Assembly (NCBI GenBank): GCA_964657465.1
Contig: CAZZVD010000002.1
Location: 1-62,731, forward strand
Direction of reading: 5' to 3'
From: an uncultured Acetobacteraceae bacterium
GTDB lineage: Bacteria > Acidobacteriota > Terriglobia > Terriglobales > Acidobacteriaceae
Length of the DNA stretch: 62,731 bases
Every line of letters starts with the position of its first letter. Position 1 is the first letter of the stretch. This document shows, piece by piece, positions 1 to 62,731 of this stretch. The translations under genes were made by a program, and so were the position numbers. The notes below the pieces were generated by a model. The model saw nothing but the letters and a program-made list of their open reading frames with translations. It searched no databases and was not told the DNA's origin.

Positions 1-150
1 TTTTCGCGAGATGTGGGATTCCAAGGCTGTCCACCGGCTACTCTCCCCTGGAAACCGCTTTTGAACGACGGTGGTATACACCTACCACTCAGGGGCAGAG
101 GTTGGTGGAATCCCACACCTCGCGAAAAACGAGCGAGATGTGGGGCACCC
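1..150. repeat. Palindromic REP-like repeat cluster (left edge truncated by the window)
   Basis: 1-22 (ttttcgcgagatgtgggattcc) is the reverse complement of 107-128 (ggaatcccacacctcgcgaaaa) with one G:U-compatible mismatch. A third partial direct copy (gagcgagatgtgggg) lies at 131-145. An inner hairpin gtggta/taccac lies at 71-88. No convincing CDS. Confidence 0.5.
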
Positions 151-202
151 ATCATCTGTTACGGGCGTTACGGGACGGGCGGTGAGAAGTGCGGAGACCA
201 AT

Positions 203-236
203 AGAAAAGGCCATGCCCAGGGGGATGGCCTTTTCT
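203..236. terminator. Stem-loop terminator, usable in both orientations, just downstream of the anti-sigma gene
   Basis: agaaaaggccat (203-214) pairs with atggccttttct (225-236). T-rich runs follow the stem on both strands. It sits 32 nt past the stop of the minus-strand CDS ending at 268. Confidence 0.5.
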
Positions 237-267
237 GTAGCTGTTCTCTGTATACCCGGGCGCCGGC

Positions 268-504
268 TCAGCAGCCCTTTTTGCACTTGGCCAAAATCGC
301 TACCTGCAACCGCTCGCGCAGGCCCTCGGGTAGTTCGTAGACCTCGTGGTTGCGGTAGATCTCAATCGTCTTCTGCGTAGTGCGCAACGTGATAACGCAG
401 TGATCGCACCCGTCGAGATGCATTTGCAGGTCGGCTACCAGTCCGGTGGGCACCTGGTTGTCAAGAAAATCACCGAGTTGCGCCAGAAACTCTGAGCAGT
501 TCAT
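268..504 (-). CDS. Zinc-binding anti-sigma factor (ZAS-type)
   Basis: 78-aa ORF with an H-x3-C-x2-C motif (HLDGCDHC). Its start overlaps the stop of the upstream ECF sigma gene by 4 nt. Confidence 0.75.
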   Translation of the reverse strand: MNCSEFLAQLGDFLDNQVPTGLVADLQMHLDGCDHCVITLRTTQKTIEIYRNHEVYELPEGLRERLQVAILAKCKKGC

Positions 505-1193
505 TTGGTCCCATCCTCATTCTTACGGAAGTAGCGGCTCAACCGCTCCCGCAACTGCAGCCGCGCCCGTAAGAGCCGCGACTTGACTGCTGGCACGCTC
601 AGACCGAGCGTTTCCGCAGTTTCTTCCGTCGAAAGGCCTTCTACATCGCGCAAAACGAACACTACGCGAAACCCCGGCGGCAAGCCCTGAATCGTTTTGC
701 GGAGAATCTCGGCCAGCTCCGATTGCCCGTACATCATTTCGGGATCGGGTCTCCACTCGGCGAGATCGCGGGGCATTGAGCCTTCTTCCGTCTCAACATC
801 CTCGTCGATCGACACCATGCGTCCGGTGCGCCGCTTGCGCAGACGCATTAGGGACTCATTTACCGCAATCCGGACCAGCCATGTATAGAATTTCGAGTTG
901 CCCTGGAACTGTTCCAGCTTCTCGTACGCTTTTAGAAAGGCATCCTGTACCACATCTTCCGCATCCTCTCGGTTTTGCGTGATGTGTTGTGCGATGCGAA
1001 ATACCTGGCGATCGTACTGTTTCACCAGCTGTTCGAAGGCTTGTACATCGCCCCCTCGCGCACGGTTAACCAGTAGGATGTCAGGGTGAACTTCTTCAGT
1101 CCCTGTTGCTTGGATGATGGGCATGTCAGTCGGGTTCAGAAATTCGGCCTTTCCACAGCATTCTCCAGTGGGCGCTTGTGCGAATGCGGGCAA
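501..1193 (-). CDS. ECF-family RNA polymerase sigma-70 factor
   Basis: Region 2 (DAEDVVQDAFLKAY) and region 4 (LSTEETAETLGLSVPAVKSRL) signatures. Translationally coupled to the anti-sigma gene. An alternative start is at 1124 (MPIIQ...). Confidence 0.85.
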   Translation of the reverse strand: MPAFAQAPTGECCGKAEFLNPTDMPIIQATGTEEVHPDILLVNRARGGDVQAFEQLVKQYDRQVFRIAQHITQNREDAEDVVQDAFLKAYEKLEQFQGNSKFYTWLVRIAVNESLMRLRKRRTGRMVSIDEDVETEEGSMPRDLAEWRPDPEMMYGQSELAEILRKTIQGLPPGFRVVFVLRDVEGLSTEETAETLGLSVPAVKSRLLRARLQLRERLSRYFRKNEDGTK

Positions 1194-1543
1194 GGGAGAG
1201 GGGCATCATTGCTTAACCGTTTCGGGAGCAACTCCGCATCCCCCTCATACTAAATGGGCATGGCGGCACACGGCAAAATGCGTAATCTGCGAATAGGGTG
1301 AAGTCACGGCTCCGACCAAAGTGCATGCCGGCCTGATGATCATTCGGGCGGGTTTCGGCCTGGTGGTAGAAGGTTGTAAAACGATACGCACCGGCGAGCC
1401 AGAAAGCGAACGCTGCCGTGTTTGACTGGGTTCCTGACAGGTTTGACAGGGCGGTAAACCATACCCGCAACCTAATTTTCCGCTTAGAGTCTTATTAGAG
1501 CAGAAATGCCGCACGCCACACGAGCAGGCAGGGAAGTGACACA

Positions 1544-4006
1544 GTGGCGATAGCAATGAAGCGAAAAACGACTGCTGTATTACGAACGACTTTGCCTTGG
1601 ATGGTTTTGCTTGCGGTGAGCGGGGTGCCCGCCCTGTCGCAAACAAGCCAGCCCGCCCATAAGCACGCGCCGGCACAACACCATGCAGGCACAACGACCA
1701 CAAAGAAGACGGCCGCGGTTCATGGCAAAGCCACGGGTTCCAAACCCCACGTGCGCCACGTAAAGACCCGGCGCAAGCCGCGCAGTGCACGCAGCATTGC
1801 GCGCAGCCGCAAGTTGCAACGGGCGTTCGTCGCCTCATCGCAGCTGCGGCCCATGGCGCAGGAGCTGACGACGATGCGCACACCGGCCGCTTACACCGGC
1901 GTAACCAACTACGCGCGCTCGCATACCGGCGAAGCGGCGTCTGCTGCTTACCTGGCCCTGGGCCACGCGTACCTGCAGGATCGCCGCTATGCGGAAGCAG
2001 CCAGCAGCTTTCAAAAAGCGAATGCCGCGGGAACCACCCTGGATGATTACGCTGATTTCCTGGCCGCTCAGTCCTTGATGGAAGCGGGCAAGCTCGCGGA
2101 TGCAGAGACGCTACTGAAAAACTTTGCCACGAAATATCCAGACAGCATTTTTGTCGATCGCATGCCGGTGATGATTGCAAACCTTTCTTTGCAGCAAAAT
2201 GATGCAACGACTGCGCTCAATGTGTTGCAGGCGCATGCAGCAGACGATGCGGCAAAACACGCAGACTTTCAATTGGCACTGGCCCGCGCCCAACAGATGA
2301 GTGGGAGCGTGGAAGAAGCTTCACGACTGTATCGCCATATTTTTCTCGGTTTCCCTCTCAGCAATGAAGGCGCGCAAGCCAAAGCGCAGCTGGCGATCCT
2401 GGGCGCGACGCCGCCGCTCACCGCCGCAGAACGCAGAGCGCTCGCGGACGCGCTCTATGCCGGGGGACGCTACAACGACGCGGGGGACGAATACCGCGCG
2501 CTGGCGAATGATTCTCAATCGGATGCAAAGGCACGGAGCGCGCTGCTGGTGGCAGCCGCTGCGTGTGACTTCAAGAGCAAGCGGCTCAGCAAGGAAGCAG
2601 TCGAGGCATTGCCTGATTCAGCCGATGAGAGTGGAGCCCGCCGCATGTACCTGGCCGTCGAGCTGGCGCGCAGCCACGACGACAGCGGTGCCCAACAATC
2701 CCTGGTCACCCAGATGGAACAGCGTTTCCCCTCCAGCCCGTGGTTGGCGGAAGCGCTCTACACCTCGGGCAACATGTACCTGCTGCGTAAGGATTATCCG
2801 CAGGCGATCATTTACTTCAACGAGCTGGCCACGCGGTTTCCCGATCATCATTACGCGCCCAGCAGCCACTGGAAAGCGGCGTGGTTGAACTATCGGCTGG
2901 GGAACTACTCCGCCGCGGCGGTGATGTTCGACCAGCAGATTGCGAACTATGCTGGCGGCAAAGAAATACCCGCTGCGCTCTACTGGCGCGGTAAGCTCTA
3001 CGCCGAACAGGAGCATCAGCCCGCGATGGCCGCGGCTTACTACCAAACGGTTTCGCGCACGTTTGAACATTACTACTACGCGCAGATGGCACGCGTGCGG
3101 TTAGCCGAGCTGGGCGTCGTGGCGCCGGCAGACGTAGCGATGTTGAACAACATCCACCGGGAAGAAATTCCTGCGCTGACGGACGATGTGCCGCAGGACG
3201 ATGAACATGTGATCAAGGCGCGGCTGTTGGCCAACGCGGGGTTGAACGAATTTATCCCGCTCGAGATTCAGGCCGCGGACGGCAGCGAGCAGTGGGGCGC
3301 TTTTGCCGAAGCCGATATCTACGCTTCGGATGGTGAGATTTACCGGGCGATGCGCGTGCTCAAGAAAGCGCTTCCGTTCTACGCTTCGGCGCCGATTGAG
3401 AGCATCCCGATGGGCTGCTGGAAAATTCTGTTCCCTCAACCATACTGGAGCGCGATTCAACAGCAAGCTGCCAGGAACGGGCTCGACCCATACATGGTGG
3501 CCTCACTGATTCGGCAGGAATCAGAGTTCAACCCCGGCGCGATCAGCGGCGCGAACGCGTGGGGCCTGATGCAGTTATTGCCTTCGGTGGGCCGCTCCCT
3601 GGCCAGGGAAGAAGGCATTCGCCACTTCAACGAAGGCGAACTGCTGAATCCTGAAACCAACATTCGCCTCGGTACGCGTTACCTGAAGCAGACGCTCGAC
3701 AAATTCTCCGGCGAGGCCGCCTATGCCTTTGCCGCTTACAACGCGGGCGATAGCCGCGTGACCGATTGGCAATCCATTGGGAAGTACCACGGACTGGACG
3801 AGTTTGTGGAATCGATTCCGTTTACTGAGACCCGCGACTACGTGCAGGCCATTCTGCGCAACGAAGCGATTTATCGTGAGTTGAACAAAGCCCGCCCGGC
3901 CGCGAAGGATATGCAGGCCAGCGAAGTGCGGGGGGGCGCTAGTGGCGCGGCTCCGGCCACTTCGAATACCATGGCGCAAGGCAAGCCAGTGGTCACGCAG
4001 CCGTAG
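1544..4006 (+). CDS. Soluble lytic murein transglycosylase (TPR-like N-terminal superhelix plus C-terminal SLT domain)
   Basis: SLT catalytic signature LIRQESEFNPGAISGANAWGLMQLLP and AYNAG. N-terminal signal peptide. An alternative start is at 1556 (MKRKTT). Confidence 0.85.
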   Translation: MAIAMKRKTTAVLRTTLPWMVLLAVSGVPALSQTSQPAHKHAPAQHHAGTTTTKKTAAVHGKATGSKPHVRHVKTRRKPRSARSIARSRKLQRAFVASSQLRPMAQELTTMRTPAAYTGVTNYARSHTGEAASAAYLALGHAYLQDRRYAEAASSFQKANAAGTTLDDYADFLAAQSLMEAGKLADAETLLKNFATKYPDSIFVDRMPVMIANLSLQQNDATTALNVLQAHAADDAAKHADFQLALARAQQMSGSVEEASRLYRHIFLGFPLSNEGAQAKAQLAILGATPPLTAAERRALADALYAGGRYNDAGDEYRALANDSQSDAKARSALLVAAAACDFKSKRLSKEAVEALPDSADESGARRMYLAVELARSHDDSGAQQSLVTQMEQRFPSSPWLAEALYTSGNMYLLRKDYPQAIIYFNELATRFPDHHYAPSSHWKAAWLNYRLGNYSAAAVMFDQQIANYAGGKEIPAALYWRGKLYAEQEHQPAMAAAYYQTVSRTFEHYYYAQMARVRLAELGVVAPADVAMLNNIHREEIPALTDDVPQDDEHVIKARLLANAGLNEFIPLEIQAADGSEQWGAFAEADIYASDGEIYRAMRVLKKALPFYASAPIESIPMGCWKILFPQPYWSAIQQQAARNGLDPYMVASLIRQESEFNPGAISGANAWGLMQLLPSVGRSLAREEGIRHFNEGELLNPETNIRLGTRYLKQTLDKFSGEAAYAFAAYNAGDSRVTDWQSIGKYHGLDEFVESIPFTETRDYVQAILRNEAIYRELNKARPAAKDMQASEVRGGASGAAPATSNTMAQGKPVVTQP

Positions 4007-4699
4007 TGTATGCATGTTTGGTGCGCCAGCGAAAGGAATTCATGCAGGCGGACGAAACGTGGATTGACGAAAGAGTGGCACGCCGAAAGAATGAGCCATG
4101 TTTGGTCGGCGGCCAGGAGAGTGCAGGGCATTTCATTTGACCGCGGCAGGTGACTCAGCCAATGGGTAAGTATTCGCAGGAGAGGTTCCCCCGGCTTGCG
4201 ATTGTGGGCTCGCACGGAAGACAGCAGGACGTAAGGCCGGCGGCAGATCGCTGGTGGGCCTCTGAGCGCACCTTTGCGTTGCGCTCCGGCGATGGGGAAA
4301 ATAGCCCCACTGGCTGCTACAGCGAGAGCAATCCTCGTATGGCGGTCATGCCAGACTCATCGCGTGGCTGGCTGGCGACCGCGCTCTTCACCCTTTGGCG
4401 CAAGGTAGCGAGCTATTTCGCCACGCCGGATTCACTGCGACGCCCCGCGGCCGTGCTCTCATTCCGGCGCCATGCGTTGCGCGGTCACCATGTTCGCCCG
4501 GAGTTTGCCGGCGAGACCTTCGCCAGCAAAAAGAACAATGGCAGTTTCCATTGGAGCCATGAGGAAGAATCGCCACGGGAGGGTGGCCGAGGATAAGCAA
4601 CGCACGATCGAGCAAGCGACAGTCAGAAAAGAAAGTGTTCCTGCACGCTACATAACAAGTGGTGGACCGCACTTCACAGGATCGCACAGGAGGAATGGC

Positions 4700-4963
4700 A
4701 TGTTGACGGATCTTGAGTTGCTTGGTGAGTGGATTCCAGAGCAAATGGAACCCGGAACCTTGTTTGTGCTGGAGAACACGGGAGCGATGGGCGAGGCGAA
4801 CAACCCATACGTCGCTGTGCTGGCGTGCCCGCAATGCGGCGCGCTGGGACTGATCACGAAAACCCAGTATGTTGGCATGGAATCGATGATCTGCGGTTCC
4901 GACAATTGTTCCTCGGAGTACTACCTGAACGACGAAGGCATCGAGTACCGCAAGCCGCACTAA
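4700..4963 (+). CDS. Small hypothetical protein with a Cys-rich zinc-ribbon-like motif
   Basis: AGGAGG lies 5 nt upstream of the ATG at 4700. Motif CPQCG...CGSDNC. The longer 4472 start has no RBS support. Confidence 0.45.
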   Translation: MLTDLELLGEWIPEQMEPGTLFVLENTGAMGEANNPYVAVLACPQCGALGLITKTQYVGMESMICGSDNCSSEYYLNDEGIEYRKPH

Positions 4964-5090
4964 GCGAAAGGTGCAGTGAGTTGAGCAACAGGTGCCCTGT
5001 TCTTCCAACGCAGTTGGTTGGGGAAGCAGGGCATTTTGCTGTTTGCGCAGAGGGCTTGCCAATTGCATGATGGGGAAGGAAGGGAAGTGT

Positions 5091-5906
5091 ATGCGCACGC
5101 CGCTTTATCAGGTCGATGCTTTCGCCAGCCGCCCGTTCCAGGGAAATCCTGCTGCGGTCATGCCGATGAAGCAATTTCCGGCGGATTCGACGATGCTGGC
5201 AATTGCGGAAGAGAACCATCTTTCGGAGACCGCCTTCCTGGTGCCTGAGGCTGGCGAGTATCGCCTGCGCTGGTTCACTCCCATGGTTGAGGTGCCCCTT
5301 TGCGGGCACGCCACGCTGGCGTCTGCCGCCGTGGTGATGGAGCGGCTCGAGCCTGGCCGCACGCGAGTTGTTTTCCATACCGCCAGTGGTGCGTTGACGG
5401 TGAGATCCAATGTGAGCAATGGGGGCGCCGGGTATGTGATGGATCTGCCGGCACGCCCGTCTCAACAGATCGAGACGCCCGTGGGTCTGGCTGCAGCGCT
5501 GGGGATTGTTCCCCGGGAGGTGTGGTCGAACGAATTCAATTACCTGGCTGTTCTGGAGGATGCCGATGCCGTGCGGCATCTTGCTCCGGACATGGCCGGA
5601 TTCGCCGAGGTAGACCGGCCCGGAGTGATCGTGAGTGCTGTTGGCGATGGGGGTTACGACATGGTGAGCCGCTACTTCGCGCCAAAGAAAGGGATACCCG
5701 AAGACCCGGTGACCGGCGCTGCGCACTGCATGCTGGCGCCTTATTGGGCGGCGCGGCTGGGGAAGGCGGAGCTTCGGGCATTTCAGGCGTCTCGACGCGG
5801 CGGCGAGATGCTCTGCCGCCTCCTGAACGATCGCGTGGAGTTGGAAGGTGGCTGCGTGTTTTACCTGGAGGGTGCGGTGGAGCTTGGGGCCAGCCACCTG
5901 GGGTAA
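5091..5906 (+). CDS. PhzF-family isomerase
   Basis: The N-terminus MRTPLYQVDAFASRPFQGNPAAV and overall length are typical of the PhzF family. The start was chosen at the internal ATG behind a GGAAGG RBS. Confidence 0.8.
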   Translation: MRTPLYQVDAFASRPFQGNPAAVMPMKQFPADSTMLAIAEENHLSETAFLVPEAGEYRLRWFTPMVEVPLCGHATLASAAVVMERLEPGRTRVVFHTASGALTVRSNVSNGGAGYVMDLPARPSQQIETPVGLAAALGIVPREVWSNEFNYLAVLEDADAVRHLAPDMAGFAEVDRPGVIVSAVGDGGYDMVSRYFAPKKGIPEDPVTGAAHCMLAPYWAARLGKAELRAFQASRRGGEMLCRLLNDRVELEGGCVFYLEGAVELGASHLG

Positions 5907-6001
5907 GCAGCCGTGAGCGTCGGGTTTTGAGTGCATTCCGGGGGCTATGCCATACTGAGGTGGCACGCCAGGATGCAGGCTCAAGGAGCCTTCATCCGCC
6001 C

Positions 6002-6090
6002 GCCCGGATGGCGAAATTGGCAGACGCAGCGGACTTAAAATCCGTAGCCCTTCGATGGGTGTGGGGGTTCAAGTCCCCCTCCGGGCACCA
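6002..6090 (+). tRNA. tRNA-Leu (anticodon UAA), class II with long variable arm, CCA encoded
   Basis: Acceptor stem gcccgga/tccgggc. Anticodon stem-loop gcgga-cttaaaa-tccgt. T-arm ggggg-ttcaagt-ccccc. 3' terminal acca. Confidence 0.9.
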
Positions 6091-6552
6091 TAGAAGACAG
6101 CTTGTAAGTCCTCAAAAATGAAAAGCTTATGAGATGCACAGTCTTTGCCGCTGGGCGGCATCTCGGTTCGAAAGACTATCTTCGGGTACAGAAACAGGTA
6201 CAGTCCGCATCATCTTTATTTCCATAGATTAAGAGAGGCGGGCTTTTCTGGACATCGGCTGGTTATGTTTGACTTGCCTTACTTACGCTAGATTACGGGG
6301 TGCGTAGCGGATTATAGGGAATCGCCTGTCGAGGAGTCATCTGAGCCTCGCTGGCAAGTTCAGAGACCCGGGCGCTTGCCTTGAAATAGTATCAGCGGTT
6401 ATTTCTAAATGCCTCATGCGGGTCGAGAATGTGAGAATCTTCAAAGTAAGCGTCCGAACTTCCCCTCTGGCGTAGGGCTGGGTTTCGAGCCTGAGCATAG
6501 CGTCATGGATCAACCAAAGGGAGTTGAACGTCTGTTCGTCAGCGCCTGGATT

Positions 6553-6708
6553 GTGGCGGCGGGCTGCGTCAGTTCGGCGAAGATGTTTCTGAGCAACTGG
6601 AGCGCATTCCGGCCACCTACAAGGTCATTCCAGCATGTGCGCCCGAAGTTTTGCCTGCGGGGCCTGCGAGCAAGTTGAAACAGAAGCTGTTAGCGCAGTG
6701 CCGATCTA
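6553..6708 (+). mobile_element. IS66-family transposase remnant (internal zinc-finger region, at least two frameshifts, both ends missing)
   Basis: Read across three frames it gives CGGGLRQFGEDVSEQLERIPATYKVI / QHVRPKF / ACGACEQVETEAVSAVPI. This matches the conserved IS66 Tnp block (...GEDVSE.LE..PA.FKVIRHVRPKYACR.CE...). Confidence 0.6.
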
Positions 6709-7277
6709 GAATTATTTGGGATCATCTGGGCTGTTTTCATCCGGAGGTTGTTCCCATATTGCTTCCGGGTCTTCGTCACTGGCACGAGCACCCGGTCTGG
6801 GGAAGTCCTTACGTCACTCGATTTGGAGTACGCCATGGCTTCCATCCTTCTTCTAGATGACGGCCTCAACCTCTGAGGTGTACGGTCGGCCTCTATTTTG
6901 TCCCGAGAGAGATGTGATAGACCTGACCTTCGAGATTTTTAAGATCTAAAGTCCACGGTGTATGTTGATGGTGGACGTAGTAAAAGGCTAGGGATGACGC
7001 AACGAGTATCGACAGGGCTAACCCAAGCGGCCCGATCAACGGTGAAGCCGTAATGCCCACGAATACGCTCCTCATCTGCCTTGTACCTTAACGGCGCGAG
7101 AGCATCGTACTGAGGGGCGTCGGGTGTAGAAGATAAACTCGCGAAGGGGGCTGCGGGTGCTGAAAGGGCACGCTTCAACTCTCGGCATCTAGCCAAGCGC
7201 ACCTGTTGCTTCCGCTGTGACCAAATGATCGCCATGCAAACAAATAGGATTTAGAGTATTCGAGGAGGTCGAAAAAT

Positions 7278-7838
7278 ATGGCATCAGTGCAGAGCGCAAT
7301 CGCTTCGATGGTGAAAAATATTGAGGAGAAAACAGGCAAGTCTCTTCCGAACTGGATTAATCTTTCTCGATCATCCGGCTTCAGTAAGCACGGCGAAATC
7401 GTCGCGTGGTTGAAATCAAAGCATCAATTAAGTCACGGCTATGCCAACTTCATCGCGAAGGAATCGCTGAAAGACAATCCAGGTTCAGAGACCCCGAGCA
7501 GCTTGGTGGATGCGCAGTACGCAGGCGGAAAAGCAACGCTGCGGCCGCTGTACGAGAAACTGATTGAAACCGCGAAATCCCTCGGGACAGATATCGAAAT
7601 CGCTCCGAAAAAGGCGAATGTAAGTGTCCGCCGCAACAAGCAGTTTGCCCTGCTTCAGCCGACGACACAGACGCGCATCGATGTTGGCTTGATACTGAAG
7701 GGGGTGAAACCGGCGGGCCGGCTCGAGGCTTCGGGTAGCTTCAATGCCATGTTTACCCACCGTCTTCGCGTCGAGACGATAAAAGACATCGATGTCGAGT
7801 TCAAACGTTGGTTGAAACAAGCCTACGACGAAGCATAG
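7278..7838 (+). CDS. DUF4287/DUF5655 domain protein
   Basis: GAGGAGG RBS. The N-terminal block KTGKSLPNWINL...HGEIVAWLKSKHQLSHGYANFI is typical of DUF4287. Confidence 0.7.
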   Translation: MASVQSAIASMVKNIEEKTGKSLPNWINLSRSSGFSKHGEIVAWLKSKHQLSHGYANFIAKESLKDNPGSETPSSLVDAQYAGGKATLRPLYEKLIETAKSLGTDIEIAPKKANVSVRRNKQFALLQPTTQTRIDVGLILKGVKPAGRLEASGSFNAMFTHRLRVETIKDIDVEFKRWLKQAYDEA

Positions 7839-7853
7839 ACTGACAACCGTCGC

Positions 7854-8417
7854 TCATGGTTGCTTTTGGACGGTGCCTGCGATGTAACTGGTAAAGCGTT
7901 GTGACGTCGCGGCTTGCGCAATCTGAAAATCGATGGCTAATCGACCGTTGGCCTGCTGGGCATAGGTGAAACGGAAGCGTGGAAAGCCGGCGGCGCCTTC
8001 CGTCGAAGTCATCACGACTTTAGCCGGAGATGAGCTGACCGACACGTTGAAGGTCAGAAAATGGCCCTCATTGTCAAATAGATCGGCGCGCTGCTTAAGT
8101 CCGTACAAATAGACGTACACGATGCTGCGGTAAGTAAATTCAGGCTTTCCCGCTTGCGCGGCGAACTGTTGCTGACTGGTAAACACAAGGACTTTGCCGT
8201 CCAGATCTTGTTTGAAGGTAAACTGTCCGGGACCCTCGCCGGCGAACCCTTTGCCGGTGCCCCCCCAGGTGCCCATGAGGAATTGCCAGTCCCGCCATTG
8301 ATACATGCGATCGCGCGCCGTACGGTAAGACAGATCCTGGGCGTCTACCTTTGGGTGCGGTGCCTGGGCCGGACATGCCATTGCAACCAGCAGTGCAGCA
8401 AGAGTAATCCGTTTCAT
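7854..8417 (-). CDS. Secreted hypothetical protein (paralog of 49963-50490)
   Basis: Signal peptide MKRITLAALLVAMACPAQA. Aligns along its length with the 49963-50490 product (GTWGG../GHWFA.., FDNEGH/FDNEGN, GRLAIDFQI/GKLAIKFEM). Starts 24 nt after the upstream gene's stop. Confidence 0.7.
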   Translation of the reverse strand: MKRITLAALLVAMACPAQAPHPKVDAQDLSYRTARDRMYQWRDWQFLMGTWGGTGKGFAGEGPGQFTFKQDLDGKVLVFTSQQQFAAQAGKPEFTYRSIVYVYLYGLKQRADLFDNEGHFLTFNVSVSSSPAKVVMTSTEGAAGFPRFRFTYAQQANGRLAIDFQIAQAATSQRFTSYIAGTVQKQP

Positions 8418-8441
8418 AGTTGCCTTTCATTCGCCAGCCAG

Positions 8442-9731
8442 TCACAGATCCAGGGTCGTAGAGTTGCGGTTGGGCAGTGTGCCTCGCTCATACGCTCGCT
8501 GGACGGTAGCGATCGATTCTGGTGTGTAGCGGCCGCTCAGTTTCGAACTCATGTCCGGCCGAGTGCGATACACGATTTCCTCAAGGTCCAGCAGGTGGCT
8601 GTGAAACGCAGCGGATAGGTCTTCAGCATGGCTGATCGCCGTTTCTCGGGCGATGTGTCGCGGGCCCAGGCTGGTGTGGGCGATCTCTGCAAACGACTGA
8701 AGTTGATGCTTTTTTAGCAGGGACGCGACCATTAGGTTTTTGCGGTCATTATGAATCTGTTGCGGTTCGTTAAAGGGGAAAAACATGTGGTAATTATGGC
8801 GATCACCGGTCACCGTGCGATAGGTGAGCATGGGAGTATCCGTCTCGCGTGCGGCGCGGACCAGATGCTTTTGGACAAAAAGCTCGAATTCCGGAACTGT
8901 CGGCATGTTCACATTCATCGATAGCTTTCGCCAGTAAGCACCGAAGCGAAAATAGCGCCTCTTGTTGAGAGGCGGCGCGTTGGTCACCTGGTCCCGATAG
9001 GCCAGGATTTTATCTGCCGCGGGCACGATGTATTTGTGGACGAAATCTTCAAACTCTGGCTCCACCCCCGGTTGCACGTAGAGATAAACAACGCGAAGAT
9101 ATCGTCCCAGATCATAGGGAACCTTCCCCGTCTCAGTCGCCGTCGCGCCGGTGTAGGACAACTCGGGCGCCACCAGGGCCACCGTTTTAGATTCCCCGAA
9201 CTGCATACCGTAGAGGTGTTTAAAGCGTTGCCATGATTCCGAAGCAGGGTCGAGTTCGTCGTCTCCCTTGTCCAGAGCCCACTGCACGCGCAGGGGCATG
9301 ATTTCGCTGTCGAGCTGATCGCCCAGGTTTTCAAAAGGAAACAACAGCGTGTACAAGTTGTCGCGCGCGGAGTCGCCGGTTTGATCTCTCAGGTAGCCTG
9401 CATTTGGGTTGTACTCCGACAGCTCGAGTTCGCAATCATCGAATGCATGATTGTGCAGATCGTAAGACATCTTGTGTGGGGCGGCGCCCGGAGGGCCAGG
9501 CTTGACCGCAGGAGGTTTGGGCTTTGTGAATCGTCTTTGCGCGGTAAGCCCAAACTGGGCTTGAACCGCTCCTCACGAGCCGCCGTCAGCCAGTTGCCGG
9601 AGCCGCGGCATAAGGTCCGAATTCGGACTGGGTACTGCCTTCTGTTTCTCAGGAACACTCTGACCCATTAGTCGGGAGGTTCCATATCCTAGAGCCGTCG
9701 TCGCAAGATGTAGAAAGGTTCGCCGTTTCAT
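8442..9731 (-). CDS. Candidate TAT-exported selenoprotein, uncharacterised family (in-frame UGA at 9573-9575 = codon 53); paralog of 36144-37430
   Basis: The ORF track splits it into 9573-9791 (MKRRTFLHL... twin-arginine signal) and 8442-9470. Both are in the same frame with no other stop between them. The sequence after the TGA (GAVQAQFGL) is conserved with the paralog. A SECIS-like hairpin lies 10 nt downstream. The gene lies directly downstream of selC-selA-selB. The conservative alternative is two separate ORFs. Confidence 0.6.
9541..9569 (-). promoter_or_regulatory. SECIS-like stem-loop downstream of the in-frame UGA
   Basis: Minus-strand reading: UGA-gga-GCGGT-tc-AAGCCCA-guu-UGGGCUU-ACCGC. 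The 17-nt upper hairpin (9546-9562) starts 10 nt after the UGA and has G-U in the apical loop. The lower stem has a 2-nt bulge. Confidence 0.55.
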
Positions 9732-9845
9732 AGTCACGACCTTTGTTGGTGAGCAAAACATAACATACAAATATCCGCAGCAACAAAACAAAGTTTATTA
9801 ATTACAATTTGCCCGCGCATCAACGAGCGGAGTCAATCGCTGTTG

Positions 9846-11774
9846 CTAAAGCACGAGACGCGAGTCACCATCGCGGCGAGTAAGTTTTGACTTGTCCAGG
9901 AACTCCAGCAAAGGGATGGCGTGCTTACGGGTTAACCCGGTCAGGTTTTTAAATTGCTGAACGTTGAGTGCCTTGCCTCTATAGGGCGCCAGCAGTGTGG
10001 CTAACCCTGAAACCGAGTCGTGGTGTAGGAACAGCGTGCCGTCTACCGGGATAAGAAGCCGCTCGCGCAACAGCGACGTCACCAGGGGCCTCACCGTCTG
10101 AGGGTCGAGACAGAGTTCTCCCAGAACTTCGGGAATGGAGCGCGCTGCCAGGGGAGATTTTTTGAAGGCAGCTAAAATGCTCAGTTGGATTCGCTTCTCC
10201 GCTACGCTTGCACCCACATGGTAGCCTGCCGGCGCGAGGAGGTCACCGGACACCCGCAACTTCTTATCCTGCATACCCTGAGCGACGATCGCGCCGAAAA
10301 TCCCGGACGGCAGCTTACTACGATTGAGCAACTCTGCCTTTCGCACCGCTCCTTCGTGCGGCCGAGCCTTAAGCAGCTGGGCCAGGTGTTGATCGAAGTG
10401 TTCGATGGCTAAGTGGTAGTGCGAGCTGGTTATCAGGCATTCTCCGCCGATGAGCAGGAGCCGCTGTTTTTGGGTGAGCGACGGCAACAATCGCTGCTTT
10501 ATCTCCTCCCCGGTGAGCAGCATCTCGCGGCAGGCCATGGACAGTTCGAGCCCCTGCATGCCTCGCCTTGCAGCGCGTTCGACTAACTCATCCGCGGGAT
10601 CCTTGATCTCTTGTAACTGCCGCAGCCACTGGTAGTTGTGCAGCTTCTTGATGCCAGGTAAGGGTTGGGCTTCAATCACGATTCCACCCCCAATGGTTCC
10701 AACGGGCGACGGCTGCCGCAGCACAAAGCGGTCGCCGCGGGCAACCAGTATGGGGCTCATCAATTTCAATCTGGCGAGGCCGCGGCTTCCTGCCGTCAGG
10801 GAAGTCTGGCTGTAGAGATTGACCCGCGCCACCACGTCTGTCGCGAAGACGTGCAAGTGCACCATGCTGCGATGTTTGAGCGTGGTGGCTCCCGGCGAGA
10901 GCGAAAGCTCAACATCGATAAGGTCCAGGGCTGCGATGGAATGCGTGGATACTAAGGTGTCGCCGCGCCTTACCTGATCGCGCTCGACCCCGGAGAGATT
11001 GAGGGCGACCCTGGTGCGCGAAGCTACATGCTGTACATGGCTGGAGTGGACCTGGATATTTCTTACTCGTACCTCTTTCCCCGACGGCTCCAGCACCAGC
11101 GATTGCCCCCTCGTCAGCTGGCCTGAAACCAGCGTCCCGGTAACGACGGTGCCGGCGCCTGTTATCGAGAAGGAGCGATCGATGGGCAGGCGCGCCGGTT
11201 GCCCTAGCCCTTGCGAAGGCAGGCCATGGGCCACTTTGCGCAGCGCAGCCTTAAGCTCGTTCAGACCAGTCCGCTGCAGGCTGCTTACGTGCAGTATGGG
11301 GTTGTGACGGCAGTCGAGGAATGTTCCGGACAAGAATTCCTCCACGTTCGTGTGCACCGTCTCTAGCCGATCCGGGCTTACGGCGTCGATCTTGGTGAGG
11401 ACGGTGATGCCGCGATCGATGCCAAGCAGGCTGCAGATCTCAAGATGTTCGACAGTTTGGGGGCGTATGCCATCGTCTGCAGCGATGACCAGAAGCACAC
11501 AGTTGATGCCGCCTGCGCCGGCCAACATATTGCGCACGAATAACTTGTGGCCGGGCACATCGACGAAGCTAACGCGTAGCGGAGAGCCATCGTCGAGTGC
11601 GTCATCCAGGAAGGCAAACCCCAGATCGATGGTGATGCCGCGCGCCTTCTCTTCCCGATGGGTATCCGTGTCGATTCCAGTAAGCGCCTTCACCAAGCTG
11701 GTTTTGCCGTGGTCGATGTGGCCGGCGGTACCAACAACCAGGTAGGTTGGATCGGTTTGCTGATGATTGATCAT
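9846..11774 (-). CDS. selB: Selenocysteine-specific translation elongation factor SelB
   Basis: N-terminal GTPase motifs (GTAGHIDHGKTSL, DVPGH, TKID) followed by a long winged-helix C-terminal extension. ATGA overlap with selA. Confidence 0.9.
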   Translation of the reverse strand: MINHQQTDPTYLVVGTAGHIDHGKTSLVKALTGIDTDTHREEKARGITIDLGFAFLDDALDDGSPLRVSFVDVPGHKLFVRNMLAGAGGINCVLLVIAADDGIRPQTVEHLEICSLLGIDRGITVLTKIDAVSPDRLETVHTNVEEFLSGTFLDCRHNPILHVSSLQRTGLNELKAALRKVAHGLPSQGLGQPARLPIDRSFSITGAGTVVTGTLVSGQLTRGQSLVLEPSGKEVRVRNIQVHSSHVQHVASRTRVALNLSGVERDQVRRGDTLVSTHSIAALDLIDVELSLSPGATTLKHRSMVHLHVFATDVVARVNLYSQTSLTAGSRGLARLKLMSPILVARGDRFVLRQPSPVGTIGGGIVIEAQPLPGIKKLHNYQWLRQLQEIKDPADELVERAARRGMQGLELSMACREMLLTGEEIKQRLLPSLTQKQRLLLIGGECLITSSHYHLAIEHFDQHLAQLLKARPHEGAVRKAELLNRSKLPSGIFGAIVAQGMQDKKLRVSGDLLAPAGYHVGASVAEKRIQLSILAAFKKSPLAARSIPEVLGELCLDPQTVRPLVTSLLRERLLIPVDGTLFLHHDSVSGLATLLAPYRGKALNVQQFKNLTGLTRKHAIPLLEFLDKSKLTRRDGDSRLVL

Positions 11775-13249
11775 GAAACTGACCGCGCGAGACCGATGGG
11801 ATGGCTGTTACCGATGACGGTTTTCAAATGGTTGATCAGAAGAGCATCGGACTCCGGCGTTATGGTCCGGAGGTCCAGAGCTACTGAGCCCTTGTAAGTC
11901 CTTGAGACTACTGGTGGGTCGAGTGACCGCAAAGCAGACGCGAGCGCGCCCGCGGTCCATGTCGGGTGATCCACGATCAGCAGAACGGTTTCGAGAGTTG
12001 CCCCCGGAGTCGTTCCTCCTCCGATCAGACTCGTGTCCGGTTGCAAATAGATCGTTGCGCCGGTCGTGCTCAGCGAGTCCCTGATATTTTCGGCCCGTGC
12101 CTGTAATCGCCCCAGCGTCTGTTGCAACATCCGGCTGATGGGAATATCGGGAGTTTGAAAGTCGAGGTACTCCTGCAGCGTACTGTCCAGCGCGGCGTAC
12201 ACCATTTTATCGACGCGGAACGTACGCAGCATGGGGTTTTGGCGGATACTCTCTATGGAACGGGACTGGCCGACAACGATTCCACACTGGGGACCGCCCA
12301 GCAACTTATCGCCGCTGCACACCACGATATGTACGCCGGCTTTGAGGCCTTTGATCAAGGTGTCTTCCCCAGAGATGCCATAGTCCTCCAGAACCAGCAG
12401 GCAGCCAGTGCCCTGATCTTCAAAGAGAATCTTGCCGTGTTCCTTGCACAGGGCGGCCAGGTCGGCTGAGGAAGGTGATTCCACGAAGCCGGTCATGGTG
12501 AAATTGGCGGGATGCACCCGCAAGAGCAAAGCGGTCTCCTCGGTGATCGCCTTGGCGTAGTCAGAGGCGCGCGTGCGATTGGTCGTCCCCACCTCGCGCA
12601 GGATCGCGCCGGACTTCGCGAGGATGTCAGGAATACGGAATCCGCCGCCAATTTCCAGAAGTTCCCCACGGGAGACGATGGTTTCCTTGCCGTCGGAAAG
12701 AGAATTCAGGACCAGGAAAGTAGCCGCCGCACAGTTGTTCACGACGATGGCGCGATAATCCTCCAGGAAATCCTGCAGCGGCAGACCGGCATGTTGTGCG
12801 AGCACGCGAAGCACCAACTGTTCAACATGGTCGTCGCGTTTGCCTCGCTCGCCAGTTGCCAGGTTGAATTCGAGATTGCAATAGCCGCCGGCAACGCGGG
12901 CAACATTTTCGAGCGCCTTTGCGCTTAAAGGAGCACGGCCCAGGTTGGTATGCAGCAAAACTCCTGTGGCATTCAGTACTGGCACCAGGGATGGACGGTT
13001 CGCGTCGCGGATGTGGTCGTGAATGGTCTGAGAGAGCCTGGATAACTCGGTTTCGAATGTATCCTCCTGTACTTCTCCGGAGGCGATTCGCTGGCGTAAC
13101 AATTGCAAACAGTCCCGGATGACGCGAATCACGAGATGCCGGGGGAAGTTCTTCAGCAGAGGTTTCAATTCCTCTGATCTTGCCAGTTCATCGATTGAGG
13201 GCAACCGGTGATAACTCATGAAGGCCGTTTTAGAGAGCGGGTCAATCAC
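11771..13249 (-). CDS. selA: L-seryl-tRNA(Sec) selenium transferase SelA
   Basis: N-terminal LPSIDELA motif, PLP-enzyme core and length fit SelA. The start is placed at GTG 13249 (GAGGA RBS 4 nt upstream); ATG 13219 is an alternative. The 13378 start in the ORF track would run through the tRNA-Sec gene. Confidence 0.85.
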   Translation of the reverse strand: MIDPLSKTAFMSYHRLPSIDELARSEELKPLLKNFPRHLVIRVIRDCLQLLRQRIASGEVQEDTFETELSRLSQTIHDHIRDANRPSLVPVLNATGVLLHTNLGRAPLSAKALENVARVAGGYCNLEFNLATGERGKRDDHVEQLVLRVLAQHAGLPLQDFLEDYRAIVVNNCAAATFLVLNSLSDGKETIVSRGELLEIGGGFRIPDILAKSGAILREVGTTNRTRASDYAKAITEETALLLRVHPANFTMTGFVESPSSADLAALCKEHGKILFEDQGTGCLLVLEDYGISGEDTLIKGLKAGVHIVVCSGDKLLGGPQCGIVVGQSRSIESIRQNPMLRTFRVDKMVYAALDSTLQEYLDFQTPDIPISRMLQQTLGRLQARAENIRDSLSTTGATIYLQPDTSLIGGGTTPGATLETVLLIVDHPTWTAGALASALRSLDPPVVSRTYKGSVALDLRTITPESDALLINHLKTVIGNSHPIGLARSVS

Positions 13250-13302
13250 GGCGTCCTCGATAATCAGGTTCTGGCATGTCGATGGTATAGAGGCAAGGGG
13301 CC

Positions 13303-13396
13303 TGGCGGAAGCGCGTGCGAGTCGAACACACCGTCGCCCGTAGGGACGACCACCGGTTTTGAAGACCGGGAGGATCACCGGAGCCTAAGCGCTTCC
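13303..13396 (-). tRNA. selC: tRNA-Sec (anticodon UCA)
   Basis: Minus strand: GGAAGCGC...CGGTCTTCAAAACCG...GTCGTCC-CTAC-GGGCGAC...GTGTG-TTCGACT-CGCAC-GCGCTTCC-G-CCA. It has an 8-bp acceptor stem, a 5-bp T stem, a 7-bp variable arm and a UCA anticodon. It closely parallels E. coli selC. Confidence 0.9.
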
Positions 13397-13468
13397 ATCT
13401 GTTGTCAGAAGTAATTAATACTATAGGTTTCGCTCCTCTCCGCAAAGAATGTGTCCTACGGCGCGAGC

Positions 13469-13918
13469 CTACACGGGATGGTGGGCGCCAGGGTGTGGAA
13501 CAATCTGGCAAAGCAGACGGGCTGCGCAATGAACATGACTTTCTACCTGAAACTCTCCGGAAATCTGGGCCGCGTAGTTGCGCAAGCCCAAAATCGTCGC
13601 TGTAATGGTTGCGCGATCGCCGGGCACGGGTGAGCCTGCGAAGCTGACCGATTCAATGGCTACCATGACCATCAAGCCGCCTTCTCTCGGAAGTGTCATG
13701 GTTGCCGATAACAGGACAGCACCTGCCTGGCCGATCGACTCCAGCATAAGCATTTCGGGTAATTCTCCTCCTCCACCGCAGTCACTAAAGGCCACATTCT
13801 TCAAAGCTGAAATACTCACACCGCGCTCTATCTGCAGGACCTTGTCTAGAAAAAGAAATGGATAGCGATGAGGGAGACTTTGAAGACTGATGGCGAAGCT
13901 GGAGGGAGAGCCGGCCAT
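13469..13918 (-). CDS. FabZ/FabA-like hotdog-fold protein (atypical active-site region)
   Basis: LPHRYPFLFLDKV and LESIGQAG motifs of 3-hydroxyacyl-ACP dehydratases are present. The GHFP histidine block is replaced by FSDCGGGGELP. The start was chosen to give FabZ-like length; longer starts at 13954 and 14098 are possible. Confidence 0.65.
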   Translation of the reverse strand: MAGSPSSFAISLQSLPHRYPFLFLDKVLQIERGVSISALKNVAFSDCGGGGELPEMLMLESIGQAGAVLLSATMTLPREGGLMVMVAIESVSFAGSPVPGDRATITATILGLRNYAAQISGEFQVESHVHCAARLLCQIVPHPGAHHPV

Positions 13919-14090
13919 GAAGTCATCGTCACTGTCTCCTGCGGTCGCAGTCATTAAATGCCCCAGACCGAGAGCATAGACCAGAAAAAGCGCACAGTGC
14001 TGGTCCGAAGTACAGTTGTCGCATAATCGCGTGTCCATTCTGCTAGAGCCTCGGGAGAACTCGGCGCCCTCAAAAGGTTGACTTCCACAA

Positions 14091-15533
14091 ATGCGCATTT
14101 TGCTTATACGGCCGCCTACCGAAACGTTTATTGTCTCGCCTCCGATCGGCCTGGGCTACCTGGCCACAGCACTTCGCTGTGCAGGACATCACCCGGAGAT
14201 ACTCGATTGCACGCTGACTTCGATGACGGCCAAGCAATTTGGCGAGTTTTTAGCGACGACGCCGCCGTTTCAGGTTTATGGCTTCCAGACTTATTCGTGT
14301 GAAGTAGATGTCGTGGAAAGCTGCCTGAAGGAGATAAAGCGGAGAGTTCCGAATGCGGTCACTGTGATTGGCGGCCCTCATCCTTCTGGTGGGCAGGAGT
14401 GCATGTTTGAGCTACCAGACGTGGATTTTGCGTTTCAGGGTGAGGCGGAGTTCGGCTTGCCGTTATTTTGCGACTTACTGGAAGCCGGTGACTCTCCAGA
14501 CCTGAGCCGGGTTCCTGGTCTTTTGTGGCGCGACGGCAATTGTGTTCGGGCCAATCCGAAGCACGCTGAAGCGGACCTTGATAAATTGGGGTTTCCCGCC
14601 TGGGATCTTATCGATCCGCGCAAATACCCAGTGGCTCCCCACGGAGGATTTGCTCGCTATTTTCCGGTTGCGCCTTTCATCATCTCGCGAGGCTGTCCGT
14701 ATTCTTGCACCTTCTGCGGAACGAAAAACGTGACCGGCATGAAAATGCGTTATCGCTCGATGGAGCACGTGATCGAGGAAATCCGCATGCTCCAGAACGC
14801 TTACGGGGTACGCGAATTGCATATTGAGGATGACAATTTCTCTGCTGTACGAAAAGAGATGAAAAAGTTTTGCAACAAGCTGATCGATGAGCAGGTGAAT
14901 ATTGCCTGGTATTGCACGAGCGGGCTGCGCCTCGACCTGATCGACGAGGAGCTGGCAATGCTGATGAAGAAGTCGGGTTGCTACACGGCAACGATTGCGA
15001 TCGAATCGGCGTCGCAGGCGACATTGAACCATATGAAAAAGAATCTCGACCTGGCCAAGGTTCCCGGCCAGGTCAGGTTATTGCGAAACGCCGGGCTCAC
15101 TCTGAATGCGCTTTTTATCCTCGGTTATCCTACCGAGACGCGTGGAGACATGGAGAAAACCATTCGCTATGCGATGAGCCTAGATGTGCAGCGCGCCCAG
15201 TTCTCGAACTTTCTCCCAATCCGCGGCACCGAGGCCTACGAATTTGTGAAGCAGCGGGGAGAAATCGAGGGTCTCGAACAGCGAAAGTTGCACACCGCGG
15301 ACAACCCGTACAGCCCACCCGGCATGACAACCTCAGAGCTGAAGTGGTTGCAGCGAAAAGGGTTTTTGTTTTTTCATCTGCGGCCAAGAATTCTTTGGGG
15401 TACGCTCACTAGCATCCGCTCCTTCTCGCAACTGTCATTCCTGCGGAAGAGATTGATCGAGTATTTGATTGGTCGAAAAAGAACGGGTGAACCCGGGATG
15501 CGAGAGAAAAACATCCTGGTCGAAGTCGTCTGA
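14091..15533 (+). CDS. B12-binding-domain radical SAM enzyme (class B type)
   Basis: N-terminal Rossmann-like B12-binding block (MRILLIRPP...PIGLGYLAT) and a CPYSCTFC (CX3CX2C) radical SAM cluster motif. Confidence 0.85.
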   Translation: MRILLIRPPTETFIVSPPIGLGYLATALRCAGHHPEILDCTLTSMTAKQFGEFLATTPPFQVYGFQTYSCEVDVVESCLKEIKRRVPNAVTVIGGPHPSGGQECMFELPDVDFAFQGEAEFGLPLFCDLLEAGDSPDLSRVPGLLWRDGNCVRANPKHAEADLDKLGFPAWDLIDPRKYPVAPHGGFARYFPVAPFIISRGCPYSCTFCGTKNVTGMKMRYRSMEHVIEEIRMLQNAYGVRELHIEDDNFSAVRKEMKKFCNKLIDEQVNIAWYCTSGLRLDLIDEELAMLMKKSGCYTATIAIESASQATLNHMKKNLDLAKVPGQVRLLRNAGLTLNALFILGYPTETRGDMEKTIRYAMSLDVQRAQFSNFLPIRGTEAYEFVKQRGEIEGLEQRKLHTADNPYSPPGMTTSELKWLQRKGFLFFHLRPRILWGTLTSIRSFSQLSFLRKRLIEYLIGRKRTGEPGMREKNILVEVV

Positions 15534-15578
15534 AGTGTTTCACTACCCCGGGCAGTAACCTGCATAACCTTCAATAGC

Positions 15579-17531
15579 TTGATGGAGAGAGTGATGTCTA
15601 TCTTGAAGCGCAATTTGCTGTGTTTTTTTACCGTGATCCTTTGGTGCCTGCCTTTCCATGCTCAGATAGTCAGGCACCTGCAGTATGCGGGTCTTTCGGG
15701 CGCGCGCTCAGCAGCCGCGGGTGAAACGACGTTGCCGGCGCGGGAACCGGACGCCAAGCTGAGTGCTTACCTGCATCGTTCGCTGGCAAAAGCTCCCGCG
15801 TCTTCGTTTGTACCCGGCAATCGTGTGGTGGGACCTGCCGCAGAGGCGATGAGTGCCCGCACTGCGCCCGCAAAGGATCCCGTGGCCCTGACGGTAAAAG
15901 GCGGCGGCCACGAATTGCGCGAGAGCTTCGACGGCCTGAATTATTATCAGCAACGAAACGCGAATGATGGAAACCAGTATGCCATCGAGCCGACCGATCC
16001 TGGACTGTGTGCCGGGAATGGCTTCGTGCTGGAAACCGTGAACGAAATACTGCGCGTGTTCGATACGCATGGTAACCCGGTCGCGGCTCCCCTGGATGTC
16101 TACACCTTTTACGGGTACCCACCTGCCATCAACCGTACCACGGGCGCATTCGGGCCGTCGATCACGGACGAACATTGTTTTTACGATAAATCGAGCCGGC
16201 GGTGGTTTCATATTGCCCATACTCTCGACCGGGATCCGTTGACCAACGGTATACCAGGCACGAACCACCTTGATCTGGCCGTCAGCCGGAGCGATGATCC
16301 TACTGGTAGCTGGAGTATTTACAAACTGCCGGTTCAGGACGACGGGACGGATGGAACCCCCAACCACGCTTGCCAGTACGGCCCATGTTTTGGGGACTTT
16401 CCCCAGATAGCTGTCGACAAAAACGGCATTTACATAACCACCAATGAATTTGCATTCTTTGGCCCCGGCTTTCATGGATCGCAGATCTATGCACTTTCAA
16501 AAAAACAGTTGATTGACGGCGAGTCAGATCCAACAGTGGTGCAATTCGACACCGCTGATGCTGCTTATCTCTTCGAGGGGAACCCGGGCTACTCCGTGCA
16601 GCCTGCCCTGGACTTTGCCCAGGACTCTCCCGGTGGACGGCACGGCACCGAATTTCTGCTGAGCAACCTTGCCGGCTTTAACACCGTCGATGACCGGCTA
16701 CAGATCTGGAGCCTGAAAAATACGGAGTCGCTGGCGGGGCACTCCCCGCAGCTAAGCCTCAAGATGGGCACAGTTACGGTGAAGAGCTATTCATCTCCAC
16801 CCGACTCAGTGCAGAAGCCAGGACCTTTTCCGCTAGGACAATGTATCAACGACACGACCCTGCCAACGCCTTACGGCGCAGGATGCTGGCGGAATCTACT
16901 ATTGGGGGCGGAACCCGCGCATAATGAGACCCTCTACAACCTTCCCAGCAACGATGGACGTATGACCGAAGTAGTCATATCCAACGGCAAGCTGTGGGGT
17001 TCTTTCGATACCACGGTTACAATTGCCGGCCAGCCAGTCGCTGGACTGCAGTATTTCGCCCTTTGGCCCTGGGTCAACAGTTCGGGACCGGGGGCGAAGG
17101 TATTGTTGAGCTCGAATATCGGCGTCAAGGGGAACAACCTGACGTATCCTTCCATCGCTGCGACCCCCTGGGGCAGGGCAGTTATCGCATACACCCTGAT
17201 TGGCCCGGACTATTACCCCGCTTCGGCTTACACAATGCTTGATGTTTTTGGAGAATGCGATAAGACGGTGCGCGTTGCTGCAGCCGGCAAGGGCCCACAA
17301 GATGGATTTGAAGGCTACGCAGCTTTTGGCAGCTCGCCGCGATGGGGCACCTACAGCTCGGCGCTTCTGGATGGCGACTCGTTCTGGATTAACACTGAAT
17401 ACATAGGGCAGTCCTGCACCTTGGCGGAGTACGCTTCCGATCCGCCTGCCAGTTTGAGCTGCGGTAAATCTCGAGCAACCCTTGCAAACTGGGGCACAAG
17501 GATCAGTCGGATTTCCCCCAATGTCTGGTAG
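15579..17531 (+). CDS. Secreted hypothetical protein, 650 aa
   Basis: Signal peptide (LLCFFTVILWCLPFHAQ). Long uninterrupted ORF with genome-typical composition. I recognise no family. Confidence 0.7.
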   Translation: MMERVMSILKRNLLCFFTVILWCLPFHAQIVRHLQYAGLSGARSAAAGETTLPAREPDAKLSAYLHRSLAKAPASSFVPGNRVVGPAAEAMSARTAPAKDPVALTVKGGGHELRESFDGLNYYQQRNANDGNQYAIEPTDPGLCAGNGFVLETVNEILRVFDTHGNPVAAPLDVYTFYGYPPAINRTTGAFGPSITDEHCFYDKSSRRWFHIAHTLDRDPLTNGIPGTNHLDLAVSRSDDPTGSWSIYKLPVQDDGTDGTPNHACQYGPCFGDFPQIAVDKNGIYITTNEFAFFGPGFHGSQIYALSKKQLIDGESDPTVVQFDTADAAYLFEGNPGYSVQPALDFAQDSPGGRHGTEFLLSNLAGFNTVDDRLQIWSLKNTESLAGHSPQLSLKMGTVTVKSYSSPPDSVQKPGPFPLGQCINDTTLPTPYGAGCWRNLLLGAEPAHNETLYNLPSNDGRMTEVVISNGKLWGSFDTTVTIAGQPVAGLQYFALWPWVNSSGPGAKVLLSSNIGVKGNNLTYPSIAATPWGRAVIAYTLIGPDYYPASAYTMLDVFGECDKTVRVAAAGKGPQDGFEGYAAFGSSPRWGTYSSALLDGDSFWINTEYIGQSCTLAEYASDPPASLSCGKSRATLANWGTRISRISPNVW

Positions 17532-17726
17532 TTCGCGAAACCTTGCTCGAGGCAGCGCAAAGCTCGCTTAGGCAACCGCCCAAATTGCTGAACTGGGCGC
17601 GCACAGGAGATCGAGATCTCACACGCAACCGTAAGCTTAGCCAACGTAGTCGAAGAGAAAATCCGTACTGCGGGGGAGTATGCGGTCGCGTTTGAAACCC
17701 GCGACCGCACATGGCTTTACGGCGAT

Positions 17727-19142
17727 TTGGCGGTCGCCATCAGCTGCACCGTGCACGGGCTTGAGGATGAGGGAATTCGGTGTGGTGACCTGGTACTGAT
17801 TGCGCTCCCGGATTCTATCCAATTCGTCACTGTGTTTTTGGCATGTATGAAGCTCGGAGCGATTGCCGTTCCGGTGAGTAACTACCATCGAGAGGATGAG
17901 TACCTCCAAATTCTCGGGCATCTTCAACCAAAGCTGATCCTGGCGGAACAAAGCAACCAGGCGGTAACGTTGGCAGCGGTGAGACACCAGGGTGCCCGAT
18001 TAGTATCGCTTTCCGTCGATGCTGAAGAGTACGATTCCTGGGATAGCTGGCAGACGGGGCCGAAGTCTCTGCGAGGTTCAACTGCTGCAGAAGACCAAGT
18101 AAGTTTTCTTCTGTGGACATCGGGAACGACGGGGCATGCAATACCTGTTCCGCACAAGAAGTCGGATTGGCTTATTTGTTGCAGCAACTATGGCGAAAAG
18201 ATCCTAGGAATGTCGCGTCATGACACCTTTCTCTCCACGTCGCGGATGTATCACGCCTATGGACTAGGCAACAGCTTGTTTTTCCCGCTCTATGCGGGCG
18301 CGCGCAGCATTTTAATTACAGAACGACCAGTACCGCGTGGATCTTTGCAGCTTGCGCAGAAAATGAAAGTGACGCTTTTGTTTTCAGTGCCTACGTTTTT
18401 CAGTTTGATGTTGCGTTGTAGCGAAAAGGACCACTCCTTGCAATTGCCGCAACTCCGGCTGGCTATTTCCGCGGCAGAACCGCTCGCTCCCCGGATCTAT
18501 AACGAGTGGCCGCAGCGGTTTGGCGGAGAAATTCTGGATGGCATGGGTTCGACGGAAGCACTGCACATCTACCTTTCCGCTCGGCCCGGCGCACATCGGC
18601 CAGGCAGCGTAGGCAGGTTGGTAGAAGGATATCAAGCGCAGATTCGAGACGCGGAGGAAATGGATGCTCAGCGCACGGTTGGCAATCTTTGGCTGAAGGG
18701 CCCGAGCCTGGCCGAGAAGTATTGGAAGAATGACGAAGCGACCGAGCGTCATATGCGTGGGGGCTGGTTCGATACAGGCGATAAGTGTTCTGTAGACGAG
18801 GATGGCTATTACTACTTTCATGGCAGATCCGATTCGATGTTCCGCATCTCCGGACAGTGGGTTTCCGCGGTAGAAGTAGAAGCCGCCCTGTCCGGGGTGG
18901 AAGGCGTCAGGGAACTGGCGATTGGTATGTGCCTGGACGAAGAGGGTCTATCGAAGCTGTGCCTGTATATGGTTCTCGACGCAACGACAGAATCAACTAC
19001 GCCCGTAATTGAAAGTCTGAAGCTAGCTGCTTCAGAGCGGCTTCCTGTTAGGAAACGACCAATTCGCTTTCAAGTGTTGGCGGAGTTGCCGCGCACCGCA
19101 TCGGGGAAAATTCAGCGGCACCGCTTGCAGTTAAAGGCGTAG
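17727..19142 (+). CDS. AMP-dependent synthetase/ligase (aryl-acid/benzoate-CoA-ligase-like)
   Basis: Adenylate-forming motifs LLWTSGTTG, YGLGN, WFDTGD and GKIQR. The first canonical start is TTG 17727, but homologous N-terminal sequence continues upstream (see findings). Confidence 0.8.
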   Translation: MAVAISCTVHGLEDEGIRCGDLVLIALPDSIQFVTVFLACMKLGAIAVPVSNYHREDEYLQILGHLQPKLILAEQSNQAVTLAAVRHQGARLVSLSVDAEEYDSWDSWQTGPKSLRGSTAAEDQVSFLLWTSGTTGHAIPVPHKKSDWLICCSNYGEKILGMSRHDTFLSTSRMYHAYGLGNSLFFPLYAGARSILITERPVPRGSLQLAQKMKVTLLFSVPTFFSLMLRCSEKDHSLQLPQLRLAISAAEPLAPRIYNEWPQRFGGEILDGMGSTEALHIYLSARPGAHRPGSVGRLVEGYQAQIRDAEEMDAQRTVGNLWLKGPSLAEKYWKNDEATERHMRGGWFDTGDKCSVDEDGYYYFHGRSDSMFRISGQWVSAVEVEAALSGVEGVRELAIGMCLDEEGLSKLCLYMVLDATTESTTPVIESLKLAASERLPVRKRPIRFQVLAELPRTASGKIQRHRLQLKA

Positions 19143-19171
19143 CCAGGTAAAAGAACATTGAGGAAATAAAA

Positions 19172-20242
19172 ATGGCAACCAGCGAGACAGTCCGATTGAC
19201 GCAACACACCAAAAGCGGAGGTTGCGCCAGTAAATTGGCGCCGGGCTCCTTGCAGGCCGTGTTAGCCAAGCTGCCACGACAGAAAGACGACATGATGTTA
19301 GTCGGTTTCGATACTTCCGACGACGCCGGCGTCTACCAGATAAGCCCCGATCTGGCGCTTGTCAACACTGTGGATTTCTTCACGCCACTTATCGACGATC
19401 CGTACACATTCGGTCAGGTCGCGGCGACCAACGCGTTGAGCGATGTCTACGCGATGGGTGGAAGACCGATTACCGCGCTGGCGGTGGTTTGCTTTCCAGA
19501 AGACGGAGACTTCGATGTGCTTGCTCAGATTATGAAGGGCGGCCTGGCCAAGATGGCGGAGGCGGGTTGTGCCGTGGTTGGCGGGCATACAGTCCGGGAC
19601 GCCGAGGTGAAGTTCGGCTATGCGATCACAGGTTTGATTGACCCGGCGCGCGTGTTTACCAACTCAGGAGCGAAGCCCGGCGACAAATTGATTCTCACCA
19701 AGCCCATAGGCACAGGGGTCATCACTACAGCGTTGAAGCAGAATAAGGCGCAGGAGTCCTGGGTAGCCGCAGCGATCTCACAGATGACGAAACTGAATAA
19801 GCAAGCCTCGGATCTGATTGTCAAGGAGTCATTCGACGTCCATGCAGTCACAGACGTTACGGGCTTCGGCTTGATGGGGCACGCGCGTGAACTGGCCCGG
19901 GGCAGCGAGGTGAGCCTGGAGATTCAGGTCGAAGCCATACCGTTACTCGAAGGAGCACTGGAGGCAGTGCATCTTGGAGCGGTGCCCGCGGGACTGCTTG
20001 CCAACCGGGAATTTGCAGAGTGCATTGTTTCCTGCGGCCCTGCATCCGACATTGCCGAAGATCTGAAGACCCTTCTGTATGATCCGCAGACCTCGGGCGG
20101 GTTGTTGATTTCGCTTAGCGCGCAAAAAGCCGACGAGTTGGTGACCCGGTTGCACGCTCTTGGTATCTTTGCCGCGATGATCGGCCGGGTGCTTGACCCG
20201 CAAAAGACCCGGACGAGGTCAGGCGAGATTCGCTTGGTGTAG
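19172..20242 (+). CDS. selD: Selenide, water dikinase (selenophosphate synthetase) SelD, Cys form
   Basis: N-terminal SGGCASKL loop (Cys/Lys equivalent to E. coli C17/K20) and an AIR-synthase-like fold. GAGGAA RBS. Starts 29 nt after the ligase gene. Confidence 0.9.
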   Translation: MATSETVRLTQHTKSGGCASKLAPGSLQAVLAKLPRQKDDMMLVGFDTSDDAGVYQISPDLALVNTVDFFTPLIDDPYTFGQVAATNALSDVYAMGGRPITALAVVCFPEDGDFDVLAQIMKGGLAKMAEAGCAVVGGHTVRDAEVKFGYAITGLIDPARVFTNSGAKPGDKLILTKPIGTGVITTALKQNKAQESWVAAAISQMTKLNKQASDLIVKESFDVHAVTDVTGFGLMGHARELARGSEVSLEIQVEAIPLLEGALEAVHLGAVPAGLLANREFAECIVSCGPASDIAEDLKTLLYDPQTSGGLLISLSAQKADELVTRLHALGIFAAMIGRVLDPQKTRTRSGEIRLV

Positions 20243-20278
20243 CGTCTGTGTTCTGATCCGGCACCGGCGGCACATCGG

Positions 20279-20752
20279 CTACTTGCCGGCTTGGTCGGCT
20301 AAGAATTGGTCGTAGGGGCCGTCGACAGTTACAAACAACACTGCCCCTTGCTGTGGCGATGTCGAGGTGCTGTGGGCCACGGTGGCAGGGGTGAAATTGA
20401 ATCCGCCGGGCCCGAGGAGAATCCTTTTGCCGGCCTCTTCGATGATAAGTGCGCCACTAATTACTGTATGCGTTTCGTTTGCGTGGTGCCAATGGCTGGG
20501 CACATGAAAATTCTTGGGCATGCGAATCATGAATTGAGTCAAATGAGAATCTGAGTCCTCGTGAAGCACCGCTCTCTCTGGAGAGGCTTTTCCGAGCGAT
20601 GGTTCCATCTTTTGCCAGTTCATCTGGGACCGATTGAGATTGATTGGTGAGGCCTGGCAGTTTGCAGATACCGGGATGTTTTCGGAACGAGTTACCAGGA
20701 CGACGAATGCGGCGGCAAAGAGTATACGGAGGGCAGGACGGGAAACGCTCAT
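20279..20752 (-). CDS. Secreted cupin-domain protein
   Basis: Signal peptide. Cupin motifs HWHHANETHTVISG ... GGFNFTPATVAH. Confidence 0.7.
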   Translation of the reverse strand: MSVSRPALRILFAAAFVVLVTRSENIPVSANCQASPINLNRSQMNWQKMEPSLGKASPERAVLHEDSDSHLTQFMIRMPKNFHVPSHWHHANETHTVISGALIIEEAGKRILLGPGGFNFTPATVAHSTSTSPQQGAVLFVTVDGPYDQFLADQAGK

Positions 20753-20781
20753 GGTAATTTCCTGGAAGTATAGGTAGCGTG

Positions 20782-22002
20782 TTAGCCGCGGAACCGGATA
20801 GCCTCAGCAATTCGCATACGGTTCATGTGAAACATCGAAGGAATGGCGCTGACGAGTGTAATGAAAACGCTGCATAAAGCGGCCATGAGAGCGCCGGTAT
20901 AGCCGAGATGGGTCGTACCGAGGATGTGGCCGGAAGGAAGCGTGGCGGCGGCCGAAAGAATAAGCTCGACACACGGCACGCTGAGCATGGCTCCTAACAG
21001 CGTAATCAGGCCCGCCTCGGATAGGGTAAGAGCAATTACCGCTGGTTTCGAATAGCCAAGAACTCGCATAATGGCGAGCTCGCCCAGACGTTCGCTTGTA
21101 TTGAGCGCAATGGTCGTAGCGGTTATCAAGAGCAGAGTAAAGGCTGTAGCAGCGGCGATCCAGGTCATAAACCGCTGAATGCTGCCCAAACGAGCAATGG
21201 ATTCCAGCGCATAGGCTGACTCCGTCTCGGTCCTGGTGGGTTGAGGAGCGTTGTGAAATTCCTGATCGATAGTGGCCATAACCGCATTGACTGAGGCAGG
21301 GCTGTCTACACGAGTAACAAAGATTCCTTCCAGTCCCTTGAGGTAAGGCACGGAATCGGCCAGAGGTTGCCAAGGGAAAAGAAGAGCATCCCAGCCATTC
21401 GGGGAATCGAAAATCGTACGCACGGTCAACTGTAAGTCGACCGGGGTGATGGTGCCTTTGAGCAGTATGCGGTCATTGAGTTTCCAACCGTAACGATCAG
21501 CGAGCAGGCGAGGCACAGCCGCGCCGGAAGGGTCCTTCTGGAAGGCTGCGATTTCGGCGGCGGGAGCTTTCCACTCAGGGTAGATAGTGAAGATTTCCAT
21601 TGGGTCCGTACCGTATTGAGGAAAAAAATTTGCGGCCGTACCGTCTTTGTAGGTGCCGCCAAAAAAATTAAGCTGGGCGATTGCAACAACTCCTGGGATT
21701 TTGCGGATGTGCTCGCGATAATATGTCAGTATCGGGAAGAACAGCGAAACGCGATTTCGGGTGAGAAGACGGACGCCCTGTTCGCCGCTGCCAGAAGTGC
21801 TGTAGAAGCGGCTCCAGACGCTCCAGAGCAAGCCGAGAACCACAAAAAAAACTGTAACGCTCGCCAGGTTGGAAGCACTACGTCGTGGGTTGCGGAACGC
21901 GTTTGTGAAAATCAGGCTGATCCACGTCATAAACGAAACAGCACCTGTACCCTGTCGTTCTCTTTGCGACTTCATCGTGTCATCAAAGGCATAGCAGGTC
22001 AA
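20782..22002 (-). CDS. ABC transporter permease, FtsX/MacB/LolC type
   Basis: An N-terminal TM helix, a large periplasmic domain and a C-terminal FtsX 3-TM bundle (RVLGYSKPAV...). Confidence 0.8.
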   Translation of the reverse strand: MTCYAFDDTMKSQRERQGTGAVSFMTWISLIFTNAFRNPRRSASNLASVTVFFVVLGLLWSVWSRFYSTSGSGEQGVRLLTRNRVSLFFPILTYYREHIRKIPGVVAIAQLNFFGGTYKDGTAANFFPQYGTDPMEIFTIYPEWKAPAAEIAAFQKDPSGAAVPRLLADRYGWKLNDRILLKGTITPVDLQLTVRTIFDSPNGWDALLFPWQPLADSVPYLKGLEGIFVTRVDSPASVNAVMATIDQEFHNAPQPTRTETESAYALESIARLGSIQRFMTWIAAATAFTLLLITATTIALNTSERLGELAIMRVLGYSKPAVIALTLSEAGLITLLGAMLSVPCVELILSAAATLPSGHILGTTHLGYTGALMAALCSVFITLVSAIPSMFHMNRMRIAEAIRFRG

Positions 22003-22110
22003 TTAAAAAGCCAGGATTTCTTGGTGCAGACTCGCGAAGTTTGATATAAAAACGTTGTCCTTTGTATTTCCCCTTTAGCTCGCCAACCAAACATTCCTTG
22101 TGGTGCTCTT

Positions 22111-22854
22111 GTGTCAGTTTCCGATAGCAGCGTGCCACTGTTACAGTTTGTCAGTGTTTTCCAGCGTATGCCTGCGTCTGCAGGGAACCTCATTATTGAT
22201 GCATCGTTCGCTTTGCACGCCGGCGACCGGATATGCATCACGGGCAAATCTGGAAGTGGCAAGACAACCCTTCTCAGCCTGGCAGGCGGATTGCAGGATC
22301 CAACGGGGGGAAGTGTTCTATATCGAGGGATCTCCTGGAAAGAAATGCCGTCAAAGGAGCGGGTGCTGCGCCGCGGTAAGTCCGTGGGATTTGTGTTTCA
22401 GAGTGCCAATCTAGTGCCTGTGATGACTGCATATGAGAACGTTGCCTACGCATTGATGCTTGGCGCTCCACACATTGGCGATGCGGAGCGCAGAGCGTTG
22501 ACCTTGCACGCACTGGAAGTGACTGGATTGGCGGACCGGCGGTCGGCGCGCCCGGGGACCATGAGTGGCGGTGAATGTCAGCGTCTGTCGGTCGCCCGCG
22601 CCATGGTGAAGTCACCGGCGCTGGTGCTTGCAGACGAGCCAACATCGCACCTCGACGACGAAAATGCTGAGCTGGTCATTCGATTATTTGAAGATTCGCA
22701 TCGCGCATATGGGGCTGCGTTTTTGATCGTGTCACACGATCGAAGACTTGTTTCCGTGTATCGAAAAACATTTTCGCTGCATAACGGCAGATTGGCAGTT
22801 GAATCCGCAACGTCTGCAGGAACATATTCCAAAGCGCTGCAGGGCACAGGATGA
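22111..22854 (+). CDS. ABC transporter ATP-binding protein (LolD/MacB-type)
   Basis: Walker A GKSGSGKTT, signature MSGGECQR, Walker B LVLADEPT. Confidence 0.85.
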   Translation: MSVSDSSVPLLQFVSVFQRMPASAGNLIIDASFALHAGDRICITGKSGSGKTTLLSLAGGLQDPTGGSVLYRGISWKEMPSKERVLRRGKSVGFVFQSANLVPVMTAYENVAYALMLGAPHIGDAERRALTLHALEVTGLADRRSARPGTMSGGECQRLSVARAMVKSPALVLADEPTSHLDDENAELVIRLFEDSHRAYGAAFLIVSHDRRLVSVYRKTFSLHNGRLAVESATSAGTYSKALQGTG

Positions 22855-24089
22855 ATTCGTTTCGACTCGCGATTCTGAATACATTTCGCAACCGCCGCCG
22901 CGCAGGCTTGACCATTGTGCTCATTGCCGTCGCGACTGCCGGCTTGGTGGATAACCAGGGCTTGATCTCGTTTATATTCGATGGGCTGAGAGACGAAGCA
23001 ATCTACGGCCGATATGGCCATGTTCAGCTTTATCGCGCTGGTTATGCACTCGGCCACCGCCATGCCCCCTACAGCTTCCTAATATCGGATCAGGACTTTC
23101 GCGAGGCGCAGGAAAAACTTCAGAAGACACCGGGCGTCGAGCAGGTTCACGCCGATCTCTCCATGCCGGCCGTGCTTTCTTCGGGCAGCCACAAAGCAAC
23201 AGCAATCGCTCTGGGCGTTGAACCGTCTGCGCTGCAAACCCTCTCGAAAGCGAAGCTGGTTGCAGGGAAAGAAGATCTTTCCGATGCAGGTGCGCAGCCA
23301 TCTGTTTTGCTCGGGCGCGGGCTGGCGGAAAAGCTCGAGGCTCGGCCTGGCGACATGATCAACGTGATGGTTGCCACCGAAGACGGCTCTTACAATGCCG
23401 CCGATCTGATGGTGCAGGGTATTTTTGAGGAGGGTTTCCGTGACTTCGACGACTGGTCGATCAAATTATCACTGCCTGCACTGCAACGCCTCTCCGGGCA
23501 AGCCGGCGTAGAAACGATCAAAATTCTTTTGCACAAAACCGCCGACACCGCCGCTCTGCAGCGCTCGCTCGAAAGCGACCCCGCATTTACACAGAGGCTG
23601 CACCTGGAAACCACTTCCTGGAAGGATATGGCGGTCTTCTACGGACAGGTCGTCGCCATGTTCGGGAAGGAACTGGCGGCTATCCGAATCATCATCGAAA
23701 TAATTGCATTTCTCGCTGTTGTGATTTGCATCACCTTGTCGTTCGCGGAACGCGAACGCGAAATGGCTGTCTTGTTAGCCATGGGGATGACACGTATGCA
23801 CCTCATGCTTCTGTTCACCCAGGAGACGCTTTGCCTGGGGGTTGCCGGAGCCGTTCTCGGCAGCTTGTTTTCGATCGTGGGCGCAGTGGCCATCTCCGCC
23901 ATCGGCATTTCAATGCCACCACCACCGGGCTCTACGGTTCCTTTCATCGCGCGGGACGAATTGTCCCTACAGGTCTTGTTGCAATATGCGTTGCTTGCAT
24001 TGGGAGTTTCCCTGCTGGCGTCGCTTGTTCCTGCGCTGTGGATCAGCAAGCTGAATGTAGCGAACGCGTTGCGCCCTGAGGAGGGGTGA
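22851..24089 (+). CDS. ABC transporter permease, FtsX/LolE type
   Basis: ATGA overlap with the ATPase gene. FtsX C-terminal domain (LLAMGMTRMHLMLLF...). Confidence 0.8.
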   Translation: MNSFRLAILNTFRNRRRAGLTIVLIAVATAGLVDNQGLISFIFDGLRDEAIYGRYGHVQLYRAGYALGHRHAPYSFLISDQDFREAQEKLQKTPGVEQVHADLSMPAVLSSGSHKATAIALGVEPSALQTLSKAKLVAGKEDLSDAGAQPSVLLGRGLAEKLEARPGDMINVMVATEDGSYNAADLMVQGIFEEGFRDFDDWSIKLSLPALQRLSGQAGVETIKILLHKTADTAALQRSLESDPAFTQRLHLETTSWKDMAVFYGQVVAMFGKELAAIRIIIEIIAFLAVVICITLSFAEREREMAVLLAMGMTRMHLMLLFTQETLCLGVAGAVLGSLFSIVGAVAISAIGISMPPPPGSTVPFIARDELSLQVLLQYALLALGVSLLASLVPALWISKLNVANALRPEEG

Positions 24090-24092
24090 ATT

Positions 24093-24881
24093 ATGGCGAT
24101 TGTTCAGGTGCTATTGGTCACAAGAAGCCCATTCTATGCTGACGTCCTTAGTCGTATCCTGACCCGCGATCGAAACATACGACTGAATGTTGCGCCGGAA
24201 TTCATGTTGGCCCTGCCCCCGAACTCGGCGGCCGGCGCCTCTTGGATTGTTATCTACGACCTTGATTCGACACATTTGACCTTCGATGCCTACATGAACC
24301 AGATTGCGTCGCGTCCCCATCGTCCAAAGGTGTTGCTTTACCAGGACAATCTGGTCGAAGACGACCTGCTCTACTACTTAAGCCGGGGCACCCATGGTTG
24401 TATCCAGGCCTCCAAGGTGAATACCCTGCTCCTCCCGGTGTTGAAACATATTGCCTCAGGGGGAGTATGGTTTCCGCATAAAGTGATCGCCAGGTTTATT
24501 GAGCGCGTTGTCTGTGAGATGAGCCAGGTGTGCCGTTTGTTCCAGAGTCATCCGCTGGTCTCCAAGCGCGAATGCGAGGTCTGGGCGTTGATCAGCAGCG
24601 GTGCTTCAAATAAAGAGATTGCCAGCAGGCTGTTAATTTCAGAGCGTACCGTTAAGTTCCACGTGAGCCATCTGTTCGAGAAACTGGATGCTTCGAATCG
24701 CCGGGAGCTGATGGTTTTGTTCGGACAGAATGAACCGCAGTTCGGGTCAGAGCAAACGCTCAAGAGTAGTATGGGCCGGGGTTCCGGGAGCAGTGAAGTG
24801 GGGTTTGGGGCAAGACTAAGTGGCGGAAAGACCTCCGTCAACCGCAATACACTGCCCGGTCAGATAGCTCGCGTCTTCTGA
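24093..24881 (+). CDS. LuxR/NarL-family transcription regulator with receiver-like N-terminal domain
   Basis: C-terminal HTH: SKRECEVWALISSGASNKEIASRLLISERTVKFHVSHLFEKL. Starts 3 nt after the permease stop. Confidence 0.8.
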   Translation: MAIVQVLLVTRSPFYADVLSRILTRDRNIRLNVAPEFMLALPPNSAAGASWIVIYDLDSTHLTFDAYMNQIASRPHRPKVLLYQDNLVEDDLLYYLSRGTHGCIQASKVNTLLLPVLKHIASGGVWFPHKVIARFIERVVCEMSQVCRLFQSHPLVSKRECEVWALISSGASNKEIASRLLISERTVKFHVSHLFEKLDASNRRELMVLFGQNEPQFGSEQTLKSSMGRGSGSSEVGFGARLSGGKTSVNRNTLPGQIARVF

Positions 24882-25568
24882 GAGGAGGAAGAGGCCGACG
24901 CGCACTGCTTCTGCGATGGAGCCGGTGCGCTTTAAGGGAATTTGCTGTGTCGCAATCTTCGTCTGTGCTTCGTTCAAGCTCTTCGCCATTCCGCCATCGA
25001 GTAAACCCGGTAAGAGGGCATTGACTCGTATGCCAAAACCCCCCATCTCGACCGCGAGCGCGCGGGTAAATCCCAGCAGTCCTGCCTTGGCCGTACAGTA
25101 ATTGGTTTGACCGGCTACTCCCTTCAACGCGCTCACCGAAGCGACGTTCAAGACAGCGCCTTTTCGTTTGCGCGCCATTTGCATGACAATCGGTTTGGTA
25201 AAGCTGTAAATCCCCATGAGGCTGGTCTCAATCACGGACTGCCACTCGTCGGGTTGCATCATCACTAAAAGTTTGTCGTGCGTAATGCCGGCGTTATTGA
25301 TGAGTATGTCCACGGAGCCCCAGTCCTTAGGCAGCAGGGCGATTGCCTCTGCCCCGGCGTCGGGATTCCGGACATCCGACCGAATCCCGAGCAAGCGGCA
25401 GGGTGCAGCGATTAAACTCAGGGCCTGGGCACTTTGCTGCTTCTGATGCCAGGTGAAGGCGACCCGCGCTCCTGAAGCAAGAAGGTGCTCGATGAAGCCA
25501 CGGCCGAGCGCACCCGTGCCCCCGGTTACCATCGCCGTGCGGTTTGCGAATACTGGTCTGTCCTCCAC
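24816..25568 (-). CDS. fabG: 3-oxoacyl-ACP reductase (SDR, FabG-like)
   Basis: TGGTGALG cofactor motif, NNAG, and the catalytic YCTAK (YxxxK). Confidence 0.85.
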   Translation of the reverse strand: MEDRPVFANRTAMVTGGTGALGRGFIEHLLASGARVAFTWHQKQQSAQALSLIAAPCRLLGIRSDVRNPDAGAEAIALLPKDWGSVDILINNAGITHDKLLVMMQPDEWQSVIETSLMGIYSFTKPIVMQMARKRKGAVLNVASVSALKGVAGQTNYCTAKAGLLGFTRALAVEMGGFGIRVNALLPGLLDGGMAKSLNEAQTKIATQQIPLKRTGSIAEAVRVGLFLLSEDASYLTGQCIAVDGGLSAT

Positions 25569-25617
25569 GCTGAGCCTCGACTCTCCCCCAATATAAATGT
25601 CTACCTGCGTTTCGTCC

Positions 25618-26664
25618 CTATTGGATCGTAGCTTTGCCGGGTTGATCCCAAAGAAGATGAAGGTCGGTATCGATGTATGTTTCCAGTCCCCGCGCTTGCT
25701 CTACGTAATGGATTAAATGCGCGTCATCCAAAGCGAGACGCTCATCGAGTCTTGCGTAACCGGGATAGTGCTGGCCGCCGATGCGCCACCATTCCCGTGC
25801 ACCGCGCAATAGCGAGGCACGCTGGCTGGAACTTACGCTGGTGTCGGCAGCCTTGACATAGCTGTCGCCGAGGGCGGTGTAGGCCTCCGCAAATATGCCC
25901 AGCCCCTGATCGCGAACCGAAGGTGCTTCGGAAAGGGCAATGCAGCGTTTGAGATCAGCGATGGCCAGAGGTAGCTTGCCGGCGAGGGACGGCCAATAAA
26001 GATAGTTCAACCCTCGTCCGTATAGGGCGCCAACCATATTGGGATTTTCCTGGATGGCCTGCGACAGGCGCTCGATCGAGAGGGAGGAAAGGCGTGCTTT
26101 TTGCTCCCGTCCTCCTTCGCGAATCATCAGGTCCACATACGAAAGGCCAAGCTGAAGATTCAATGCAGCGGATGCATCTGCGCGGGTCAGGTCGATGAAG
26201 GTCTTCACCGGCATGGCGGTTGCGGGATCGTTGTCCGCGGGGGCATCCTCAGTCAGGGCCAGTTGCTGTACGGTGCCGGTGGAATTTTGAGCAAGTCCGG
26301 CGAGCGGAGACGGTAGCGCTTCGGGTGAGATAGCGAACTGCTTCTGGAGGATGGTCAGAAACCGTATCCCCTGACGGTACTGGTTGCCTACACATAAGTC
26401 GTCGGGCTTGCTTGCGAGTTTGCGCCGCAGATCCTCCACGGTGTCTTTGAGATGGGCGAGGTCGTGATCGGGGCGCAGATCGCCGCAGGAAGACGATCCG
26501 ATCAGGACGCCTAGTCCCGCCGCATCCGGATAATTGGTAATCGCCGGCAAGGTCAGGATTTTTTGCTGTAATTGGCTTGGACGCCAGTAGAACAGGTAAG
26601 AGCCTGCGCCGAGAAAGAAGCACGCCAGGAGTGCCGCGGTCGTTCCGATGACCCGTCGTTTCAT
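25618..26664 (-). CDS. Membrane-anchored hypothetical protein (helical-repeat-like C-terminal domain)
   Basis: The start is at ATG 26664 (GAGG RBS, MKRRVIGTTAALLACFFLGAG TM anchor). The upstream 330 codons of the 679-aa ORF in the track overlap the DUF1702 gene in another frame and are discounted. Confidence 0.6.
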   Translation of the reverse strand: MKRRVIGTTAALLACFFLGAGSYLFYWRPSQLQQKILTLPAITNYPDAAGLGVLIGSSSCGDLRPDHDLAHLKDTVEDLRRKLASKPDDLCVGNQYRQGIRFLTILQKQFAISPEALPSPLAGLAQNSTGTVQQLALTEDAPADNDPATAMPVKTFIDLTRADASAALNLQLGLSYVDLMIREGGREQKARLSSLSIERLSQAIQENPNMVGALYGRGLNYLYWPSLAGKLPLAIADLKRCIALSEAPSVRDQGLGIFAEAYTALGDSYVKAADTSVSSSQRASLLRGAREWWRIGGQHYPGYARLDERLALDDAHLIHYVEQARGLETYIDTDLHLLWDQPGKATIQ

Positions 26665-26680
26665 ATGCATCCTCGCTTTT

Positions 26681-27700
26681 TCATCGTGTATAGGCTGGAG
26701 CGGCTTCATCCAGCAAAGGAGCCCGTTGCCATGCAAGCTCCGGTATGGCAGTGTTCCGCAGAGCCTCGCGCCATTCCATGTAAGTATGTCCCTGATCCCA
26801 AAGGGAGTCATAGAGCTCGCCGGCCCGGTGCGCACCTTCGAGCAGAGCAGGTTGTTGCTGCAATGACAGGGTTTCGCTAAGAAAGGAATGGTTGGTGTAG
26901 GAGCGGGCGAATAAGCCGATGAAGAGGCCCGTCGCGAAATCGCCCTTGTATTGTGTTTCGAGGGATTCCAGCTGTATGAGTGCGGCGTTCGCGTCCCGGC
27001 AACCAGCAAATCCGGCTGCAATACCGTAGCCCGTAGCCAAATCGACGGCATGCTCCGGAGCCAGGTCCCGGGCCATGGAGCTGAAATCAATTGCCGCCGG
27101 AAGAATAAACCATAGCGCCCTTCCGACACCTTCATAGTAGCCTTTCCGCTGTGCGGTGCCCCAATCGCCACGAGGCCGCATCGAGCGGCCCATACGGAAG
27201 CCGAAGATGGTTTGGGCAAAACCAAAGCCATCGAGCCACAGTGAGTCGAGCCGCGGATCAGGCAGGCTGCCGCGTTGGGTGGGGAGGCTTGGACGCAGGC
27301 GAGCCATGCCTGCGGCAAAGCCCAAGCCGATGGTAAGCAGAAAGTGATGGTTTTGATGGCGTTGCCAAAAAGTGGCGAGCGACTCGCGCTTGCGAAACGG
27401 GTCGATTTGTTGCCGCAGATACATCCCGCTGCAAATTCCCTCAAGGGTAAATGGACGTGAGAACGCGCTGCAATCGTCGGCCAATTGGTTAATGCGTGGT
27501 GTTTCGCGAAAAATCCCGGCGGCGAGCCCGCGTAAGAAATAGCCAACAACCTCACACCGCACACGCATCGCCGTTCGATCTTTGCCAAAGCCCAGCAGAA
27601 TGCGCGGATCAAAGTGCTCGAGCAGGTAAGGTGCAATGAAAAACCAGAGCGCGGCACCGATCACGATGAAAGCAGGAAGTAAAACGACTGGCCAACTCAA
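26681..27700 (-). CDS. DUF1702-family protein (enediyne-cassette E3/UnbL-like)
   Basis: Blocks DPRLDSLWLDGFGFAQ and YYEGVGRALWF match my recollection of the DUF1702 consensus. A TTG start at 27700 overlaps the upstream KS stop (TTGA); ATG 27730 is the alternative. Confidence 0.6.
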   Translation of the reverse strand: MSWPVVLLPAFIVIGAALWFFIAPYLLEHFDPRILLGFGKDRTAMRVRCEVVGYFLRGLAAGIFRETPRINQLADDCSAFSRPFTLEGICSGMYLRQQIDPFRKRESLATFWQRHQNHHFLLTIGLGFAAGMARLRPSLPTQRGSLPDPRLDSLWLDGFGFAQTIFGFRMGRSMRPRGDWGTAQRKGYYEGVGRALWFILPAAIDFSSMARDLAPEHAVDLATGYGIAAGFAGCRDANAALIQLESLETQYKGDFATGLFIGLFARSYTNHSFLSETLSLQQQPALLEGAHRAGELYDSLWDQGHTYMEWREALRNTAIPELAWQRAPLLDEAAPAYTR

Positions 27701-28980
27701 CGGGACGCCCCCTTTTGTCGAAAGACGCACGATGCATGAAAGCCTCCGAAGCCGGTAGATGCCTTGACCCAGGTTCTGATCCGCGTTTTGGTGTGTTGGG
27801 TCACTGGACGCAGAGACAGGCGTGGATCAGGCTCTTCGCAGTTCAGGGTGGCTGGTACGATCCCTTGTTCGAGGGAGAGCAAAGTGAGAATGAGCTCGAG
27901 GATTGCGCTGCCGGCGAGTGTATGCCCGATATATGGTTTGAGCGCCGTCGCGAGGAGGAGGTCGAGATGCGCGCCAAACACCGATGCGATGGCGTCGCTT
28001 TCGTATTTATCCTGCAGAGGACTGGCAGCGCCATGGGGAACGATCAGGTCAATTTCCTCGGCAGAGCATTGGGCACGATCAAGCGAATCCTGCAAAGCCA
28101 TGGAGTAGTAGTTAGGGCGCATGCAGGGAACCGTCAACTTCCACGCGTCGCAGGCGAACGCTCCCGAAAGGTACTCGGTGTAGGGGGTGCGTCCGCGGGC
28201 AGTAGCGTGCTCCTGCGATTCGAGAAGCAGCGCGCCTGCGCCTTCGCCTAGCAGAAATCCATTTCGCCGCCGATCAAACGGGCGCATGATTGGGTCGCCC
28301 GTACAGGCTTTGGCGGCATTGAGCCACAGGTATCGGGTGACCTGTCGTGGGCTGTCGCCCCCGACTACAAGCATGGCATCCACATGCCCGCCGCGAATCC
28401 AGGCGGCCGCTGTTTCGAGCGCGAATAAGCCCGAAGCACAAGCATTGTTCACGATTTGAGCGGGCCCGTGGGCGCCGAGCAGCCTGGTGAGGCGCTGCAG
28501 CAGAACGAAGGAGTGAGTCTCGTACCCCGCATCCTGAATTGTTTGATACGTGTCAGTGATAAAACGGAGCGCGCTCTCCGGAGGCTTGGCGAAGGCGCCG
28601 GATATCGACTGCCAGATCTGGCTGGTGTACTCATCGAAGCCGGGATTCTCATGGGCCACGACCACACCGATCCGGGGCATGGAATCGGCGGACAGTCCAG
28701 CATCTTCGACGGCCAGTCGACAGGCCGCAAAGAAAAGAGCCAGGTTCCGGCCATTCCGGTTGTTGATGGCAGGGCTGGAAAACTCGCTGCCGATAACATG
28801 CAACAGTTGTTGATCGTCGACGGTAGCCAGCGTAAATTCGCCCAGGCTGAAGCCGTCCAGGGTCTCTCGATGCACGGCAAAATTCTGCCGGCGGGCTTCG
28901 ATTGAATGCCAGACATCTTCCTTGCCCACGCCAATCGAGGTGACGGGCCCGAGCCCGCTGATCACAATCTCTCGGCTCAA
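27697..28980 (-). CDS. Beta-ketoacyl-ACP synthase (KAS I/II-like, catalytically complete)
   Basis: Active-site Cys (NNACASG) and both His blocks (VPHGAAS, YIGHTLAGS). A TTG start at 28980 overlaps the upstream stop (TTGA) and gives the typical N-terminus SREIVISGLGPVTSIG. Confidence 0.85.
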   Translation of the reverse strand: MSREIVISGLGPVTSIGVGKEDVWHSIEARRQNFAVHRETLDGFSLGEFTLATVDDQQLLHVIGSEFSSPAINNRNGRNLALFFAACRLAVEDAGLSADSMPRIGVVVAHENPGFDEYTSQIWQSISGAFAKPPESALRFITDTYQTIQDAGYETHSFVLLQRLTRLLGAHGPAQIVNNACASGLFALETAAAWIRGGHVDAMLVVGGDSPRQVTRYLWLNAAKACTGDPIMRPFDRRRNGFLLGEGAGALLLESQEHATARGRTPYTEYLSGAFACDAWKLTVPCMRPNYYSMALQDSLDRAQCSAEEIDLIVPHGAASPLQDKYESDAIASVFGAHLDLLLATALKPYIGHTLAGSAILELILTLLSLEQGIVPATLNCEEPDPRLSLRPVTQHTKTRIRTWVKASTGFGGFHASCVFRQKGASR

Positions 28981-30170
28981 TGAGTCTTCCTCGAAGCAGG
29001 CAGAGCCAGGGCAAGAACCCCGGCGCAATCCGCATAATCAAAAGAATTCACCAGAAAAGCGGGGTGCTCATAGGAGCGCGGCTTGCGCACCAGATCGATT
29101 GCGGGCAGCCGTGGGTCGTAGGCGGAGCGCCCCAGGGTGGGAGGGCACAGCCGCTGCGCAGAGGAGGCAACCACCGCGGCAATGGCCAGGTACGGACCAG
29201 CGGAGCCACATTCGCCCAGCGCCCCCTTCAACGCGGTGATGGGCGTTTCTTTGCCGAAAACATCTGCCAGAGCGATGGCCTCTTCGGCATCCGAGTCGCT
29301 GCCCCTGGCGCTCGCCATGACAGCGCCTATGTCCCCCGGGCGCAGGCTTGCGGCATCGAGGACCTCCCGCGTGAGTCGACTGTAGGCGCCGGCAGCCGGC
29401 TGGTTACTTGACACCGCCACTGCCAGGATCTCGGCCAGGACGGGTACCTTTCTGCGGCGTGCCTCATCAGCGCTCTCTACCAGCAAAGCTACCGACCCTT
29501 CTCCCAGGACATAGCCGCCCCGCGATTGGCCGAATGGATCTGCGGCTTCAGCATCGAATTCTTCGCGGCTCGAGAGAAAAGAGAGTAATTCGAGAGAGAT
29601 GTCTTCACTGGTGACACAAAGGCATTGATCGCACGCGCCGATACCAATCAGTTGCGCGGCTCGGCCGAGTGCGGCAAGGCCGGAGATGAGACCGTTGGAT
29701 ATCGTAAGGTTGAAAGCCTCTGCCTGAATGGCGATCGACAAATAGCTGGCGGAGGCATGCATGATAGTGTTGGGGAATTGCATGGGGCTGGCGCGGCCCA
29801 GACCATACTCACGCATCTCCGTGCGGTAATCATAGAGGGATTTCAGATTGCCGTGCATCGTGCAGTGAATGACTCCCAATCGCGAACGATCGAACTCAGT
29901 GCCGAGCCGCGCGCCAGCCAGGGAACGCCGGGCCGATTCCAAGGCAAGCCCCGTAGCGCGGCCAACAGGCCAACCCTTCGGACCCACGGGTTTGACTTTG
30001 GCTGGTGACGTTCCAAGCAACGTTTCGTTCGATTTTCTGCCCAGACGGCGATGCTGTAACCCGGACTGACCGGACAATAAATGGTTGGAGAAGGTCCGCG
30101 TGGTACAGCCAAGTGAACTAGTCAGCCCGATTCCGGTGATTACGAGCGGAGAATCCTGCTGGGAGTCCAT
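28977..30170 (-). CDS. KS-like protein lacking the catalytic cysteine (chain-length-factor-like)
   Basis: Thiolase-fold KS homology (PLVITGIGLTSSLG...). The active-site block reads ISNGLISG instead of xxACxSG. ATG 30170 lies 2 nt after the upstream TAA. Confidence 0.75.
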   Translation of the reverse strand: MDSQQDSPLVITGIGLTSSLGCTTRTFSNHLLSGQSGLQHRRLGRKSNETLLGTSPAKVKPVGPKGWPVGRATGLALESARRSLAGARLGTEFDRSRLGVIHCTMHGNLKSLYDYRTEMREYGLGRASPMQFPNTIMHASASYLSIAIQAEAFNLTISNGLISGLAALGRAAQLIGIGACDQCLCVTSEDISLELLSFLSSREEFDAEAADPFGQSRGGYVLGEGSVALLVESADEARRRKVPVLAEILAVAVSSNQPAAGAYSRLTREVLDAASLRPGDIGAVMASARGSDSDAEEAIALADVFGKETPITALKGALGECGSAGPYLAIAAVVASSAQRLCPPTLGRSAYDPRLPAIDLVRKPRSYEHPAFLVNSFDYADCAGVLALALPASRKTH

Positions 30171-30172
30171 GG

Positions 30173-31336
30173 TTAGCAGGTTCCGAGCACTATGGCGCAA
30201 TTGCTACCGCCAAAGCCGGCGGACATCTTTAAGACCCGGCTCACGCGCTCTTCTCTTGGTTCGTTCGGCACGCAGTCGATGTCGCAATCGCCGGCGGCCT
30301 TTTTGAAGTTCCACGTGGGAGGAATGCAATGGTGGACCATGCTCAAGAGGCAACCTATGGTTTCGATGGCTCCAGCGGCGCCCATGGTGTGACCCAATAC
30401 CGCTTTCAACGAATTCATAACTGGTTTCTGATTGCCCCCGGCGAACACCTGAGTAATGGCGATGCATTCGGCGCGGTCGTTCGCGAGCGTTGCGGTGCCG
30501 TGGGCGTTGGTGTAGTCCACGTCCGCAGGCGCGAGATGCGCCATCTCGAGCGCCTTCCTTAAGCTTGCAGTCATGCCGGCTGCCTTAGGGTGAGGGTGAA
30601 TGATGTGGTGACTGTCTGCACTCATACCAAAGCCAAGAACCTCCGCGTAGATCTGTGCGCCGCGCCTATGTGCCTTTTCTAAAGGCTCCAGGAGCATCAC
30701 GCCGGCACCCTCACCGACGAGAAAACCAGACCGGTCGGAATCGAAGGGACGGACCGCATCACTGGTGAGTACATTCAGGCTGGCGAAGCCGGAAAAGCAA
30801 ACCGAGGAGAGACCTTCCGTGCCGCCGACCAGCATCGCGTTCAGGCGCCCTCCGCCGAGTTGCAGGATTCCATCAACGACTGCCGAGGTCCCAGCCGTGC
30901 ACGCTACCGGAAGGGTCGATACAGGTCCCCAAAGCTGAAGGGTTTCGGCAACAATCTGCGCCGGCGACCGGGTGGGCGCGAACAAGCCATCGCCACTGAC
31001 AGCACGTTCGAAAAGCCTTTCCGAGTGGCCCGAAGCGGTTCCCAGGGAAATGCCGATCTCGCCGTCTTCATGGCTATTCTCAATTCCGCTGTCGTGCAAC
31101 GCCTCCTGCGCCGCCGCAAGAGCGTAGAGCGCGGCGTCACTGATGTCCCCATGGACGGGCAAGCGTTCCAGGCCATCAACGCGGCACACTGACCCACAAC
31201 GGCTGTTGCTGTCGGCAGCCCAGGGAAGCGATTGGATATTGGAGGCGCCTTCGAGAAGTCCGCGCCAGAAATCTTTTTTACCGGTCCCAGAGGGGCTTAC
31301 GACTCCGACGCCGGTGACGACAATCCTGCTTCGCAT
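30173..31336 (-). CDS. Beta-ketoacyl-ACP synthase II-like (FabF-like)
   Basis: MRSRIVVTGVGVVSPSG N-terminus, active-site VACTAGT, NAHGTAT and LGHTMGAAG His blocks. Confidence 0.85.
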   Translation of the reverse strand: MRSRIVVTGVGVVSPSGTGKKDFWRGLLEGASNIQSLPWAADSNSRCGSVCRVDGLERLPVHGDISDAALYALAAAQEALHDSGIENSHEDGEIGISLGTASGHSERLFERAVSGDGLFAPTRSPAQIVAETLQLWGPVSTLPVACTAGTSAVVDGILQLGGGRLNAMLVGGTEGLSSVCFSGFASLNVLTSDAVRPFDSDRSGFLVGEGAGVMLLEPLEKAHRRGAQIYAEVLGFGMSADSHHIIHPHPKAAGMTASLRKALEMAHLAPADVDYTNAHGTATLANDRAECIAITQVFAGGNQKPVMNSLKAVLGHTMGAAGAIETIGCLLSMVHHCIPPTWNFKKAAGDCDIDCVPNEPREERVSRVLKMSAGFGGSNCAIVLGTC

Positions 31337-31350
31337 GGCGTGAATCCTTC

Positions 31351-31602
31351 CTAGTGAACCTCTATCGTGCTGATCTCGCGGATCAGCTCAATCACTGAGC
31401 GCGGAGACATCATCTCGGGAAGTCGGCTATCGGGTATCTCGATATGAAACTCGCGCTCCAATCGCATAATCAATTCCAGAGAAATGATTGAATCGATTCC
31501 GGACTCGTAGAACGACTGATCCATATCGATCTGGTTCTGCATCGTCACTTTGCGCAGAGTGGTCAAAACCCGTTCGTCGATCGTATCGGTATGCAATGGC
31601 AT
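31351..31602 (-). CDS. Acyl carrier protein
   Basis: 83 aa with a phosphopantetheine attachment motif GIDSI in the helix II context (ESGIDSIISLELIMRLE). Confidence 0.8.
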   Translation of the reverse strand: MPLHTDTIDERVLTTLRKVTMQNQIDMDQSFYESGIDSIISLELIMRLEREFHIEIPDSRLPEMMSPRSVIELIREISTIEVH

Positions 31603-31801
31603 TCTCCTTTGCGTCCTCAGCGGGTCGGCCGAGACAGGTGATCTCCGTCATAGTACACATGCTTTTTTGCGATTCTTCGGCTGCGCTCAATGTCAAAGAA
31701 GAATGACTGTGTCATAATCTCTTTGCGTTGAACGGCTTGGCGCTTTTTGGGACAGGTAGAAGCTGTCCCAATGCTGTCCTTATAGCTGACCCTTAGTACA
31801 G

Positions 31802-33553
31802 TTGGCGCATCCCGCGCCCCATAGGAAGGTACGAAGCAGAGATATCCGGGGTGATGCGATCAGTTACACTTCCAGACTGAAACTAAGGAGCCCAAAGACC
31901 AGGGATTGCTTGTGGGTCTTGCTTCTTGTGACAGTTTCGGTAGCTTTTTACGCCGTGACCATCGATAGATCCTCTTATCTTTACATTCTGCGGGCGGACG
32001 AAGGCTACGGTTTTTCCGCCGCTGTGCGGACGGCAAGCGGTCAGATTCCGCAAAAAGATTTTAGCTATGCCTACGGTCCCATCATGCCTTTTGTCTATGC
32101 AGTCTCTTTTAAGCTGCTGGGCGTCAGCCTTTATGCGATGAGGGCGACCTGGGCGCTGCTGTACACGGTGAGCGTGGTTCTTTTCTATGGGATAGCCCGG
32201 CAGATTTTGCCAGCACTGCCATCGGCGACCGCAGCTATCTGCCTTGTAGGACAACTCCACCCACCGTTGTATTCCTACAACCATGTGGGTTTGGTCATCG
32301 CAGTGCAGGCGGCTTTATTGTTGGCCATGCGTTTGCTCGTTGAACCCGGCAGACTTCGGCTTTGGGCCGCGTTGTCAGCGATGTTTACGCTGGCCTTCCT
32401 GATCAAGTTCAACGAAGGGCTGGCGGTGATCGCGTTTCTTTCCGCCGGGTTCGGTTTATGGCTTACCCGCAAGGGCATCGGGCTGCCAAACCGGAAGGTA
32501 TTCATGCTCCGGTGGTTGGCTGTGTGTACCGTGCCGGTGTTGCTTTTTGCCGCCGTGACCTTTGGGCTGAATTACCAGCTTACGGCCGCCGAGTTCTGGA
32601 GAAATTTCCCGGTTCTGCCGGAGTATCACGCAAGTGTCGGCGGGTACCAGTTCGTTCTCAGGCTGTTGACTTCTCCCGTTCATTTGAAAATGGACGGAGC
32701 TTCCGCTTGGAAATGGTGGAGCTTGTGGTACGAGAACTACGTTCTCGCGGTGTTGGCAAGCCTTGCAGCCGGGATAGCCGCACTCCTGTGTCTCGGCGCC
32801 TTTTTCGCATTCAGACTGCGCGATTCTATGAGCGGCGATACCTGGAATGCCGTGTTGTTGGGTTGCTGCGTGCTGGCTCTTTATCACGAGTTTTATCTAA
32901 CCGGAAATCATTGGGCAACACCGATGTATCTGGGGTTCGCGGTCGTTTTTGGAGTGTGGCTCGTGTATCGACTCGCGGCGCCTCTCCCTGCGGTTCGCTA
33001 CGCCGCTCTCGCCCTGCTCTTTGGTGTCTCCGCCGCCTCATGTGTGACCTACTACATGGTTGGCCGAATGTATTTTTCGCAGTACGATTTGAGCTTACAG
33101 CGAGCTCGCATCCGGAGCTCGTCCGACAGCGATGCGTCTACTGTGCAGCAGGTGGTCGATTACATCCAGCACACCACGCCGGCGGGCACTGCGATGGCTG
33201 CTTTCCCGCACGACAGTCTTTTGCTGCACCTGGCCGGACTGCCGAACGGATTGCGTGATGACGACTACCAATGGATGCTGTTCCCTACGGAGGATTCCGA
33301 TGCACAGCTGACCGCAGAATTGAAGCGTAAACAGATCAGCCGGCTGCTCATCTCTAACTTCGTCGGCTTTCGTGGAAGAAAGCTTATGTTTTTCGGCCAG
33401 GACTATCTTCCTCAGACCTATCAGTACATCCTCTCTGCATATCACCCTGTTCAGACCTTTGACAATGGCCTCAGCGGATATGCTGTCACTTACTACGAAA
33501 GCAACACTTCTGGTTCCGCGGCCGTTGCTGCGTTGAACGGAGCGCAAAAATGA
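31802..33553 (+). CDS. Polytopic membrane glycosyltransferase, GT-C fold (ArnT/PMT, GT39/83-like)
   Basis: More than 10 predicted TM segments. An early-loop acidic motif (RADEGYGF). Large C-terminal soluble domain. The start codon is uncertain. Confidence 0.6.
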   Translation: MAHPAPHRKVRSRDIRGDAISYTSRLKLRSPKTRDCLWVLLLVTVSVAFYAVTIDRSSYLYILRADEGYGFSAAVRTASGQIPQKDFSYAYGPIMPFVYAVSFKLLGVSLYAMRATWALLYTVSVVLFYGIARQILPALPSATAAICLVGQLHPPLYSYNHVGLVIAVQAALLLAMRLLVEPGRLRLWAALSAMFTLAFLIKFNEGLAVIAFLSAGFGLWLTRKGIGLPNRKVFMLRWLAVCTVPVLLFAAVTFGLNYQLTAAEFWRNFPVLPEYHASVGGYQFVLRLLTSPVHLKMDGASAWKWWSLWYENYVLAVLASLAAGIAALLCLGAFFAFRLRDSMSGDTWNAVLLGCCVLALYHEFYLTGNHWATPMYLGFAVVFGVWLVYRLAAPLPAVRYAALALLFGVSAASCVTYYMVGRMYFSQYDLSLQRARIRSSSDSDASTVQQVVDYIQHTTPAGTAMAAFPHDSLLLHLAGLPNGLRDDDYQWMLFPTEDSDAQLTAELKRKQISRLLISNFVGFRGRKLMFFGQDYLPQTYQYILSAYHPVQTFDNGLSGYAVTYYESNTSGSAAVAALNGAQK

Positions 33554-35106
33554 AGGTGCTTCTGCTGTTTGCTAATACGCTCGCCGACCGCACTGCCCGC
33601 GAATCGAAAGGCACACGCATTGGCATCCTCCCCCCATTGGGTCTTGGATATATTGCAAGCGTTCTGCAGCGCGAAGGGCACGAAGTTCGCATTATCGATA
33701 CCCGCATCGATCCGATCACCCCAGGCGTGGCGGAGGAGATCGTAAGGTACGCACCTGGAGTCATCGGCATATCCATTTTCGTTATTTCGGAGATCGAGGG
33801 ATATAAGCTCGCCGAGACGATGAAGTCGCTGCTGCCCGACGTTCCCATCGTGATGGGCGGTCCGCAGGTCAGCTACTTTCCCCGTGCCCCTTTTGAACGC
33901 TGTGCGGCCGTCGATTTCACTGTTGAGGGCGAGGGAGAGTACACCATGCGCGACCTGGTGGCCGCCCTGGAAAACCACCAGCCTTTGGCGCCCGTAAAAA
34001 ATATTTACTATCGCGGTCTTGACGGTCAGGTTATTGCCACGGGAGGGCCGCACTCGATTCCCGATTTGGATGACCTGCCGCCGCCCGCGAGAGAACTATT
34101 CTCTCTCAAGCGGTATGCGCCTGAAGTCTACGAGTTTCGGTCCCTGCCCGCCACCAATATTCTGGCGACTCGTGGCTGCGCCTATGGACAATGCAGTTTC
34201 TGCTTCGAAGCGGGAAAGTTTCGTACCAAGTATCGTTACCTGTCGGCCCTGCGCCTTATCGAGGAGATCGAAAGCCTGCGTGATACGTACGGCTTTCGAG
34301 AGATAGTCTTCAACGACGATGATCTTTTGTCGAATGGCAAGCTTCTCATGGAGTTTTCTCGACTGGCCATCGAGCGGAATTTAGGTGTGCGTTGGAGCTG
34401 CTGGGGAAGGGTCACACCCTGCACCCGCAACCTTTTAGCCACGATCGCAAAAGCCGGTTGTTGGTTAGTTTCCTTCGGGATCGAGTCGGGAAATCAACAA
34501 TTGCTCGACAAACTGCAAAAGGGAATGACCCTGGAGAAATGCCGCCAGGTGGTCGGCTGGTGTCATGAGTTGGGCATCGAGGTGATGGGAACATTCATGT
34601 TGGCGATCCCGGGGGAAACTCCGGCAACGGCCCTGGAAACGATTCAGTTCGCCAAAGAGCTGGATCTTAGCTACGCGGCGTTTATCCCTACCCACCCGCT
34701 GTTCGGAACCCCGCTTTTCGAAACGTGTATTGAAGAGGGCAGGCTGGTGAAGTCGCCCTATCACCATGAAGCGGTAGAAACCCGATACCTTCCCAAAATC
34801 TCATTTGTTCCGGATGGATACAAGGATGAGCGCGAGGTAGAGCAAATGCTCAAGAAAGCCTACCGAAGCTTCTATATCAGGCCAGCGTATTTCCTTAAAC
34901 ATCTAAAAATGTTGCGGTCGTGGAGTGCAGTCAAAAAATACTATATCGGTGTGAAGTTTGCTTTGTCCCTTATGAACAATTGGGGTAATCCGCAGGATTC
35001 CCGTTACACGGTCCGCTACAGCAGTCTCCCGGAGTATGCCCCGGAAAAGGCGGTTTCCCTCGTCAATACGATAGGACCCGTAAAACTCACGCAACCTAAC
35101 TTGTGA
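33550..35106 (+). CDS. B12-binding-domain radical SAM enzyme, paralog of 14091-15533
   Basis: ATGA overlap with the upstream gene. N-terminal B12-binding block (PPLGLGYIASVL). The cluster motif is CAYGQCSFC (CX4CX2C). Confidence 0.8.
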   Translation: MKVLLLFANTLADRTARESKGTRIGILPPLGLGYIASVLQREGHEVRIIDTRIDPITPGVAEEIVRYAPGVIGISIFVISEIEGYKLAETMKSLLPDVPIVMGGPQVSYFPRAPFERCAAVDFTVEGEGEYTMRDLVAALENHQPLAPVKNIYYRGLDGQVIATGGPHSIPDLDDLPPPARELFSLKRYAPEVYEFRSLPATNILATRGCAYGQCSFCFEAGKFRTKYRYLSALRLIEEIESLRDTYGFREIVFNDDDLLSNGKLLMEFSRLAIERNLGVRWSCWGRVTPCTRNLLATIAKAGCWLVSFGIESGNQQLLDKLQKGMTLEKCRQVVGWCHELGIEVMGTFMLAIPGETPATALETIQFAKELDLSYAAFIPTHPLFGTPLFETCIEEGRLVKSPYHHEAVETRYLPKISFVPDGYKDEREVEQMLKKAYRSFYIRPAYFLKHLKMLRSWSAVKKYYIGVKFALSLMNNWGNPQDSRYTVRYSSLPEYAPEKAVSLVNTIGPVKLTQPNL

Positions 35107-35118
35107 TTGGAGTAAACC

Positions 35119-36147
35119 ATGAAGGCAGATCGGACGATAGGAGGGCTGGTGGTTCTGATGGGCGGTTTGCTCACTCAGTGCTCAGCTCAAACCTTTATCA
35201 GGGCGATTCTCCCCAATCCTTCCCCGCAGGAAGCTACGGGATATAAATTCCAAATCCTAACCCCGGGGGCAGTACAGACTGCGTCCCTGCGTAATAACGT
35301 TTTGGTGGCCAGGACCGGCGAAGCCAGAATCCAAACCGTTGCTTATTCCAAGCCGTCACAGCCAAAACTGGACCAGGCGTATCAGATTGCCGCCCACGAG
35401 ACGCCGTCCAGCGTCAAATTCGGATTCGACGATAAGCTCCCCGCGGATGGAAAGATCGATCTGCGGATTTCGTTCAGCCCCACGGATTACTGGAAGGTGT
35501 ATTTCAACGACACATTCCAATATGCCGACGGCCACAGCGAACGCTCCCGGATTCCCTATGCCGCGTTCTTTGTCAACTTTACGCCGACCAAGGATCCCGC
35601 AAAGGTCCTGGCAACGTTGACCGTCATTAACAACATCGCTTCAACGTACGGCATCGCCAGCAACGTGGTGAACGATGAAAAGCGACCGACCATCAACTTT
35701 AAGCATGCCACTGTATTTATTAACAACGATCTGCACAACTACAACCTGGAGCACTTTGACCAGGCAACCGGACAGAAGGTAGACCTGCCGGCTTCCTTTT
35801 CTCTGAAAAAAGGGGAGTCACAGGTATTCGATCTGGGAGTAGTGAACAAGGACAGCTATGTTTACACCATGTCTGAAGTGAGCTACGAGGGGCAGACCGA
35901 AACCTTCCCAATTGCCTGCGCTCATAGTGCCGACGCCACGGATACAAAGGGCGAAACGATGAGCGATGGACAGAACATGCCGGCGGGTTCGCTCTCCAGC
36001 GTGCAACTGAATTCCAGCGCATCCGCTAAGACCACGACCAGCGAAACCCAAAAACAGCAAACTTCTGATGTTCAGAACAAGCCGGGCGCCACGAGCGAAG
36101 TTCACCCAAAGCGAACGAATCCTGAAAAGAGCAAGGAGCAGAAATGA
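35119..36147 (+). CDS. Secreted hypothetical protein with low-complexity Ser/Thr/Lys-rich tail
   Basis: Signal peptide (LVVLMGGLLTQCSAQ). Its stop overlaps the next gene's ATG (ATGA). Confidence 0.65.
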   Translation: MKADRTIGGLVVLMGGLLTQCSAQTFIRAILPNPSPQEATGYKFQILTPGAVQTASLRNNVLVARTGEARIQTVAYSKPSQPKLDQAYQIAAHETPSSVKFGFDDKLPADGKIDLRISFSPTDYWKVYFNDTFQYADGHSERSRIPYAAFFVNFTPTKDPAKVLATLTVINNIASTYGIASNVVNDEKRPTINFKHATVFINNDLHNYNLEHFDQATGQKVDLPASFSLKKGESQVFDLGVVNKDSYVYTMSEVSYEGQTETFPIACAHSADATDTKGETMSDGQNMPAGSLSSVQLNSSASAKTTTSETQKQQTSDVQNKPGATSEVHPKRTNPEKSKEQK

Positions 36148-37430
36148 AGAGACGATTGTTCTTAAAATCCGGTAGCGGCGCTTTGTTAGCTGCAGGCTCC
36201 GGACTCCTCCCGCTTGTGGGTCAGCAGAAAACCGCGCCCAAAACGGCTCCATCCACCAATACCACGCCTTCGGCGACCGCCCCCAAAGCCGCACCCTCTG
36301 TAACACCGAAGCCCGCGGTTACCTCTTCGGGCGGTTCTTGATCGGCCAATTCAGCCCAGTTTGGGCTGCACGGCACACGGGACTTCCAGCAGAATTCGAA
36401 CGCAGCGAGTGTTGCTCCAACCGACTATCTTCTTGGATCAGACATTCGCAATTATCGCTTCAAAGTCGCCGAATGGAATCCGAATCAGGGCTACATTCAA
36501 AGCGGCGAGGCTGCGACCGCACGCAACAACCTGTATACCTTGCTGTTTCCATTTGAAAACCTGGGTGATCAGCTCGACAGCGAAATCATGCCGCTCAGAG
36601 TACAGTGGGCGCAGGATGCCGGCGAGAGCCACCTCGATCCAAACAGTGCTTCCTGGAAGCGGTTCAAACAGCTGTACAGCTATCAATTCCAGGAGCAGAA
36701 AACGGTTGCTTTGTTTGCGCCGGAACTCTCTTACAAGGGGCCGAGCGATATCAGCACCGATCAGTATGACTTCGGGAGATACCTGCGCATTGTGTATCTC
36801 TATGTCAAGCCCGATAAAATGCCTGAGTTTGAAGACTTTGTCCACAAGTACATCGTGCCGGCTGCGACAGAAATCCTTAAATATCGCGACAAAGTAGTGA
36901 ACGCACCCCCACCCGACCAACGTGAATACTTCAAGCTGGCGCCGCATCTTCGAAAGGTGTCCATAAACGTCAACATGCCAACCATTCCGGAATTCGAATT
37001 GTTCATCCAGCGGTACCTGGTTCCAGCGGCCCAGCGGACGAATACTCCCCTGCTCACCTACCGGACTGTTACCGGGGACAAACACAATTACCACATGCTT
37101 TATCCGTTCGAGGGGAAGCATCAATTCCACTACGACAACAAAAACCTGATCGCGTCTTCATTGTTGCGCGACAATCACCTGCAAATGTTGGCGGAGTCTG
37201 CAGGGGTGCCCAAGTTCACTTTGGCCTCCTACAAACCCAACGACAAAAAGCATGCCGTCGAACAAGCACTCGCCGAAGCCGACGAACTGGCGGCCGAATT
37301 CCATAGTCATGCCATTGAAATGGAAGAAATTGTCTATGTGACTCGACCCGACATGAGCTCTCTTCTAGAGGGGCGCTACACGAAGGAATCGGTAAAGCTG
37401 ATCAACGCGTCGTACACTGCCGGGATGTAG
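36144..37430 (+). CDS. Candidate TAT-exported selenoprotein (in-frame UGA at 36339-36341 = codon 66); paralog of 8442-9731
   Basis: The twin-arginine signal ORF (MKRRLFLKSGSGALLAAG) ends GGS-TGA. The same frame stays open into the 36540-37430 ORF. Homology to the paralog begins immediately after the TGA (SANSAQFGL vs GAVQAQFGL) and well upstream of the first Met. Confidence 0.6.
36352..36368 (+). promoter_or_regulatory. SECIS-like hairpin 10 nt downstream of the in-frame UGA
   Basis: CAGCCCA-guu-UGGGCUG. Position, length and loop are identical to the hairpin at 9546-9562. The outermost pair is C-G here versus A-U there. Confidence 0.55.
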
Positions 37431-37437
37431 GAGATGA

Positions 37438-37470
37438 GGAGCCGGACTTGTGAGCCCGGCTCCATTTTCT
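37438..37470 (+). terminator. Rho-independent terminator after the selenoprotein candidate
   Basis: GGAGCCGG (37438-37445) pairs with CCGGCTCC (37456-37463), followed by attttctcatttt. Confidence 0.6.
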
Positions 37471-37518
37471 CATTTTCGACTCACGAGAGTCATTGTTCTA
37501 CAAGGATGGAGGAAGTCG

Positions 37519-37971
37519 ATGGAAGGTTTGCAGGTAAGAAAGACGGAGCCGTTGCACGTCGTGAGCTTTAAGCATAAAGGTCCATATCAAAATCTGCCCA
37601 AAGCGTATGAGCAGTTTGGTGGTTGGCTGGGACAGTCGAAAGCGCCAACGGCCGGATATTTTCGGGAGATTGGATACGACAACCCAATGATGACTCCGCC
37701 CGAAGAATGCAGGCAGGAGATATGCGTGCCTCTGGCCGGTCACGTAGTACCAGGAAATGGTGTGGAGGTAAAAACGTTACCCGTCGTCGAAGTAGTCTCG
37801 ATGGTGCACAAGGGAGGTCTCGATTTTGAATCGGTGGGGCCCACCTACCAGGCGATGATGAAGTGGTCTGCCGAACAACAACGGCCAACCACGTACTCCA
37901 TCATTACTTATTACACATCTCCAGATGAGAGAACCAACGCTGAAGTAGAAATCGCACTGGTTCTTGCGTAG
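37519..37971 (+). CDS. GyrI-like small-molecule-binding domain protein
   Basis: GGAGG RBS 6 nt upstream of ATG 37519. Pattern ...VVSFKHKGPYQNLPKAYEQF...YFREIGYDNP...EICVPL typical of GyrI-like/AraC-effector-binding domains. Confidence 0.65.
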   Translation: MEGLQVRKTEPLHVVSFKHKGPYQNLPKAYEQFGGWLGQSKAPTAGYFREIGYDNPMMTPPEECRQEICVPLAGHVVPGNGVEVKTLPVVEVVSMVHKGGLDFESVGPTYQAMMKWSAEQQRPTTYSIITYYTSPDERTNAEVEIALVLA

Positions 37972-37987
37972 TGGGTGCGGGCAGGAC

Positions 37988-39472
37988 ATGCGCGGTCATC
38001 GAGTCTGGAACTGGATTGTCTTGCTTATCGCTTTGGGCGGCTGCGTCAATGCCAGTTCACAGCGAGTCGCAGGTGTACAGAATGCACGAACGGTCTTACA
38101 GCAGGTAACGAACGAGCTCAACCCCACGCGTGAGAGTGCCGCCAACCTGGTACTGAATGAACGTCAGGGTGGGGTCACGGTCAGAAGCGTGGAATACCTG
38201 GCATGGTTTCAGGGGCAACAGCGACTTCTGCTGCAAACTGTTGCTCCTGCCCGATATCAAGGACGAAAAGTACTTCTTTGCGAAAATAGTCTTTTTATAA
38301 ACCTTCCTGAGGCACGCAGGCCCATCAAGCTGCCAATGGATGAACGTCTCAACAGCGATATCAGCTACGCCGATATGGCCTGGGCCAATTTCAGCAGGGA
38401 TTACCGTTTACAATCGGTCGACGGTTTCGTCTTCCTACTGGTTGCGAAGAATCCGGCCATACCGTTCAAAAGCGTTGAACTCAAGTTGAACGAAAAGACG
38501 CACCGGCCCGAAAGTGCGACCTTCATTGCGGTGTCTGGAATAAAGTTCCGTTGTAGCTATACCGCCTACCGAAGAGTTGTCGGTCAGGATCGGCCCACGA
38601 TACTAATCTTCGAAAGCAGTTCCCGGCCGGGCATGCTCGTTGATTTGACGTTTCAAGAATGGCACGAGGCAAATTTCTCACCGAAATACTTTGCACCGTC
38701 CGGGTTGAACAAATTTATGGCAACAACAACTCCAGCGCGCTTCGAAGTTGTCGCTGTGGTCAAGCCAATGGCAGACCGCAGCGCAGACGAGCCCATGCTA
38801 AGAGTGCCCGGCGCACAGTTCGCAATGGGCAGGGACAATGGCTTTGTGGATGAAAAGCCCAAACACAACGTCGAGGTGCGCACCTTTTGGCTGGATACAA
38901 CCGAGGTGACGGTGCGACAGTATTCCAGGTTCCTGCATGCGAATTCATCCCGCGCCAATGCACCCGATGCGCCCGGCGATTCTTTGCTTCCGCGAGATTA
39001 TTTCCAGAACTCAAACTACGGGAGCTTTCCAGTCGTCAACGTAAGCTGGTACGCCGCATCTGCCTACTGCCAATCGGTTGGAAAGCGTTTGCCCACTGAA
39101 GAGGAGTGGGAGTGGGCGGCGCAAGGCCCGACCCAACAAACCTATGCCTTCGGCAACACCTGGGATGAAGGCGCTGCCGGATACCTCGAACTGCACCAGA
39201 TCGCTCCGGCCTTACGAAAAGTAGGGAGTTTTTCCAGCAAACAAGGCCCGTTCGGAAACCTCGATTTAGCCGGAAGTGTCTGGGAGTGGGTCTCTGACCG
39301 GTACGGCCCGTATCCCGGCAATACCGACCCCGGTGTCTCCTGGTCTACCGATCGTGTGGTGCGGGGAGGGTCGTGGCTGGCCGGGCCTTCCTCACTGACA
39401 AGCTTTGCCAGGGACTATTCCGACCCGGCCTACGGTTTTGAATCGATTGGATTTCGATGTGCGCGAGACTAG
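37988..39472 (+). CDS. Lipoprotein fusing a LolA-like (lipoprotein-sorting-like) domain to an FGE-sulfatase (SUMF1-type) domain
   Basis: Lipobox-like LIALGGC. The N-terminal half has the LolA_like pattern (...LNSDISYADMAWANFSRDY...). The C-terminal half has FGE motifs (FPVVNVSWYAASAYC, GSVWEWVSD, RVVRGGSW, GFRCARD). Confidence 0.7.
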   Translation: MRGHRVWNWIVLLIALGGCVNASSQRVAGVQNARTVLQQVTNELNPTRESAANLVLNERQGGVTVRSVEYLAWFQGQQRLLLQTVAPARYQGRKVLLCENSLFINLPEARRPIKLPMDERLNSDISYADMAWANFSRDYRLQSVDGFVFLLVAKNPAIPFKSVELKLNEKTHRPESATFIAVSGIKFRCSYTAYRRVVGQDRPTILIFESSSRPGMLVDLTFQEWHEANFSPKYFAPSGLNKFMATTTPARFEVVAVVKPMADRSADEPMLRVPGAQFAMGRDNGFVDEKPKHNVEVRTFWLDTTEVTVRQYSRFLHANSSRANAPDAPGDSLLPRDYFQNSNYGSFPVVNVSWYAASAYCQSVGKRLPTEEEWEWAAQGPTQQTYAFGNTWDEGAAGYLELHQIAPALRKVGSFSSKQGPFGNLDLAGSVWEWVSDRYGPYPGNTDPGVSWSTDRVVRGGSWLAGPSSLTSFARDYSDPAYGFESIGFRCARD

Positions 39473-39473
39473 C

Positions 39474-40169
39474 ATGATGGATGCCGCAATGGAGACGACC
39501 ACGGTAAGCGAGTTTGCCCGATGGAACGACGAGATGTTCGTTCGCTACGGCAACGAACGTCTTTATTTTCATTCCAACAAGATCATTCGCCATATACAGC
39601 AGTGCAGGGTGCGTACGATAGCAAGCTATCTGCAACTCGCTCCAGCCGATCGCCTGCTCGATGCCGGCACCGGAGAAGGATATCTCTTTTCGAAGCTACC
39701 CCGGGTCGCCAAACAAGTCGGCATCGATATCTCGGAAAGGGCTCTTTGCATTGCTCGTGCGAAAGAATACGAGAACGTGACATTTCTCCAGGCAGATGCT
39801 TCCAGGCTACCGTTCCCGGATGCGTCATTCGACAAGATCATTTGTTCCGAAGTGATTGAACACGTGCTGGAACCGAAGAAGGTTCTTTACGAGTTGGAAC
39901 GCGTTCTGCATCCTGGCGGCCGGCTGGTTATCACCATTCCTTATGAACGTCATCTCAACATGGTGAAGGATGTGTTCCTTAGTTCCAGCCTGGGACGGCA
40001 CTACTTCAATAATCTGCCCAGGAGAACCGAGTGGCATCGCACATTTTATTCGCCCGCTTTACTGGAAGACCAACTGAAAGACCAATTCAAAATCACTAAG
40101 AAATCCTGGTTACCGAACCGGCTGCTTCCTCTAGGATTGGCGGTTTGTTGTGAAAGGCTCTCTTCATAA
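39474..40169 (+). CDS. Class I SAM-dependent methyltransferase
   Basis: Motif I LLDAGTGEGYL, and post-I/II blocks (FLQADASRLPFPDASFDKIICSEVIEHV). Confidence 0.8.
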   Translation: MMDAAMETTTVSEFARWNDEMFVRYGNERLYFHSNKIIRHIQQCRVRTIASYLQLAPADRLLDAGTGEGYLFSKLPRVAKQVGIDISERALCIARAKEYENVTFLQADASRLPFPDASFDKIICSEVIEHVLEPKKVLYELERVLHPGGRLVITIPYERHLNMVKDVFLSSSLGRHYFNNLPRRTEWHRTFYSPALLEDQLKDQFKITKKSWLPNRLLPLGLAVCCERLSS

Positions 40170-40171
40170 CA

Positions 40172-40921
40172 ATGACGATGCCAAACGACAGGGAGCTCTG
40201 TGTTCTTTTTCTCTGCTATAACGATGCGGCGACGATCGAGTGGTGTGTTCGGCGCACGTATGCCACTTTGCAGGACGCGGTGAGCCGTTTGACGGTGATT
40301 GTGGTTAACGACGCGAGCTGCGACGGCAGCCAGGAAATCCTGGAGCGGCTGCGCAACGAATGCGAGGGAGTGATCATCGTGACCCACGCGAAGAATCTTG
40401 GATACGGTGCGAGTCTTTACGATGGAATGAAACATGCCACGGGCGATTATCTTCTTTGCTCCGATGGTGACGGCCAATTTGACCCGATGGATGGTTTGAA
40501 GCTGCTCGCAGCCATGGATGATGCGACGGATGTAGTAAGCGGCGTCCGGCGGCCGCGTGCCGACTCTTCCTATCGACGCCTGACCGGGCGTTTGTGTAAC
40601 TATGCCGTACGCAGGGTCTTGGCCCCAGAGCTGGAGGATGTAGATTGCGGCTTCAAGCTCTTTCGCATTCGATCGCTGCAGAGTCTTCTGCCGGTACGCT
40701 GCAACATGGCAGTCTGGGTTGAGATCTCTTCTCACGCTCATATTCTGAGCTACGTATTGAAGAGCGTGACTATCCAGCATCGCCCTAGGACTTCGGGCAA
40801 ATCTGCAGCGTTCACGGGACGCAACATTTGTCTCCTCCTTCGGGAGATCAGCGGTCTTTTCGCTGGCAGGATGTTTGCAGTATGGGCCCCGTTTTCTATC
40901 AAAGAAGCATACTGGCGGTAG
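40172..40921 (+). CDS. GT2-family glycosyltransferase (polyprenyl-phosphate sugar synthase-like, ArnC/DPM1-like)
   Basis: LCYNDAATIE...VIVVNDASCDGS...CSDGDGQFDP (DxD) pattern. Confidence 0.8.
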   Translation: MTMPNDRELCVLFLCYNDAATIEWCVRRTYATLQDAVSRLTVIVVNDASCDGSQEILERLRNECEGVIIVTHAKNLGYGASLYDGMKHATGDYLLCSDGDGQFDPMDGLKLLAAMDDATDVVSGVRRPRADSSYRRLTGRLCNYAVRRVLAPELEDVDCGFKLFRIRSLQSLLPVRCNMAVWVEISSHAHILSYVLKSVTIQHRPRTSGKSAAFTGRNICLLLREISGLFAGRMFAVWAPFSIKEAYWR

Positions 40922-40952
40922 CTGTCTGCCGGCCCAAGACTGCAGGAAAAAA

Positions 40953-41969
40953 ATGAATGCCGTATCAGCTCAGACGATATCCCGGAACGTGGTTTTTGGC
41001 GGGCGAGGCTTTCTGGGGTCGGCGCTGGTTCGAGCCCTGATAAATGCGGGCGAGCGGGTGCTGGTGGTAGATAAGCCCTACCGTGCCGATTCTGGAGTCT
41101 TATCAAGCTATGGCGAACTGGTCGAATTCCTGCCAGCTTCAACGCCATCCGATCCAGCGGCACTTGGCGCTTTGCGACCCGATGACACGTTGTTTTACCT
41201 GTGGTCCGGCGGTGAACTCAATACCCGGGCTGAAGACCTAGGAACACTGTTACAAAAGATCCTGGAACCCGCAACCAAGGTCCTGGCGGCAGCCTCGCGC
41301 GCCGGTATACGACAGGTCGTGTTTGCATCATCGGGGGGTACGCTGTACGGCCCTTCCTCTTGTGGCAACCTTCGCGAAGACCAGCCGGTGCACGCGATCA
41401 ACACGTACGGTATGCTCAAAGTTGCCTTAGAGCAGATGCTGTCTGTGTTTCGCGCGCAATCCGGCTTGCCCTACACTGTGCTGCGTATAGCCAATGCATA
41501 TGGCCCGGGAGCTCAACACTCACCCAGACAAAACCTCATCGCCAACCTGTGCCGGTGCGCCTACCAGGGCGTTCCATTTACGATTTGGGGCGACGGTTCC
41601 ACGGTTCGCGATTATGTTTACGTGGACGATGTAGCCTATGCATTCCTGCTAACCAAAGCGGCAAGACCGGATTCCGCCGTGTTTAACATCGGCACGAGCC
41701 GTGGAACCAGTGTTCTTGAAATAACCAGACTCGTGGAAAGCGTAGCTGGTACCCGCATGGATCTGAGATTCGAAGCTGCGCGAAGGTGTGATGTTGCCAG
41801 CAGCGTACTCGACGCGAGTAAAGCGTGGCGGGAGCTCTGTTGGAAGGCGCGAATACCGCTCGAAACCGGTATCTTGCGTACATGGAGACGAACTGTATCG
41901 GTGGATGACCCACTTGCAGCAAATCGAGGTGAGCAATGGCTAAATATGGGAATAGGCACAAATCATTGA
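40953..41969 (+). CDS. NAD-dependent sugar epimerase/dehydratase
   Basis: GGRGFLGSAL Rossmann motif and the catalytic YGMLK (YxxxK). Confidence 0.8.
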   Translation: MNAVSAQTISRNVVFGGRGFLGSALVRALINAGERVLVVDKPYRADSGVLSSYGELVEFLPASTPSDPAALGALRPDDTLFYLWSGGELNTRAEDLGTLLQKILEPATKVLAAASRAGIRQVVFASSGGTLYGPSSCGNLREDQPVHAINTYGMLKVALEQMLSVFRAQSGLPYTVLRIANAYGPGAQHSPRQNLIANLCRCAYQGVPFTIWGDGSTVRDYVYVDDVAYAFLLTKAARPDSAVFNIGTSRGTSVLEITRLVESVAGTRMDLRFEAARRCDVASSVLDASKAWRELCWKARIPLETGILRTWRRTVSVDDPLAANRGEQWLNMGIGTNH

Positions 41970-42442
41970 GTGTGTTCGCTGCCGCTTGTCTTTTACCAGG
42001 ATGGGGAGTGGTTCAGGTCGCGGCGCAGGAGAAAGAAGAAGCTGCGGTGGTGTTGGATAACAAAGACGCCTCAAAATTTGCCCAGGCCCCGGGATTAATG
42101 CCCCCGTGCTTTCAGGGAGCGATGCAACGCATCATTCCGGCGACAGGGGGCGCCGTATTCCTGGTGAAGGCTGCGGAAAGCGGTTGCGATGTGCCCTGGC
42201 ACTGGCACTCCTCGGGGGAGCAGATCACAGTGGTCAGCGGAGAAGTACAGATTGCGATGCGGGGTGAGCGCGCGATCACACTCAAGGCGGGGGGCTACGC
42301 CTACATGCCGGCCCACCATATTCACTCCTTTCGTTGCGCTGGACCATGCCAACATTTCGTGCAAAGCGATGGTCTATATGACATTCACTTCGTCAACGGC
42401 CAAGACACCGAAATCAGCATGGCTGAGGCGCTTAAAAGATAA
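41936..42442 (+). CDS. Secreted cupin-domain protein (second copy of the type at 20279-20752)
   Basis: Signal peptide. Cupin motifs WHWHSSGEQITVVSG ... GGYAYMPAHHIHSF. Confidence 0.7.
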   Translation: MAKYGNRHKSLSVFAAACLLPGWGVVQVAAQEKEEAAVVLDNKDASKFAQAPGLMPPCFQGAMQRIIPATGGAVFLVKAAESGCDVPWHWHSSGEQITVVSGEVQIAMRGERAITLKAGGYAYMPAHHIHSFRCAGPCQHFVQSDGLYDIHFVNGQDTEISMAEALKR

Positions 42443-42447
42443 GCGCC

Positions 42448-42885
42448 TCAGCTCACCAGCAATCGGTCTTCACGATAAATAGCAGCTGCTATGCCTGCTC
42501 CAGCAAAAGAGGATATAAGTCCGGCGATACACCCCCACAAGAGTAAGTCGTGCGGGATGTCACCCAGGGCGACTTGTTCAACGGCATTGAGAACCCATCC
42601 CAGGACCCACAAAGTGAGCGCTGTATAAAGAACCGCCTGTAGTTTGTGCGGGAATCTCCGCAGCAGCGCTGCATAGAGCCAGACAGCCGCCAATCCCCAT
42701 GCAAGTGCGACCACAGCCCACAGTCCCCGAGCTGCGTTCTGCGCCGGCGGTTTATCCAGGGGTCCTAATGCAGCAGCCCAGGCTGACCACCGCGCACCCA
42801 GAAAGATTCCATTTACTGCCGTCTCGACAATATTGATGACAACGCCGGCAACCAGGCCGCCAATAAGAATCCGCTTCAGGTTCAT
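42448..42885 (-). CDS. Small integral membrane protein, hypothetical
   Basis: Four hydrophobic segments. Last gene of the minus-strand ABC operon. Confidence 0.55.
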   Translation of the reverse strand: MNLKRILIGGLVAGVVINIVETAVNGIFLGARWSAWAAALGPLDKPPAQNAARGLWAVVALAWGLAAVWLYAALLRRFPHKLQAVLYTALTLWVLGWVLNAVEQVALGDIPHDLLLWGCIAGLISSFAGAGIAAAIYREDRLLVS

Positions 42886-42906
42886 TCCATCTCCTCATTC
42901 GGGGCT

Positions 42907-43587
42907 TTAAACGATCGATGTGACAGGCACAAGCGAAGCTTTCTCCAGATGCCGAATTTCATCTGCATACGATGCAGCTTCAGGGTCGTGCGTAACCATA
43001 ATCACCGTTTTGTTGTGATACTCGTTGAGCTTCTGGAAGATTTCAAGAATTTGCGATGCGGATGCGCGATCCAGATCGCCCGTGGGCTCGTCCGCAAGAA
43101 GGATGGCCGGGTCGGTTGCTATCGCTCTGGCGATAGCAACGCGTTGTTCCTGGCCTCCAGAGAGTTGTTTGGGAAGATGACCTGCGCGATCTACTACACC
43201 GACAAGTTCGAGCGCGTTGATTACATGGTCGCGACGGGTTTTCTTGTTTAGTCCGGTCAATAACAGCGGCAGTTCAACGTTCTCGAAGGCCGTGAGGACC
43301 GGGATGAGGTTGAACGTTTGAAACACATAGCCGATGTTACGATTTCTCCATTGAGAGGCACGGCCATCGTTCAAAGCGCTGATATCTTCACCCTCGACGC
43401 GGACTACTCCGCTGCTCGGACGATCGATGCACGCAATCAGATTCAGCAGGGTAGTCTTACCCGATCCCGAGGGCCCCATGAGCGCGAGGAATTCGCCGTT
43501 AGAAATATCGAGGTCAACGCAGTCTAATGCGAGTACGTCGAAGCTATCGCGGCGGAAGATCTTGGTTACTTTGTCCAGGTTGATCAT
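42907..43587 (-). CDS. ABC transporter ATP-binding protein (MacB/LolD type)
   Basis: Walker [10 protein letters not shown], signature LSGGQEQR, Walker [12 protein letters not shown]. Confidence 0.9.
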
Positions 43588-43608
43588 ACAATCGGGCTCC
43601 GGCGATAC

Positions 43609-44976
43609 TTAATGATGCGTTTTTGTTGCTGGCCCGTTCACTACGTGAACTGCGTTGCCGTTTTCGAGGTTCGGATCGGGGTTCATCACTGCCTCTTCGC
43701 CGGCATCCACGCCATCTAGTATCCATCCGTCGGCTCGCTTCTTTTTAAGATTTACCGTCCTCTGCTTTACCCGCCCGTCCTCCACCACAAAAGCAACGTC
43801 ACGACCTTCGCGGCTCACAAGGGCCCTGGCAGGAAGAAAGGACCGTTGGCGTACGACGCCGGCCGGCGCCCCGGCGGAGCCAACAAAATCCACTGTTGCA
43901 TTCATCTCCGGCCGCAGAAAGGCGTCGGGCTGGCGGATTTTAATGCGCACGTTGACAGTGCCTTTTTGACGGTCACCCTCGGGTGAGACCTCACGGATAA
44001 CTCCCTGATATTTACGATCCGGGTAGGCATCGGTATAAATAACGCAGTTCGGTTTGGACTGAATCACCGCAAGTTCTTCCTGGCCAATATCAGCGTCGAC
44101 TTGCAGATCGTTGAGATCGGCGAGAACGACGACCGACCCGCGTGGGCCGCCGGTATCGAGACCGCTGGCGAACTCCGCCGTAATCAATTCTCCGCGTTCG
44201 GCGGTTCGCTCCAGGATGGTTCCTGCCGTGGGTGCTTTGATCACGGTTGCAGCCAGCTGAGCTCTTGCAAAAGCCAGGCGGCCTTCGGCCGCGAGTTCCG
44301 TACCTCGTGCACGTTCAATCTCTTCGCGGCGGGAGCCGAGTTTGGCCAGCGTGTAGGTCTCTTCGAGCGAGCGGACGTGATGGGAGGAACTGCTTGCCTG
44401 GGCTTCCGCCTCTTCCAGCTGTTGCCTGGAGGCGATGTTGGCGTCAAAAAGGGCCTTGGCCCGGGCGAGGGTTTTTTGGTCGTTCTCGGCGACCGCCCGT
44501 GCTTGTTCCAGATCCTGCTGGGCGCGGTTGATTTCCTGGGAGCGCAGGCCGTTCTTGGTTTGCAGCATCGTGGCTTTTTCGCTCACCAATTCACCTTCAG
44601 CTTGCTGCACCTGGGCCCGGAACTCGTCGTCTTCGAGCCGGACAAGAACCTGGCCTTTACTGACGTTGTCGCCCTTTTCTACGCCGATCCACGCGACTCG
44701 TCCGGTGACCTTGGAGTTCACGTCGATGCGGTGATGGGGAACGATGTAGCCGGAAGCCGAAAGGATGGTGCCGTGATCAGGCGGGTTTTCTGGCTCCGCG
44801 CGGACAACGGTGACCGCCGCCCCCCGGCTGGCAATGCGGGTTGTCACAGCAACGATTGCTATCAATACGGAGATGACGAGCGCGATGACTACGCCGAGGC
44901 GGCGCCTTGCTCGCCGGCCCGTCTCCGGCGAGCGATGGAGCCGTAAATCGTTGAGCGCATCAGTCCTAATCGCCAC
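43609..44976 (-). CDS. Periplasmic adaptor (HlyD/MacA membrane-fusion protein)
   Basis: N-terminal TM anchor, a long coiled-coil (AQVQQAEGEL...QQLEEAEAQA), and barrel-sandwich motifs. Confidence 0.85.
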   Translation of the reverse strand: MAIRTDALNDLRLHRSPETGRRARRRLGVVIALVISVLIAIVAVTTRIASRGAAVTVVRAEPENPPDHGTILSASGYIVPHHRIDVNSKVTGRVAWIGVEKGDNVSKGQVLVRLEDDEFRAQVQQAEGELVSEKATMLQTKNGLRSQEINRAQQDLEQARAVAENDQKTLARAKALFDANIASRQQLEEAEAQASSSSHHVRSLEETYTLAKLGSRREEIERARGTELAAEGRLAFARAQLAATVIKAPTAGTILERTAERGELITAEFASGLDTGGPRGSVVVLADLNDLQVDADIGQEELAVIQSKPNCVIYTDAYPDRKYQGVIREVSPEGDRQKGTVNVRIKIRQPDAFLRPEMNATVDFVGSAGAPAGVVRQRSFLPARALVSREGRDVAFVVEDGRVKQRTVNLKKKRADGWILDGVDAGEEAVMNPDPNLENGNAVHVVNGPATKTHH

Positions 44977-44993
44977 ATTGCCTCACAGCATGC

Positions 44994-46154
44994 CTACCTG
45001 CGAATTGCCACTTTGATGTCGCCGGTGGAGGCTACGAACGCGGGGAACAAGCCTCCACACAGCCCGAGCAGGATGGCGAGCGACAGCCCGCATGCAAAAA
45101 CCGTTGGGCTGAAGCGCAACGTGAAGACAAGCTCACTGAAAGTAAATCCGTTGAATGTTCCGGTCGTGAGGTCCCAAAAAGGTGTGGTTTCCAGCACGCC
45201 CAGAACTGCGCCAACCAGTGCTATGGCCAGCGACTCAGTGAGGTATGCCGTCAAAATATCGCTCCGGCTAAAACCCAGAACCCTCAAGGTCGCAGTATCG
45301 GTTGTGCGGCTTGCAACAGTAGTGAGCATTGTATTCAAAATTGCAAAATAGCAGCCCAACGCCAGGATCGCCGCCGTAATGGCGGCTGCCAGTTCGACCG
45401 TGCTGCCTACACTTCTTTGCGCCCGATAGTAATCTGCCTCAGCCACTGCGTGCAGGTGCAGCCTGTTATCTGCCCTTAGGCGTTCCACGAGGTTCGCTTT
45501 ATCTTTGGGATCGTTCACTTTCAGTAGAAACGATGAGAACAGCGGGCGACCGAGGGCGTTGGCCACCATCTCCTGGCTCGACAACAGTTCCGATTCTTGA
45601 GCGGTGTTGGTTTCGCTGAAGACCCCCACGACGTTCCAGTCGCCTTTGCCAAAGTGGATGGAATCGCCTTCGTTCGTCCCGGAAAAGCGCCGCTGGATCG
45701 ACTCGCTGACCACAAGTTCCCGCACGCCCGGGTTAAACCATCGGCCGCTCACCAGCTTCAAATCCGGCCGAAGGTCGAAGCTGGCGGGTTGAATTCCTCG
45801 AACAGTGACATTGACGTCGCCTGTCCCGTCTTTTCGGGGAAGCAAAACGATGCTAATCGTTTCTCCGGCGAGTACGGGTTCCCCGTTCCGATCGCGTGCT
45901 ATGCCTGGCATATTCTTCACAATCGCCAAAGTCGATCGCGGAAGCATGCTCATGTATTCCGATTCTGAACCTGTGCGTGTGGCAATAACATTTGCCGGTT
46001 GGCCAGTGTGTGCAAAAATATCTCGGATGCTGGTGTACACGGCCAGCACGAGAAGAGTAACCGCCACGCTAAGGCTGATGGCGCAGCAGGTGGCTGCGGT
46101 GGCACTGCGTCTCAGCCACAGACTTTTGATGTTGTAGATCAGGGGAACTGCCAT
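44994..46154 (-). CDS. ABC transporter permease, FtsX/MacB type
   Basis: MacB periplasmic domain followed by an FtsX domain (LRVLGFSRSDILTAYL). Confidence 0.85.
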   Translation of the reverse strand: MAVPLIYNIKSLWLRRSATAATCCAISLSVAVTLLVLAVYTSIRDIFAHTGQPANVIATRTGSESEYMSMLPRSTLAIVKNMPGIARDRNGEPVLAGETISIVLLPRKDGTGDVNVTVRGIQPASFDLRPDLKLVSGRWFNPGVRELVVSESIQRRFSGTNEGDSIHFGKGDWNVVGVFSETNTAQESELLSSQEMVANALGRPLFSSFLLKVNDPKDKANLVERLRADNRLHLHAVAEADYYRAQRSVGSTVELAAAITAAILALGCYFAILNTMLTTVASRTTDTATLRVLGFSRSDILTAYLTESLAIALVGAVLGVLETTPFWDLTTGTFNGFTFSELVFTLRFSPTVFACGLSLAILLGLCGGLFPAFVASTGDIKVAIRR

Positions 46155-46424
46155 CGCACTTCCATGAGCGCTTCGCGCAAAAGACTAGCAGATCGGGGAC
46201 TGGCTACGTCGAAACCTTTCGCAAATGAATTATAGGTCGGTGTCTTCCCGCGCCAGGTGTCCTAAAGTACAGCTTGGCAGACGGTTTATGATCACTCCAG
46301 TTGGCGACACGTATCGTTTCCTCGATCGTGCACTTCGTTTCCTGGGCCCAGGCATCCATCTTCTTTCAAAGAACAGTGAACGAGCGCTTTTCGGGCGTCC
46401 GTACGCTGGCGAGAGGAAGTTCCA

Positions 46425-47294
46425 ATGTTCATTCTTAGAGCTCGTACGGCCCGCTCAATGGGCGCGCTATGCGTTTCGATGTTGATCATTCTGGCCGGCT
46501 GTAAGCAGCGATCGAGCGAGAGCCCTGCGATTCGGATTAGCATGATCCCGACCACGGACCCTGGCAAGCTCCTGCGGGCGAGTGCACCGGTCAAGCAATA
46601 TTGGCAAAACGCATTGCATCGCGACGTAGATCTAACAGTTCCCACGAATTATGCGGCCGTCGTGGAGGCGTTGGTCCATGGCCAGGTGGATATTGCCTAT
46701 CTGGGTGGCTTCACGTATTTGCAGGCATCGTCCCGAGCGAGCGTGGTTCCTCTCGTCCAGCGTGACGTGGATCAAAAATTTCATTCAGTGTTCATCACAC
46801 GTCCTGATTCCGGCATTCATTCTCTTCAGGATTTGAAGGGCCATACATTCGCTTTCGGAGATATCAATTCGACCTCCGGCCACCTCATGCCTTCATACTT
46901 CATGAGCAAGGGGGCAGTGGATCCTTCCGTGATTGAGAAGGCGATATACTCAGGCGGTCATGATGCAACTGCCCTTTCGGTCGAAAACGGAAAAGTCGAC
47001 GCCGGCGCAATGGACGAGTTGGTTTATAAGAAAATGATCGACACGGCGAAGCTCTCGCCGGCAAAGGTTGTTGTTTTCTATCGAACGCCTGAGTTTTTTG
47101 ACTATGTCTGGGTTTGCCGCAAGGATCTTGATCCTGCTGTAGCGGCTGCATTCGCTCAAGCGATGCTGGATCTCGACACAGCGAAAGATGCGGAGGCTCT
47201 CAAAGTGCTCAATGCCGGGCACTACGTGAAAGCTGCTGATGCTTCGTATGAACCGTTGCGCGAAGCCGCGAAGGCGGACGGGCTATTGCATTGA
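46425..47294 (+). CDS. phnD: Phosphonate/phosphite ABC transporter substrate-binding lipoprotein
   Basis: Lipobox LAGC. PhnD family pattern (VDIAYLGGFTYLQA..., GDINSTSGHLMP). Confidence 0.8.
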   Translation: MFILRARTARSMGALCVSMLIILAGCKQRSSESPAIRISMIPTTDPGKLLRASAPVKQYWQNALHRDVDLTVPTNYAAVVEALVHGQVDIAYLGGFTYLQASSRASVVPLVQRDVDQKFHSVFITRPDSGIHSLQDLKGHTFAFGDINSTSGHLMPSYFMSKGAVDPSVIEKAIYSGGHDATALSVENGKVDAGAMDELVYKKMIDTAKLSPAKVVVFYRTPEFFDYVWVCRKDLDPAVAAAFAQAMLDLDTAKDAEALKVLNAGHYVKAADASYEPLREAAKADGLLH

Positions 47295-48100
47295 TCTACC
47301 AATTGCGGCAGGTCTCGCGCACCTACGGCCCAGCAGTGCGGGCAGTCGACCACATTAATGTCGAAATCGAGGATGGAGAGCACCTAGTGTTCCTCGGCCC
47401 TTCAGGCGCGGGCAAGACAACGCTCTTGCGGTTGCTCAACGCAAGCGTGCGGCCGAGTTCCGGTCAGGTTGTATTCGACGGAGTCGATCTTGGACGGTTA
47501 GAGGGAGCCGCCTTGCGCAGAACGCGGTCTCGCATCGGCATGGTGTATCAGCAACACATGTTGATCTCAAATGTCTCCGTCTTGAACAATGTCCTGGTGG
47601 GGGCCCTGGGACGGTGGGATCTGTGGTTTACGATGCGATCGCTGGTCGCGCCCAATCGCCGCACTTTCGAAGAGGCTGAGAGCGCACTGGAAACAGTGGG
47701 CCTGCAGGATAAACTGCGATCTCGGGTCAGCGAACTCTCCGGCGGTCAACAGCAGCGTGTCGCCATCGCCCGCATGCTGATGCAAAATCCGCGGGTGATG
47801 ATCGCGGACGAGCCCGTAGCGTCTCTCGATCCGGCGCTCGCGGAAGAGATGATCAACTTGCTGAAGTCCCTGGCCATTAAGCATTCGAAAACCCTCTTGC
47901 TGTCGTTACACAATGTGGATCTGGCTTTGGGCTATGGCGACCGAATTGTAGGTCTGCAAAGGGGCAAGGTAATTCTGGACACGCCTCCACGGGGAGTGTC
48001 ACGAGCCGATTTGGAATACCTCTATAGGCATGCTGCCTCTGCACCTTCTCCACCGATCCCGGTTGCGGCTGTCCCAGGCAGGCAGGCATGTTCACGCTAG
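47291..48100 (+). CDS. phnC: Phosphonate ABC transporter ATP-binding protein
   Basis: Walker A GPSGAGKTT, LSGGQQQRVAIAR, IADEPVASLDP. The TTG start overlaps the phnD stop. Confidence 0.8.
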   Translation: MIYQLRQVSRTYGPAVRAVDHINVEIEDGEHLVFLGPSGAGKTTLLRLLNASVRPSSGQVVFDGVDLGRLEGAALRRTRSRIGMVYQQHMLISNVSVLNNVLVGALGRWDLWFTMRSLVAPNRRTFEEAESALETVGLQDKLRSRVSELSGGQQQRVAIARMLMQNPRVMIADEPVASLDPALAEEMINLLKSLAIKHSKTLLLSLHNVDLALGYGDRIVGLQRGKVILDTPPRGVSRADLEYLYRHAASAPSPPIPVAAVPGRQACSR

Positions 48101-49776
48101 ACCGAAGGTTGCGTTATCAGAACCATCCCGGCTATTCGTACATTCTCGCCGCTGTGTCCATATGGGCATCCTGGCATGTTTCCGAAATGCGATTGGGAAG
48201 CCTGATGTCGAGGCAGACGTTCTCAGCCATTGGCCATCTGCTGGCCGACTTGTTCCCTCCGGACCTTAGCGTTTCGTTCCTCAATGTGGGGCTCAGGGCA
48301 ATCGGGGTTACGTTGGCGTCCGCGGTGCTTGCGACCGGCATCGCTGTGTTGTTGGGTTTACCTCTTGGGATATTGGCGTCCGGTCAGCTTTGGGACGGTG
48401 GGGACTCGCAACTCACAGTTTGGAGAGGACGGCTGACTGCATTCACCGGCGTTGCCCCGCTGACGCGCTCGTTATTGTCCATCATTCGCTCCATCCCCGA
48501 TCTGGTGTGGGCTTTGCTGTTTGTGTCGGCGTTCGGCCTGGGCCCGCTCGCGGGTATTTGCGCCTTGGTGATTTGCTATACGGCCATTCTGGGTCGCGTC
48601 TACGGCGAACTGCTCGATGAAGTGGCCGGCGGTCCCATGCGATCGCTTGAGGCAATCGGCGCTTCCAGACTGCAACTCCTCACCGCCGTGCTGCTTCCCG
48701 AGGCCTTTCCGCGGTTGCTCGCGTATACGTTGTTTACGTTCGAATGTTGTGTGCGCAGCGCCATCGTTTTGGGATTTGTCGGTGCGGGTGGGATCGGTTA
48801 CGAGATCAGCCTTTCAATGAGGCTGTTCGAATACGGTCAAGTATCGACCCTTCTGCTGCTTCTCTTTGGAACAGTGTTATTGATCGATGCCTCGAGCCGG
48901 TGGATCCGGTATCTGATATCGCCGCAGGCGCGGCAAAGCGATTCTTTCAGCCCTCGCGGCAAACAAATTGCGGTGGCCACTATGGTGACGCTTGCGGCCG
49001 TAGGCGCCGCGTACGCTCCATTCGTTTTTGCGGATATTCGCTTTCGCGCAGATATTGGGGCGACGGCGGCCAGTTTTGTTCGACAGTTTTTCCCAATCGA
49101 TCTGAGTCATGTCTTTCTTCGTCATCTCGGTAAAGGGCTGCTCGAAACGTTGGCGATCTCTCTACTGGCAACCGTCTTTGGTACTTTAGGAGCCTTGGCC
49201 TTCGGGCCACTCGCTGCTGATACCAGGCGGCTGGATCCGGATGTAACCAGCACTGCAGCGTGGTCCACCGCCTTCCGCCACACGCTTTCGCGGGCCACGC
49301 GTGCCTTGCTGGCGATCGAGCGCTCCATCCCTGATTTGGTATGGGCGCTCTGCTGTATCCTCGCGGTTGGCTTCGGCCCGTGCGCGGGTACGCTTGCGCT
49401 GAGCATCCACACCATGGGTGTGATGGGTAAGCTGGTGGCCGACACTATCGAAGAATCTTCGCCGGGCCCCCCGCGAGCATTGAGGACGCTTGGAGCGACC
49501 CGCCTCCAGACACTGCTTTGGTCGGTATGGCCTGCGGTACGGCTTACCCTTTTCAATTACACAATGTTGCGCTGGGACATGAACCTGCGAGCCGCCACCA
49601 TCCTCGGCCTGGTCGGAGGCGGAGGGCTTGGCCAGCTTCTCTACAATTCGGTTCAATTGGGTTTTTATCAGCAGGTGGGTACCGCGATTGTAGTTATTTG
49701 CGTGGTAGTGTTGTGCAGCGATCATGTTGCGTCGCGATCAAAATACAGTTGCAGTAGCGTATGGCAAAGCATGTAA
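48088..49776 (+). CDS. phnE: Phosphonate ABC transporter permease, duplicated (fused) PhnE
   Basis: Two tandem PhnE-like halves, each with the IPDLVWAL...FG.GP.AG motif. Confidence 0.8.
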   Translation: MFTLDRRLRYQNHPGYSYILAAVSIWASWHVSEMRLGSLMSRQTFSAIGHLLADLFPPDLSVSFLNVGLRAIGVTLASAVLATGIAVLLGLPLGILASGQLWDGGDSQLTVWRGRLTAFTGVAPLTRSLLSIIRSIPDLVWALLFVSAFGLGPLAGICALVICYTAILGRVYGELLDEVAGGPMRSLEAIGASRLQLLTAVLLPEAFPRLLAYTLFTFECCVRSAIVLGFVGAGGIGYEISLSMRLFEYGQVSTLLLLLFGTVLLIDASSRWIRYLISPQARQSDSFSPRGKQIAVATMVTLAAVGAAYAPFVFADIRFRADIGATAASFVRQFFPIDLSHVFLRHLGKGLLETLAISLLATVFGTLGALAFGPLAADTRRLDPDVTSTAAWSTAFRHTLSRATRALLAIERSIPDLVWALCCILAVGFGPCAGTLALSIHTMGVMGKLVADTIEESSPGPPRALRTLGATRLQTLLWSVWPAVRLTLFNYTMLRWDMNLRAATILGLVGGGGLGQLLYNSVQLGFYQQVGTAIVVICVVVLCSDHVASRSKYSCSSVWQSM

Positions 49777-49962
49777 ATGCCTCCGTACTGTCGTTCTGGC
49801 CGAAGCACGATGAAGCCCGACTATCCTGTTGACCCGCAAGTGGCGTATTCCGCGAGTGTCCACATGCATGACCGTTTCAACGCCTGCCAAATGACTAGTA
49901 AGACACGTTCGTCCTGGAAGTCTTTAGTTTCAGCCTGCCAGTTTCTGAGGATTCAGTAGAGA

Positions 49963-50490
49963 TTATCGATGGGCCAGTCCCTGGGCCACAGTGGCAAAGG
50001 CGTTCGTGCTTCCCGGGGGTTCCATTTCAAACTTGATCGCCAGTTTCCCAGTCGGCTGCGAGGTATACGTCAGCCGGAGACCAGCATGCTCGGATGACGC
50101 CTCATTGGAAAACTGGACAGATTGTCCAGCTGTTGCAAAGAGCACCTTGAGGGTGGCGTTATTGCCCTCGTTGTCGAAATAAACCGCCTGCAGCCCCTGC
50201 TCGCGATCCTGATAGACAATCATTAGAATATCGTGAGGTGCGACCTCATGACCTGCGGAGCTTGGAACTTCAGTGTGGTCTCTGCGCACCAGGATGGTGC
50301 CTCCAAGTTCTTTGGAGAAGCTGAAGGTCCCTTTGTTCTGGGCTCCGCTGGCATCGGCGAACCAATGACCAACCAGCATGTCTAATTGGGAAAGAGAGTC
50401 CGCCGGCTTGAAGTTCTGCCCGGTTGCCCAGGGGTGTATCGAGCTAATCAGGAACAAGCTGAATAAAGCGGTTCGAAGAGTCTGCATCAA
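49963..50490 (-). CDS. Secreted hypothetical protein (paralog of 7854-8417)
   Basis: Signal peptide. Collinear similarity to the 7854-8417 product. Confidence 0.7.
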   Translation of the reverse strand: MMQTLRTALFSLFLISSIHPWATGQNFKPADSLSQLDMLVGHWFADASGAQNKGTFSFSKELGGTILVRRDHTEVPSSAGHEVAPHDILMIVYQDREQGLQAVYFDNEGNNATLKVLFATAGQSVQFSNEASSEHAGLRLTYTSQPTGKLAIKFEMEPPGSTNAFATVAQGLAHR

Positions 50491-50514
50491 AGGTGGTCTA
50501 TTGCCTCCAGTCGT

Positions 50515-51468
50515 TTAGTTTGCAGGCGAAACCAGCCCGTAAACTCGTGGCGGCTCCTGGGATGCTCCGCCGAGCGGGTCCTCCATAGGCGGCGCCGGCG
50601 TTTCGATTGGCCCAGGCAATGCAGCGTCTCGTCCGGGCCACCGGTTCACGGCGTAGGACATCCCACCCAACCCCAACAGAAGCATGCCGGAATCGACAAC
50701 GAAGAGGCTCAGGACGAGGGTGTTATGAATCCGCAACAGTCTGAGTACGAAATCAATGGCAACGATGCACCCCGCAAATAAAAATTGGAGACGGTTGGAT
50801 TTCGGGGTCGTCCTTGGATCGGTCAACATGAAAAATGTGAACAATTGAAAAGGGGCTCCAGTGAGAATACCGAAGGCCAGGCTGGCCGGTTCCATCCCCA
50901 GAACAACTCTCAACCCAGCTGATACCAGAAATAGCCCGAAAAAGCTTCCTAATAAAACCAGGCGCCGCACACGGGTCAAAAGCATGAATCCCAGGCTGAG
51001 CACAATCCATAAAGCGGTAGTCCCTCCGCCCCATTCATATCCCGGTGTGAGTGTACCCAGGTTGAGCAGAATGAGGATTGCCAGAGCGAATGCAGACGGG
51101 TTGTAGAAGTGCTTTCCCTGAAGACGGAGGGCATATTTCGATCCGATGCAGAGGATACCCGCAAATAAAAAAGGAAGCACGCGTGTGCCAGAATCCAGAA
51201 GCAGGCACAATCCGAGTCCGGAAATTATGCCGCTAAGCGGCAGTCCGATGGTGCGCGAGTTGAGAAACGTCAAGAGAACATCCAGTACCGTGCAGGTACC
51301 GAGGGCAACTGCGATTTGTATCCTGTTCTGAGTGAACCCTAAATAAAGCTGCGACAAAGTTACAAAAAAAATCAAAGAGCAGATCATCGTAACCCGCGGG
51401 TCGCGAATCGATGGTTTGACGAATGTGATGGCTGAACCGGTCAAACGGTACCCCTTCATTGCTCCCAT
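50515..51468 (-). CDS. Polytopic membrane protein, UnbU-like (inference)
   Basis: About 8 hydrophobic segments. Starts 3 nt downstream of the CRTAC1/UnbV-like gene. Family assignment rests on context and size only. Confidence 0.5.
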   Translation of the reverse strand: MGAMKGYRLTGSAITFVKPSIRDPRVTMICSLIFFVTLSQLYLGFTQNRIQIAVALGTCTVLDVLLTFLNSRTIGLPLSGIISGLGLCLLLDSGTRVLPFLFAGILCIGSKYALRLQGKHFYNPSAFALAILILLNLGTLTPGYEWGGGTTALWIVLSLGFMLLTRVRRLVLLGSFFGLFLVSAGLRVVLGMEPASLAFGILTGAPFQLFTFFMLTDPRTTPKSNRLQFLFAGCIVAIDFVLRLLRIHNTLVLSLFVVDSGMLLLGLGGMSYAVNRWPGRDAALPGPIETPAPPMEDPLGGASQEPPRVYGLVSPAN

Positions 51469-51471
51469 TTG

Positions 51472-53634
51472 TTACTTCGCCGACTCTTGAATGTCGTTGT
51501 AGGTATCCACACGCCAGCTGTTCAATGGTTGTTGCCGCCCGTCTGGCCATCGAATCGATACTGAATCTATGCGAGCGAGCTCACCCAGGCCAAAATGGAC
51601 TCGAGGATCGCTCTGCGAGGCAAACCCGTTGCCCCGCGAAACCTCTGCAATCTGCTTTCCCATCGCGGTCACGACTTCGATCCTGGCTCCGATAGCGTCG
51701 CGGTTTGAAGTGGTTCCATTTCCGGATAAACGAAAGCCGACCCAGTGCGGGCAGCTGGTGCCGTCACATGTCTCATACAATTTGTTGCGATAAACCAATG
51801 CGGGTCCGTCTTGATTGCTTACAATAAAATCGATTGATCCTGAGTTGGTTAAATCCGCCGTCGCGACCCCCCGGCCGTCGTACTGGTCGACGATCCCTGC
51901 CGATTCAGCTACATCGGTGAAGCTGCCTCCTTGACGCACAAACATGCAGCTTGGCTGGTAGCCCGAGAGGCTTTTGTTCCCCATCACCGGCCATCGGGCA
52001 GCATCTTCTAGGATGGTCCGGTAGTCGCTCGCCATATTCTCCAGTTCATACCAGTAGTCTTCCGTTCGACTGGCGGAGATAAAGCCATTGGCAACAAAGA
52101 TGTCGTTCCAGCCGTCATTGTTTACGTCGGCGAACTTAGCCCCCCAGCTCCACCCACAGTCAGTGACCCCCATAGATTCCGCATGATCATCAAAGTTCCA
52201 ATTACCTGGCTTGGATCGATCCGGGCGCCCTGTCCATAGGATGTTGCCTTCGGGCAAAACACGTTTGTTGGTGATGTTGGTCACGTAGACGCTTAAATTG
52301 CCATTATGGTCCACGTCGGCAATGTCTACGTTCATGCCTTTCTTGGTGTCGCGTCCTACCTTATCTGCCGTGAAGCCGCCCTCCACACGCACGAACCTGC
52401 GGCCACTGTTGGCTCCCGGCATGTTGACATAATAGTCGTCGGGTCCGAAGTCGTTAGCCACGTAAAGATCGGGCCAACCATCATTGTTGAGGTCCGCGGC
52501 GCCCAAAGCCAGCGCGAACCCGGTGTGGATCATTCCCAGGCTGGCGTGCACCTCGGTGAAGCGGCCGTCGCCTTCGTTGTGATAGACAAGAACGCCGCCG
52601 CCGTTCCGCGCGTTGTTGAAACTATCAGGCATAATGCGCGTATCGCGCAGGTGGTTTAGATCGAGCCGGACGTTCCCCCCGGGCAGCGTGGGGTCAGTGA
52701 GAATTCGCTTTTGATAAAAGGAGGGAAAGTAGTTAGCGACCACCAGGTCCAGTTTGCCATCGCGATCGTAGTCGAACCAAACGCCCCCGACTCCATAGCC
52801 CAGGTTGCCGGTACCCGAAGCGGCAGTCACGTCGACAAACTTGCGCTGCGGTACGCCGCGGTCGCTGATAACCTGACGTCCGCTCGCATCCAGAAGTGGT
52901 ACGTTATGAAAGAGCAGGTTACTCGCGCCGGTGCGCATGACGTATAGATCGGGGAAGCCGTCGTTGTCGTAGTCTCCCCAGGCGCTCGCCATTGACACGC
53001 TGCCCGCATTCAGGCCGCCCAATCCAGCAGGTACGGTTACATTTGTCAGGTGCGGCTGCCCGTTGACGATGCCGTCGTTTTGGTACAAGGCGTCGTCGCT
53101 GCCCAGGCTCGAATCGGTGAAAAAGACTGACACACGCCCGGAGCGATCATAGTCAGCCGCCGCGACCGAAGCACCTACCGAGACCAACCAGGGCATTATA
53201 TTCGCAACCTTGGGGTCGAACTGCGGTTTGTGGTTGCGGAACGAAATCCCCATCTGCGCTGCTTGCTCCGCGAAACTGACATTCTTCTGCAAGTGGGGCT
53301 TGGTAGATCTGTTCCAGATCGCGATGCCAGCGATGGTGCCCAAAAGAAGGACAAGACAAACCGGTGTGAGTCGCCCGGCGAGGCCACCTCCCGGCGTGTT
53401 CACGGTGGCCGCAGCCTTGGTCAATCCGAACGCAAACAACGCAAAGAAAATTAAGACAGCGGGGACAGTCAGCAGCACTAGCAGCCAGCGCATCTGTCCA
53501 TGCGCGCCGGCGAACCATACGCCCATTATCCCGGCCGATGCGAGGATAGCTATCAGGGCTACTATCCCTTTACGACGCCCATGTCGCGGCAACGATTCAC
53601 GTGTCTGTCGGGGCTCAATCTCTGTGATCGGCAA
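51472..53634 (-). CDS. CRTAC1-family protein: FG-GAP/VCBS repeats plus C-terminal ASPIC/UnbV domain
   Basis: Repeated D.D.DG..D(L/I)(Y/F)V.N motifs (DYDNDGFPDLYV, DLNNDGWPDLYVAN, DVNNDGWNDIFVAN). C-terminal block RDAIGARIEV...FASQSDPRVHFGLG...VSIRWPDG. Confidence 0.85.
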   Translation of the reverse strand: MPITEIEPRQTRESLPRHGRRKGIVALIAILASAGIMGVWFAGAHGQMRWLLVLLTVPAVLIFFALFAFGLTKAAATVNTPGGGLAGRLTPVCLVLLLGTIAGIAIWNRSTKPHLQKNVSFAEQAAQMGISFRNHKPQFDPKVANIMPWLVSVGASVAAADYDRSGRVSVFFTDSSLGSDDALYQNDGIVNGQPHLTNVTVPAGLGGLNAGSVSMASAWGDYDNDGFPDLYVMRTGASNLLFHNVPLLDASGRQVISDRGVPQRKFVDVTAASGTGNLGYGVGGVWFDYDRDGKLDLVVANYFPSFYQKRILTDPTLPGGNVRLDLNHLRDTRIMPDSFNNARNGGGVLVYHNEGDGRFTEVHASLGMIHTGFALALGAADLNNDGWPDLYVANDFGPDDYYVNMPGANSGRRFVRVEGGFTADKVGRDTKKGMNVDIADVDHNGNLSVYVTNITNKRVLPEGNILWTGRPDRSKPGNWNFDDHAESMGVTDCGWSWGAKFADVNNDGWNDIFVANGFISASRTEDYWYELENMASDYRTILEDAARWPVMGNKSLSGYQPSCMFVRQGGSFTDVAESAGIVDQYDGRGVATADLTNSGSIDFIVSNQDGPALVYRNKLYETCDGTSCPHWVGFRLSGNGTTSNRDAIGARIEVVTAMGKQIAEVSRGNGFASQSDPRVHFGLGELARIDSVSIRWPDGRQQPLNSWRVDTYNDIQESAK

Positions 53635-54235
53635 AGCAATCCTCGTGACTGGCAGGAAACAAAACCGGAACTCCAGCCCTTGCTTACATCACCACGCTGG
53701 GCGATTATTTGCCAACTGAACCGAAGGACAGGTCTGCTCGTCAGGACGCGCGAGAGAAAAACGCACCATCAGCTATCTGAGAAACACCAACATCAGGACT
53801 ACGAACGATAGTTCCGAGCAATTACAAACGGGCTGTCTCTCACTGCACCGCTTGGTTGGCGTTGCCGACGCCCCCTTTCAGCCATCGCAAAGATAAAGCG
53901 ATCGAACAAATAGGATTGCGTGGTTCCGAAAGTGAAGCCATGCACACCCAATCGACCTGCGGCGATCATTGCATGCGGCGCTCACGCTGGGCGTCAGGTC
54001 GAAACTGTACTTTGGGGCAGCGTGCTGTCCCTAGGTCCAGTTGTCTCACCCCGCCAGAATGTGATCTTCTTCTGACTGATTCGACGAGGCCCGCGGATAT
54101 CCGGGCCGGGTACGTGTAATACCTTGTTTTCCATTGCTGGATAATTGCAACCATGGTGATACCGCTTGAGAACCAGCCAACCAGAGGGCCGCGGTTTTGC
54201 ACGATCCAGATTAAGTTATTTGCGAAAGGAGCATC

Positions 54236-55393
54236 ATGGTAGGCGCAGGAGTGGTTCATGATCCAGTCTCGAGTGCGGCCGCGATCGCACACGAGGTTCT
54301 AGCTAAATTTGCAGCCGAAGTGGACAAGTCTGGACGCTTCCCGATTGAGTCGGTGGCGGCCCTTAGGAACGCTGGGTTGCTTGGACTCTGCGTCCCCGTA
54401 GAATTTGGTGGACTGGGTGGAGGTCCCGAGGCATTTGTCGCGGTAACAGAAGTAATTGCCCAGGCCTGCCCATCCACAGCAATGATTTTCGTGATGCACA
54501 CGGCCGGGACGCGATCTATTCTGGCTTCCACACGGCTCCAACGGAGAGTGAAGATTGCGAGCGATATCGCGATGGGACGCCACCTGACCACGTTGGCCTT
54601 CTCCGAGAAAGGCTCCCGGTCACAATTCTGGGCTCCCGTGTCTCGTCTTTCCCCAGATGGTAAAGATTATTCCTGGAGCGCGACGAAATCCTGGGTCACG
54701 TCGGCCCACTACGCTGATTCCTATGTGTGCAGCGCCCAGAAGCCTGAGGCTGCATCACCTTCGGAGTCGGTGGTGTTTCTCCTGGACCGGCGCGAAGATG
54801 GCGTCGACTGTCAGGGTCAGTTTGACGGCATGGGGCTTCGCGGGAACGATTCTTGCCCTGTCGAGATCCGGTGCGCTCGGGTTGGCGAGGAGAGCTTGTT
54901 GACAGAACCCGGAGAGGGCGCAGCTTTTATGCAATTTGAGGTTCTCCCGTGGTTTGCAATTGGCAGCGCAGCTGTAGCCAACGGTATTGCCCAGGCTGTC
55001 ACCGATGCGACGGTGAGGCACCTGGAGACAAGCAAACTGGAACATACGGACAGCGCGCTGCGTGATATTCCGGTGCTCCGCGTGAGGGTGGCCCAAATGA
55101 GCGTGCTGACAGAACAGGCGCGGGCACTCCTAAAAGCATGTGTTCAGGAGATGATGGCAGGCAGTCCTACCGCGGGTCTGCGTATTTTACAAAGCCGGCT
55201 CTCTTCAATCGAGGCCGCGGTGTGCGTGACCGACCTCGGTATGAAGGCGGCGGGTGGCGCAGCGTTTTCAAAACATACTGGAATCGAGCGAATGTTTCGA
55301 GATGCCAGAGCCGGTTGGGTGATGGCGCCGACTGCCGATCACTTGCAGGACTTCATCGGTCGCGTCTTGACTGGGCTACCGCTGTTTTCCTGA
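54236..55393 (+). CDS. Acyl-CoA dehydrogenase family protein
   Basis: AAGGAG RBS. ACAD N-terminal, middle and C-terminal domain pattern (LLGLCVPVEFGG..., KSWVTSA..., ERMFRDARAG). Confidence 0.8.
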   Translation: MVGAGVVHDPVSSAAAIAHEVLAKFAAEVDKSGRFPIESVAALRNAGLLGLCVPVEFGGLGGGPEAFVAVTEVIAQACPSTAMIFVMHTAGTRSILASTRLQRRVKIASDIAMGRHLTTLAFSEKGSRSQFWAPVSRLSPDGKDYSWSATKSWVTSAHYADSYVCSAQKPEAASPSESVVFLLDRREDGVDCQGQFDGMGLRGNDSCPVEIRCARVGEESLLTEPGEGAAFMQFEVLPWFAIGSAAVANGIAQAVTDATVRHLETSKLEHTDSALRDIPVLRVRVAQMSVLTEQARALLKACVQEMMAGSPTAGLRILQSRLSSIEAAVCVTDLGMKAAGGAAFSKHTGIERMFRDARAGWVMAPTADHLQDFIGRVLTGLPLFS

Positions 55394-55914
55394 GGCAAAC
55401 GACGAGGGATAGTGATCTTGGTTTCTGTACGTTGCTGTCCGCCTCTATCAATGTCACCGTAAGTGAGCAGTATTGCAGGGATGCCTCCTTTCATGAGGTG
55501 GTAGGCGCACCAGGCTCCTGCGATCCCGCTGCTGACAAGGACCACGGTGGTACGCAAAGGGCATTCCATTTCCGATCTTACCGGCTCTTTCTGATCGGGG
55601 AACATGCACATGAAGGCTAGGGAGCGTTCACCGCAGAAGCCAAACACAACCCTGGCACCGATGCGCCCTGGTCAGTCCTTCACTAATGTAGATAAGAAAA
55701 GCAGCACTCTGCCAAGCTGTACTTTGTCACACATCACGCCGGGAAATCCCACTCTATACTTGCCTGAAAGAAATCTGGACGCAGCCCGGGCCCCGATCAC
55801 GAACGCGTATGGGGACAGCCATAGGAGTGCGATCTCCGTGCCCCTCATCCACACGAGCCTTCCGAAACGCCCACCGATCATGCGGCTCGCAGCCGCAACG
55901 GAAAAGGAGAAAAG

Positions 55915-56769
55915 ATGCACACACAGAACGCGAAGACGGTATTACTCATCGGGGCAGTCGCCTACGACCCGAAGGTCGTGACCATCTGGGAAGGCTTCAA
56001 AGAGTATTTCGCCGAGATGGGCTTGTCCATCGACTACACTCTCTATTCAAACTATGACTCGCTGGTCGATGCAAACTTGAAGGGCGAGGTCGACCTTGCA
56101 TGGAACTCACCGCTTGCCTGGGTAAAAAGCCAATTCGTGAGCGGGGGAAAGTGCCGCGCGATTGCAATGCGCGATTCCGATCGCGACTTAACCACAAAGA
56201 TTCTCGTCCGGAATCACTCAGGTCTCACCTCACTTAGGGATCTCCGCGGAAAGCGAATAGCGGTGGGAGCCTCTGATTCGCCCCAGGCAACGCTGATCCC
56301 TCTGGGCATGATTGCCGATTCTGGAATAGTCCCTTCGCTCGACTGTGAAGTCGTCTTTCACGAGGTGATGGTTGGCAAACACGGGGATCATGTCGGCGGC
56401 GAGCGTGATGCCGCGCGGGCGCTTGCCGCCGGGCAGGTGGATGCCGCATGCGTCCTGGATCACAATTATCCAATGTTTATTGACGAGGGAACGCTGGATC
56501 CAGGAACGACGACAGTGCTGGCTACGACTCCTCCGTTCGATCATTGCAACTTTACCGTCGCAGCCGATTTGCCAGATGAAAATGTTAGGCCATTTGTCGA
56601 TCGTCTTTTGGCTATGTCGTTCCAGGATCCGCGAGTCCGTGGTCTCATGGAACTCGAGGGTTTGAAGCGTTGGCTGCCGGCTCGAACATCCGGATACGAC
56701 CAGCTGGAAAAAGCTGTTCAGACGTTGAACTTTTTCGATGCGAAGGATCAGTTAGCCAGGGCGTACTAA
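55915..56769 (+). CDS. PhnD-like periplasmic-binding-fold protein without signal peptide or adjacent ABC partners
   Basis: Similar to phosphate/phosphonate SBPs (GEVDLAWNSPLAWV, RIAVGASDSPQATLIP). The N-terminus is not hydrophobic. Confidence 0.6.
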   Translation: MHTQNAKTVLLIGAVAYDPKVVTIWEGFKEYFAEMGLSIDYTLYSNYDSLVDANLKGEVDLAWNSPLAWVKSQFVSGGKCRAIAMRDSDRDLTTKILVRNHSGLTSLRDLRGKRIAVGASDSPQATLIPLGMIADSGIVPSLDCEVVFHEVMVGKHGDHVGGERDAARALAAGQVDAACVLDHNYPMFIDEGTLDPGTTTVLATTPPFDHCNFTVAADLPDENVRPFVDRLLAMSFQDPRVRGLMELEGLKRWLPARTSGYDQLEKAVQTLNFFDAKDQLARAY

Positions 56770-56807
56770 CTGCAAATACCCCAACCCGGTGCCAGGTCGT
56801 GACTGCA

Positions 56808-57980
56808 ATGCCACCTAAGATGCTTGTCGAACTTGATGACCTGGCTCTGCATGAGGGAGCTGGGGTGCTATTGCGCCGGGCTCTCCAACTGGTTCAAGCC
56901 GGTGACAGCATCGAAATCCATGCGGATTCTGAAGGACTTCAAGACCAACTGGGCGCATGGTGCCGCCAGGCTGGTCATTCGTTCACTGCACAGCAAGGCA
57001 ACAAAGGCGTCTACTCAATAGAATCGGGCGGACACTCCGTAGTCCCATCCATCTCAACGAGTGAAATTGCGGAGGAAGCAGATCCTGCCTGGGGTCTGGC
57101 GCCGCGCGGTGCTCAAATCGAAAAGGGTGGACCCGCCCTCGGCTTCACCCTGTGCCAGAAACGTGATGTCTGGGCATATGAGCTCGACGCAATTTATAAA
57201 CAATCCGTTGCCAACCAGTGGTCGGTCGCGCGCGATCTTTCCTGGAAAGACCTGCCTCGCCTGCCCGAAGAGGTGGAACGTGCGGTCGCCCAGATAATGA
57301 CATTTCTTACCGAAAATGAATACGCTGCCCTCTATGTGCCGGCGCGCTTCATCCCGCGAATTCACCCCCACTATCGCGAAGTGGTGCAAGTGCTGGCCAT
57401 GCAGGTCGCTGATGAGGCTCGTCACGCTGAAGGATTCACACGGCGGGCAGAGGCGGCTGGAGCCGGGCTGGGCACTACTGCGGTGAGCGGTCAGCTTTCC
57501 TTGAAGACGTTATTGGAAGAACCGGATTTCACAACGGCGACGTTTTTGCTGTGTGTCATGGGGGAAGGTACATTTCTAACGCTTCTGAACTTCCTGAGTG
57601 AGCGCGCACCGGACCCTGTTACCGCCGCGCTCATGCGCATGGCGCATCGCGACGAAGCACGCCATGTGGCTTTTGGGATGGAGCACATGCGCTACGTCTT
57701 TGCCCGGGAACCCGAGGTCCGAATGTCGCTGACCGCTGCCGTTGAGCGCCGCAGTCGGATGTTGGCCTCCATCTCAGGTTTGAGTCCGCACGTCCACGAC
57801 GCGTTGGTGCTCTACGCCGGCGGAGGCAATTCGGTCGCGCAGATTCGCGAAGGCGCCAGGCAGGTCGCGTGGTTGCAGAGAGAGATGAACCGGGTGCGAC
57901 AGGACAGATTGCAATCGTTGGGCTTTGAACCCGCACAGGCCGCTGCCATGTCAGCCCACCACACGAAAAATTTTATGTGA
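56808..57980 (+). CDS. Ferritin-like di-iron protein with N-terminal TusA-like (Cys-less) domain
   Basis: Two E...ExxH blocks (QVADEARHAEGF and HRDEARHVAFGMEH). The N-terminal ~75 aa resemble the TusA/SirA fold but lack the CP cysteine. The start was placed at ATG 56808. Confidence 0.55.
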   Translation: MPPKMLVELDDLALHEGAGVLLRRALQLVQAGDSIEIHADSEGLQDQLGAWCRQAGHSFTAQQGNKGVYSIESGGHSVVPSISTSEIAEEADPAWGLAPRGAQIEKGGPALGFTLCQKRDVWAYELDAIYKQSVANQWSVARDLSWKDLPRLPEEVERAVAQIMTFLTENEYAALYVPARFIPRIHPHYREVVQVLAMQVADEARHAEGFTRRAEAAGAGLGTTAVSGQLSLKTLLEEPDFTTATFLLCVMGEGTFLTLLNFLSERAPDPVTAALMRMAHRDEARHVAFGMEHMRYVFAREPEVRMSLTAAVERRSRMLASISGLSPHVHDALVLYAGGGNSVAQIREGARQVAWLQREMNRVRQDRLQSLGFEPAQAAAMSAHHTKNFM

Positions 57981-58631
57981 ATGTTGATCGCGTTAGATCC
58001 GACTCAGTTAATTCGACAAGTAAAACTTCACAGCTATCGCCACTGCAAGTTATTCGACTGCGATTTCCAGCTGCTCCAATGAATCGTCATTCCCTTAGGA
58101 AAAGAGCTTCGCTGCCGTTACTGGCGCGCAGCTAATGGCCCAAAGCCGTTCGGACTTCCCGTCTATGACGCTGCAATCGCGAGCTACCGTGAAGCTGGTC
58201 TACTTCTGGTATAAACGGTGCAGGCCCGTAAGAGGTCCCGGATTCTGTCCTTCCAAGCGGGCCAGCGGGCGGGAAACTTTGCCTGTCACCGCACTTGCAA
58301 GCAAATGCGCGATGGGCACCGCTGGGGAACTCTTCAACAGCTCGCCCTACTGTTCGTGTTGCGCCTGAGGCCGAACCCGCGTCCCATTGTCAGTAGCTTG
58401 GCTAGCGTCTGGCGAGCTGGCTTGGCCCACTACGGCAGTTTGTTTTGGCCCACCCCTGGTACGTTCAAGACTTGGGAAATTTTCATCCCGTAGTCGCCGT
58501 GGCAGTGGGGAATGTGGGACTCGCTGTTCTTGCGATTTCCAAGGTCTGTGGGAAAGGTGGGAAAACAGTTTCACCGTTTCCCCATGCTGTCCATAGACTG
58601 TCATTTCCACCACCTCTTTCGAGTGATTTCG

Positions 58632-59019
58632 CTACGCAGGCGTCGTCGTGTTGCTGGATGACTGCTTTTGCTCCTTGCTGCGTGTTCTACGGAACCGGTA
58701 GGACTCGGAACCTGTTCCGATGATGTGCGCCTGACCGGTAAGCCGGTTCAGCACCGCTTTGCAGGGCCGTGCATTGGTAAACACTTGCGGCCACTCAGAG
58801 AAGGGCAGGTTGGTGGTGACGATGATGACAGCTTTTTCCGCGGTCTGCGATGACCTGGAAGAGTAACTCCGCGGCAACTTCAGCCAGTGGCACATAGCCG
58901 AGTTCATCGAGCACGATCAACTCGATCCGCGCCCAGCGTGCCAGCATACGGCTGAGTGTCTGCTCCCGTTGTGCTTCCACGAGTTGATTAACCAACGCCG
59001 CAGCCGTGATGAAGCGCAC
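58632..59019 (-). mobile_element. IS21-family IstB helper ATPase remnant (5'-truncated, frameshifted)
   Basis: Two overlapping frames give [20 protein letters not shown]...[14 protein letters not shown]...[10 protein letters not shown] and [18 protein letters not shown]...[22 protein letters not shown], i.e. the Walker B to C-terminus part of IstB. No Walker A and no istA. Confidence 0.7.
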
Positions 59020-59197
59020 ACGTCTGCGCTGTCGGCGACGGCATCACTCTCCTGCGCGGTCAGCCGATCAGGACAGTTTCTCCATCCGGGGATCGGGAAA
59101 GAGCGTGTGGCAGGCATGGCGCTCCGCTCGACCATCACCGGGGTATATTGAGTGCAGCCGCGCCAGGCGATCCAGCGGGAAGGGAGATGCTGCTTGC

Positions 59198-61738
59198 ATG
59201 GGAACTGAGCCGTTCAATCCTGACACGGAAGCGACCTCCATCCCTCCAACTTCTCCCGGTGTGCCGACCCTCGCGTTTTCTCCCAACGGCGCCGCCACCG
59301 GCGTGGTCATCGGTCCGTATCACCTTCTCCAGATGATCGCAGAAGGGGGAATGGGCCAGGTGTGGCTGGCGGAGCAAAAGCAGCCGGTGCGCCGTCGCGT
59401 GGCCGTCAAGCTGATCAAGATCGGCATGGATACGCGCGAAGTGGTGGCGCGGTTTGAGTCAGAACGCCAGGCGCTCGCGCTCATGGACCATCCGGCCATC
59501 GCCAAGGTTTTTGACGCGGGCTCCACTGCGGAAGGACGCCCCTACTTCGTGATGGAGTATGTCGCCGGGCTGCCCATCACCGACTATTGCGACCGGCACA
59601 AACTCAGCACGCGGCAGCGCATGGAGCTCTTTATTCTGGTTTGCGAAGGAGTGCAGCACGCGCACCAGAAAGCCATCATCCATCGCGATCTCAAGCCTTC
59701 AAACATCCTTGTAACCGAAGTTGATGGCAAGCCGGTTCCGCGCATCATTGACTTCGGCGTCGCCAAAGCAACCGCGCAGCAACTCAATCCAGGAACCATG
59801 TACACCCGGGTCGGCGCCGTTGTCGGCACTATGGGCTACATGAGCCCGGAGCAGGCCGACTCCGGTGGCGAAGATATTGACACTCGCAGCGACGTGTACT
59901 CGCTGGGAGTGGTTCTCTATGAGTTGCTGGTGGGCGCGCTGCCCATCGAATTCGCCAAGCTGGCGTATGACGAAGTGCTGCGCCGCCTGCGCGAATCCGA
60001 TGCGCCCAAACCGAGTACGCGGCTCAAAATGCTGGGAGATACGTCGACGATCAAGGCCCAAAATCGTGGCGTCGATGCGGTGGCACTCACCCGGCAGCTG
60101 CGCGGCGATGCCGATTCGATCGCGCTAAAGGCGCTTGAGAAAGATCGCAAGCAGCGCTACGCTTCGCCCTCGGATCTGGCTGCCGACCTGGGCCGCTACC
60201 TGCGCAACGAGCCTGTGGTGGCGCACCCGCCGAGCCTGCGATATCGGGCGGGCAAATATGTTCGCCGCCACAGACTGGGGGTCGCGTTCAGTGCCGTGAC
60301 CGCGATGCTGCTTGCCGGGCTGGCTATTGCCCAGACGCTCCAATTGCGTGAGATTCGCCAGCAACGGGACCGGGGGGACAGGATCACGGAGTTCATGACC
60401 AATATGTTCAAGGTGTCAGACCCCAGCCAGGCGCACGGCAATGATGTTCGCGTCCGCGAAATACTCGATAAGGCTTCGTCGCAGGCGCTGAGTGGGTTGG
60501 ATAAAGATCCGCAAGACCAAGCGCAGCTGATGCAGGTGATGGGTGACGTTTATAAGAATCTGGGCCTGTATCCACAGGCAGAGTCTCTGGTGAGCCGCGC
60601 GCTGGCCACTCGCGCCCAGCTGCTGGGAGAGAAGAACGAAGACACGTTGAAGTCGATGTACAGCATGGCCAGTCTGTTGCAGGAGCAAAGCCGCACCGCG
60701 GAAGGCGAAAAGCTGGCCCGGCGCACGCTCGAGCTGCGCAGTCGCACCCTGGGCCCCGAGGCTCGCGGCACCGTGCAATCGATGAGCCAGCTGGGCCTCA
60801 TCCTTAACGATGAGGGCCGTTACCCTGAGGCCGAGGCCGTCGACCGCAAGGCACTTGAAATTGCTACCCGGAAGTACGGACCCAAAGATACGGTCACTCC
60901 TTCAGCGGCATCCACGTTGGGGGTCGATTTGGCGTACGAAGGGAAATATCCTGCGGCTGAAGAACAATTTCGCGCGGCCCTGCAGATGGATCGAGACAAC
61001 CTTGGCCCCGATGACCCGAAGACGCTGGCCGCCGGAATCAACCTGGGTGCGATTCTTTTGCAGCAGGATAAGTATCCCCAGGCTGAAGAACAGATGCGGG
61101 GCCTTGTGGAGCGGGAGCGCCGCGTCCTGGGACCTGACCATCCGACAACGTTGTTGACCATGGGGAACCTGGGCCTGGTTTTGTCGCAGGAGAAACGGTA
61201 CGCCGAGGCAGAACAACTTTTTCGGGAGACGTTGGTCATCAAGCGTAAAAAGCTGGGTGCTGAGCATCGTTCGACCCTGGTGACCGCCGGGAACCTGGCG
61301 GACGCGCTGCGCGAACAGAAGAAGTACGCTGAAGCTGAAGCCCTGACCCGGGAGACACTGTCTACGGAACGCCGCACCCTCGGCAATGACCATTCCGATA
61401 CTCAGTTTACCGTGCAGGCCCTGGGACAGGTGCTGACAGCGGAAGGTCAGTACGCAGAAGCGGAACGGCTTTTGCGCGAAGCGTATGACACCAGGCTTCG
61501 GGTCCAGGGCTTAGACCATACCAACACCGCGGAAGCGGCCTATAACCTGGCTGCTTTGTACGCCGTGCAAGGCCGGAAAGCAGAAGCCATTGCCCGGCTA
61601 TCGAGCGCCGTCGACCATGGCTTCTCAGCAAAATTCGACCTGGATTTGGCAACGGATGACGACTTTAAGTCGCTGCACGGCGATCCAGCGTTCGAAGCTT
61701 TGCTACTCAAAGCCCGGCAAGATGCGCAGGGACGGTGA
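59198..61738 (+). CDS. Ser/Thr protein kinase with TM segment and C-terminal TPR array
   Basis: Hanks kinase motifs (VAVKLIK, HRDLKPSNILV, DFGVAKA, YMSPEQ) followed by repeated TPR_12-like units (...YPQAE/YAEAE...). The start was placed at ATG 59198. Confidence 0.85.
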   Translation: MGTEPFNPDTEATSIPPTSPGVPTLAFSPNGAATGVVIGPYHLLQMIAEGGMGQVWLAEQKQPVRRRVAVKLIKIGMDTREVVARFESERQALALMDHPAIAKVFDAGSTAEGRPYFVMEYVAGLPITDYCDRHKLSTRQRMELFILVCEGVQHAHQKAIIHRDLKPSNILVTEVDGKPVPRIIDFGVAKATAQQLNPGTMYTRVGAVVGTMGYMSPEQADSGGEDIDTRSDVYSLGVVLYELLVGALPIEFAKLAYDEVLRRLRESDAPKPSTRLKMLGDTSTIKAQNRGVDAVALTRQLRGDADSIALKALEKDRKQRYASPSDLAADLGRYLRNEPVVAHPPSLRYRAGKYVRRHRLGVAFSAVTAMLLAGLAIAQTLQLREIRQQRDRGDRITEFMTNMFKVSDPSQAHGNDVRVREILDKASSQALSGLDKDPQDQAQLMQVMGDVYKNLGLYPQAESLVSRALATRAQLLGEKNEDTLKSMYSMASLLQEQSRTAEGEKLARRTLELRSRTLGPEARGTVQSMSQLGLILNDEGRYPEAEAVDRKALEIATRKYGPKDTVTPSAASTLGVDLAYEGKYPAAEEQFRAALQMDRDNLGPDDPKTLAAGINLGAILLQQDKYPQAEEQMRGLVERERRVLGPDHPTTLLTMGNLGLVLSQEKRYAEAEQLFRETLVIKRKKLGAEHRSTLVTAGNLADALREQKKYAEAEALTRETLSTERRTLGNDHSDTQFTVQALGQVLTAEGQYAEAERLLREAYDTRLRVQGLDHTNTAEAAYNLAALYAVQGRKAEAIARLSSAVDHGFSAKFDLDLATDDDFKSLHGDPAFEALLLKARQDAQGR

Positions 61739-61881
61739 TGCCGTTTTTTTTGACGATGAGAAGGCCGCGCTTCCTGGTGGAAAAGGGGCGGCCAGGCCGC
61801 ACAGGTAAGATGACGGCATTGCTGTTGCAAAATTGATTTCCTGGGCTCGTGTCAAAAATCCAACATCGAAAAGGACTCAAG

Positions 61882-62379
61882 ATGACGAAGCTCCAACTGA
61901 TGACGATGTTCGCCGCTTTGGCTACTCTGCCGTCTGCCGCTCACGGACAGGGTGTTGCCGTGAAGCATTTACAGCCCAACGAAAAGTCCCCTATCGCCAC
62001 CGGTGTCTGGGCGGGCGATACGCTTTACCTGAGTGGACAGCTGGCCTCACCGGTCACCCCGGCTGACCCGGCGAAAGGCGTGGAAGCGACCTACGGCGAC
62101 ACTAAGACCCAGGCCCTTTCGGCACTGAACAAAATACAGGCGCTGCTCAAGGAACAGGGTTTGGACATGAAAGACGTAGTCAAGATGACGGTCTTTCTGG
62201 CCGGCGATCCGGCGATGGGCAACAAGCTCGATTTTCCTGGCCTTCAGGCTTCGTACACGCAATTTTTCGGCACCAAAGACCAGCCGAATAAGCCGGCCCG
62301 CAGCGCCTTTCAGGTGGCCGCTCTGGCCGCACCCTGGGCGCTGGTGGAAATCGAAGTCATCGCCGTCCGCGCAAAATAG
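61882..62379 (+). CDS. RidA/YjgF-family protein with signal peptide
   Basis: AAGGA RBS. C-terminal RidA pattern (VKMTVFLAG...PARSAFQVAAL...LVEIEVIAV). Confidence 0.75.
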   Translation: MTKLQLMTMFAALATLPSAAHGQGVAVKHLQPNEKSPIATGVWAGDTLYLSGQLASPVTPADPAKGVEATYGDTKTQALSALNKIQALLKEQGLDMKDVVKMTVFLAGDPAMGNKLDFPGLQASYTQFFGTKDQPNKPARSAFQVAALAAPWALVEIEVIAVRAK

Positions 62380-62555
62380 TCGGCAAGACGGTGTTTGGGT
62401 AGATCTTGTCCCACTGGGCGTCCCCATTCATCTGTTCCGATGAACTTTCGCGCCGGCCTTCCACTTCGGTCGAAATGATAAAAGGCGCGCGCTTACTCCG
62501 CCGCACGAAAACCTGTTACGCGCCCCCACCGCGGAACAGGAAGCGCCGAGCTGGG

Positions 62556-62731
62556 ATGGAGTTGGAACGTTGGAACAACTGCAGCGTGAAGGGAAGGGAA
62601 CCGCCAGGGCCGGAAGGCGCCCAGGTGCTCAAAGCTAATAAGGCCATCGGTGCTCTGCTCATGAACCAAACCGTGTTTACGCAGATCGGTAACATCTACC
62701 GTGTCGAATTACTGTACCCGGCGCAGCAGAA
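62556..62731 (+). CDS. Fpg/Nei-family DNA glycosylase H2TH-domain fragment, runs off the window
   Basis: KAIGALLMNQTVFTQIGNIYRVELLYPAQQ matches the H2TH block (..LLDQ..v.GiGNIY..E.Lf.a.i). No N-terminal catalytic domain is recognisable upstream in this frame, so it may be truncated or frameshifted. Confidence 0.4.
   Translation, partial: MELERWNNCSVKGREPPGPEGAQVLKANKAIGALLMNQTVFTQIGNIYRVELLYPAQQ

Follow-up and report, generated by a model that had tools for sequence, protein, structure and literature searches.

A rare Acidobacteriota gene cluster combining three discrete ketosynthase-type proteins with homologs of enediyne accessory proteins

The window, a stretch of 62,731 nucleotides of Acidobacteriota DNA that was analysed at full length, carries a conserved gene cluster in which homologs of the enediyne accessory proteins E3, E4 and E5 occur with three discrete ketosynthase (KS)-type proteins in place of an iterative type I PKSE (Table 1). 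The cluster covers roughly 7.3–53.6 kb of the window, or about 46 kb, with a seven-gene operon as its likely chain-building core; it is rare and comes from soil Acidobacteria. Judging from gene content, we give about an even chance to a reading in which a dissociated polyene synthase lacking an enoyl reductase (ER) feeds E3/E4/E5-type chemistry, the product then being tailored and exported. As three separate KSs stand in for the giant enzyme beside E3–E5, the cluster could make polyyne or enediyne-like compounds by a route so far unrecognised.

Table 1. Positions of the cluster features within the window, with supporting matches
Feature	Position	Strand	Evidence or remark
FabZ-like 3-hydroxyacyl-ACP dehydratase (DH), N-terminal extension	13469..14098	-	PF07977; FabZ model 75.6 bits, cut-off 113
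B12-binding radical SAM (B12-rSAM) enzyme 1	14091..15533	+	68-70% identity in L085, L002
Benzoate-CoA-ligase-like adenylating enzyme	17727..19142	+	TIGR02262, 324 bits, cut-off 375
LolCDE-like transporter: FtsX permease (-), ABC ATPase (+), MacB/FtsX permease (+)	20782..24089	mixed	kept in L002
LuxR-family regulator	24093..24881	+	at cluster edge in relatives too
FabG-like 3-ketoacyl-ACP reductase (KR; SDR)	24816..25568	-	PF13561, E 6e-53
TMTPR, 350 aa, N-terminally anchored, conserved Cys-containing soluble domain	25618..26670	-	sub-threshold TPR match only
DUF1702 protein, enediyne E3/UnbL homolog	26681..27730	-	PF08012, 93.8 bits, cut-off 25
KS_C, second catalytic ketosynthase, Cys-His-His intact, N-terminal half divergent	27697..29028	-	KS domains, E 3e-24 and 3e-20
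KS_B, CLF-like non-catalytic KS homolog	28977..30200	-	weak KS domains, E 2.5e-14 and 8e-9
KS_A, catalytic ketosynthase, Cys-His-His intact	30173..31336	-	two KS domains, E 1e-28 and 5e-33
ACP, dedicated, 83 aa, GIDSI serine motif	31351..31602	-	PF00550, E 8e-12, 45.7 bits
PMT_2/ArnT-like membrane glycosyltransferase, divergent from ACP operon	31802..33553	+	45-48% identity in L002, L004
B12-rSAM enzyme 2	33550..35106	+	69-72% identity in L001, L004
Tailing block: GyrI-like binding protein, LolA-like+FGE-sulfatase fusion, SAM methyltransferase, GT2, NAD-epimerase/dehydratase, cupin	37450..42442	+	conserved; found alike in L001, L004, L091, L092, L093
MacAB-like efflux set: ABC ATPase, HlyD-type adaptor, MacB/FtsX permease	42907..46154	-	assigned to the cluster by position only
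Small secreted protein, paralog of 7854-8417	49963..50490	-	cluster-associated in relatives
UnbU/E5 homolog, polytopic membrane protein, distantly RnfD/NqrB-like	50515..51468	-	PF03116, 35.5 bits
UnbV/E4 homolog, FG-GAP repeats and UnbV_ASPIC domain, N-terminal anchor	51472..53634	-	PF07593, 78 bits, cut-off 23

The seven tightly packed minus-strand genes described in the earlier note were all found, at 24816–31602, in the order ACP, KS_A, CLF-like KS_B, KS_C, DUF1702, TMTPR and FabG-like KR. Spacings computed from the longest ORFs are +14, -28, -52, -34, +10 and +49 nt, and at its 3′ end the KR gene shares 66 nt with the convergent LuxR gene. Chance does not account for this arrangement, since ACP-KS-KS-KS-DUF1702 is seen again in at least nine independent metagenomic or MAG loci, at 31–60% protein identity. 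A longer order, ACP-KS-KS-KS-E3-E4-TMTPR-E5, is contiguous in seven related loci with enough sequence (including L001, L004 and L090–L093), one of them an Acidobacteriota MAG, and is partial in L084–L088, where L085 retains KS_C to E5. The window is an exception, with E4 and E5 lying 20 kb from the KS operon, and this counts against our reading. Trees of the three KSs agree in separating the window and L002 from the rest, and the repetition of this topology in three clades indicates that the operon was inherited as a unit.

The earlier proposal of a dissociated KS/CLF system that has an ACP and a KR to itself is borne out by the catalytic residues. In KS_B the triad is substituted (Cys to Leu, His to Ser, His to Glu), and all three residues are gone in 8 of 8 orthologs; KS_A and KS_C retain them. 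KS_A is probably the elongating subunit and KS_B its partner, a heterodimer supported by their best PDB sequence matches, 9s5h_B (285 bits) and 9s5h_C (109 bits), which are chains of one KS/KS-like heterocomplex (9s5h/9s5i). KS_C may act in priming or in a second elongation. A Foldseek search with the KS_A model places the ishigamide KS 6kxd_A first (TM 0.93, E 1e-44). The ishigamide system (Iga11/Iga12), a highly reducing type II polyene PKS, likewise pairs a Cys-His-His KS with a CLF lacking the catalytic Cys and uses discrete KR and DH with no ER, but identity is only about 35%, FabF structures score nearly as high, and the window has in addition a third, catalytically competent KS and coupling to E3–E5. 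Because KS_A is about equally close to FabF and to the ishigamide KS, KS similarity alone is not predictive of a polyene.

The earlier note had also raised the possibility that these are housekeeping FabF proteins. They are not, because each forms its own clade, their scores against the NCBIfam FabF equivalog (316, 132 and 199 bits) are below the cut-off of 494, and the operon lies inside a conserved specialised cluster. The ACP scores under all housekeeping AcpP cut-offs in NCBIfam; the KR, which L002 likewise carries, reaches 231 bits with TIGR01830 (cut-off 298). Beyond the family, the KSs have their nearest relatives in KS-KR-ACP-DH-KS loci of Omnitrophota, beside housekeeping plsX-fabHDG-acpP-fabF; close 9s5h relatives (57–60% identity) are of this type, and unlike the window their loci are without E3–E5. 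This kinship would suit a specialised envelope lipid, along the lines proposed for ladderane or other unusual lipids of bacteria, in which a FAS-like KS set would make unusual acyl chains and the two B12-rSAM enzymes would methylate, cross-link or cyclise them ahead of glycosylation and export. Two conserved B12-rSAM genes do flank the KS operon (the second adjoins the ACP gene in most relatives), and glycosyltransferases and Lol-like transport are present in the cluster. However, the rSAM enzymes, at 110 and 98 bits, stay far below the 360-bit cut-off of the ladderane-type TIGR04072, the strictly conserved E3-E4-E5 trio is left unexplained, and the great rarity of the cluster family is hard to square with a core membrane lipid. 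We consider such a lipid improbable.

The DUF1702 protein had been listed as an oddity within the KS operon; it is indeed present there, but its identity as a homolog of E3/UnbL, from the enediyne ‘warhead’ cassette, was missed. In enediyne BGCs, DUF1702 is annotated as ‘enediyne biosynthesis protein’ (PMC7692728), and the five conserved enediyne core proteins are PKSE, its thioesterase, E3, E4 and E5 (PMC10760148). We see about 500 DUF1702 relatives in PKSE-type enediyne loci. In the window protein, a hydrophobic helix at the N terminus precedes an all-alpha body (AF2 model, pLDDT 80.6), and a search with this model gave no PDB fold match. The E4 homolog is 56–64% identical to the product of the gene after DUF1702 in L001, L004, L084 and L085, and 26–30% identical to actinomycete E4. 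UnbV_ASPIC/FG-GAP proteins are common outside enediyne clusters, which weakens our reading. In phmmer, the E5 homolog matches the ORF after UnbV at E 1e-11 to 1e-19 in about 40 actinomycete loci, and those ORFs also match PF03116 weakly. The distant UnbV and UnbU homologs had not previously been linked to the KS operon. TMTPR, earlier called a membrane protein, is membrane-anchored, but by a single N-terminal anchor with a soluble domain, and is no polytopic transporter. It is a family-specific marker, lying between E4 and E5 in relatives; a search of 1.84 billion proteins gave only 3 representative clusters at E ≤ 1e-30.

Among the scanned PKSE-type loci, mostly from actinomycetes, all but one of those with a KS match have it in an ORF of 1900–2400 aa (the exception being L054, with a 544-aa ORF), and neither a discrete KS nor TMTPR was found. 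Nine loci of the window's family have TMTPR and three KS proteins of <520 aa, or the sole KS remaining on a truncated contig, and no PKSE was found in the family's loci. This is a clean dichotomy between type I PKSE and three discrete KSs. Compared to the minimal actinomycete enediyne cassette (PKSE, E10, E3/UnbL, E4/UnbV, E5/UnbU), the window has all three accessory homologs, its relatives keep the E3-E4-E5 order, and the chain-building KS, ACP, KR and DH functions, with no ER, are those of PKSE. However, these functions are spread over three KS-type proteins and free ACP, KR and DH; the host is an acidobacterium; E4 and E5 are remote from E3 in the window; there is an extra conserved TMTPR; and the tailoring set is unrelated (two B12-rSAMs, LolA-FGE fusion, GT2, ArnT-like glycosyltransferase). 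An E10-type hotdog thioesterase was not detected in the window, a further point against our reading.

In the pathway we propose, a type II set (the KS_A/KS_B pair, KS_C, ACP, FabG-like KR and FabZ-like DH, with no ER) would replace the iterative type I PKSE. The starter in the window would be an aryl or other acid, for which the benzoate-CoA-ligase-like enzyme, confined to the window and L002, is a candidate activator; a thiolase would fill the starter role in other variants. Malonyl units provided via the cell's own FabD would be condensed, every round being reduced and dehydrated and never enoyl-reduced, to leave a conjugated polyene on the ACP. No enoyl reductase families were found among the window proteins scanned. 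In the other variant the operon has no KR or DH closer than 10 kb, which argues against our reading; polyene formation there would need housekeeping FabG and FabZ. The membrane- or periplasm-anchored E3, E4 and E5 homologs and TMTPR may then process the polyene as happens after PKSE; in enediyne producers, E3–E5 processing comprises desaturation to polyynes and cryptic halogenation. Two B12-rSAM enzymes, the methyltransferase and glycosyltransferases would tailor the product, and the LolA-like and LolCDE/MacAB-like systems could carry it to the envelope or outside the cell.

The surrounding inventory in the earlier note was recovered throughout: FabZ-like protein, two B12-rSAMs, benzoate-CoA-ligase-like enzyme, methyltransferase, GT2, LolA-like protein, FtsX/ABC transporters and sel genes. 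At this level the suggested parallel with aryl-polyene (APE)/flexirubin type II clusters stands, as these also combine KS/CLF and an extra KS with ACP, KR, DH, aryl-acid ligase, methyltransferase, GT2 and LolA-like protein. The product could then be a protective pigment lipid of the outer membrane, an aryl-primed polyene that is methylated and glycosylated or lipid-anchored, with E3, E4, E5 and TMTPR serving membrane handling or attachment and no alkynes formed. The lack of an ER, the Lol-like exporters, and the fact that E3, E4, E5 and TMTPR are each membrane-anchored or polytopic agree with this. Assignment to the family fails, however: the KSs are not ApeO/ApeC-like (KS_A gives 140 bits with ApeO, 6qsp, against 231 with FabF and 285 with 9s5h_B), and no matches were found for ApeI/ApeP-type DH, MMPL or LPLAT, the cluster having E3–E5, TMTPR and B12-rSAMs instead. 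Two departures already noted, the paired B12-rSAMs and FtsX-type rather than MMPL export, were confirmed. Moreover, seven variant-A loci lack the aryl ligase, KR and DH, and outside the window's family E3 occurs almost exclusively beside PKSE, so that we think a pigment lipid rather unlikely.

Interleaving with selenium genes is real, the window also carrying selA, selB, selD and tRNA-Sec, but does not hold as a biosynthetic feature. In a selenium-metabolite cluster, SelD would give selenophosphate, and GT2 and the FGE-sulfatase-domain protein would install Se by analogy with SenC, SenB and SenA in selenoneine synthesis. The gene selD lies within the cluster in both the window and the distant relative L002, the cluster span also takes in selC-selA-selB, and the FGE-sulfatase domain gives 96 and 93 bits with the C-terminal regions of EgtB and SenA. 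The SenA score is nevertheless far under the 420-bit cut-off, with a LolA-like domain in place of the DinB-type iron domain; none of the cluster genes showed an in-frame UGA; and the seven other cluster copies whose sequence is long enough to tell have no sel genes. SelD itself is an ordinary equivalog (379 bits, cut-off 125), 68–70% identical to Acidobacteriaceae SelDs of contiguous selD-selA-selB operons, values that equal or exceed the 66% to the L002 copy. We regard a selenium metabolite as highly improbable. Because one inversion accounts for the split, the selenium genes are best explained as an ordinary Acidobacteriaceae selD-selA-selB housekeeping operon, divided here by that inversion.

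All seven tightly packed minus-strand genes that the earlier note had read as ACP-KS-CLF-KS-DUF1702-membrane protein-KR were found as described, with families assigned by Pfam (see table). Spacing between successive genes is, in order, +14, -28, -52, -34, +10 and +49 nt. The DUF1702 protein, correctly placed inside this ketosynthase (KS) operon and left uninterpreted in that first reading, is by homology an E3/UnbL-family protein. Members of the DUF1702 family in enediyne clusters carry the annotation 'enediyne biosynthesis protein' (PMC7692728). The five conserved core proteins of such clusters are the giant iterative type I synthase PKSE, its thioesterase, and E3, E4 and E5 (PMC10760148). 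A DUF1702 profile scan over one genome per species returned 521 relatives, nearly all of them in actinomycete PKSE loci. The best of them comes from an Acidobacteriota MAG (34% identity, E 1e-43), and the others are mostly actinomycete (Micromonospora, Salinispora, Actinoplanes, Amycolatopsis and others; E 1e-12 to 1e-18).

Genes of the KS operon and of the separate operon that holds E4 and E5
Gene	Position (nt)	Strand	Evidence
ACP	31351-31602	minus	PP-binding (Pfam)
KS_A	30173-31336	minus	both KS domains (Pfam)
KS_B	28977-30200	minus	weak KS domains (Pfam)
KS_C	27697-29028	minus	both KS domains (Pfam)
DUF1702 (E3/UnbL)	26681-27730	minus	PF08012, 93.8 bits against a cut-off of 25
TMTPR	25618-26670	minus	350 aa, one N-terminal hydrophobic segment; TPR match sub-threshold
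KR	24816-25568	minus	FabG-like SDR (Pfam)
E4/UnbV	51472-53634		56% identity to L001 protein; PF07593, 78 bits against a cut-off of 23
E5/UnbU	50515-51468		49% identity to L001 protein; PF03116, 35.5 bits

In the related locus L001, on an 886-kb contig, the DUF1702 gene is followed by genes for a UnbV_ASPIC protein, a homolog of the anchored marker protein TMTPR and a polytopic membrane protein. Searching the window by tblastn with these L001 proteins located E4 and E5. The window E4 is 26-30% identical to actinomycete E4 proteins over ~630 aa. The membrane protein is a true E5/UnbU homolog: in ~40 actinomycete loci it matches the ORF that comes directly after UnbV (phmmer E 1e-11 to 1e-19), and these actinomycete ORFs give the same weak RnfD/NqrB-like PF03116 signal. 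Two proteins of no known family, of 650 aa (15579-17531) and 296 aa (36540-37430), were also considered as UnbV or UnbU and showed no similarity to either. In relatives E4 adjoins E3; in the window E4, E5 and a small secreted protein form a tight operon of their own, 20 kb from the KS operon. Small secreted paralogs are encoded at 7854-8417 and 49963-50490, one of them directly downstream of the E5 gene, and give a weak match to a THAP4/nitrobindin-like beta-barrel; they are paired in tandem in L001, L085 and L090.

E3 consists of a hydrophobic helix at the N-terminus followed by an all-alpha body; its AF2 model is of acceptable quality (pLDDT 80.6), and a Foldseek search of the PDB gave no match to it below E 0.6. 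E4 carries an N-terminal anchor, E5 is polytopic, and TMTPR combines an anchor with conserved cysteines. Residues about 150-345 of TMTPR, its C-terminal domain, are found again in ~135 representative proteins that are built differently, some of them longer than 1000 aa, and look like an undescribed domain family.

The catalytic residues of the three KS proteins were assessed by aligning the window sequences with eight ortholog sets and PDB chain 9s5h_B. The Cys-His-His triad is intact in every aligned ortholog of KS_A and of KS_C. KS_B has lost it in all eight (8/8), with Leu/Ser/Glu at the triad columns in the window and differing residues between orthologs. Lacking all three residues, KS_B is a non-catalytic partner of the CLF type; the dissociated KS/CLF system with its own ACP and ketoreductase (KR) proposed in the earlier note was thus borne out. 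The top PDB sequence matches of KS_A and KS_B are 9s5h_B (285 bits) and 9s5h_C (109 bits), and because these are two chains of one complex they support a KS_A/KS_B heterodimer. Our literature search found no publication describing 9s5h. The AF2 model of KS_A (pLDDT 90) best matches 6kxd_A, from the ishigamide polyene KS/CLF (E 1e-44, TM 0.93), among the Foldseek structures compared, which did not include 9s5h; FabF structures fit almost as well.

The possibility that these KSs are housekeeping FabF/FabB of FAS II has to be weighed against their scores. With the NCBIfam FabF equivalog TIGR03150, whose cut-off is 494 bits, the three give 316, 132 and 199, and no fab gene context (fabD, fabG or acpP) surrounds the operon within the window, which is a complete 62.7-kb contig; together these results set the housekeeping reading aside. 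The KR and the FabZ-like protein also fall below their equivalog cut-offs. A KS phylogeny, which the earlier note had proposed, was built by neighbour-joining: KS_A, KS_B and KS_C form three separate clades, in each of which the window and L002 are sisters, and another, separate clade holds the PKSE KS domains. The nearest KSs outside the family, ~40% identical to KS_A and 57-60% to 9s5h_B, occur in Omnitrophota loci of the order KS-KR-ACP-DH-KS that adjoin the housekeeping fab genes. One of these loci, holding the next-nearest KS family (L094, 6822-12038), reads KS-KR-ACP-ApeP/ApeI-like dehydratase-KS-hydrolase-amine oxidase and lies directly upstream of plsX-fabH-fabD-fabG-acpP-fabF.

With a catalytic KS_A, a CLF-like KS_B lacking the active-site Cys, a discrete ACP, a FabG-like KR and a FabZ-like dehydratase (DH), the window resembles a highly reducing type II PKS. 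No enoyl reductase (ER) family was found in the window proteins scanned. Neither KR nor DH was seen within 10 kb of the operon in those relatives that carry a thiolase gene.

The string ACP-KS_A-KS_B-KS_C-E3-E4-TMTPR-E5 is contiguous in seven contexts (L001, L004, L085 and L090-L093, the L085 contig ending inside KS_C), and parts of it lie on shorter fragments (L084 and L086-L088). One flank usually carries a B12-binding radical SAM enzyme (B12-rSAM), a GyrI-like protein, a LolA-like protein fused to an FGE-sulfatase domain, a methyltransferase, a GT2, a cupin and an epimerase; the other carries a thiolase, a LuxR protein, a cupin and a second B12-rSAM. The window, in which the two B12-rSAM genes noted previously indeed flank the KS operon, and L002 represent a rearranged variant. 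Here E3-TMTPR-KR remain beside the KS genes, and the variant has KR, the FabZ-like DH and a benzoate-CoA-ligase-like enzyme but no thiolase. E4 and E5 lie outside the KS operon, and neither is on the 17-kb L002 contig.

The gene family is rare. A word search found nine DUF1702 relatives, and KS_A has ~22 close relatives before the score drops from 301 to 287 bits. A TMTPR profile search of metagenomes gave only six loci, a gauge of rarity that is too small for statistics, and when 1.84 billion proteins were searched exhaustively with HMMER, only three representative TMTPR clusters reached E ≤ 1e-30. Some side features of the window and its relatives can be recorded here. Window paralogs at 36342-37430 and 8442-9470 have no Pfam match; L001, L085 and L090 each have a gene associated with the cluster to which they show 55-62% identity. 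The homology of the 36.5-kb copy begins ~48 codons before its first ATG/GTG/TTG, which implies a non-canonical start or a lost N-terminus. The L090 cluster has, in addition, a third gene for a B12-rSAM and one for a membrane fatty-acid desaturase (PF00487, 2401-3306). At the edge of the L091 cluster (2711-4198), a gene resembling vanadium chloroperoxidase (PF22778), seen once only, is of interest because enediyne biosynthesis reportedly involves cryptic halogenation.

In encoding homologs of E3, E4 and E5 the window resembles the enediyne PKS cassette, but it lacks PKSE (KS-AT-ACP-KR-DH-PPTase, about 1900 aa) and has three discrete KSs instead; its largest ORF, at 910 aa, encodes a kinase. A tabulation over all loci separates the two types cleanly. 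In the PKSE-type loci, which come from actinomycetes, Herpetosiphon and Kapaibacteriota, the KS match, where present, lies in an ORF of 1900-2400 aa, with one exception (544 aa, in L054), and none has a discrete KS or TMTPR. The family to which the window belongs has three KS proteins shorter than 520 aa and TMTPR, without PKSE. No E10-type 4HBT/hotdog thioesterase was matched among the scanned window ORFs of at least 80 aa, a scan that remote homologs could escape.

A parallel with aryl polyene/flexirubin clusters had been drawn from the gene inventory. The FabZ-like DH, aryl ligase, methyltransferase, GT2 and LolA-like protein are all present, as that parallel held, but the KSs do not follow it: KS_A scores 140 bits against ApeO (6qsp), compared with 231 against FabF and 285 against 9s5h_B. 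The scanned window ORFs contain no ApeI/ApeP-type dehydratase, only a FabA/FabZ-type match, and no MMPL exporter or LPLAT-kind acyltransferase; LolCDE-like and MacAB-like sets are present, in keeping with the FtsX-type export noted before. The FlxB SDR model gives 185 bits against a cut-off of 340. We therefore reject aryl polyene/flexirubin as the family, since the KSs are not ApeO/ApeC-like and the expected DH, MMPL and LPLAT proteins are missing. Nor do the two B12-rSAMs fit the ladderane-type model TIGR04072: they reach 110 and 98 bits, far below its cut-off of 360. The FGE-sulfatase domain of the LolA-like fusion (37964-39472), which lacks the FGE catalytic cysteine pair, has as its best PDB match CalU17 of the calicheamicin cluster (73 bits, equal to FGE). 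This likeness was set aside as evidence, since FGE itself is matched just as well and the surroundings of E3 in 77 PKSE-type loci hold no FGE homolog.

The physical interleaving with selenium genes is real. The tRNA-Sec gene (13303-13396) and minus-strand selA and selB span 9846-13396, and plus-strand selD (19172-20242) lies 5.8 kb from selC-selA-selB, head to head with it. As to a selenium-metabolite cluster of the selenoneine (SenABC) type, the SenA model is matched in its C-terminal domain only (93 bits against a cut-off of 420). SelD reads as the housekeeping enzyme (379 bits against an equivalog cut-off of 125) and is 68-70% identical to SelD of Silvibacterium and Acidobacteriaceae, which places the window in Acidobacteriota; in the genomes of these groups compared, selD-selA-selB is a contiguous operon. 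No sel gene lies within 10 kb of seven other cluster copies, and no cluster gene of the window has an in-frame UGA, so the selenium-metabolite reading is rejected and the interleaving is most simply explained by a cluster that grew around a housekeeping sel operon. Starting from a contiguous selD-selC-selA-selB unit, the present arrangement would follow from a single inversion of the stretch bounded by selD and the FabZ-like gene, and the same selD position in L002 indicates that this inversion is old. For annotation, the apparent selenium-polyketide link is thereby settled as a rearranged housekeeping selDAB operon. Because selA in its longest ORF would run into the tRNA-Sec gene, translation probably starts 40-60 codons further downstream. 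In other Acidobacteriaceae (L095, 15584-15859; L096, 15452-15811) a T4_deiodinase-like gene, of a family that includes selenoproteins, lies just downstream of selDAB; none was seen in the window.

At the level of homology, it is well supported that this cluster of Acidobacteriota joins a type II synthase to an E3/E4/E5 module of the enediyne type. Identity and architecture have this support; the chemistry we infer. KS, ACP, KR and DH, acting without an ER, would give an ACP-bound conjugated polyene, the kind of product that PKSE, aryl-polyene and ishigamide synthases likewise make. The hydrophobic helix or anchors of E3, E4 and TMTPR and the polytopic E5 suggest that later steps likely take place at the membrane. 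In work on a diiodotetrayne by Gui et al. (2024), the enediyne cassette reportedly gives iodinated polyene and polyyne intermediates, and by homology the E3/E4/E5 trio would perform a desaturation of this kind in the present cluster. The radical SAM enzymes, methyltransferase, GT2, an ArnT-like glycosyltransferase and sugar-nucleotide genes suggest methylation and glycosylation, and the LolA-like domain and the LolCDE-like and MacAB-like sets suggest that the product is exported or delivered to the envelope. A possible role of the GyrI-like protein is to bind it. Taken together, we tentatively suggest, as a possible rather than a probable reading, an acidobacterial PKSE-independent route in which a type II KS/CLF/KS polyene passes to E3/E4/E5 and TMTPR and yields a new class of glycosylated metabolites, polyyne or enediyne-like in kind, that are exported or stay with the envelope.

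To our knowledge, E3, E4 and E5 are the least understood enediyne proteins and have so far been described alongside the giant PKSE, and almost no natural products have been characterised from Acidobacteriota. Small, separable KS, ACP, KR and DH proteins beside the trio imply that it is not bound to PKSE. The cluster thus offers a modular system for sorting out the individual roles of E3, E4 and E5, and it points to TMTPR as a fourth conserved partner. Enediyne genome mining looks for the KS domains of PKSE or for PKSE together with E4 (PMC10308959, PMC10760148), and a family of the window type would therefore escape detection; if the PKSE-independent route is true, all KS-based enediyne genome mining would overlook its products.

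Scans for promoters and terminators gave counts no higher than in shuffled sequence, and Rfam found no riboswitch, its sole matches being tRNA-Sec and tRNA-Leu. A PhnD/PhnC/PhnE-like ABC importer of the phosphonate/phosphite type (46425-49776), with the MacAB-like efflux genes on one side and the E5-E4 operon on the other, is probably unrelated cargo. Two further genes are not near the cluster in relatives: a Rv1679/FadE16-family acyl-CoA dehydrogenase gene (54236-55393), divergent from UnbV, and one that fuses a TusA-like segment to a DUF455/AurF-like di-iron domain (56670-57980).

Follow-up and report, generated by a model that had tools for sequence, protein, structure and literature searches.

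Evidence that an in-frame UGA encodes selenocysteine in a new family of predicted exported proteins

The frame that runs from 36144 to 37430 on the plus strand raises a simple question: does the TGA inside it end a short signal-like peptide, or is it read as an amino acid within one longer protein? In the window—the whole stretch of 62,731 nucleotides that was analysed—this region translates as one frame of 429 codons (MKRRLFLKSG...TSSGGS*SANSAQFGLHGTRDF...), whose sole interruption is the TGA at 36339–36341. A preliminary description had joined the signal ORF, of 65 codons, to the ORF that follows it as one protein, and the single open frame bears this out. The reading favoured here, to which we give a probability of roughly 0.88, is that 36144–37430 forms one gene, whose product is an exported selenoprotein with UGA codon 66 read as selenocysteine (Sec). 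The evidence for Sec decoding of the TGA at 36339 is strong.

The gene starts at the ATG at 36144, which shares an ATGA with the TGA stop of the upstream gene, the overlap that had been described. Positions 36144–36221 encode a predicted signal peptide, MKRRLFLKSGSGALLAAGSGLLPLVG, with a twin-arginine motif. This is followed by a linker (36222–36338) rich in Pro, Thr, Ala, Ser and Lys, whose final SSGGS abuts the proposed Sec codon (36339–36341, residue 66); across that codon the read-through product is ...TSSGGS-U-SANSAQFGLHGTR. The conserved domain consists of 362 residues and a TAG stop (36342–37430). Its motifs in alignments A1 and A2 are the QFGL strand, WNPNxGY, NLYTLLFPF, DQLDSEIMPLRVQWA, HNYH, FHSH and EEIVYxxRPDMS, and its AlphaFold2 model, a confident one, has a pLDDT of 85.5 and a pTM of 0.84. 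The protein also has conserved His, Glu and Asp residues. RNA folding places a terminator-like hairpin, GGAGCCGG...CCGGCUCC and then AUUUUCUCAUUUUC, at 37438–37477. The terminator that had been claimed here stands in part: the hairpin at 37438–37463 with its T-rich tail folds well, but it is not called by a simple scan, because its loop is longer than the 8 nt which the scan allows.

Conservation of the stop itself is the first line of evidence. In 23 distinct gene copies, drawn from many metagenomes, a single in-frame stop separates the N-terminus from the domain; it is always TGA and never TAA or TAG, the residue before it is always Ser or Thr, and the signal part and the domain share a frame in every copy. 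The UGA lies at the same position in orthologues with conserved coding on both sides, and purifying selection acts on both flanks. Between pairs of homologues, most substitutions in the pre-TGA ORF hit the third codon position (for example 10:7:32 in L004 versus L011), indicating that the signal and linker region is translated in that frame. A motif, R-L-x-x-L-x-x-G-G-S-U-G-A-x-Q-S-Q-F-G-I, crosses the UGA and is conserved even in the most distant relatives that the profile search recovered. Continuous relatives that lack the TGA have GAC (Asp), TGG (Trp) or TGC (Cys) at that codon: Asp is found in the closest non-Sec relatives (P0032 and P0033), Trp in the distant P0047, and Cys in one distant singleton (P0048/L024), which is aligned through a short motif. 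When more Cys homologues were sought with P0048 as query, P0048 itself was the sole return; the Sec/Cys pairing by which selenoproteins are usually recognised is only weakly represented in this family. Putative double-Sec variants, CSUU, are seen at L023 (7295–7300) and L025 (641–646).

The window also encodes a complete set of Sec machinery. A tRNA-Sec gene lies at 13307–13396 on the minus strand (ARAGORN; Rfam RF01852, 71.7 bits), and on the same strand are selA, listed as an ORF at 11771–13378 (TIGR00474, 495 bits; Pfam SelA domain), and selB at 9846–11774 (TIGR00475, 334 bits; Pfam SelB domains). The true start of selA is probably further inside the listed ORF, since the latter overlaps the tRNA-Sec gene at its 5' end. 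On the plus strand, 19172–20242 encodes the selenophosphate synthetase SelD, of the Cys type (GGCASK; TIGR00476, 379 bits).

Directly downstream of selA–selB, the next gene is a paralogue of type B (minus strand, 9731–8442), which has the same TGA fusion layout, as the preliminary description had it: an MKRRTFL... signal, ...LRQLADGGS, a TGA at 9575–9573 and a domain of 376 codons, with GGS-TGA-GAVQAQFGL at the junction. The two proteins share 56% identity, and the two genes share 68% nucleotide identity over 616 nt. A near-identical nucleotide block had been proposed for the pair; there is one exact word of 26 nt, but the block as a whole is identical at only 62 of 72 positions (86%).

A SECIS-like stem-loop follows the TGA of the gene at 36144. 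It spans 36345–36374 and folds, as a hairpin alone, with −10.9 kcal/mol; its lower stem pairs GCC with GGC (36345–36347 with 36372–36374), its upper stem pairs CAGCCCA with UGGGCUG (36352–36358 with 36362–36368), and its apical loop is GUU (36359–36361). The paralogue has a corresponding structure at 9541–9569 on the minus strand (−18.2 kcal/mol), with a lower stem GCGGU/ACCGC, an upper stem AAGCCCA/UGGGCUU and a GUU loop. At its foot the upper stem has an A-U pair in the paralogue and a C-G pair in the 36144 copy, both sides having changed. Each TGA of the family precedes a hairpin of 7 bp whose loop is GU(U/C/A). The published bacterial SECIS model has an apical loop of 3–9 nt with a G in its first two positions, an upper stem of 4–16 bp, a distance from UGA to loop of 16–37 nt and a minimum free energy of at most −7.5 kcal/mol (PMC13188914, Fig. 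2); the loop GUU, the stem of 7 bp, the spacing of 17 nt and the energies of the hairpins alone (−10.9 and −9.5 kcal/mol) all fall within it. In the window, the motif 'TGA, 13 nt, CCCRGTNYGGG' is found at exactly these two sites and nowhere else, and 0 of 100 dinucleotide-preserving shuffles have it. At Rfam gathering thresholds the hairpin matches no family, two tRNAs being the sole matches.

The stem also covaries. In an alignment of 19 sequences, pairing holds in 90.8% of cells. The covariation score of 0.311, compared with 0.127 in shuffles, was reached by none of 500 shuffles; controls in which the hairpin was slid gave at most 0.09. Pair 16:28 is G-C in 11 sequences, U-A in 7 and A-U in L026, and pair 20:24 is A-U in 14 and G-C in 5, but the covariation largely tracks subfamily lines, and independent events are therefore fewer than these cell counts suggest. 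The compensatory changes link Ala/Ser to Leu/Ile codons, and Gln/Arg to synonymous TTT/TTC. Because the hairpin overlaps QxQFGL, which is conserved at the protein level, part of its conservation is not driven by the RNA. The Gly codon in the stem (36363–36365) is GGG in all Sec copies, although GGG accounts for 18.7% of the Gly codons of the window; its retention is selection at a synonymous site. The hairpin decays where the UGA is absent: the non-Sec homologue L002 keeps the peptide QxQFGL, but its Gly codon is GGC and two stem pairs are broken.

Could the UGA be read through without Sec, either by a near-cognate tRNA (for Trp, Cys or Arg) or following reassignment of TGA? The distant relative with TGG at this codon retains the stem and Cys homologues are nearly absent, both of which would suit such a reading. 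It is very unlikely, however, given the complete Sec machinery beside the paralogue, a hairpin that fits the SelB-type SECIS model in spacing and loop, and the decay of that hairpin in the absence of the UGA. TGA is moreover the ordinary terminator of 11 of the 29 family-supported genes of the window, including the overlapping upstream gene; there is therefore no genome-wide reassignment, and TGA is not the sense codon that it is in genetic code tables 4 or 25. Lower still we rate a genuine stop, with a separate 65-residue signal-like peptide and a domain translated from an internal start. An exported domain would then be left without a signal peptide, and the earliest in-frame ATG, GTG or TTG past the TGA is the TTG at 36540, 66 codons on and inside the conserved NNLYT-L-LFPF block; no start codon is found in those 66 codons, though QFGL, WNPNxGY and NNLYT are conserved in all homologues. 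Gene callers do annotate the region in this way, most database homologues are N-terminally truncated (280–375 aa), and the ORF list gives 296 aa from the TTG at 36540. That listed ORF is itself truncated, since 66 conserved codons precede its start; the preliminary description had said as much, and the homology that it saw upstream of 36540 holds, but the codon there is TTG and not the Met it named. The scenario that it had set against decoding, an internal non-AUG start and a separate 65-aa peptide, is contradicted by the same lack of ATG, GTG and TTG. Two separate products are also hard to reconcile with the shared frame in all 23 copies, a conserved motif that crosses the stop, stop-free continuous versions, and a stop that is never TAA or TAG.

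The least credible reading of all is a pseudogene, or a TGA introduced by mistake in sequencing or assembly. A frameshift does occur in the signal region of one related MAG locus, L003, compared with the near-identical L020, but both paralogues of the window have the same TGA, as do 21 other gene copies from independent samples, with purifying selection on both flanks. That the TGA must be decoded, as had been claimed, is thus upheld by the local Sec machinery, the 23/23 conservation of the TGA, the covarying hairpin, the motif across the TGA and the continuous TGA-less relatives.

If the UGA is decoded as Sec, the steps would follow the canonical bacterial scheme. SelB with Sec-tRNA(Sec) would bind the stem-loop that starts a few bases past the UGA, with its GUU loop 17 nt after the UGA, and the ribosome would read the UGA at codon 66 as Sec; the machinery would be supplied by selC, selA, selB and selD of the same window. 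Selenium would, as far as can be judged from sequence, be incorporated at residue 66. The predicted product consists, in order, of a twin-arginine-type signal, a linker rich in Pro, Thr and Ser, the Sec, a short QFGL strand and a domain with a duplicated strand-helix unit. The paralogue at 9731–8442 would be decoded in the same way.

The N-terminus points to export. A TAT signal had been proposed for it, and KRRLFLK fits the consensus by eye and is accompanied by a hydrophobic stretch, but the TAT signal HMMs TIGR01409 and PF10518 give the N-terminus of the window copy no significant score. Only one homologue, L015, clears the TIGR01409 cutoff of 16.7 bits, with a score of 19.4 bits. Twenty homologous pre-TGA ORFs contain the M-x-R-R motif together with a hydrophobic region. 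In the distant relatives P0047, P0048 and L025 the signals are of the Sec type, and L026, one of the 23 TGA copies, has no obvious signal at its N-terminus. The product of the gene at 36144 may be exported via the Tat pathway, for which FdnG and FdoG are precedents as selenoproteins with a twin-arginine signal.

Canonical bacterial selenoprotein genes, such as E. coli fdhF and fdnG/fdoG, resemble the gene at 36144 in having an in-frame UGA followed at the expected distance by a stem-loop whose small apical loop contains G-U, and in the presence of selA, selB, selC and selD. The loop G is at position 21 here, counted from the U of the UGA, but at position 23 in fdhF. Unlike those proteins, to which it is unrelated, the 36144 protein has no molybdopterin domain; its Sec is in an N-terminal arm right past a low-complexity linker, and Cys homologues are almost absent.

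The domain contains an internal duplication (36780–37031) of two strand-helix units, YLRIVYLYVKPDKMPEFEDFVHKYIVPAA (36780–36866) and HLRKVSINVNMPTIPEFELFIQRYLVPAA (36945–37031), which share 45% identity over 40 residues in BLASTP (E 1e-8); the strand-helix pattern is also seen in the model. The duplicated units and a V-K-P-x-x-x-x-E-F-E-x-F pattern recall the dimeric alpha+beta barrel (ferredoxin-like) proteins, for which the comparison set was ABM/anthrone-oxidase-like monooxygenases, sulfur oxygenase reductase, chlorite dismutase/HemQ and NIPSNAP. Some of these barrel proteins work in polyketide pathways. The 36144 protein differs from them in being longer, in its Sec-bearing N-terminal arm and in its predicted export. 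Foldseek against the PDB gave weak matches, mostly to alpha+beta barrel proteins, the best with an E of 5e-3 and all with TM-scores of at most 0.34, and there is no Pfam ABM match; membership of the ABM or alpha+beta barrel group was not assigned.

Nothing in the proposed decoding departs from the canonical mechanism; what is new is the family. Against Pfam-A and NCBIfam the read-through protein matches no family at E ≤ 0.01, a profile search of PDB sequences gave no match even at an E of 10, and BLASTN against plasmids gave none. Among 1.84 billion representative proteins a profile search identified 12 relatives, a scan of GTDB genomes placed the family in one MAG only, and all database entries found for it are unnamed or hypothetical. 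A 2026 review lists 119 prokaryotic selenoprotein families or subfamilies, including the NCBIfam selenoprotein models of Haft, each with a Pfam, TIGR, NF, cd or PTHR identifier (PMC13188914, Table 1); lacking a Pfam-A or NCBIfam match, the protein belongs to none of those defined by these two libraries. The protein and its paralogue belong to a small bacterial selenoprotein family that is absent from every family model or inventory checked. It resembles the families of that review in how it was found—truncated annotated N-termini, a conserved TGA, a SECIS and a neighbourhood of sel genes. It is nearly without Cys homologues.

The gene is the last in the order GT-C, rSAM, partner, selenoprotein, an order repeated in L022. 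A PMT_2-type GT-C glycosyltransferase (31802–33553) is followed by a B12-binding radical SAM enzyme (33550–35106), both identified with Pfam and NCBIfam, and by a secreted partner of 342 aa (35119–36147), all on the plus strand. From alignment A5 and its model (pLDDT 75.6), the partner has two beta-sandwich domains and an invariant C-terminal A-C-x-H; its best Foldseek match is the DUF4466 structure 4ei0 (E 2e-4), yet with a TM-score of only 0.24–0.27. In type A loci, as in every distant locus, a homologue of the partner adjoins a family member. The surrounding conserved acidobacterial cluster has genes for an acyl carrier protein and ketosynthases, for an aryl-CoA-ligase-like enzyme, B12-radical-SAM enzymes, glycosyltransferases and MacB-type exporters. 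Action on the Sec residue by a neighbouring FGE-sulfatase-domain protein was considered and set aside: a CxPxR motif is lacking, and this neighbour also keeps its place beside the Asp-containing homologue.

The Sec on the N-terminal arm may be a redox-active or a metal- or cofactor-binding residue, and the protein may have an extracytoplasmic role, either acting on the product of the cluster around it or working in concert with that product. Current annotation is wrong on the localisation and the key residue of the family, since nearly all entries are truncated and lack the signal peptide. Present prediction methods depend on Cys homologues (PMC13188914; deep-Sep, PMC12013277), and pipelines built on Sec/Cys pairs miss this family; the neighbourhood of sel genes together with SECIS covariation can find such cases. 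Neither the family nor any selenoprotein in such a cluster is described in the literature searched, in which the tie that the family makes between selenium and a conserved acidobacterial acyl-carrier/ketosynthase/B12-radical-SAM cluster is likewise unreported. A more tentative suggestion, which we hold to be possible but doubtful, is that the two paralogues are the reason why the organism keeps Sec: the Sec machinery would have been recruited into a lipid/polyketide-type cluster for exported enzymes, whose N-terminal Sec carries out a selenium-specific extracytoplasmic step in which Cys is no substitute. Were this so, the near-absence of Cys homologues and the CSUU double-Sec variants would be explained by the inability of Cys to replace Sec, and the cluster would constitute a selenium-dependent natural-product or envelope-lipid pathway.

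Translation of window positions 36144–37430 on the plus strand gives a single frame of 429 codons that is open but for one internal stop, the TGA at 36339–36341, as proposed in the preliminary description; also as described there, the start ATG shares the sequence ATGA with the stop codon of the upstream gene. The product (the type A copy of the window) reads MKRRLFLKSG...PAVTSSGGS, then TGA, then SANSAQFGLHGTRDF.... The earliest possible start codon 3′ of the TGA lies 66 codons on, at 36540, within the conserved NNLYT-L-LFPF block; this position had been put forward as the first methionine, and it is indeed the first possible start, but the codon is TTG. The predicted paralog (type B) was found on the minus strand at 9731–8442, with the same layout of signal, TGA (9575–9573) and open frame, and with the product MKRRTFL...LRQLADGGS, TGA, GAVQAQFGL. 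The motif ‘TGA, 13 nt, CCCRGTNYGGG’ has exactly two matches in the 62.7-kb window, at these two TGAs, and was found in 0 of 100 shuffles of the window. Of the 29 genes in the window with family support, 11 end in TGA, one of them being the gene whose stop overlaps the start at 36144. This indicates that the code is standard and that the two internal TGAs are special.

Protein searches returned 42 homologs, all unnamed or hypothetical and most of them N-terminally truncated (280–375 aa). The family is small, since a profile search that exhaustively covered 1.84 billion representative proteins gave only 12 matches; one protein match is labelled Candidatus Sulfotelmatobacter, and among GTDB genomes only an uncultured Acidobacteriota MAG carries the family. 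DNA was compared for 26 loci (L001–L026), and 23 distinct gene copies, the two of the window included, have one in-frame stop between a signal-type N-terminus and the conserved domain. Twenty copies, those close to the two genes of the window, have an M-x-R-R N-terminus; the copy in L026 has no obvious signal. The stop is TGA in all 23 copies, each time after Ser or Thr, and it is crossed by the motif R-L-x-x-L-x-x-G-G-S-U-G-A-x-Q-S-Q-F-G-I (U, selenocysteine, Sec), which can still be made out in the most distant relatives from the profile search. When homologs are compared in pairs, the third codon position takes most of the substitutions in the ORF preceding the TGA (10:7:32 between L004 and L011, for instance), which indicates that this region is translated in the same frame. 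L022 carries type A and type B copies in tandem (9750–10963 and 11054–12346), each with a TGA and hairpin. In L003, the copy from the GTDB MAG, the signal-peptide region (about 9800–9995) is frameshifted relative to the near-identical L020 (9740–9914), probably through an assembly error.

The window also encodes the machinery for selenocysteine insertion. A tRNA-Sec lies at 13307–13396 on the minus strand (ARAGORN and Rfam; 71.7 bits against a gathering score of 47), followed on that strand by selA (TIGR00474, 495 bits), by selB (TIGR00475, 334 bits; SelB winged-helix and beta-barrel Pfam domains) and, directly after selB, by the type B paralog. On the plus strand, 19172–20242 encodes SelD of the Cys type, with GGCASK (TIGR00476, 379 bits). 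Interspersed with the full machinery (9846–13396, minus; 19172–20242, plus) are the genes of a lipid or polyketide-like cluster, namely FabZ-like, B12-radical-SAM, aryl-CoA-ligase-like, ACP and three ketosynthase genes. The flanking sequence of the other family-bearing loci showed no sel genes. As listed, the selA ORF (11771–13378, minus) starts at a GTG and shares about 70 nt with tRNA-Sec; since its match to TIGR00474 sets in only at residue 57, the true start is probably further downstream.

A hairpin follows every TGA in a fixed register, with an upper stem formed by columns 14–20 and 24–30 and a loop of GU(U/C/A). It fits the published model of the bacterial selenocysteine insertion sequence (SECIS; PMC13188914, Fig. 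2) on all counts: an apical loop of 3 nt (model 3–9 nt), an upper stem of 7 bp (4–16 bp), a loop G in the first position, then U (model: G within the first two), a UGA-to-loop spacing of 17 nt (16–37 nt) and minimum free energies of -10.9 and -9.5 kcal/mol (-7.5 kcal/mol or lower). In an alignment of 19 hairpin sequences, pairing holds in 90.8% of cells. At pair 16:28, 11 sequences have G-C and seven have U-A, and L026 has A-U; at pair 20:24, 14 have A-U and five G-C; at pair 14:30, 13 have A-U and two C-G. The covariation score is 0.311 compared to 0.127 in shuffles, was reached by 0 of 500 shuffles, and falls to 0.09 or less in slid controls. As the covariation runs partly along subfamily lines, the independent events are fewer than these cell counts suggest. 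It couples different codons, those for Ala/Ser with Leu/Ile and those for Gln/Arg with the synonymous TTT/TTC. The stem Gly codon is GGG in all Sec copies (GGG makes up 18.7% of the Gly codons of the window), and an Asp-containing homolog retains the peptide QTQFGL while two of its seven stem pairs are broken, including by a GGG to GGC change. The cross-codon covariation, the invariant GGG and the decay of the stem in the Asp homolog together argue for selection on the hairpin at the RNA level.

The comparative evidence, the hairpin and the Sec machinery thus support the earlier interpretation that the two ORFs encode one protein, and the probability that the TGA at 36339 is decoded as selenocysteine is put at about 0.88. 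Relatives lacking the TGA are continuous proteins with a signal peptide. The Sec column holds GAC (Asp) in P0032 and P0033 (L002), in exact ungapped register, TGG (Trp) in P0047 (L023) and TGC (Cys) in P0048 (L024), the last a singleton in the database; these replacements show that the residue is dispensable in some lineages. P0047 (L023, 4670–5656), a paralog on a contig that also holds a TGA-TGA copy, keeps the stem AUCCCG/CGGGAU with a loop of UUA, without G, and looks like a recent loss of Sec. Two consecutive TGAs occur in a distant subfamily, in two independent contigs (L023 7295–7300; L025 641–646), as LECS-TGA-TGA-EVNE[ST]QFGI before the same hairpin. These copies would be a C-S-U-U double-Sec variant served by one SECIS, an arrangement suggestive of redox or metal chemistry at this site.

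The protein itself has no match in Pfam, NCBIfam or PDB sequences. For the 362 residues after Sec, AlphaFold2 gives a confident model (pLDDT 85.5, pTM 0.84), which places the QFGL segment in a strand, seven residues past Sec. A strand-helix unit is duplicated, as YLRIVYLYVKPDKMPEFEDFVHKYIVPAA and HLRKVSINVNMPTIPEFELFIQRYLVPAA (45% identity, E 1e-8). Foldseek found nothing under E 1e-3 in the PDB; its weak matches (TM 0.34 or lower) are mostly alpha+beta barrel proteins, among them anthrone-oxidase-like and ABM proteins, sulfur oxygenase reductase, chlorite dismutase/HemQ and NIPSNAP, a resemblance of the model that is taken as no more than a lead. Invariant His, Glu and Asp residues in the aligned motifs FVH, HNYH, FHSH, EEIV and DQLDSE would suit a putative metal or cofactor site. 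In type A copies the linker before Sec is rich in Thr, Ser and Pro, for example TTTTTPPTTTTTTTTDTASS-U (window 36222–36338; also L015, L014 and L020), and may be O-glycosylated. The PMT_2-type GT-C glycosyltransferase gene (31802–33553) was found only beside type A copies.

That glycosyltransferase opens the operon of the type A gene, followed with minimal gaps by a B12-radical-SAM enzyme, a secreted 342-aa partner and the selenoprotein, and L022 shows this gene order. In the partner (35119–36147), which gave no family match, two beta-sandwich domains are combined with an invariant A-C-x-H at the C-terminus. In type A loci, and in every distant locus, its homologs adjoin members of the selenoprotein family. 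Its conserved Cys could, speculatively, pair with Sec. Type B copies instead have a secreted protein of about 185 aa after them (11 loci). In the window this is the 187-aa product of 7854–8417 (minus), after the paralog; its homologs sometimes occur as two tandem copies after type B, and its sole family hint is a weak Pfam match to the THAP4 heme-binding beta-barrel (E 0.005).

The wider window encodes an ACP, three ketosynthases, a FabZ-like dehydratase, a benzoate-CoA-ligase-family enzyme, a second B12-radical-SAM enzyme, a methyltransferase, a GT2 glycosyltransferase, an epimerase, a cupin, a LolA-like/FGE-domain protein, MacB/HlyD exporters and a GerE regulator. These neighbours recur around the family in L001, L002, L020, L021 and L022, and the distant relatives in L023 and L024 are also flanked by ACP and ketosynthase genes, indicating that the family belongs to a conserved lipid or polyketide-type cluster. 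Three further ORFs were noted. The GyrI-like ORF at 37450–37971 has its listed GTG start within a terminator-like hairpin; translation more likely begins at 37520, where an ATG follows a GGAGG. ORF 56670–57980, near phosphonate-type ABC binding proteins, has weak DUF455/AurF-like (di-iron) and TusA-like sulfur-carrier matches. ORF 15579–17531 (650 aa, with a signal-like N-terminus), between the first B12-radical-SAM gene and the CoA ligase gene, has no Pfam or NCBIfam family match.

A 2026 review lists 119 prokaryotic selenoprotein families (PMC13188914, Table 1). No Pfam-A or NCBIfam model, including those cited in that table, matched the present family, and literature searches found nothing on it. 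Current selenoprotein predictors depend on Cys homologs (PMC12013277; PMC13188914), which would explain why the family has been missed so far. It is a new bacterial selenoprotein family, and it is inferred to act outside the cytoplasm in connection with the product of the cluster. Compared to known bacterial selenoproteins its decoding mechanism is canonical; what is unusual is the position of Sec on the N-terminal arm of a protein predicted to be exported, the near absence of Cys homologs from the family, the embedding of all the sel genes of the genome in a biosynthetic cluster, and the double-Sec variants predicted among its relatives from TGA-TGA.
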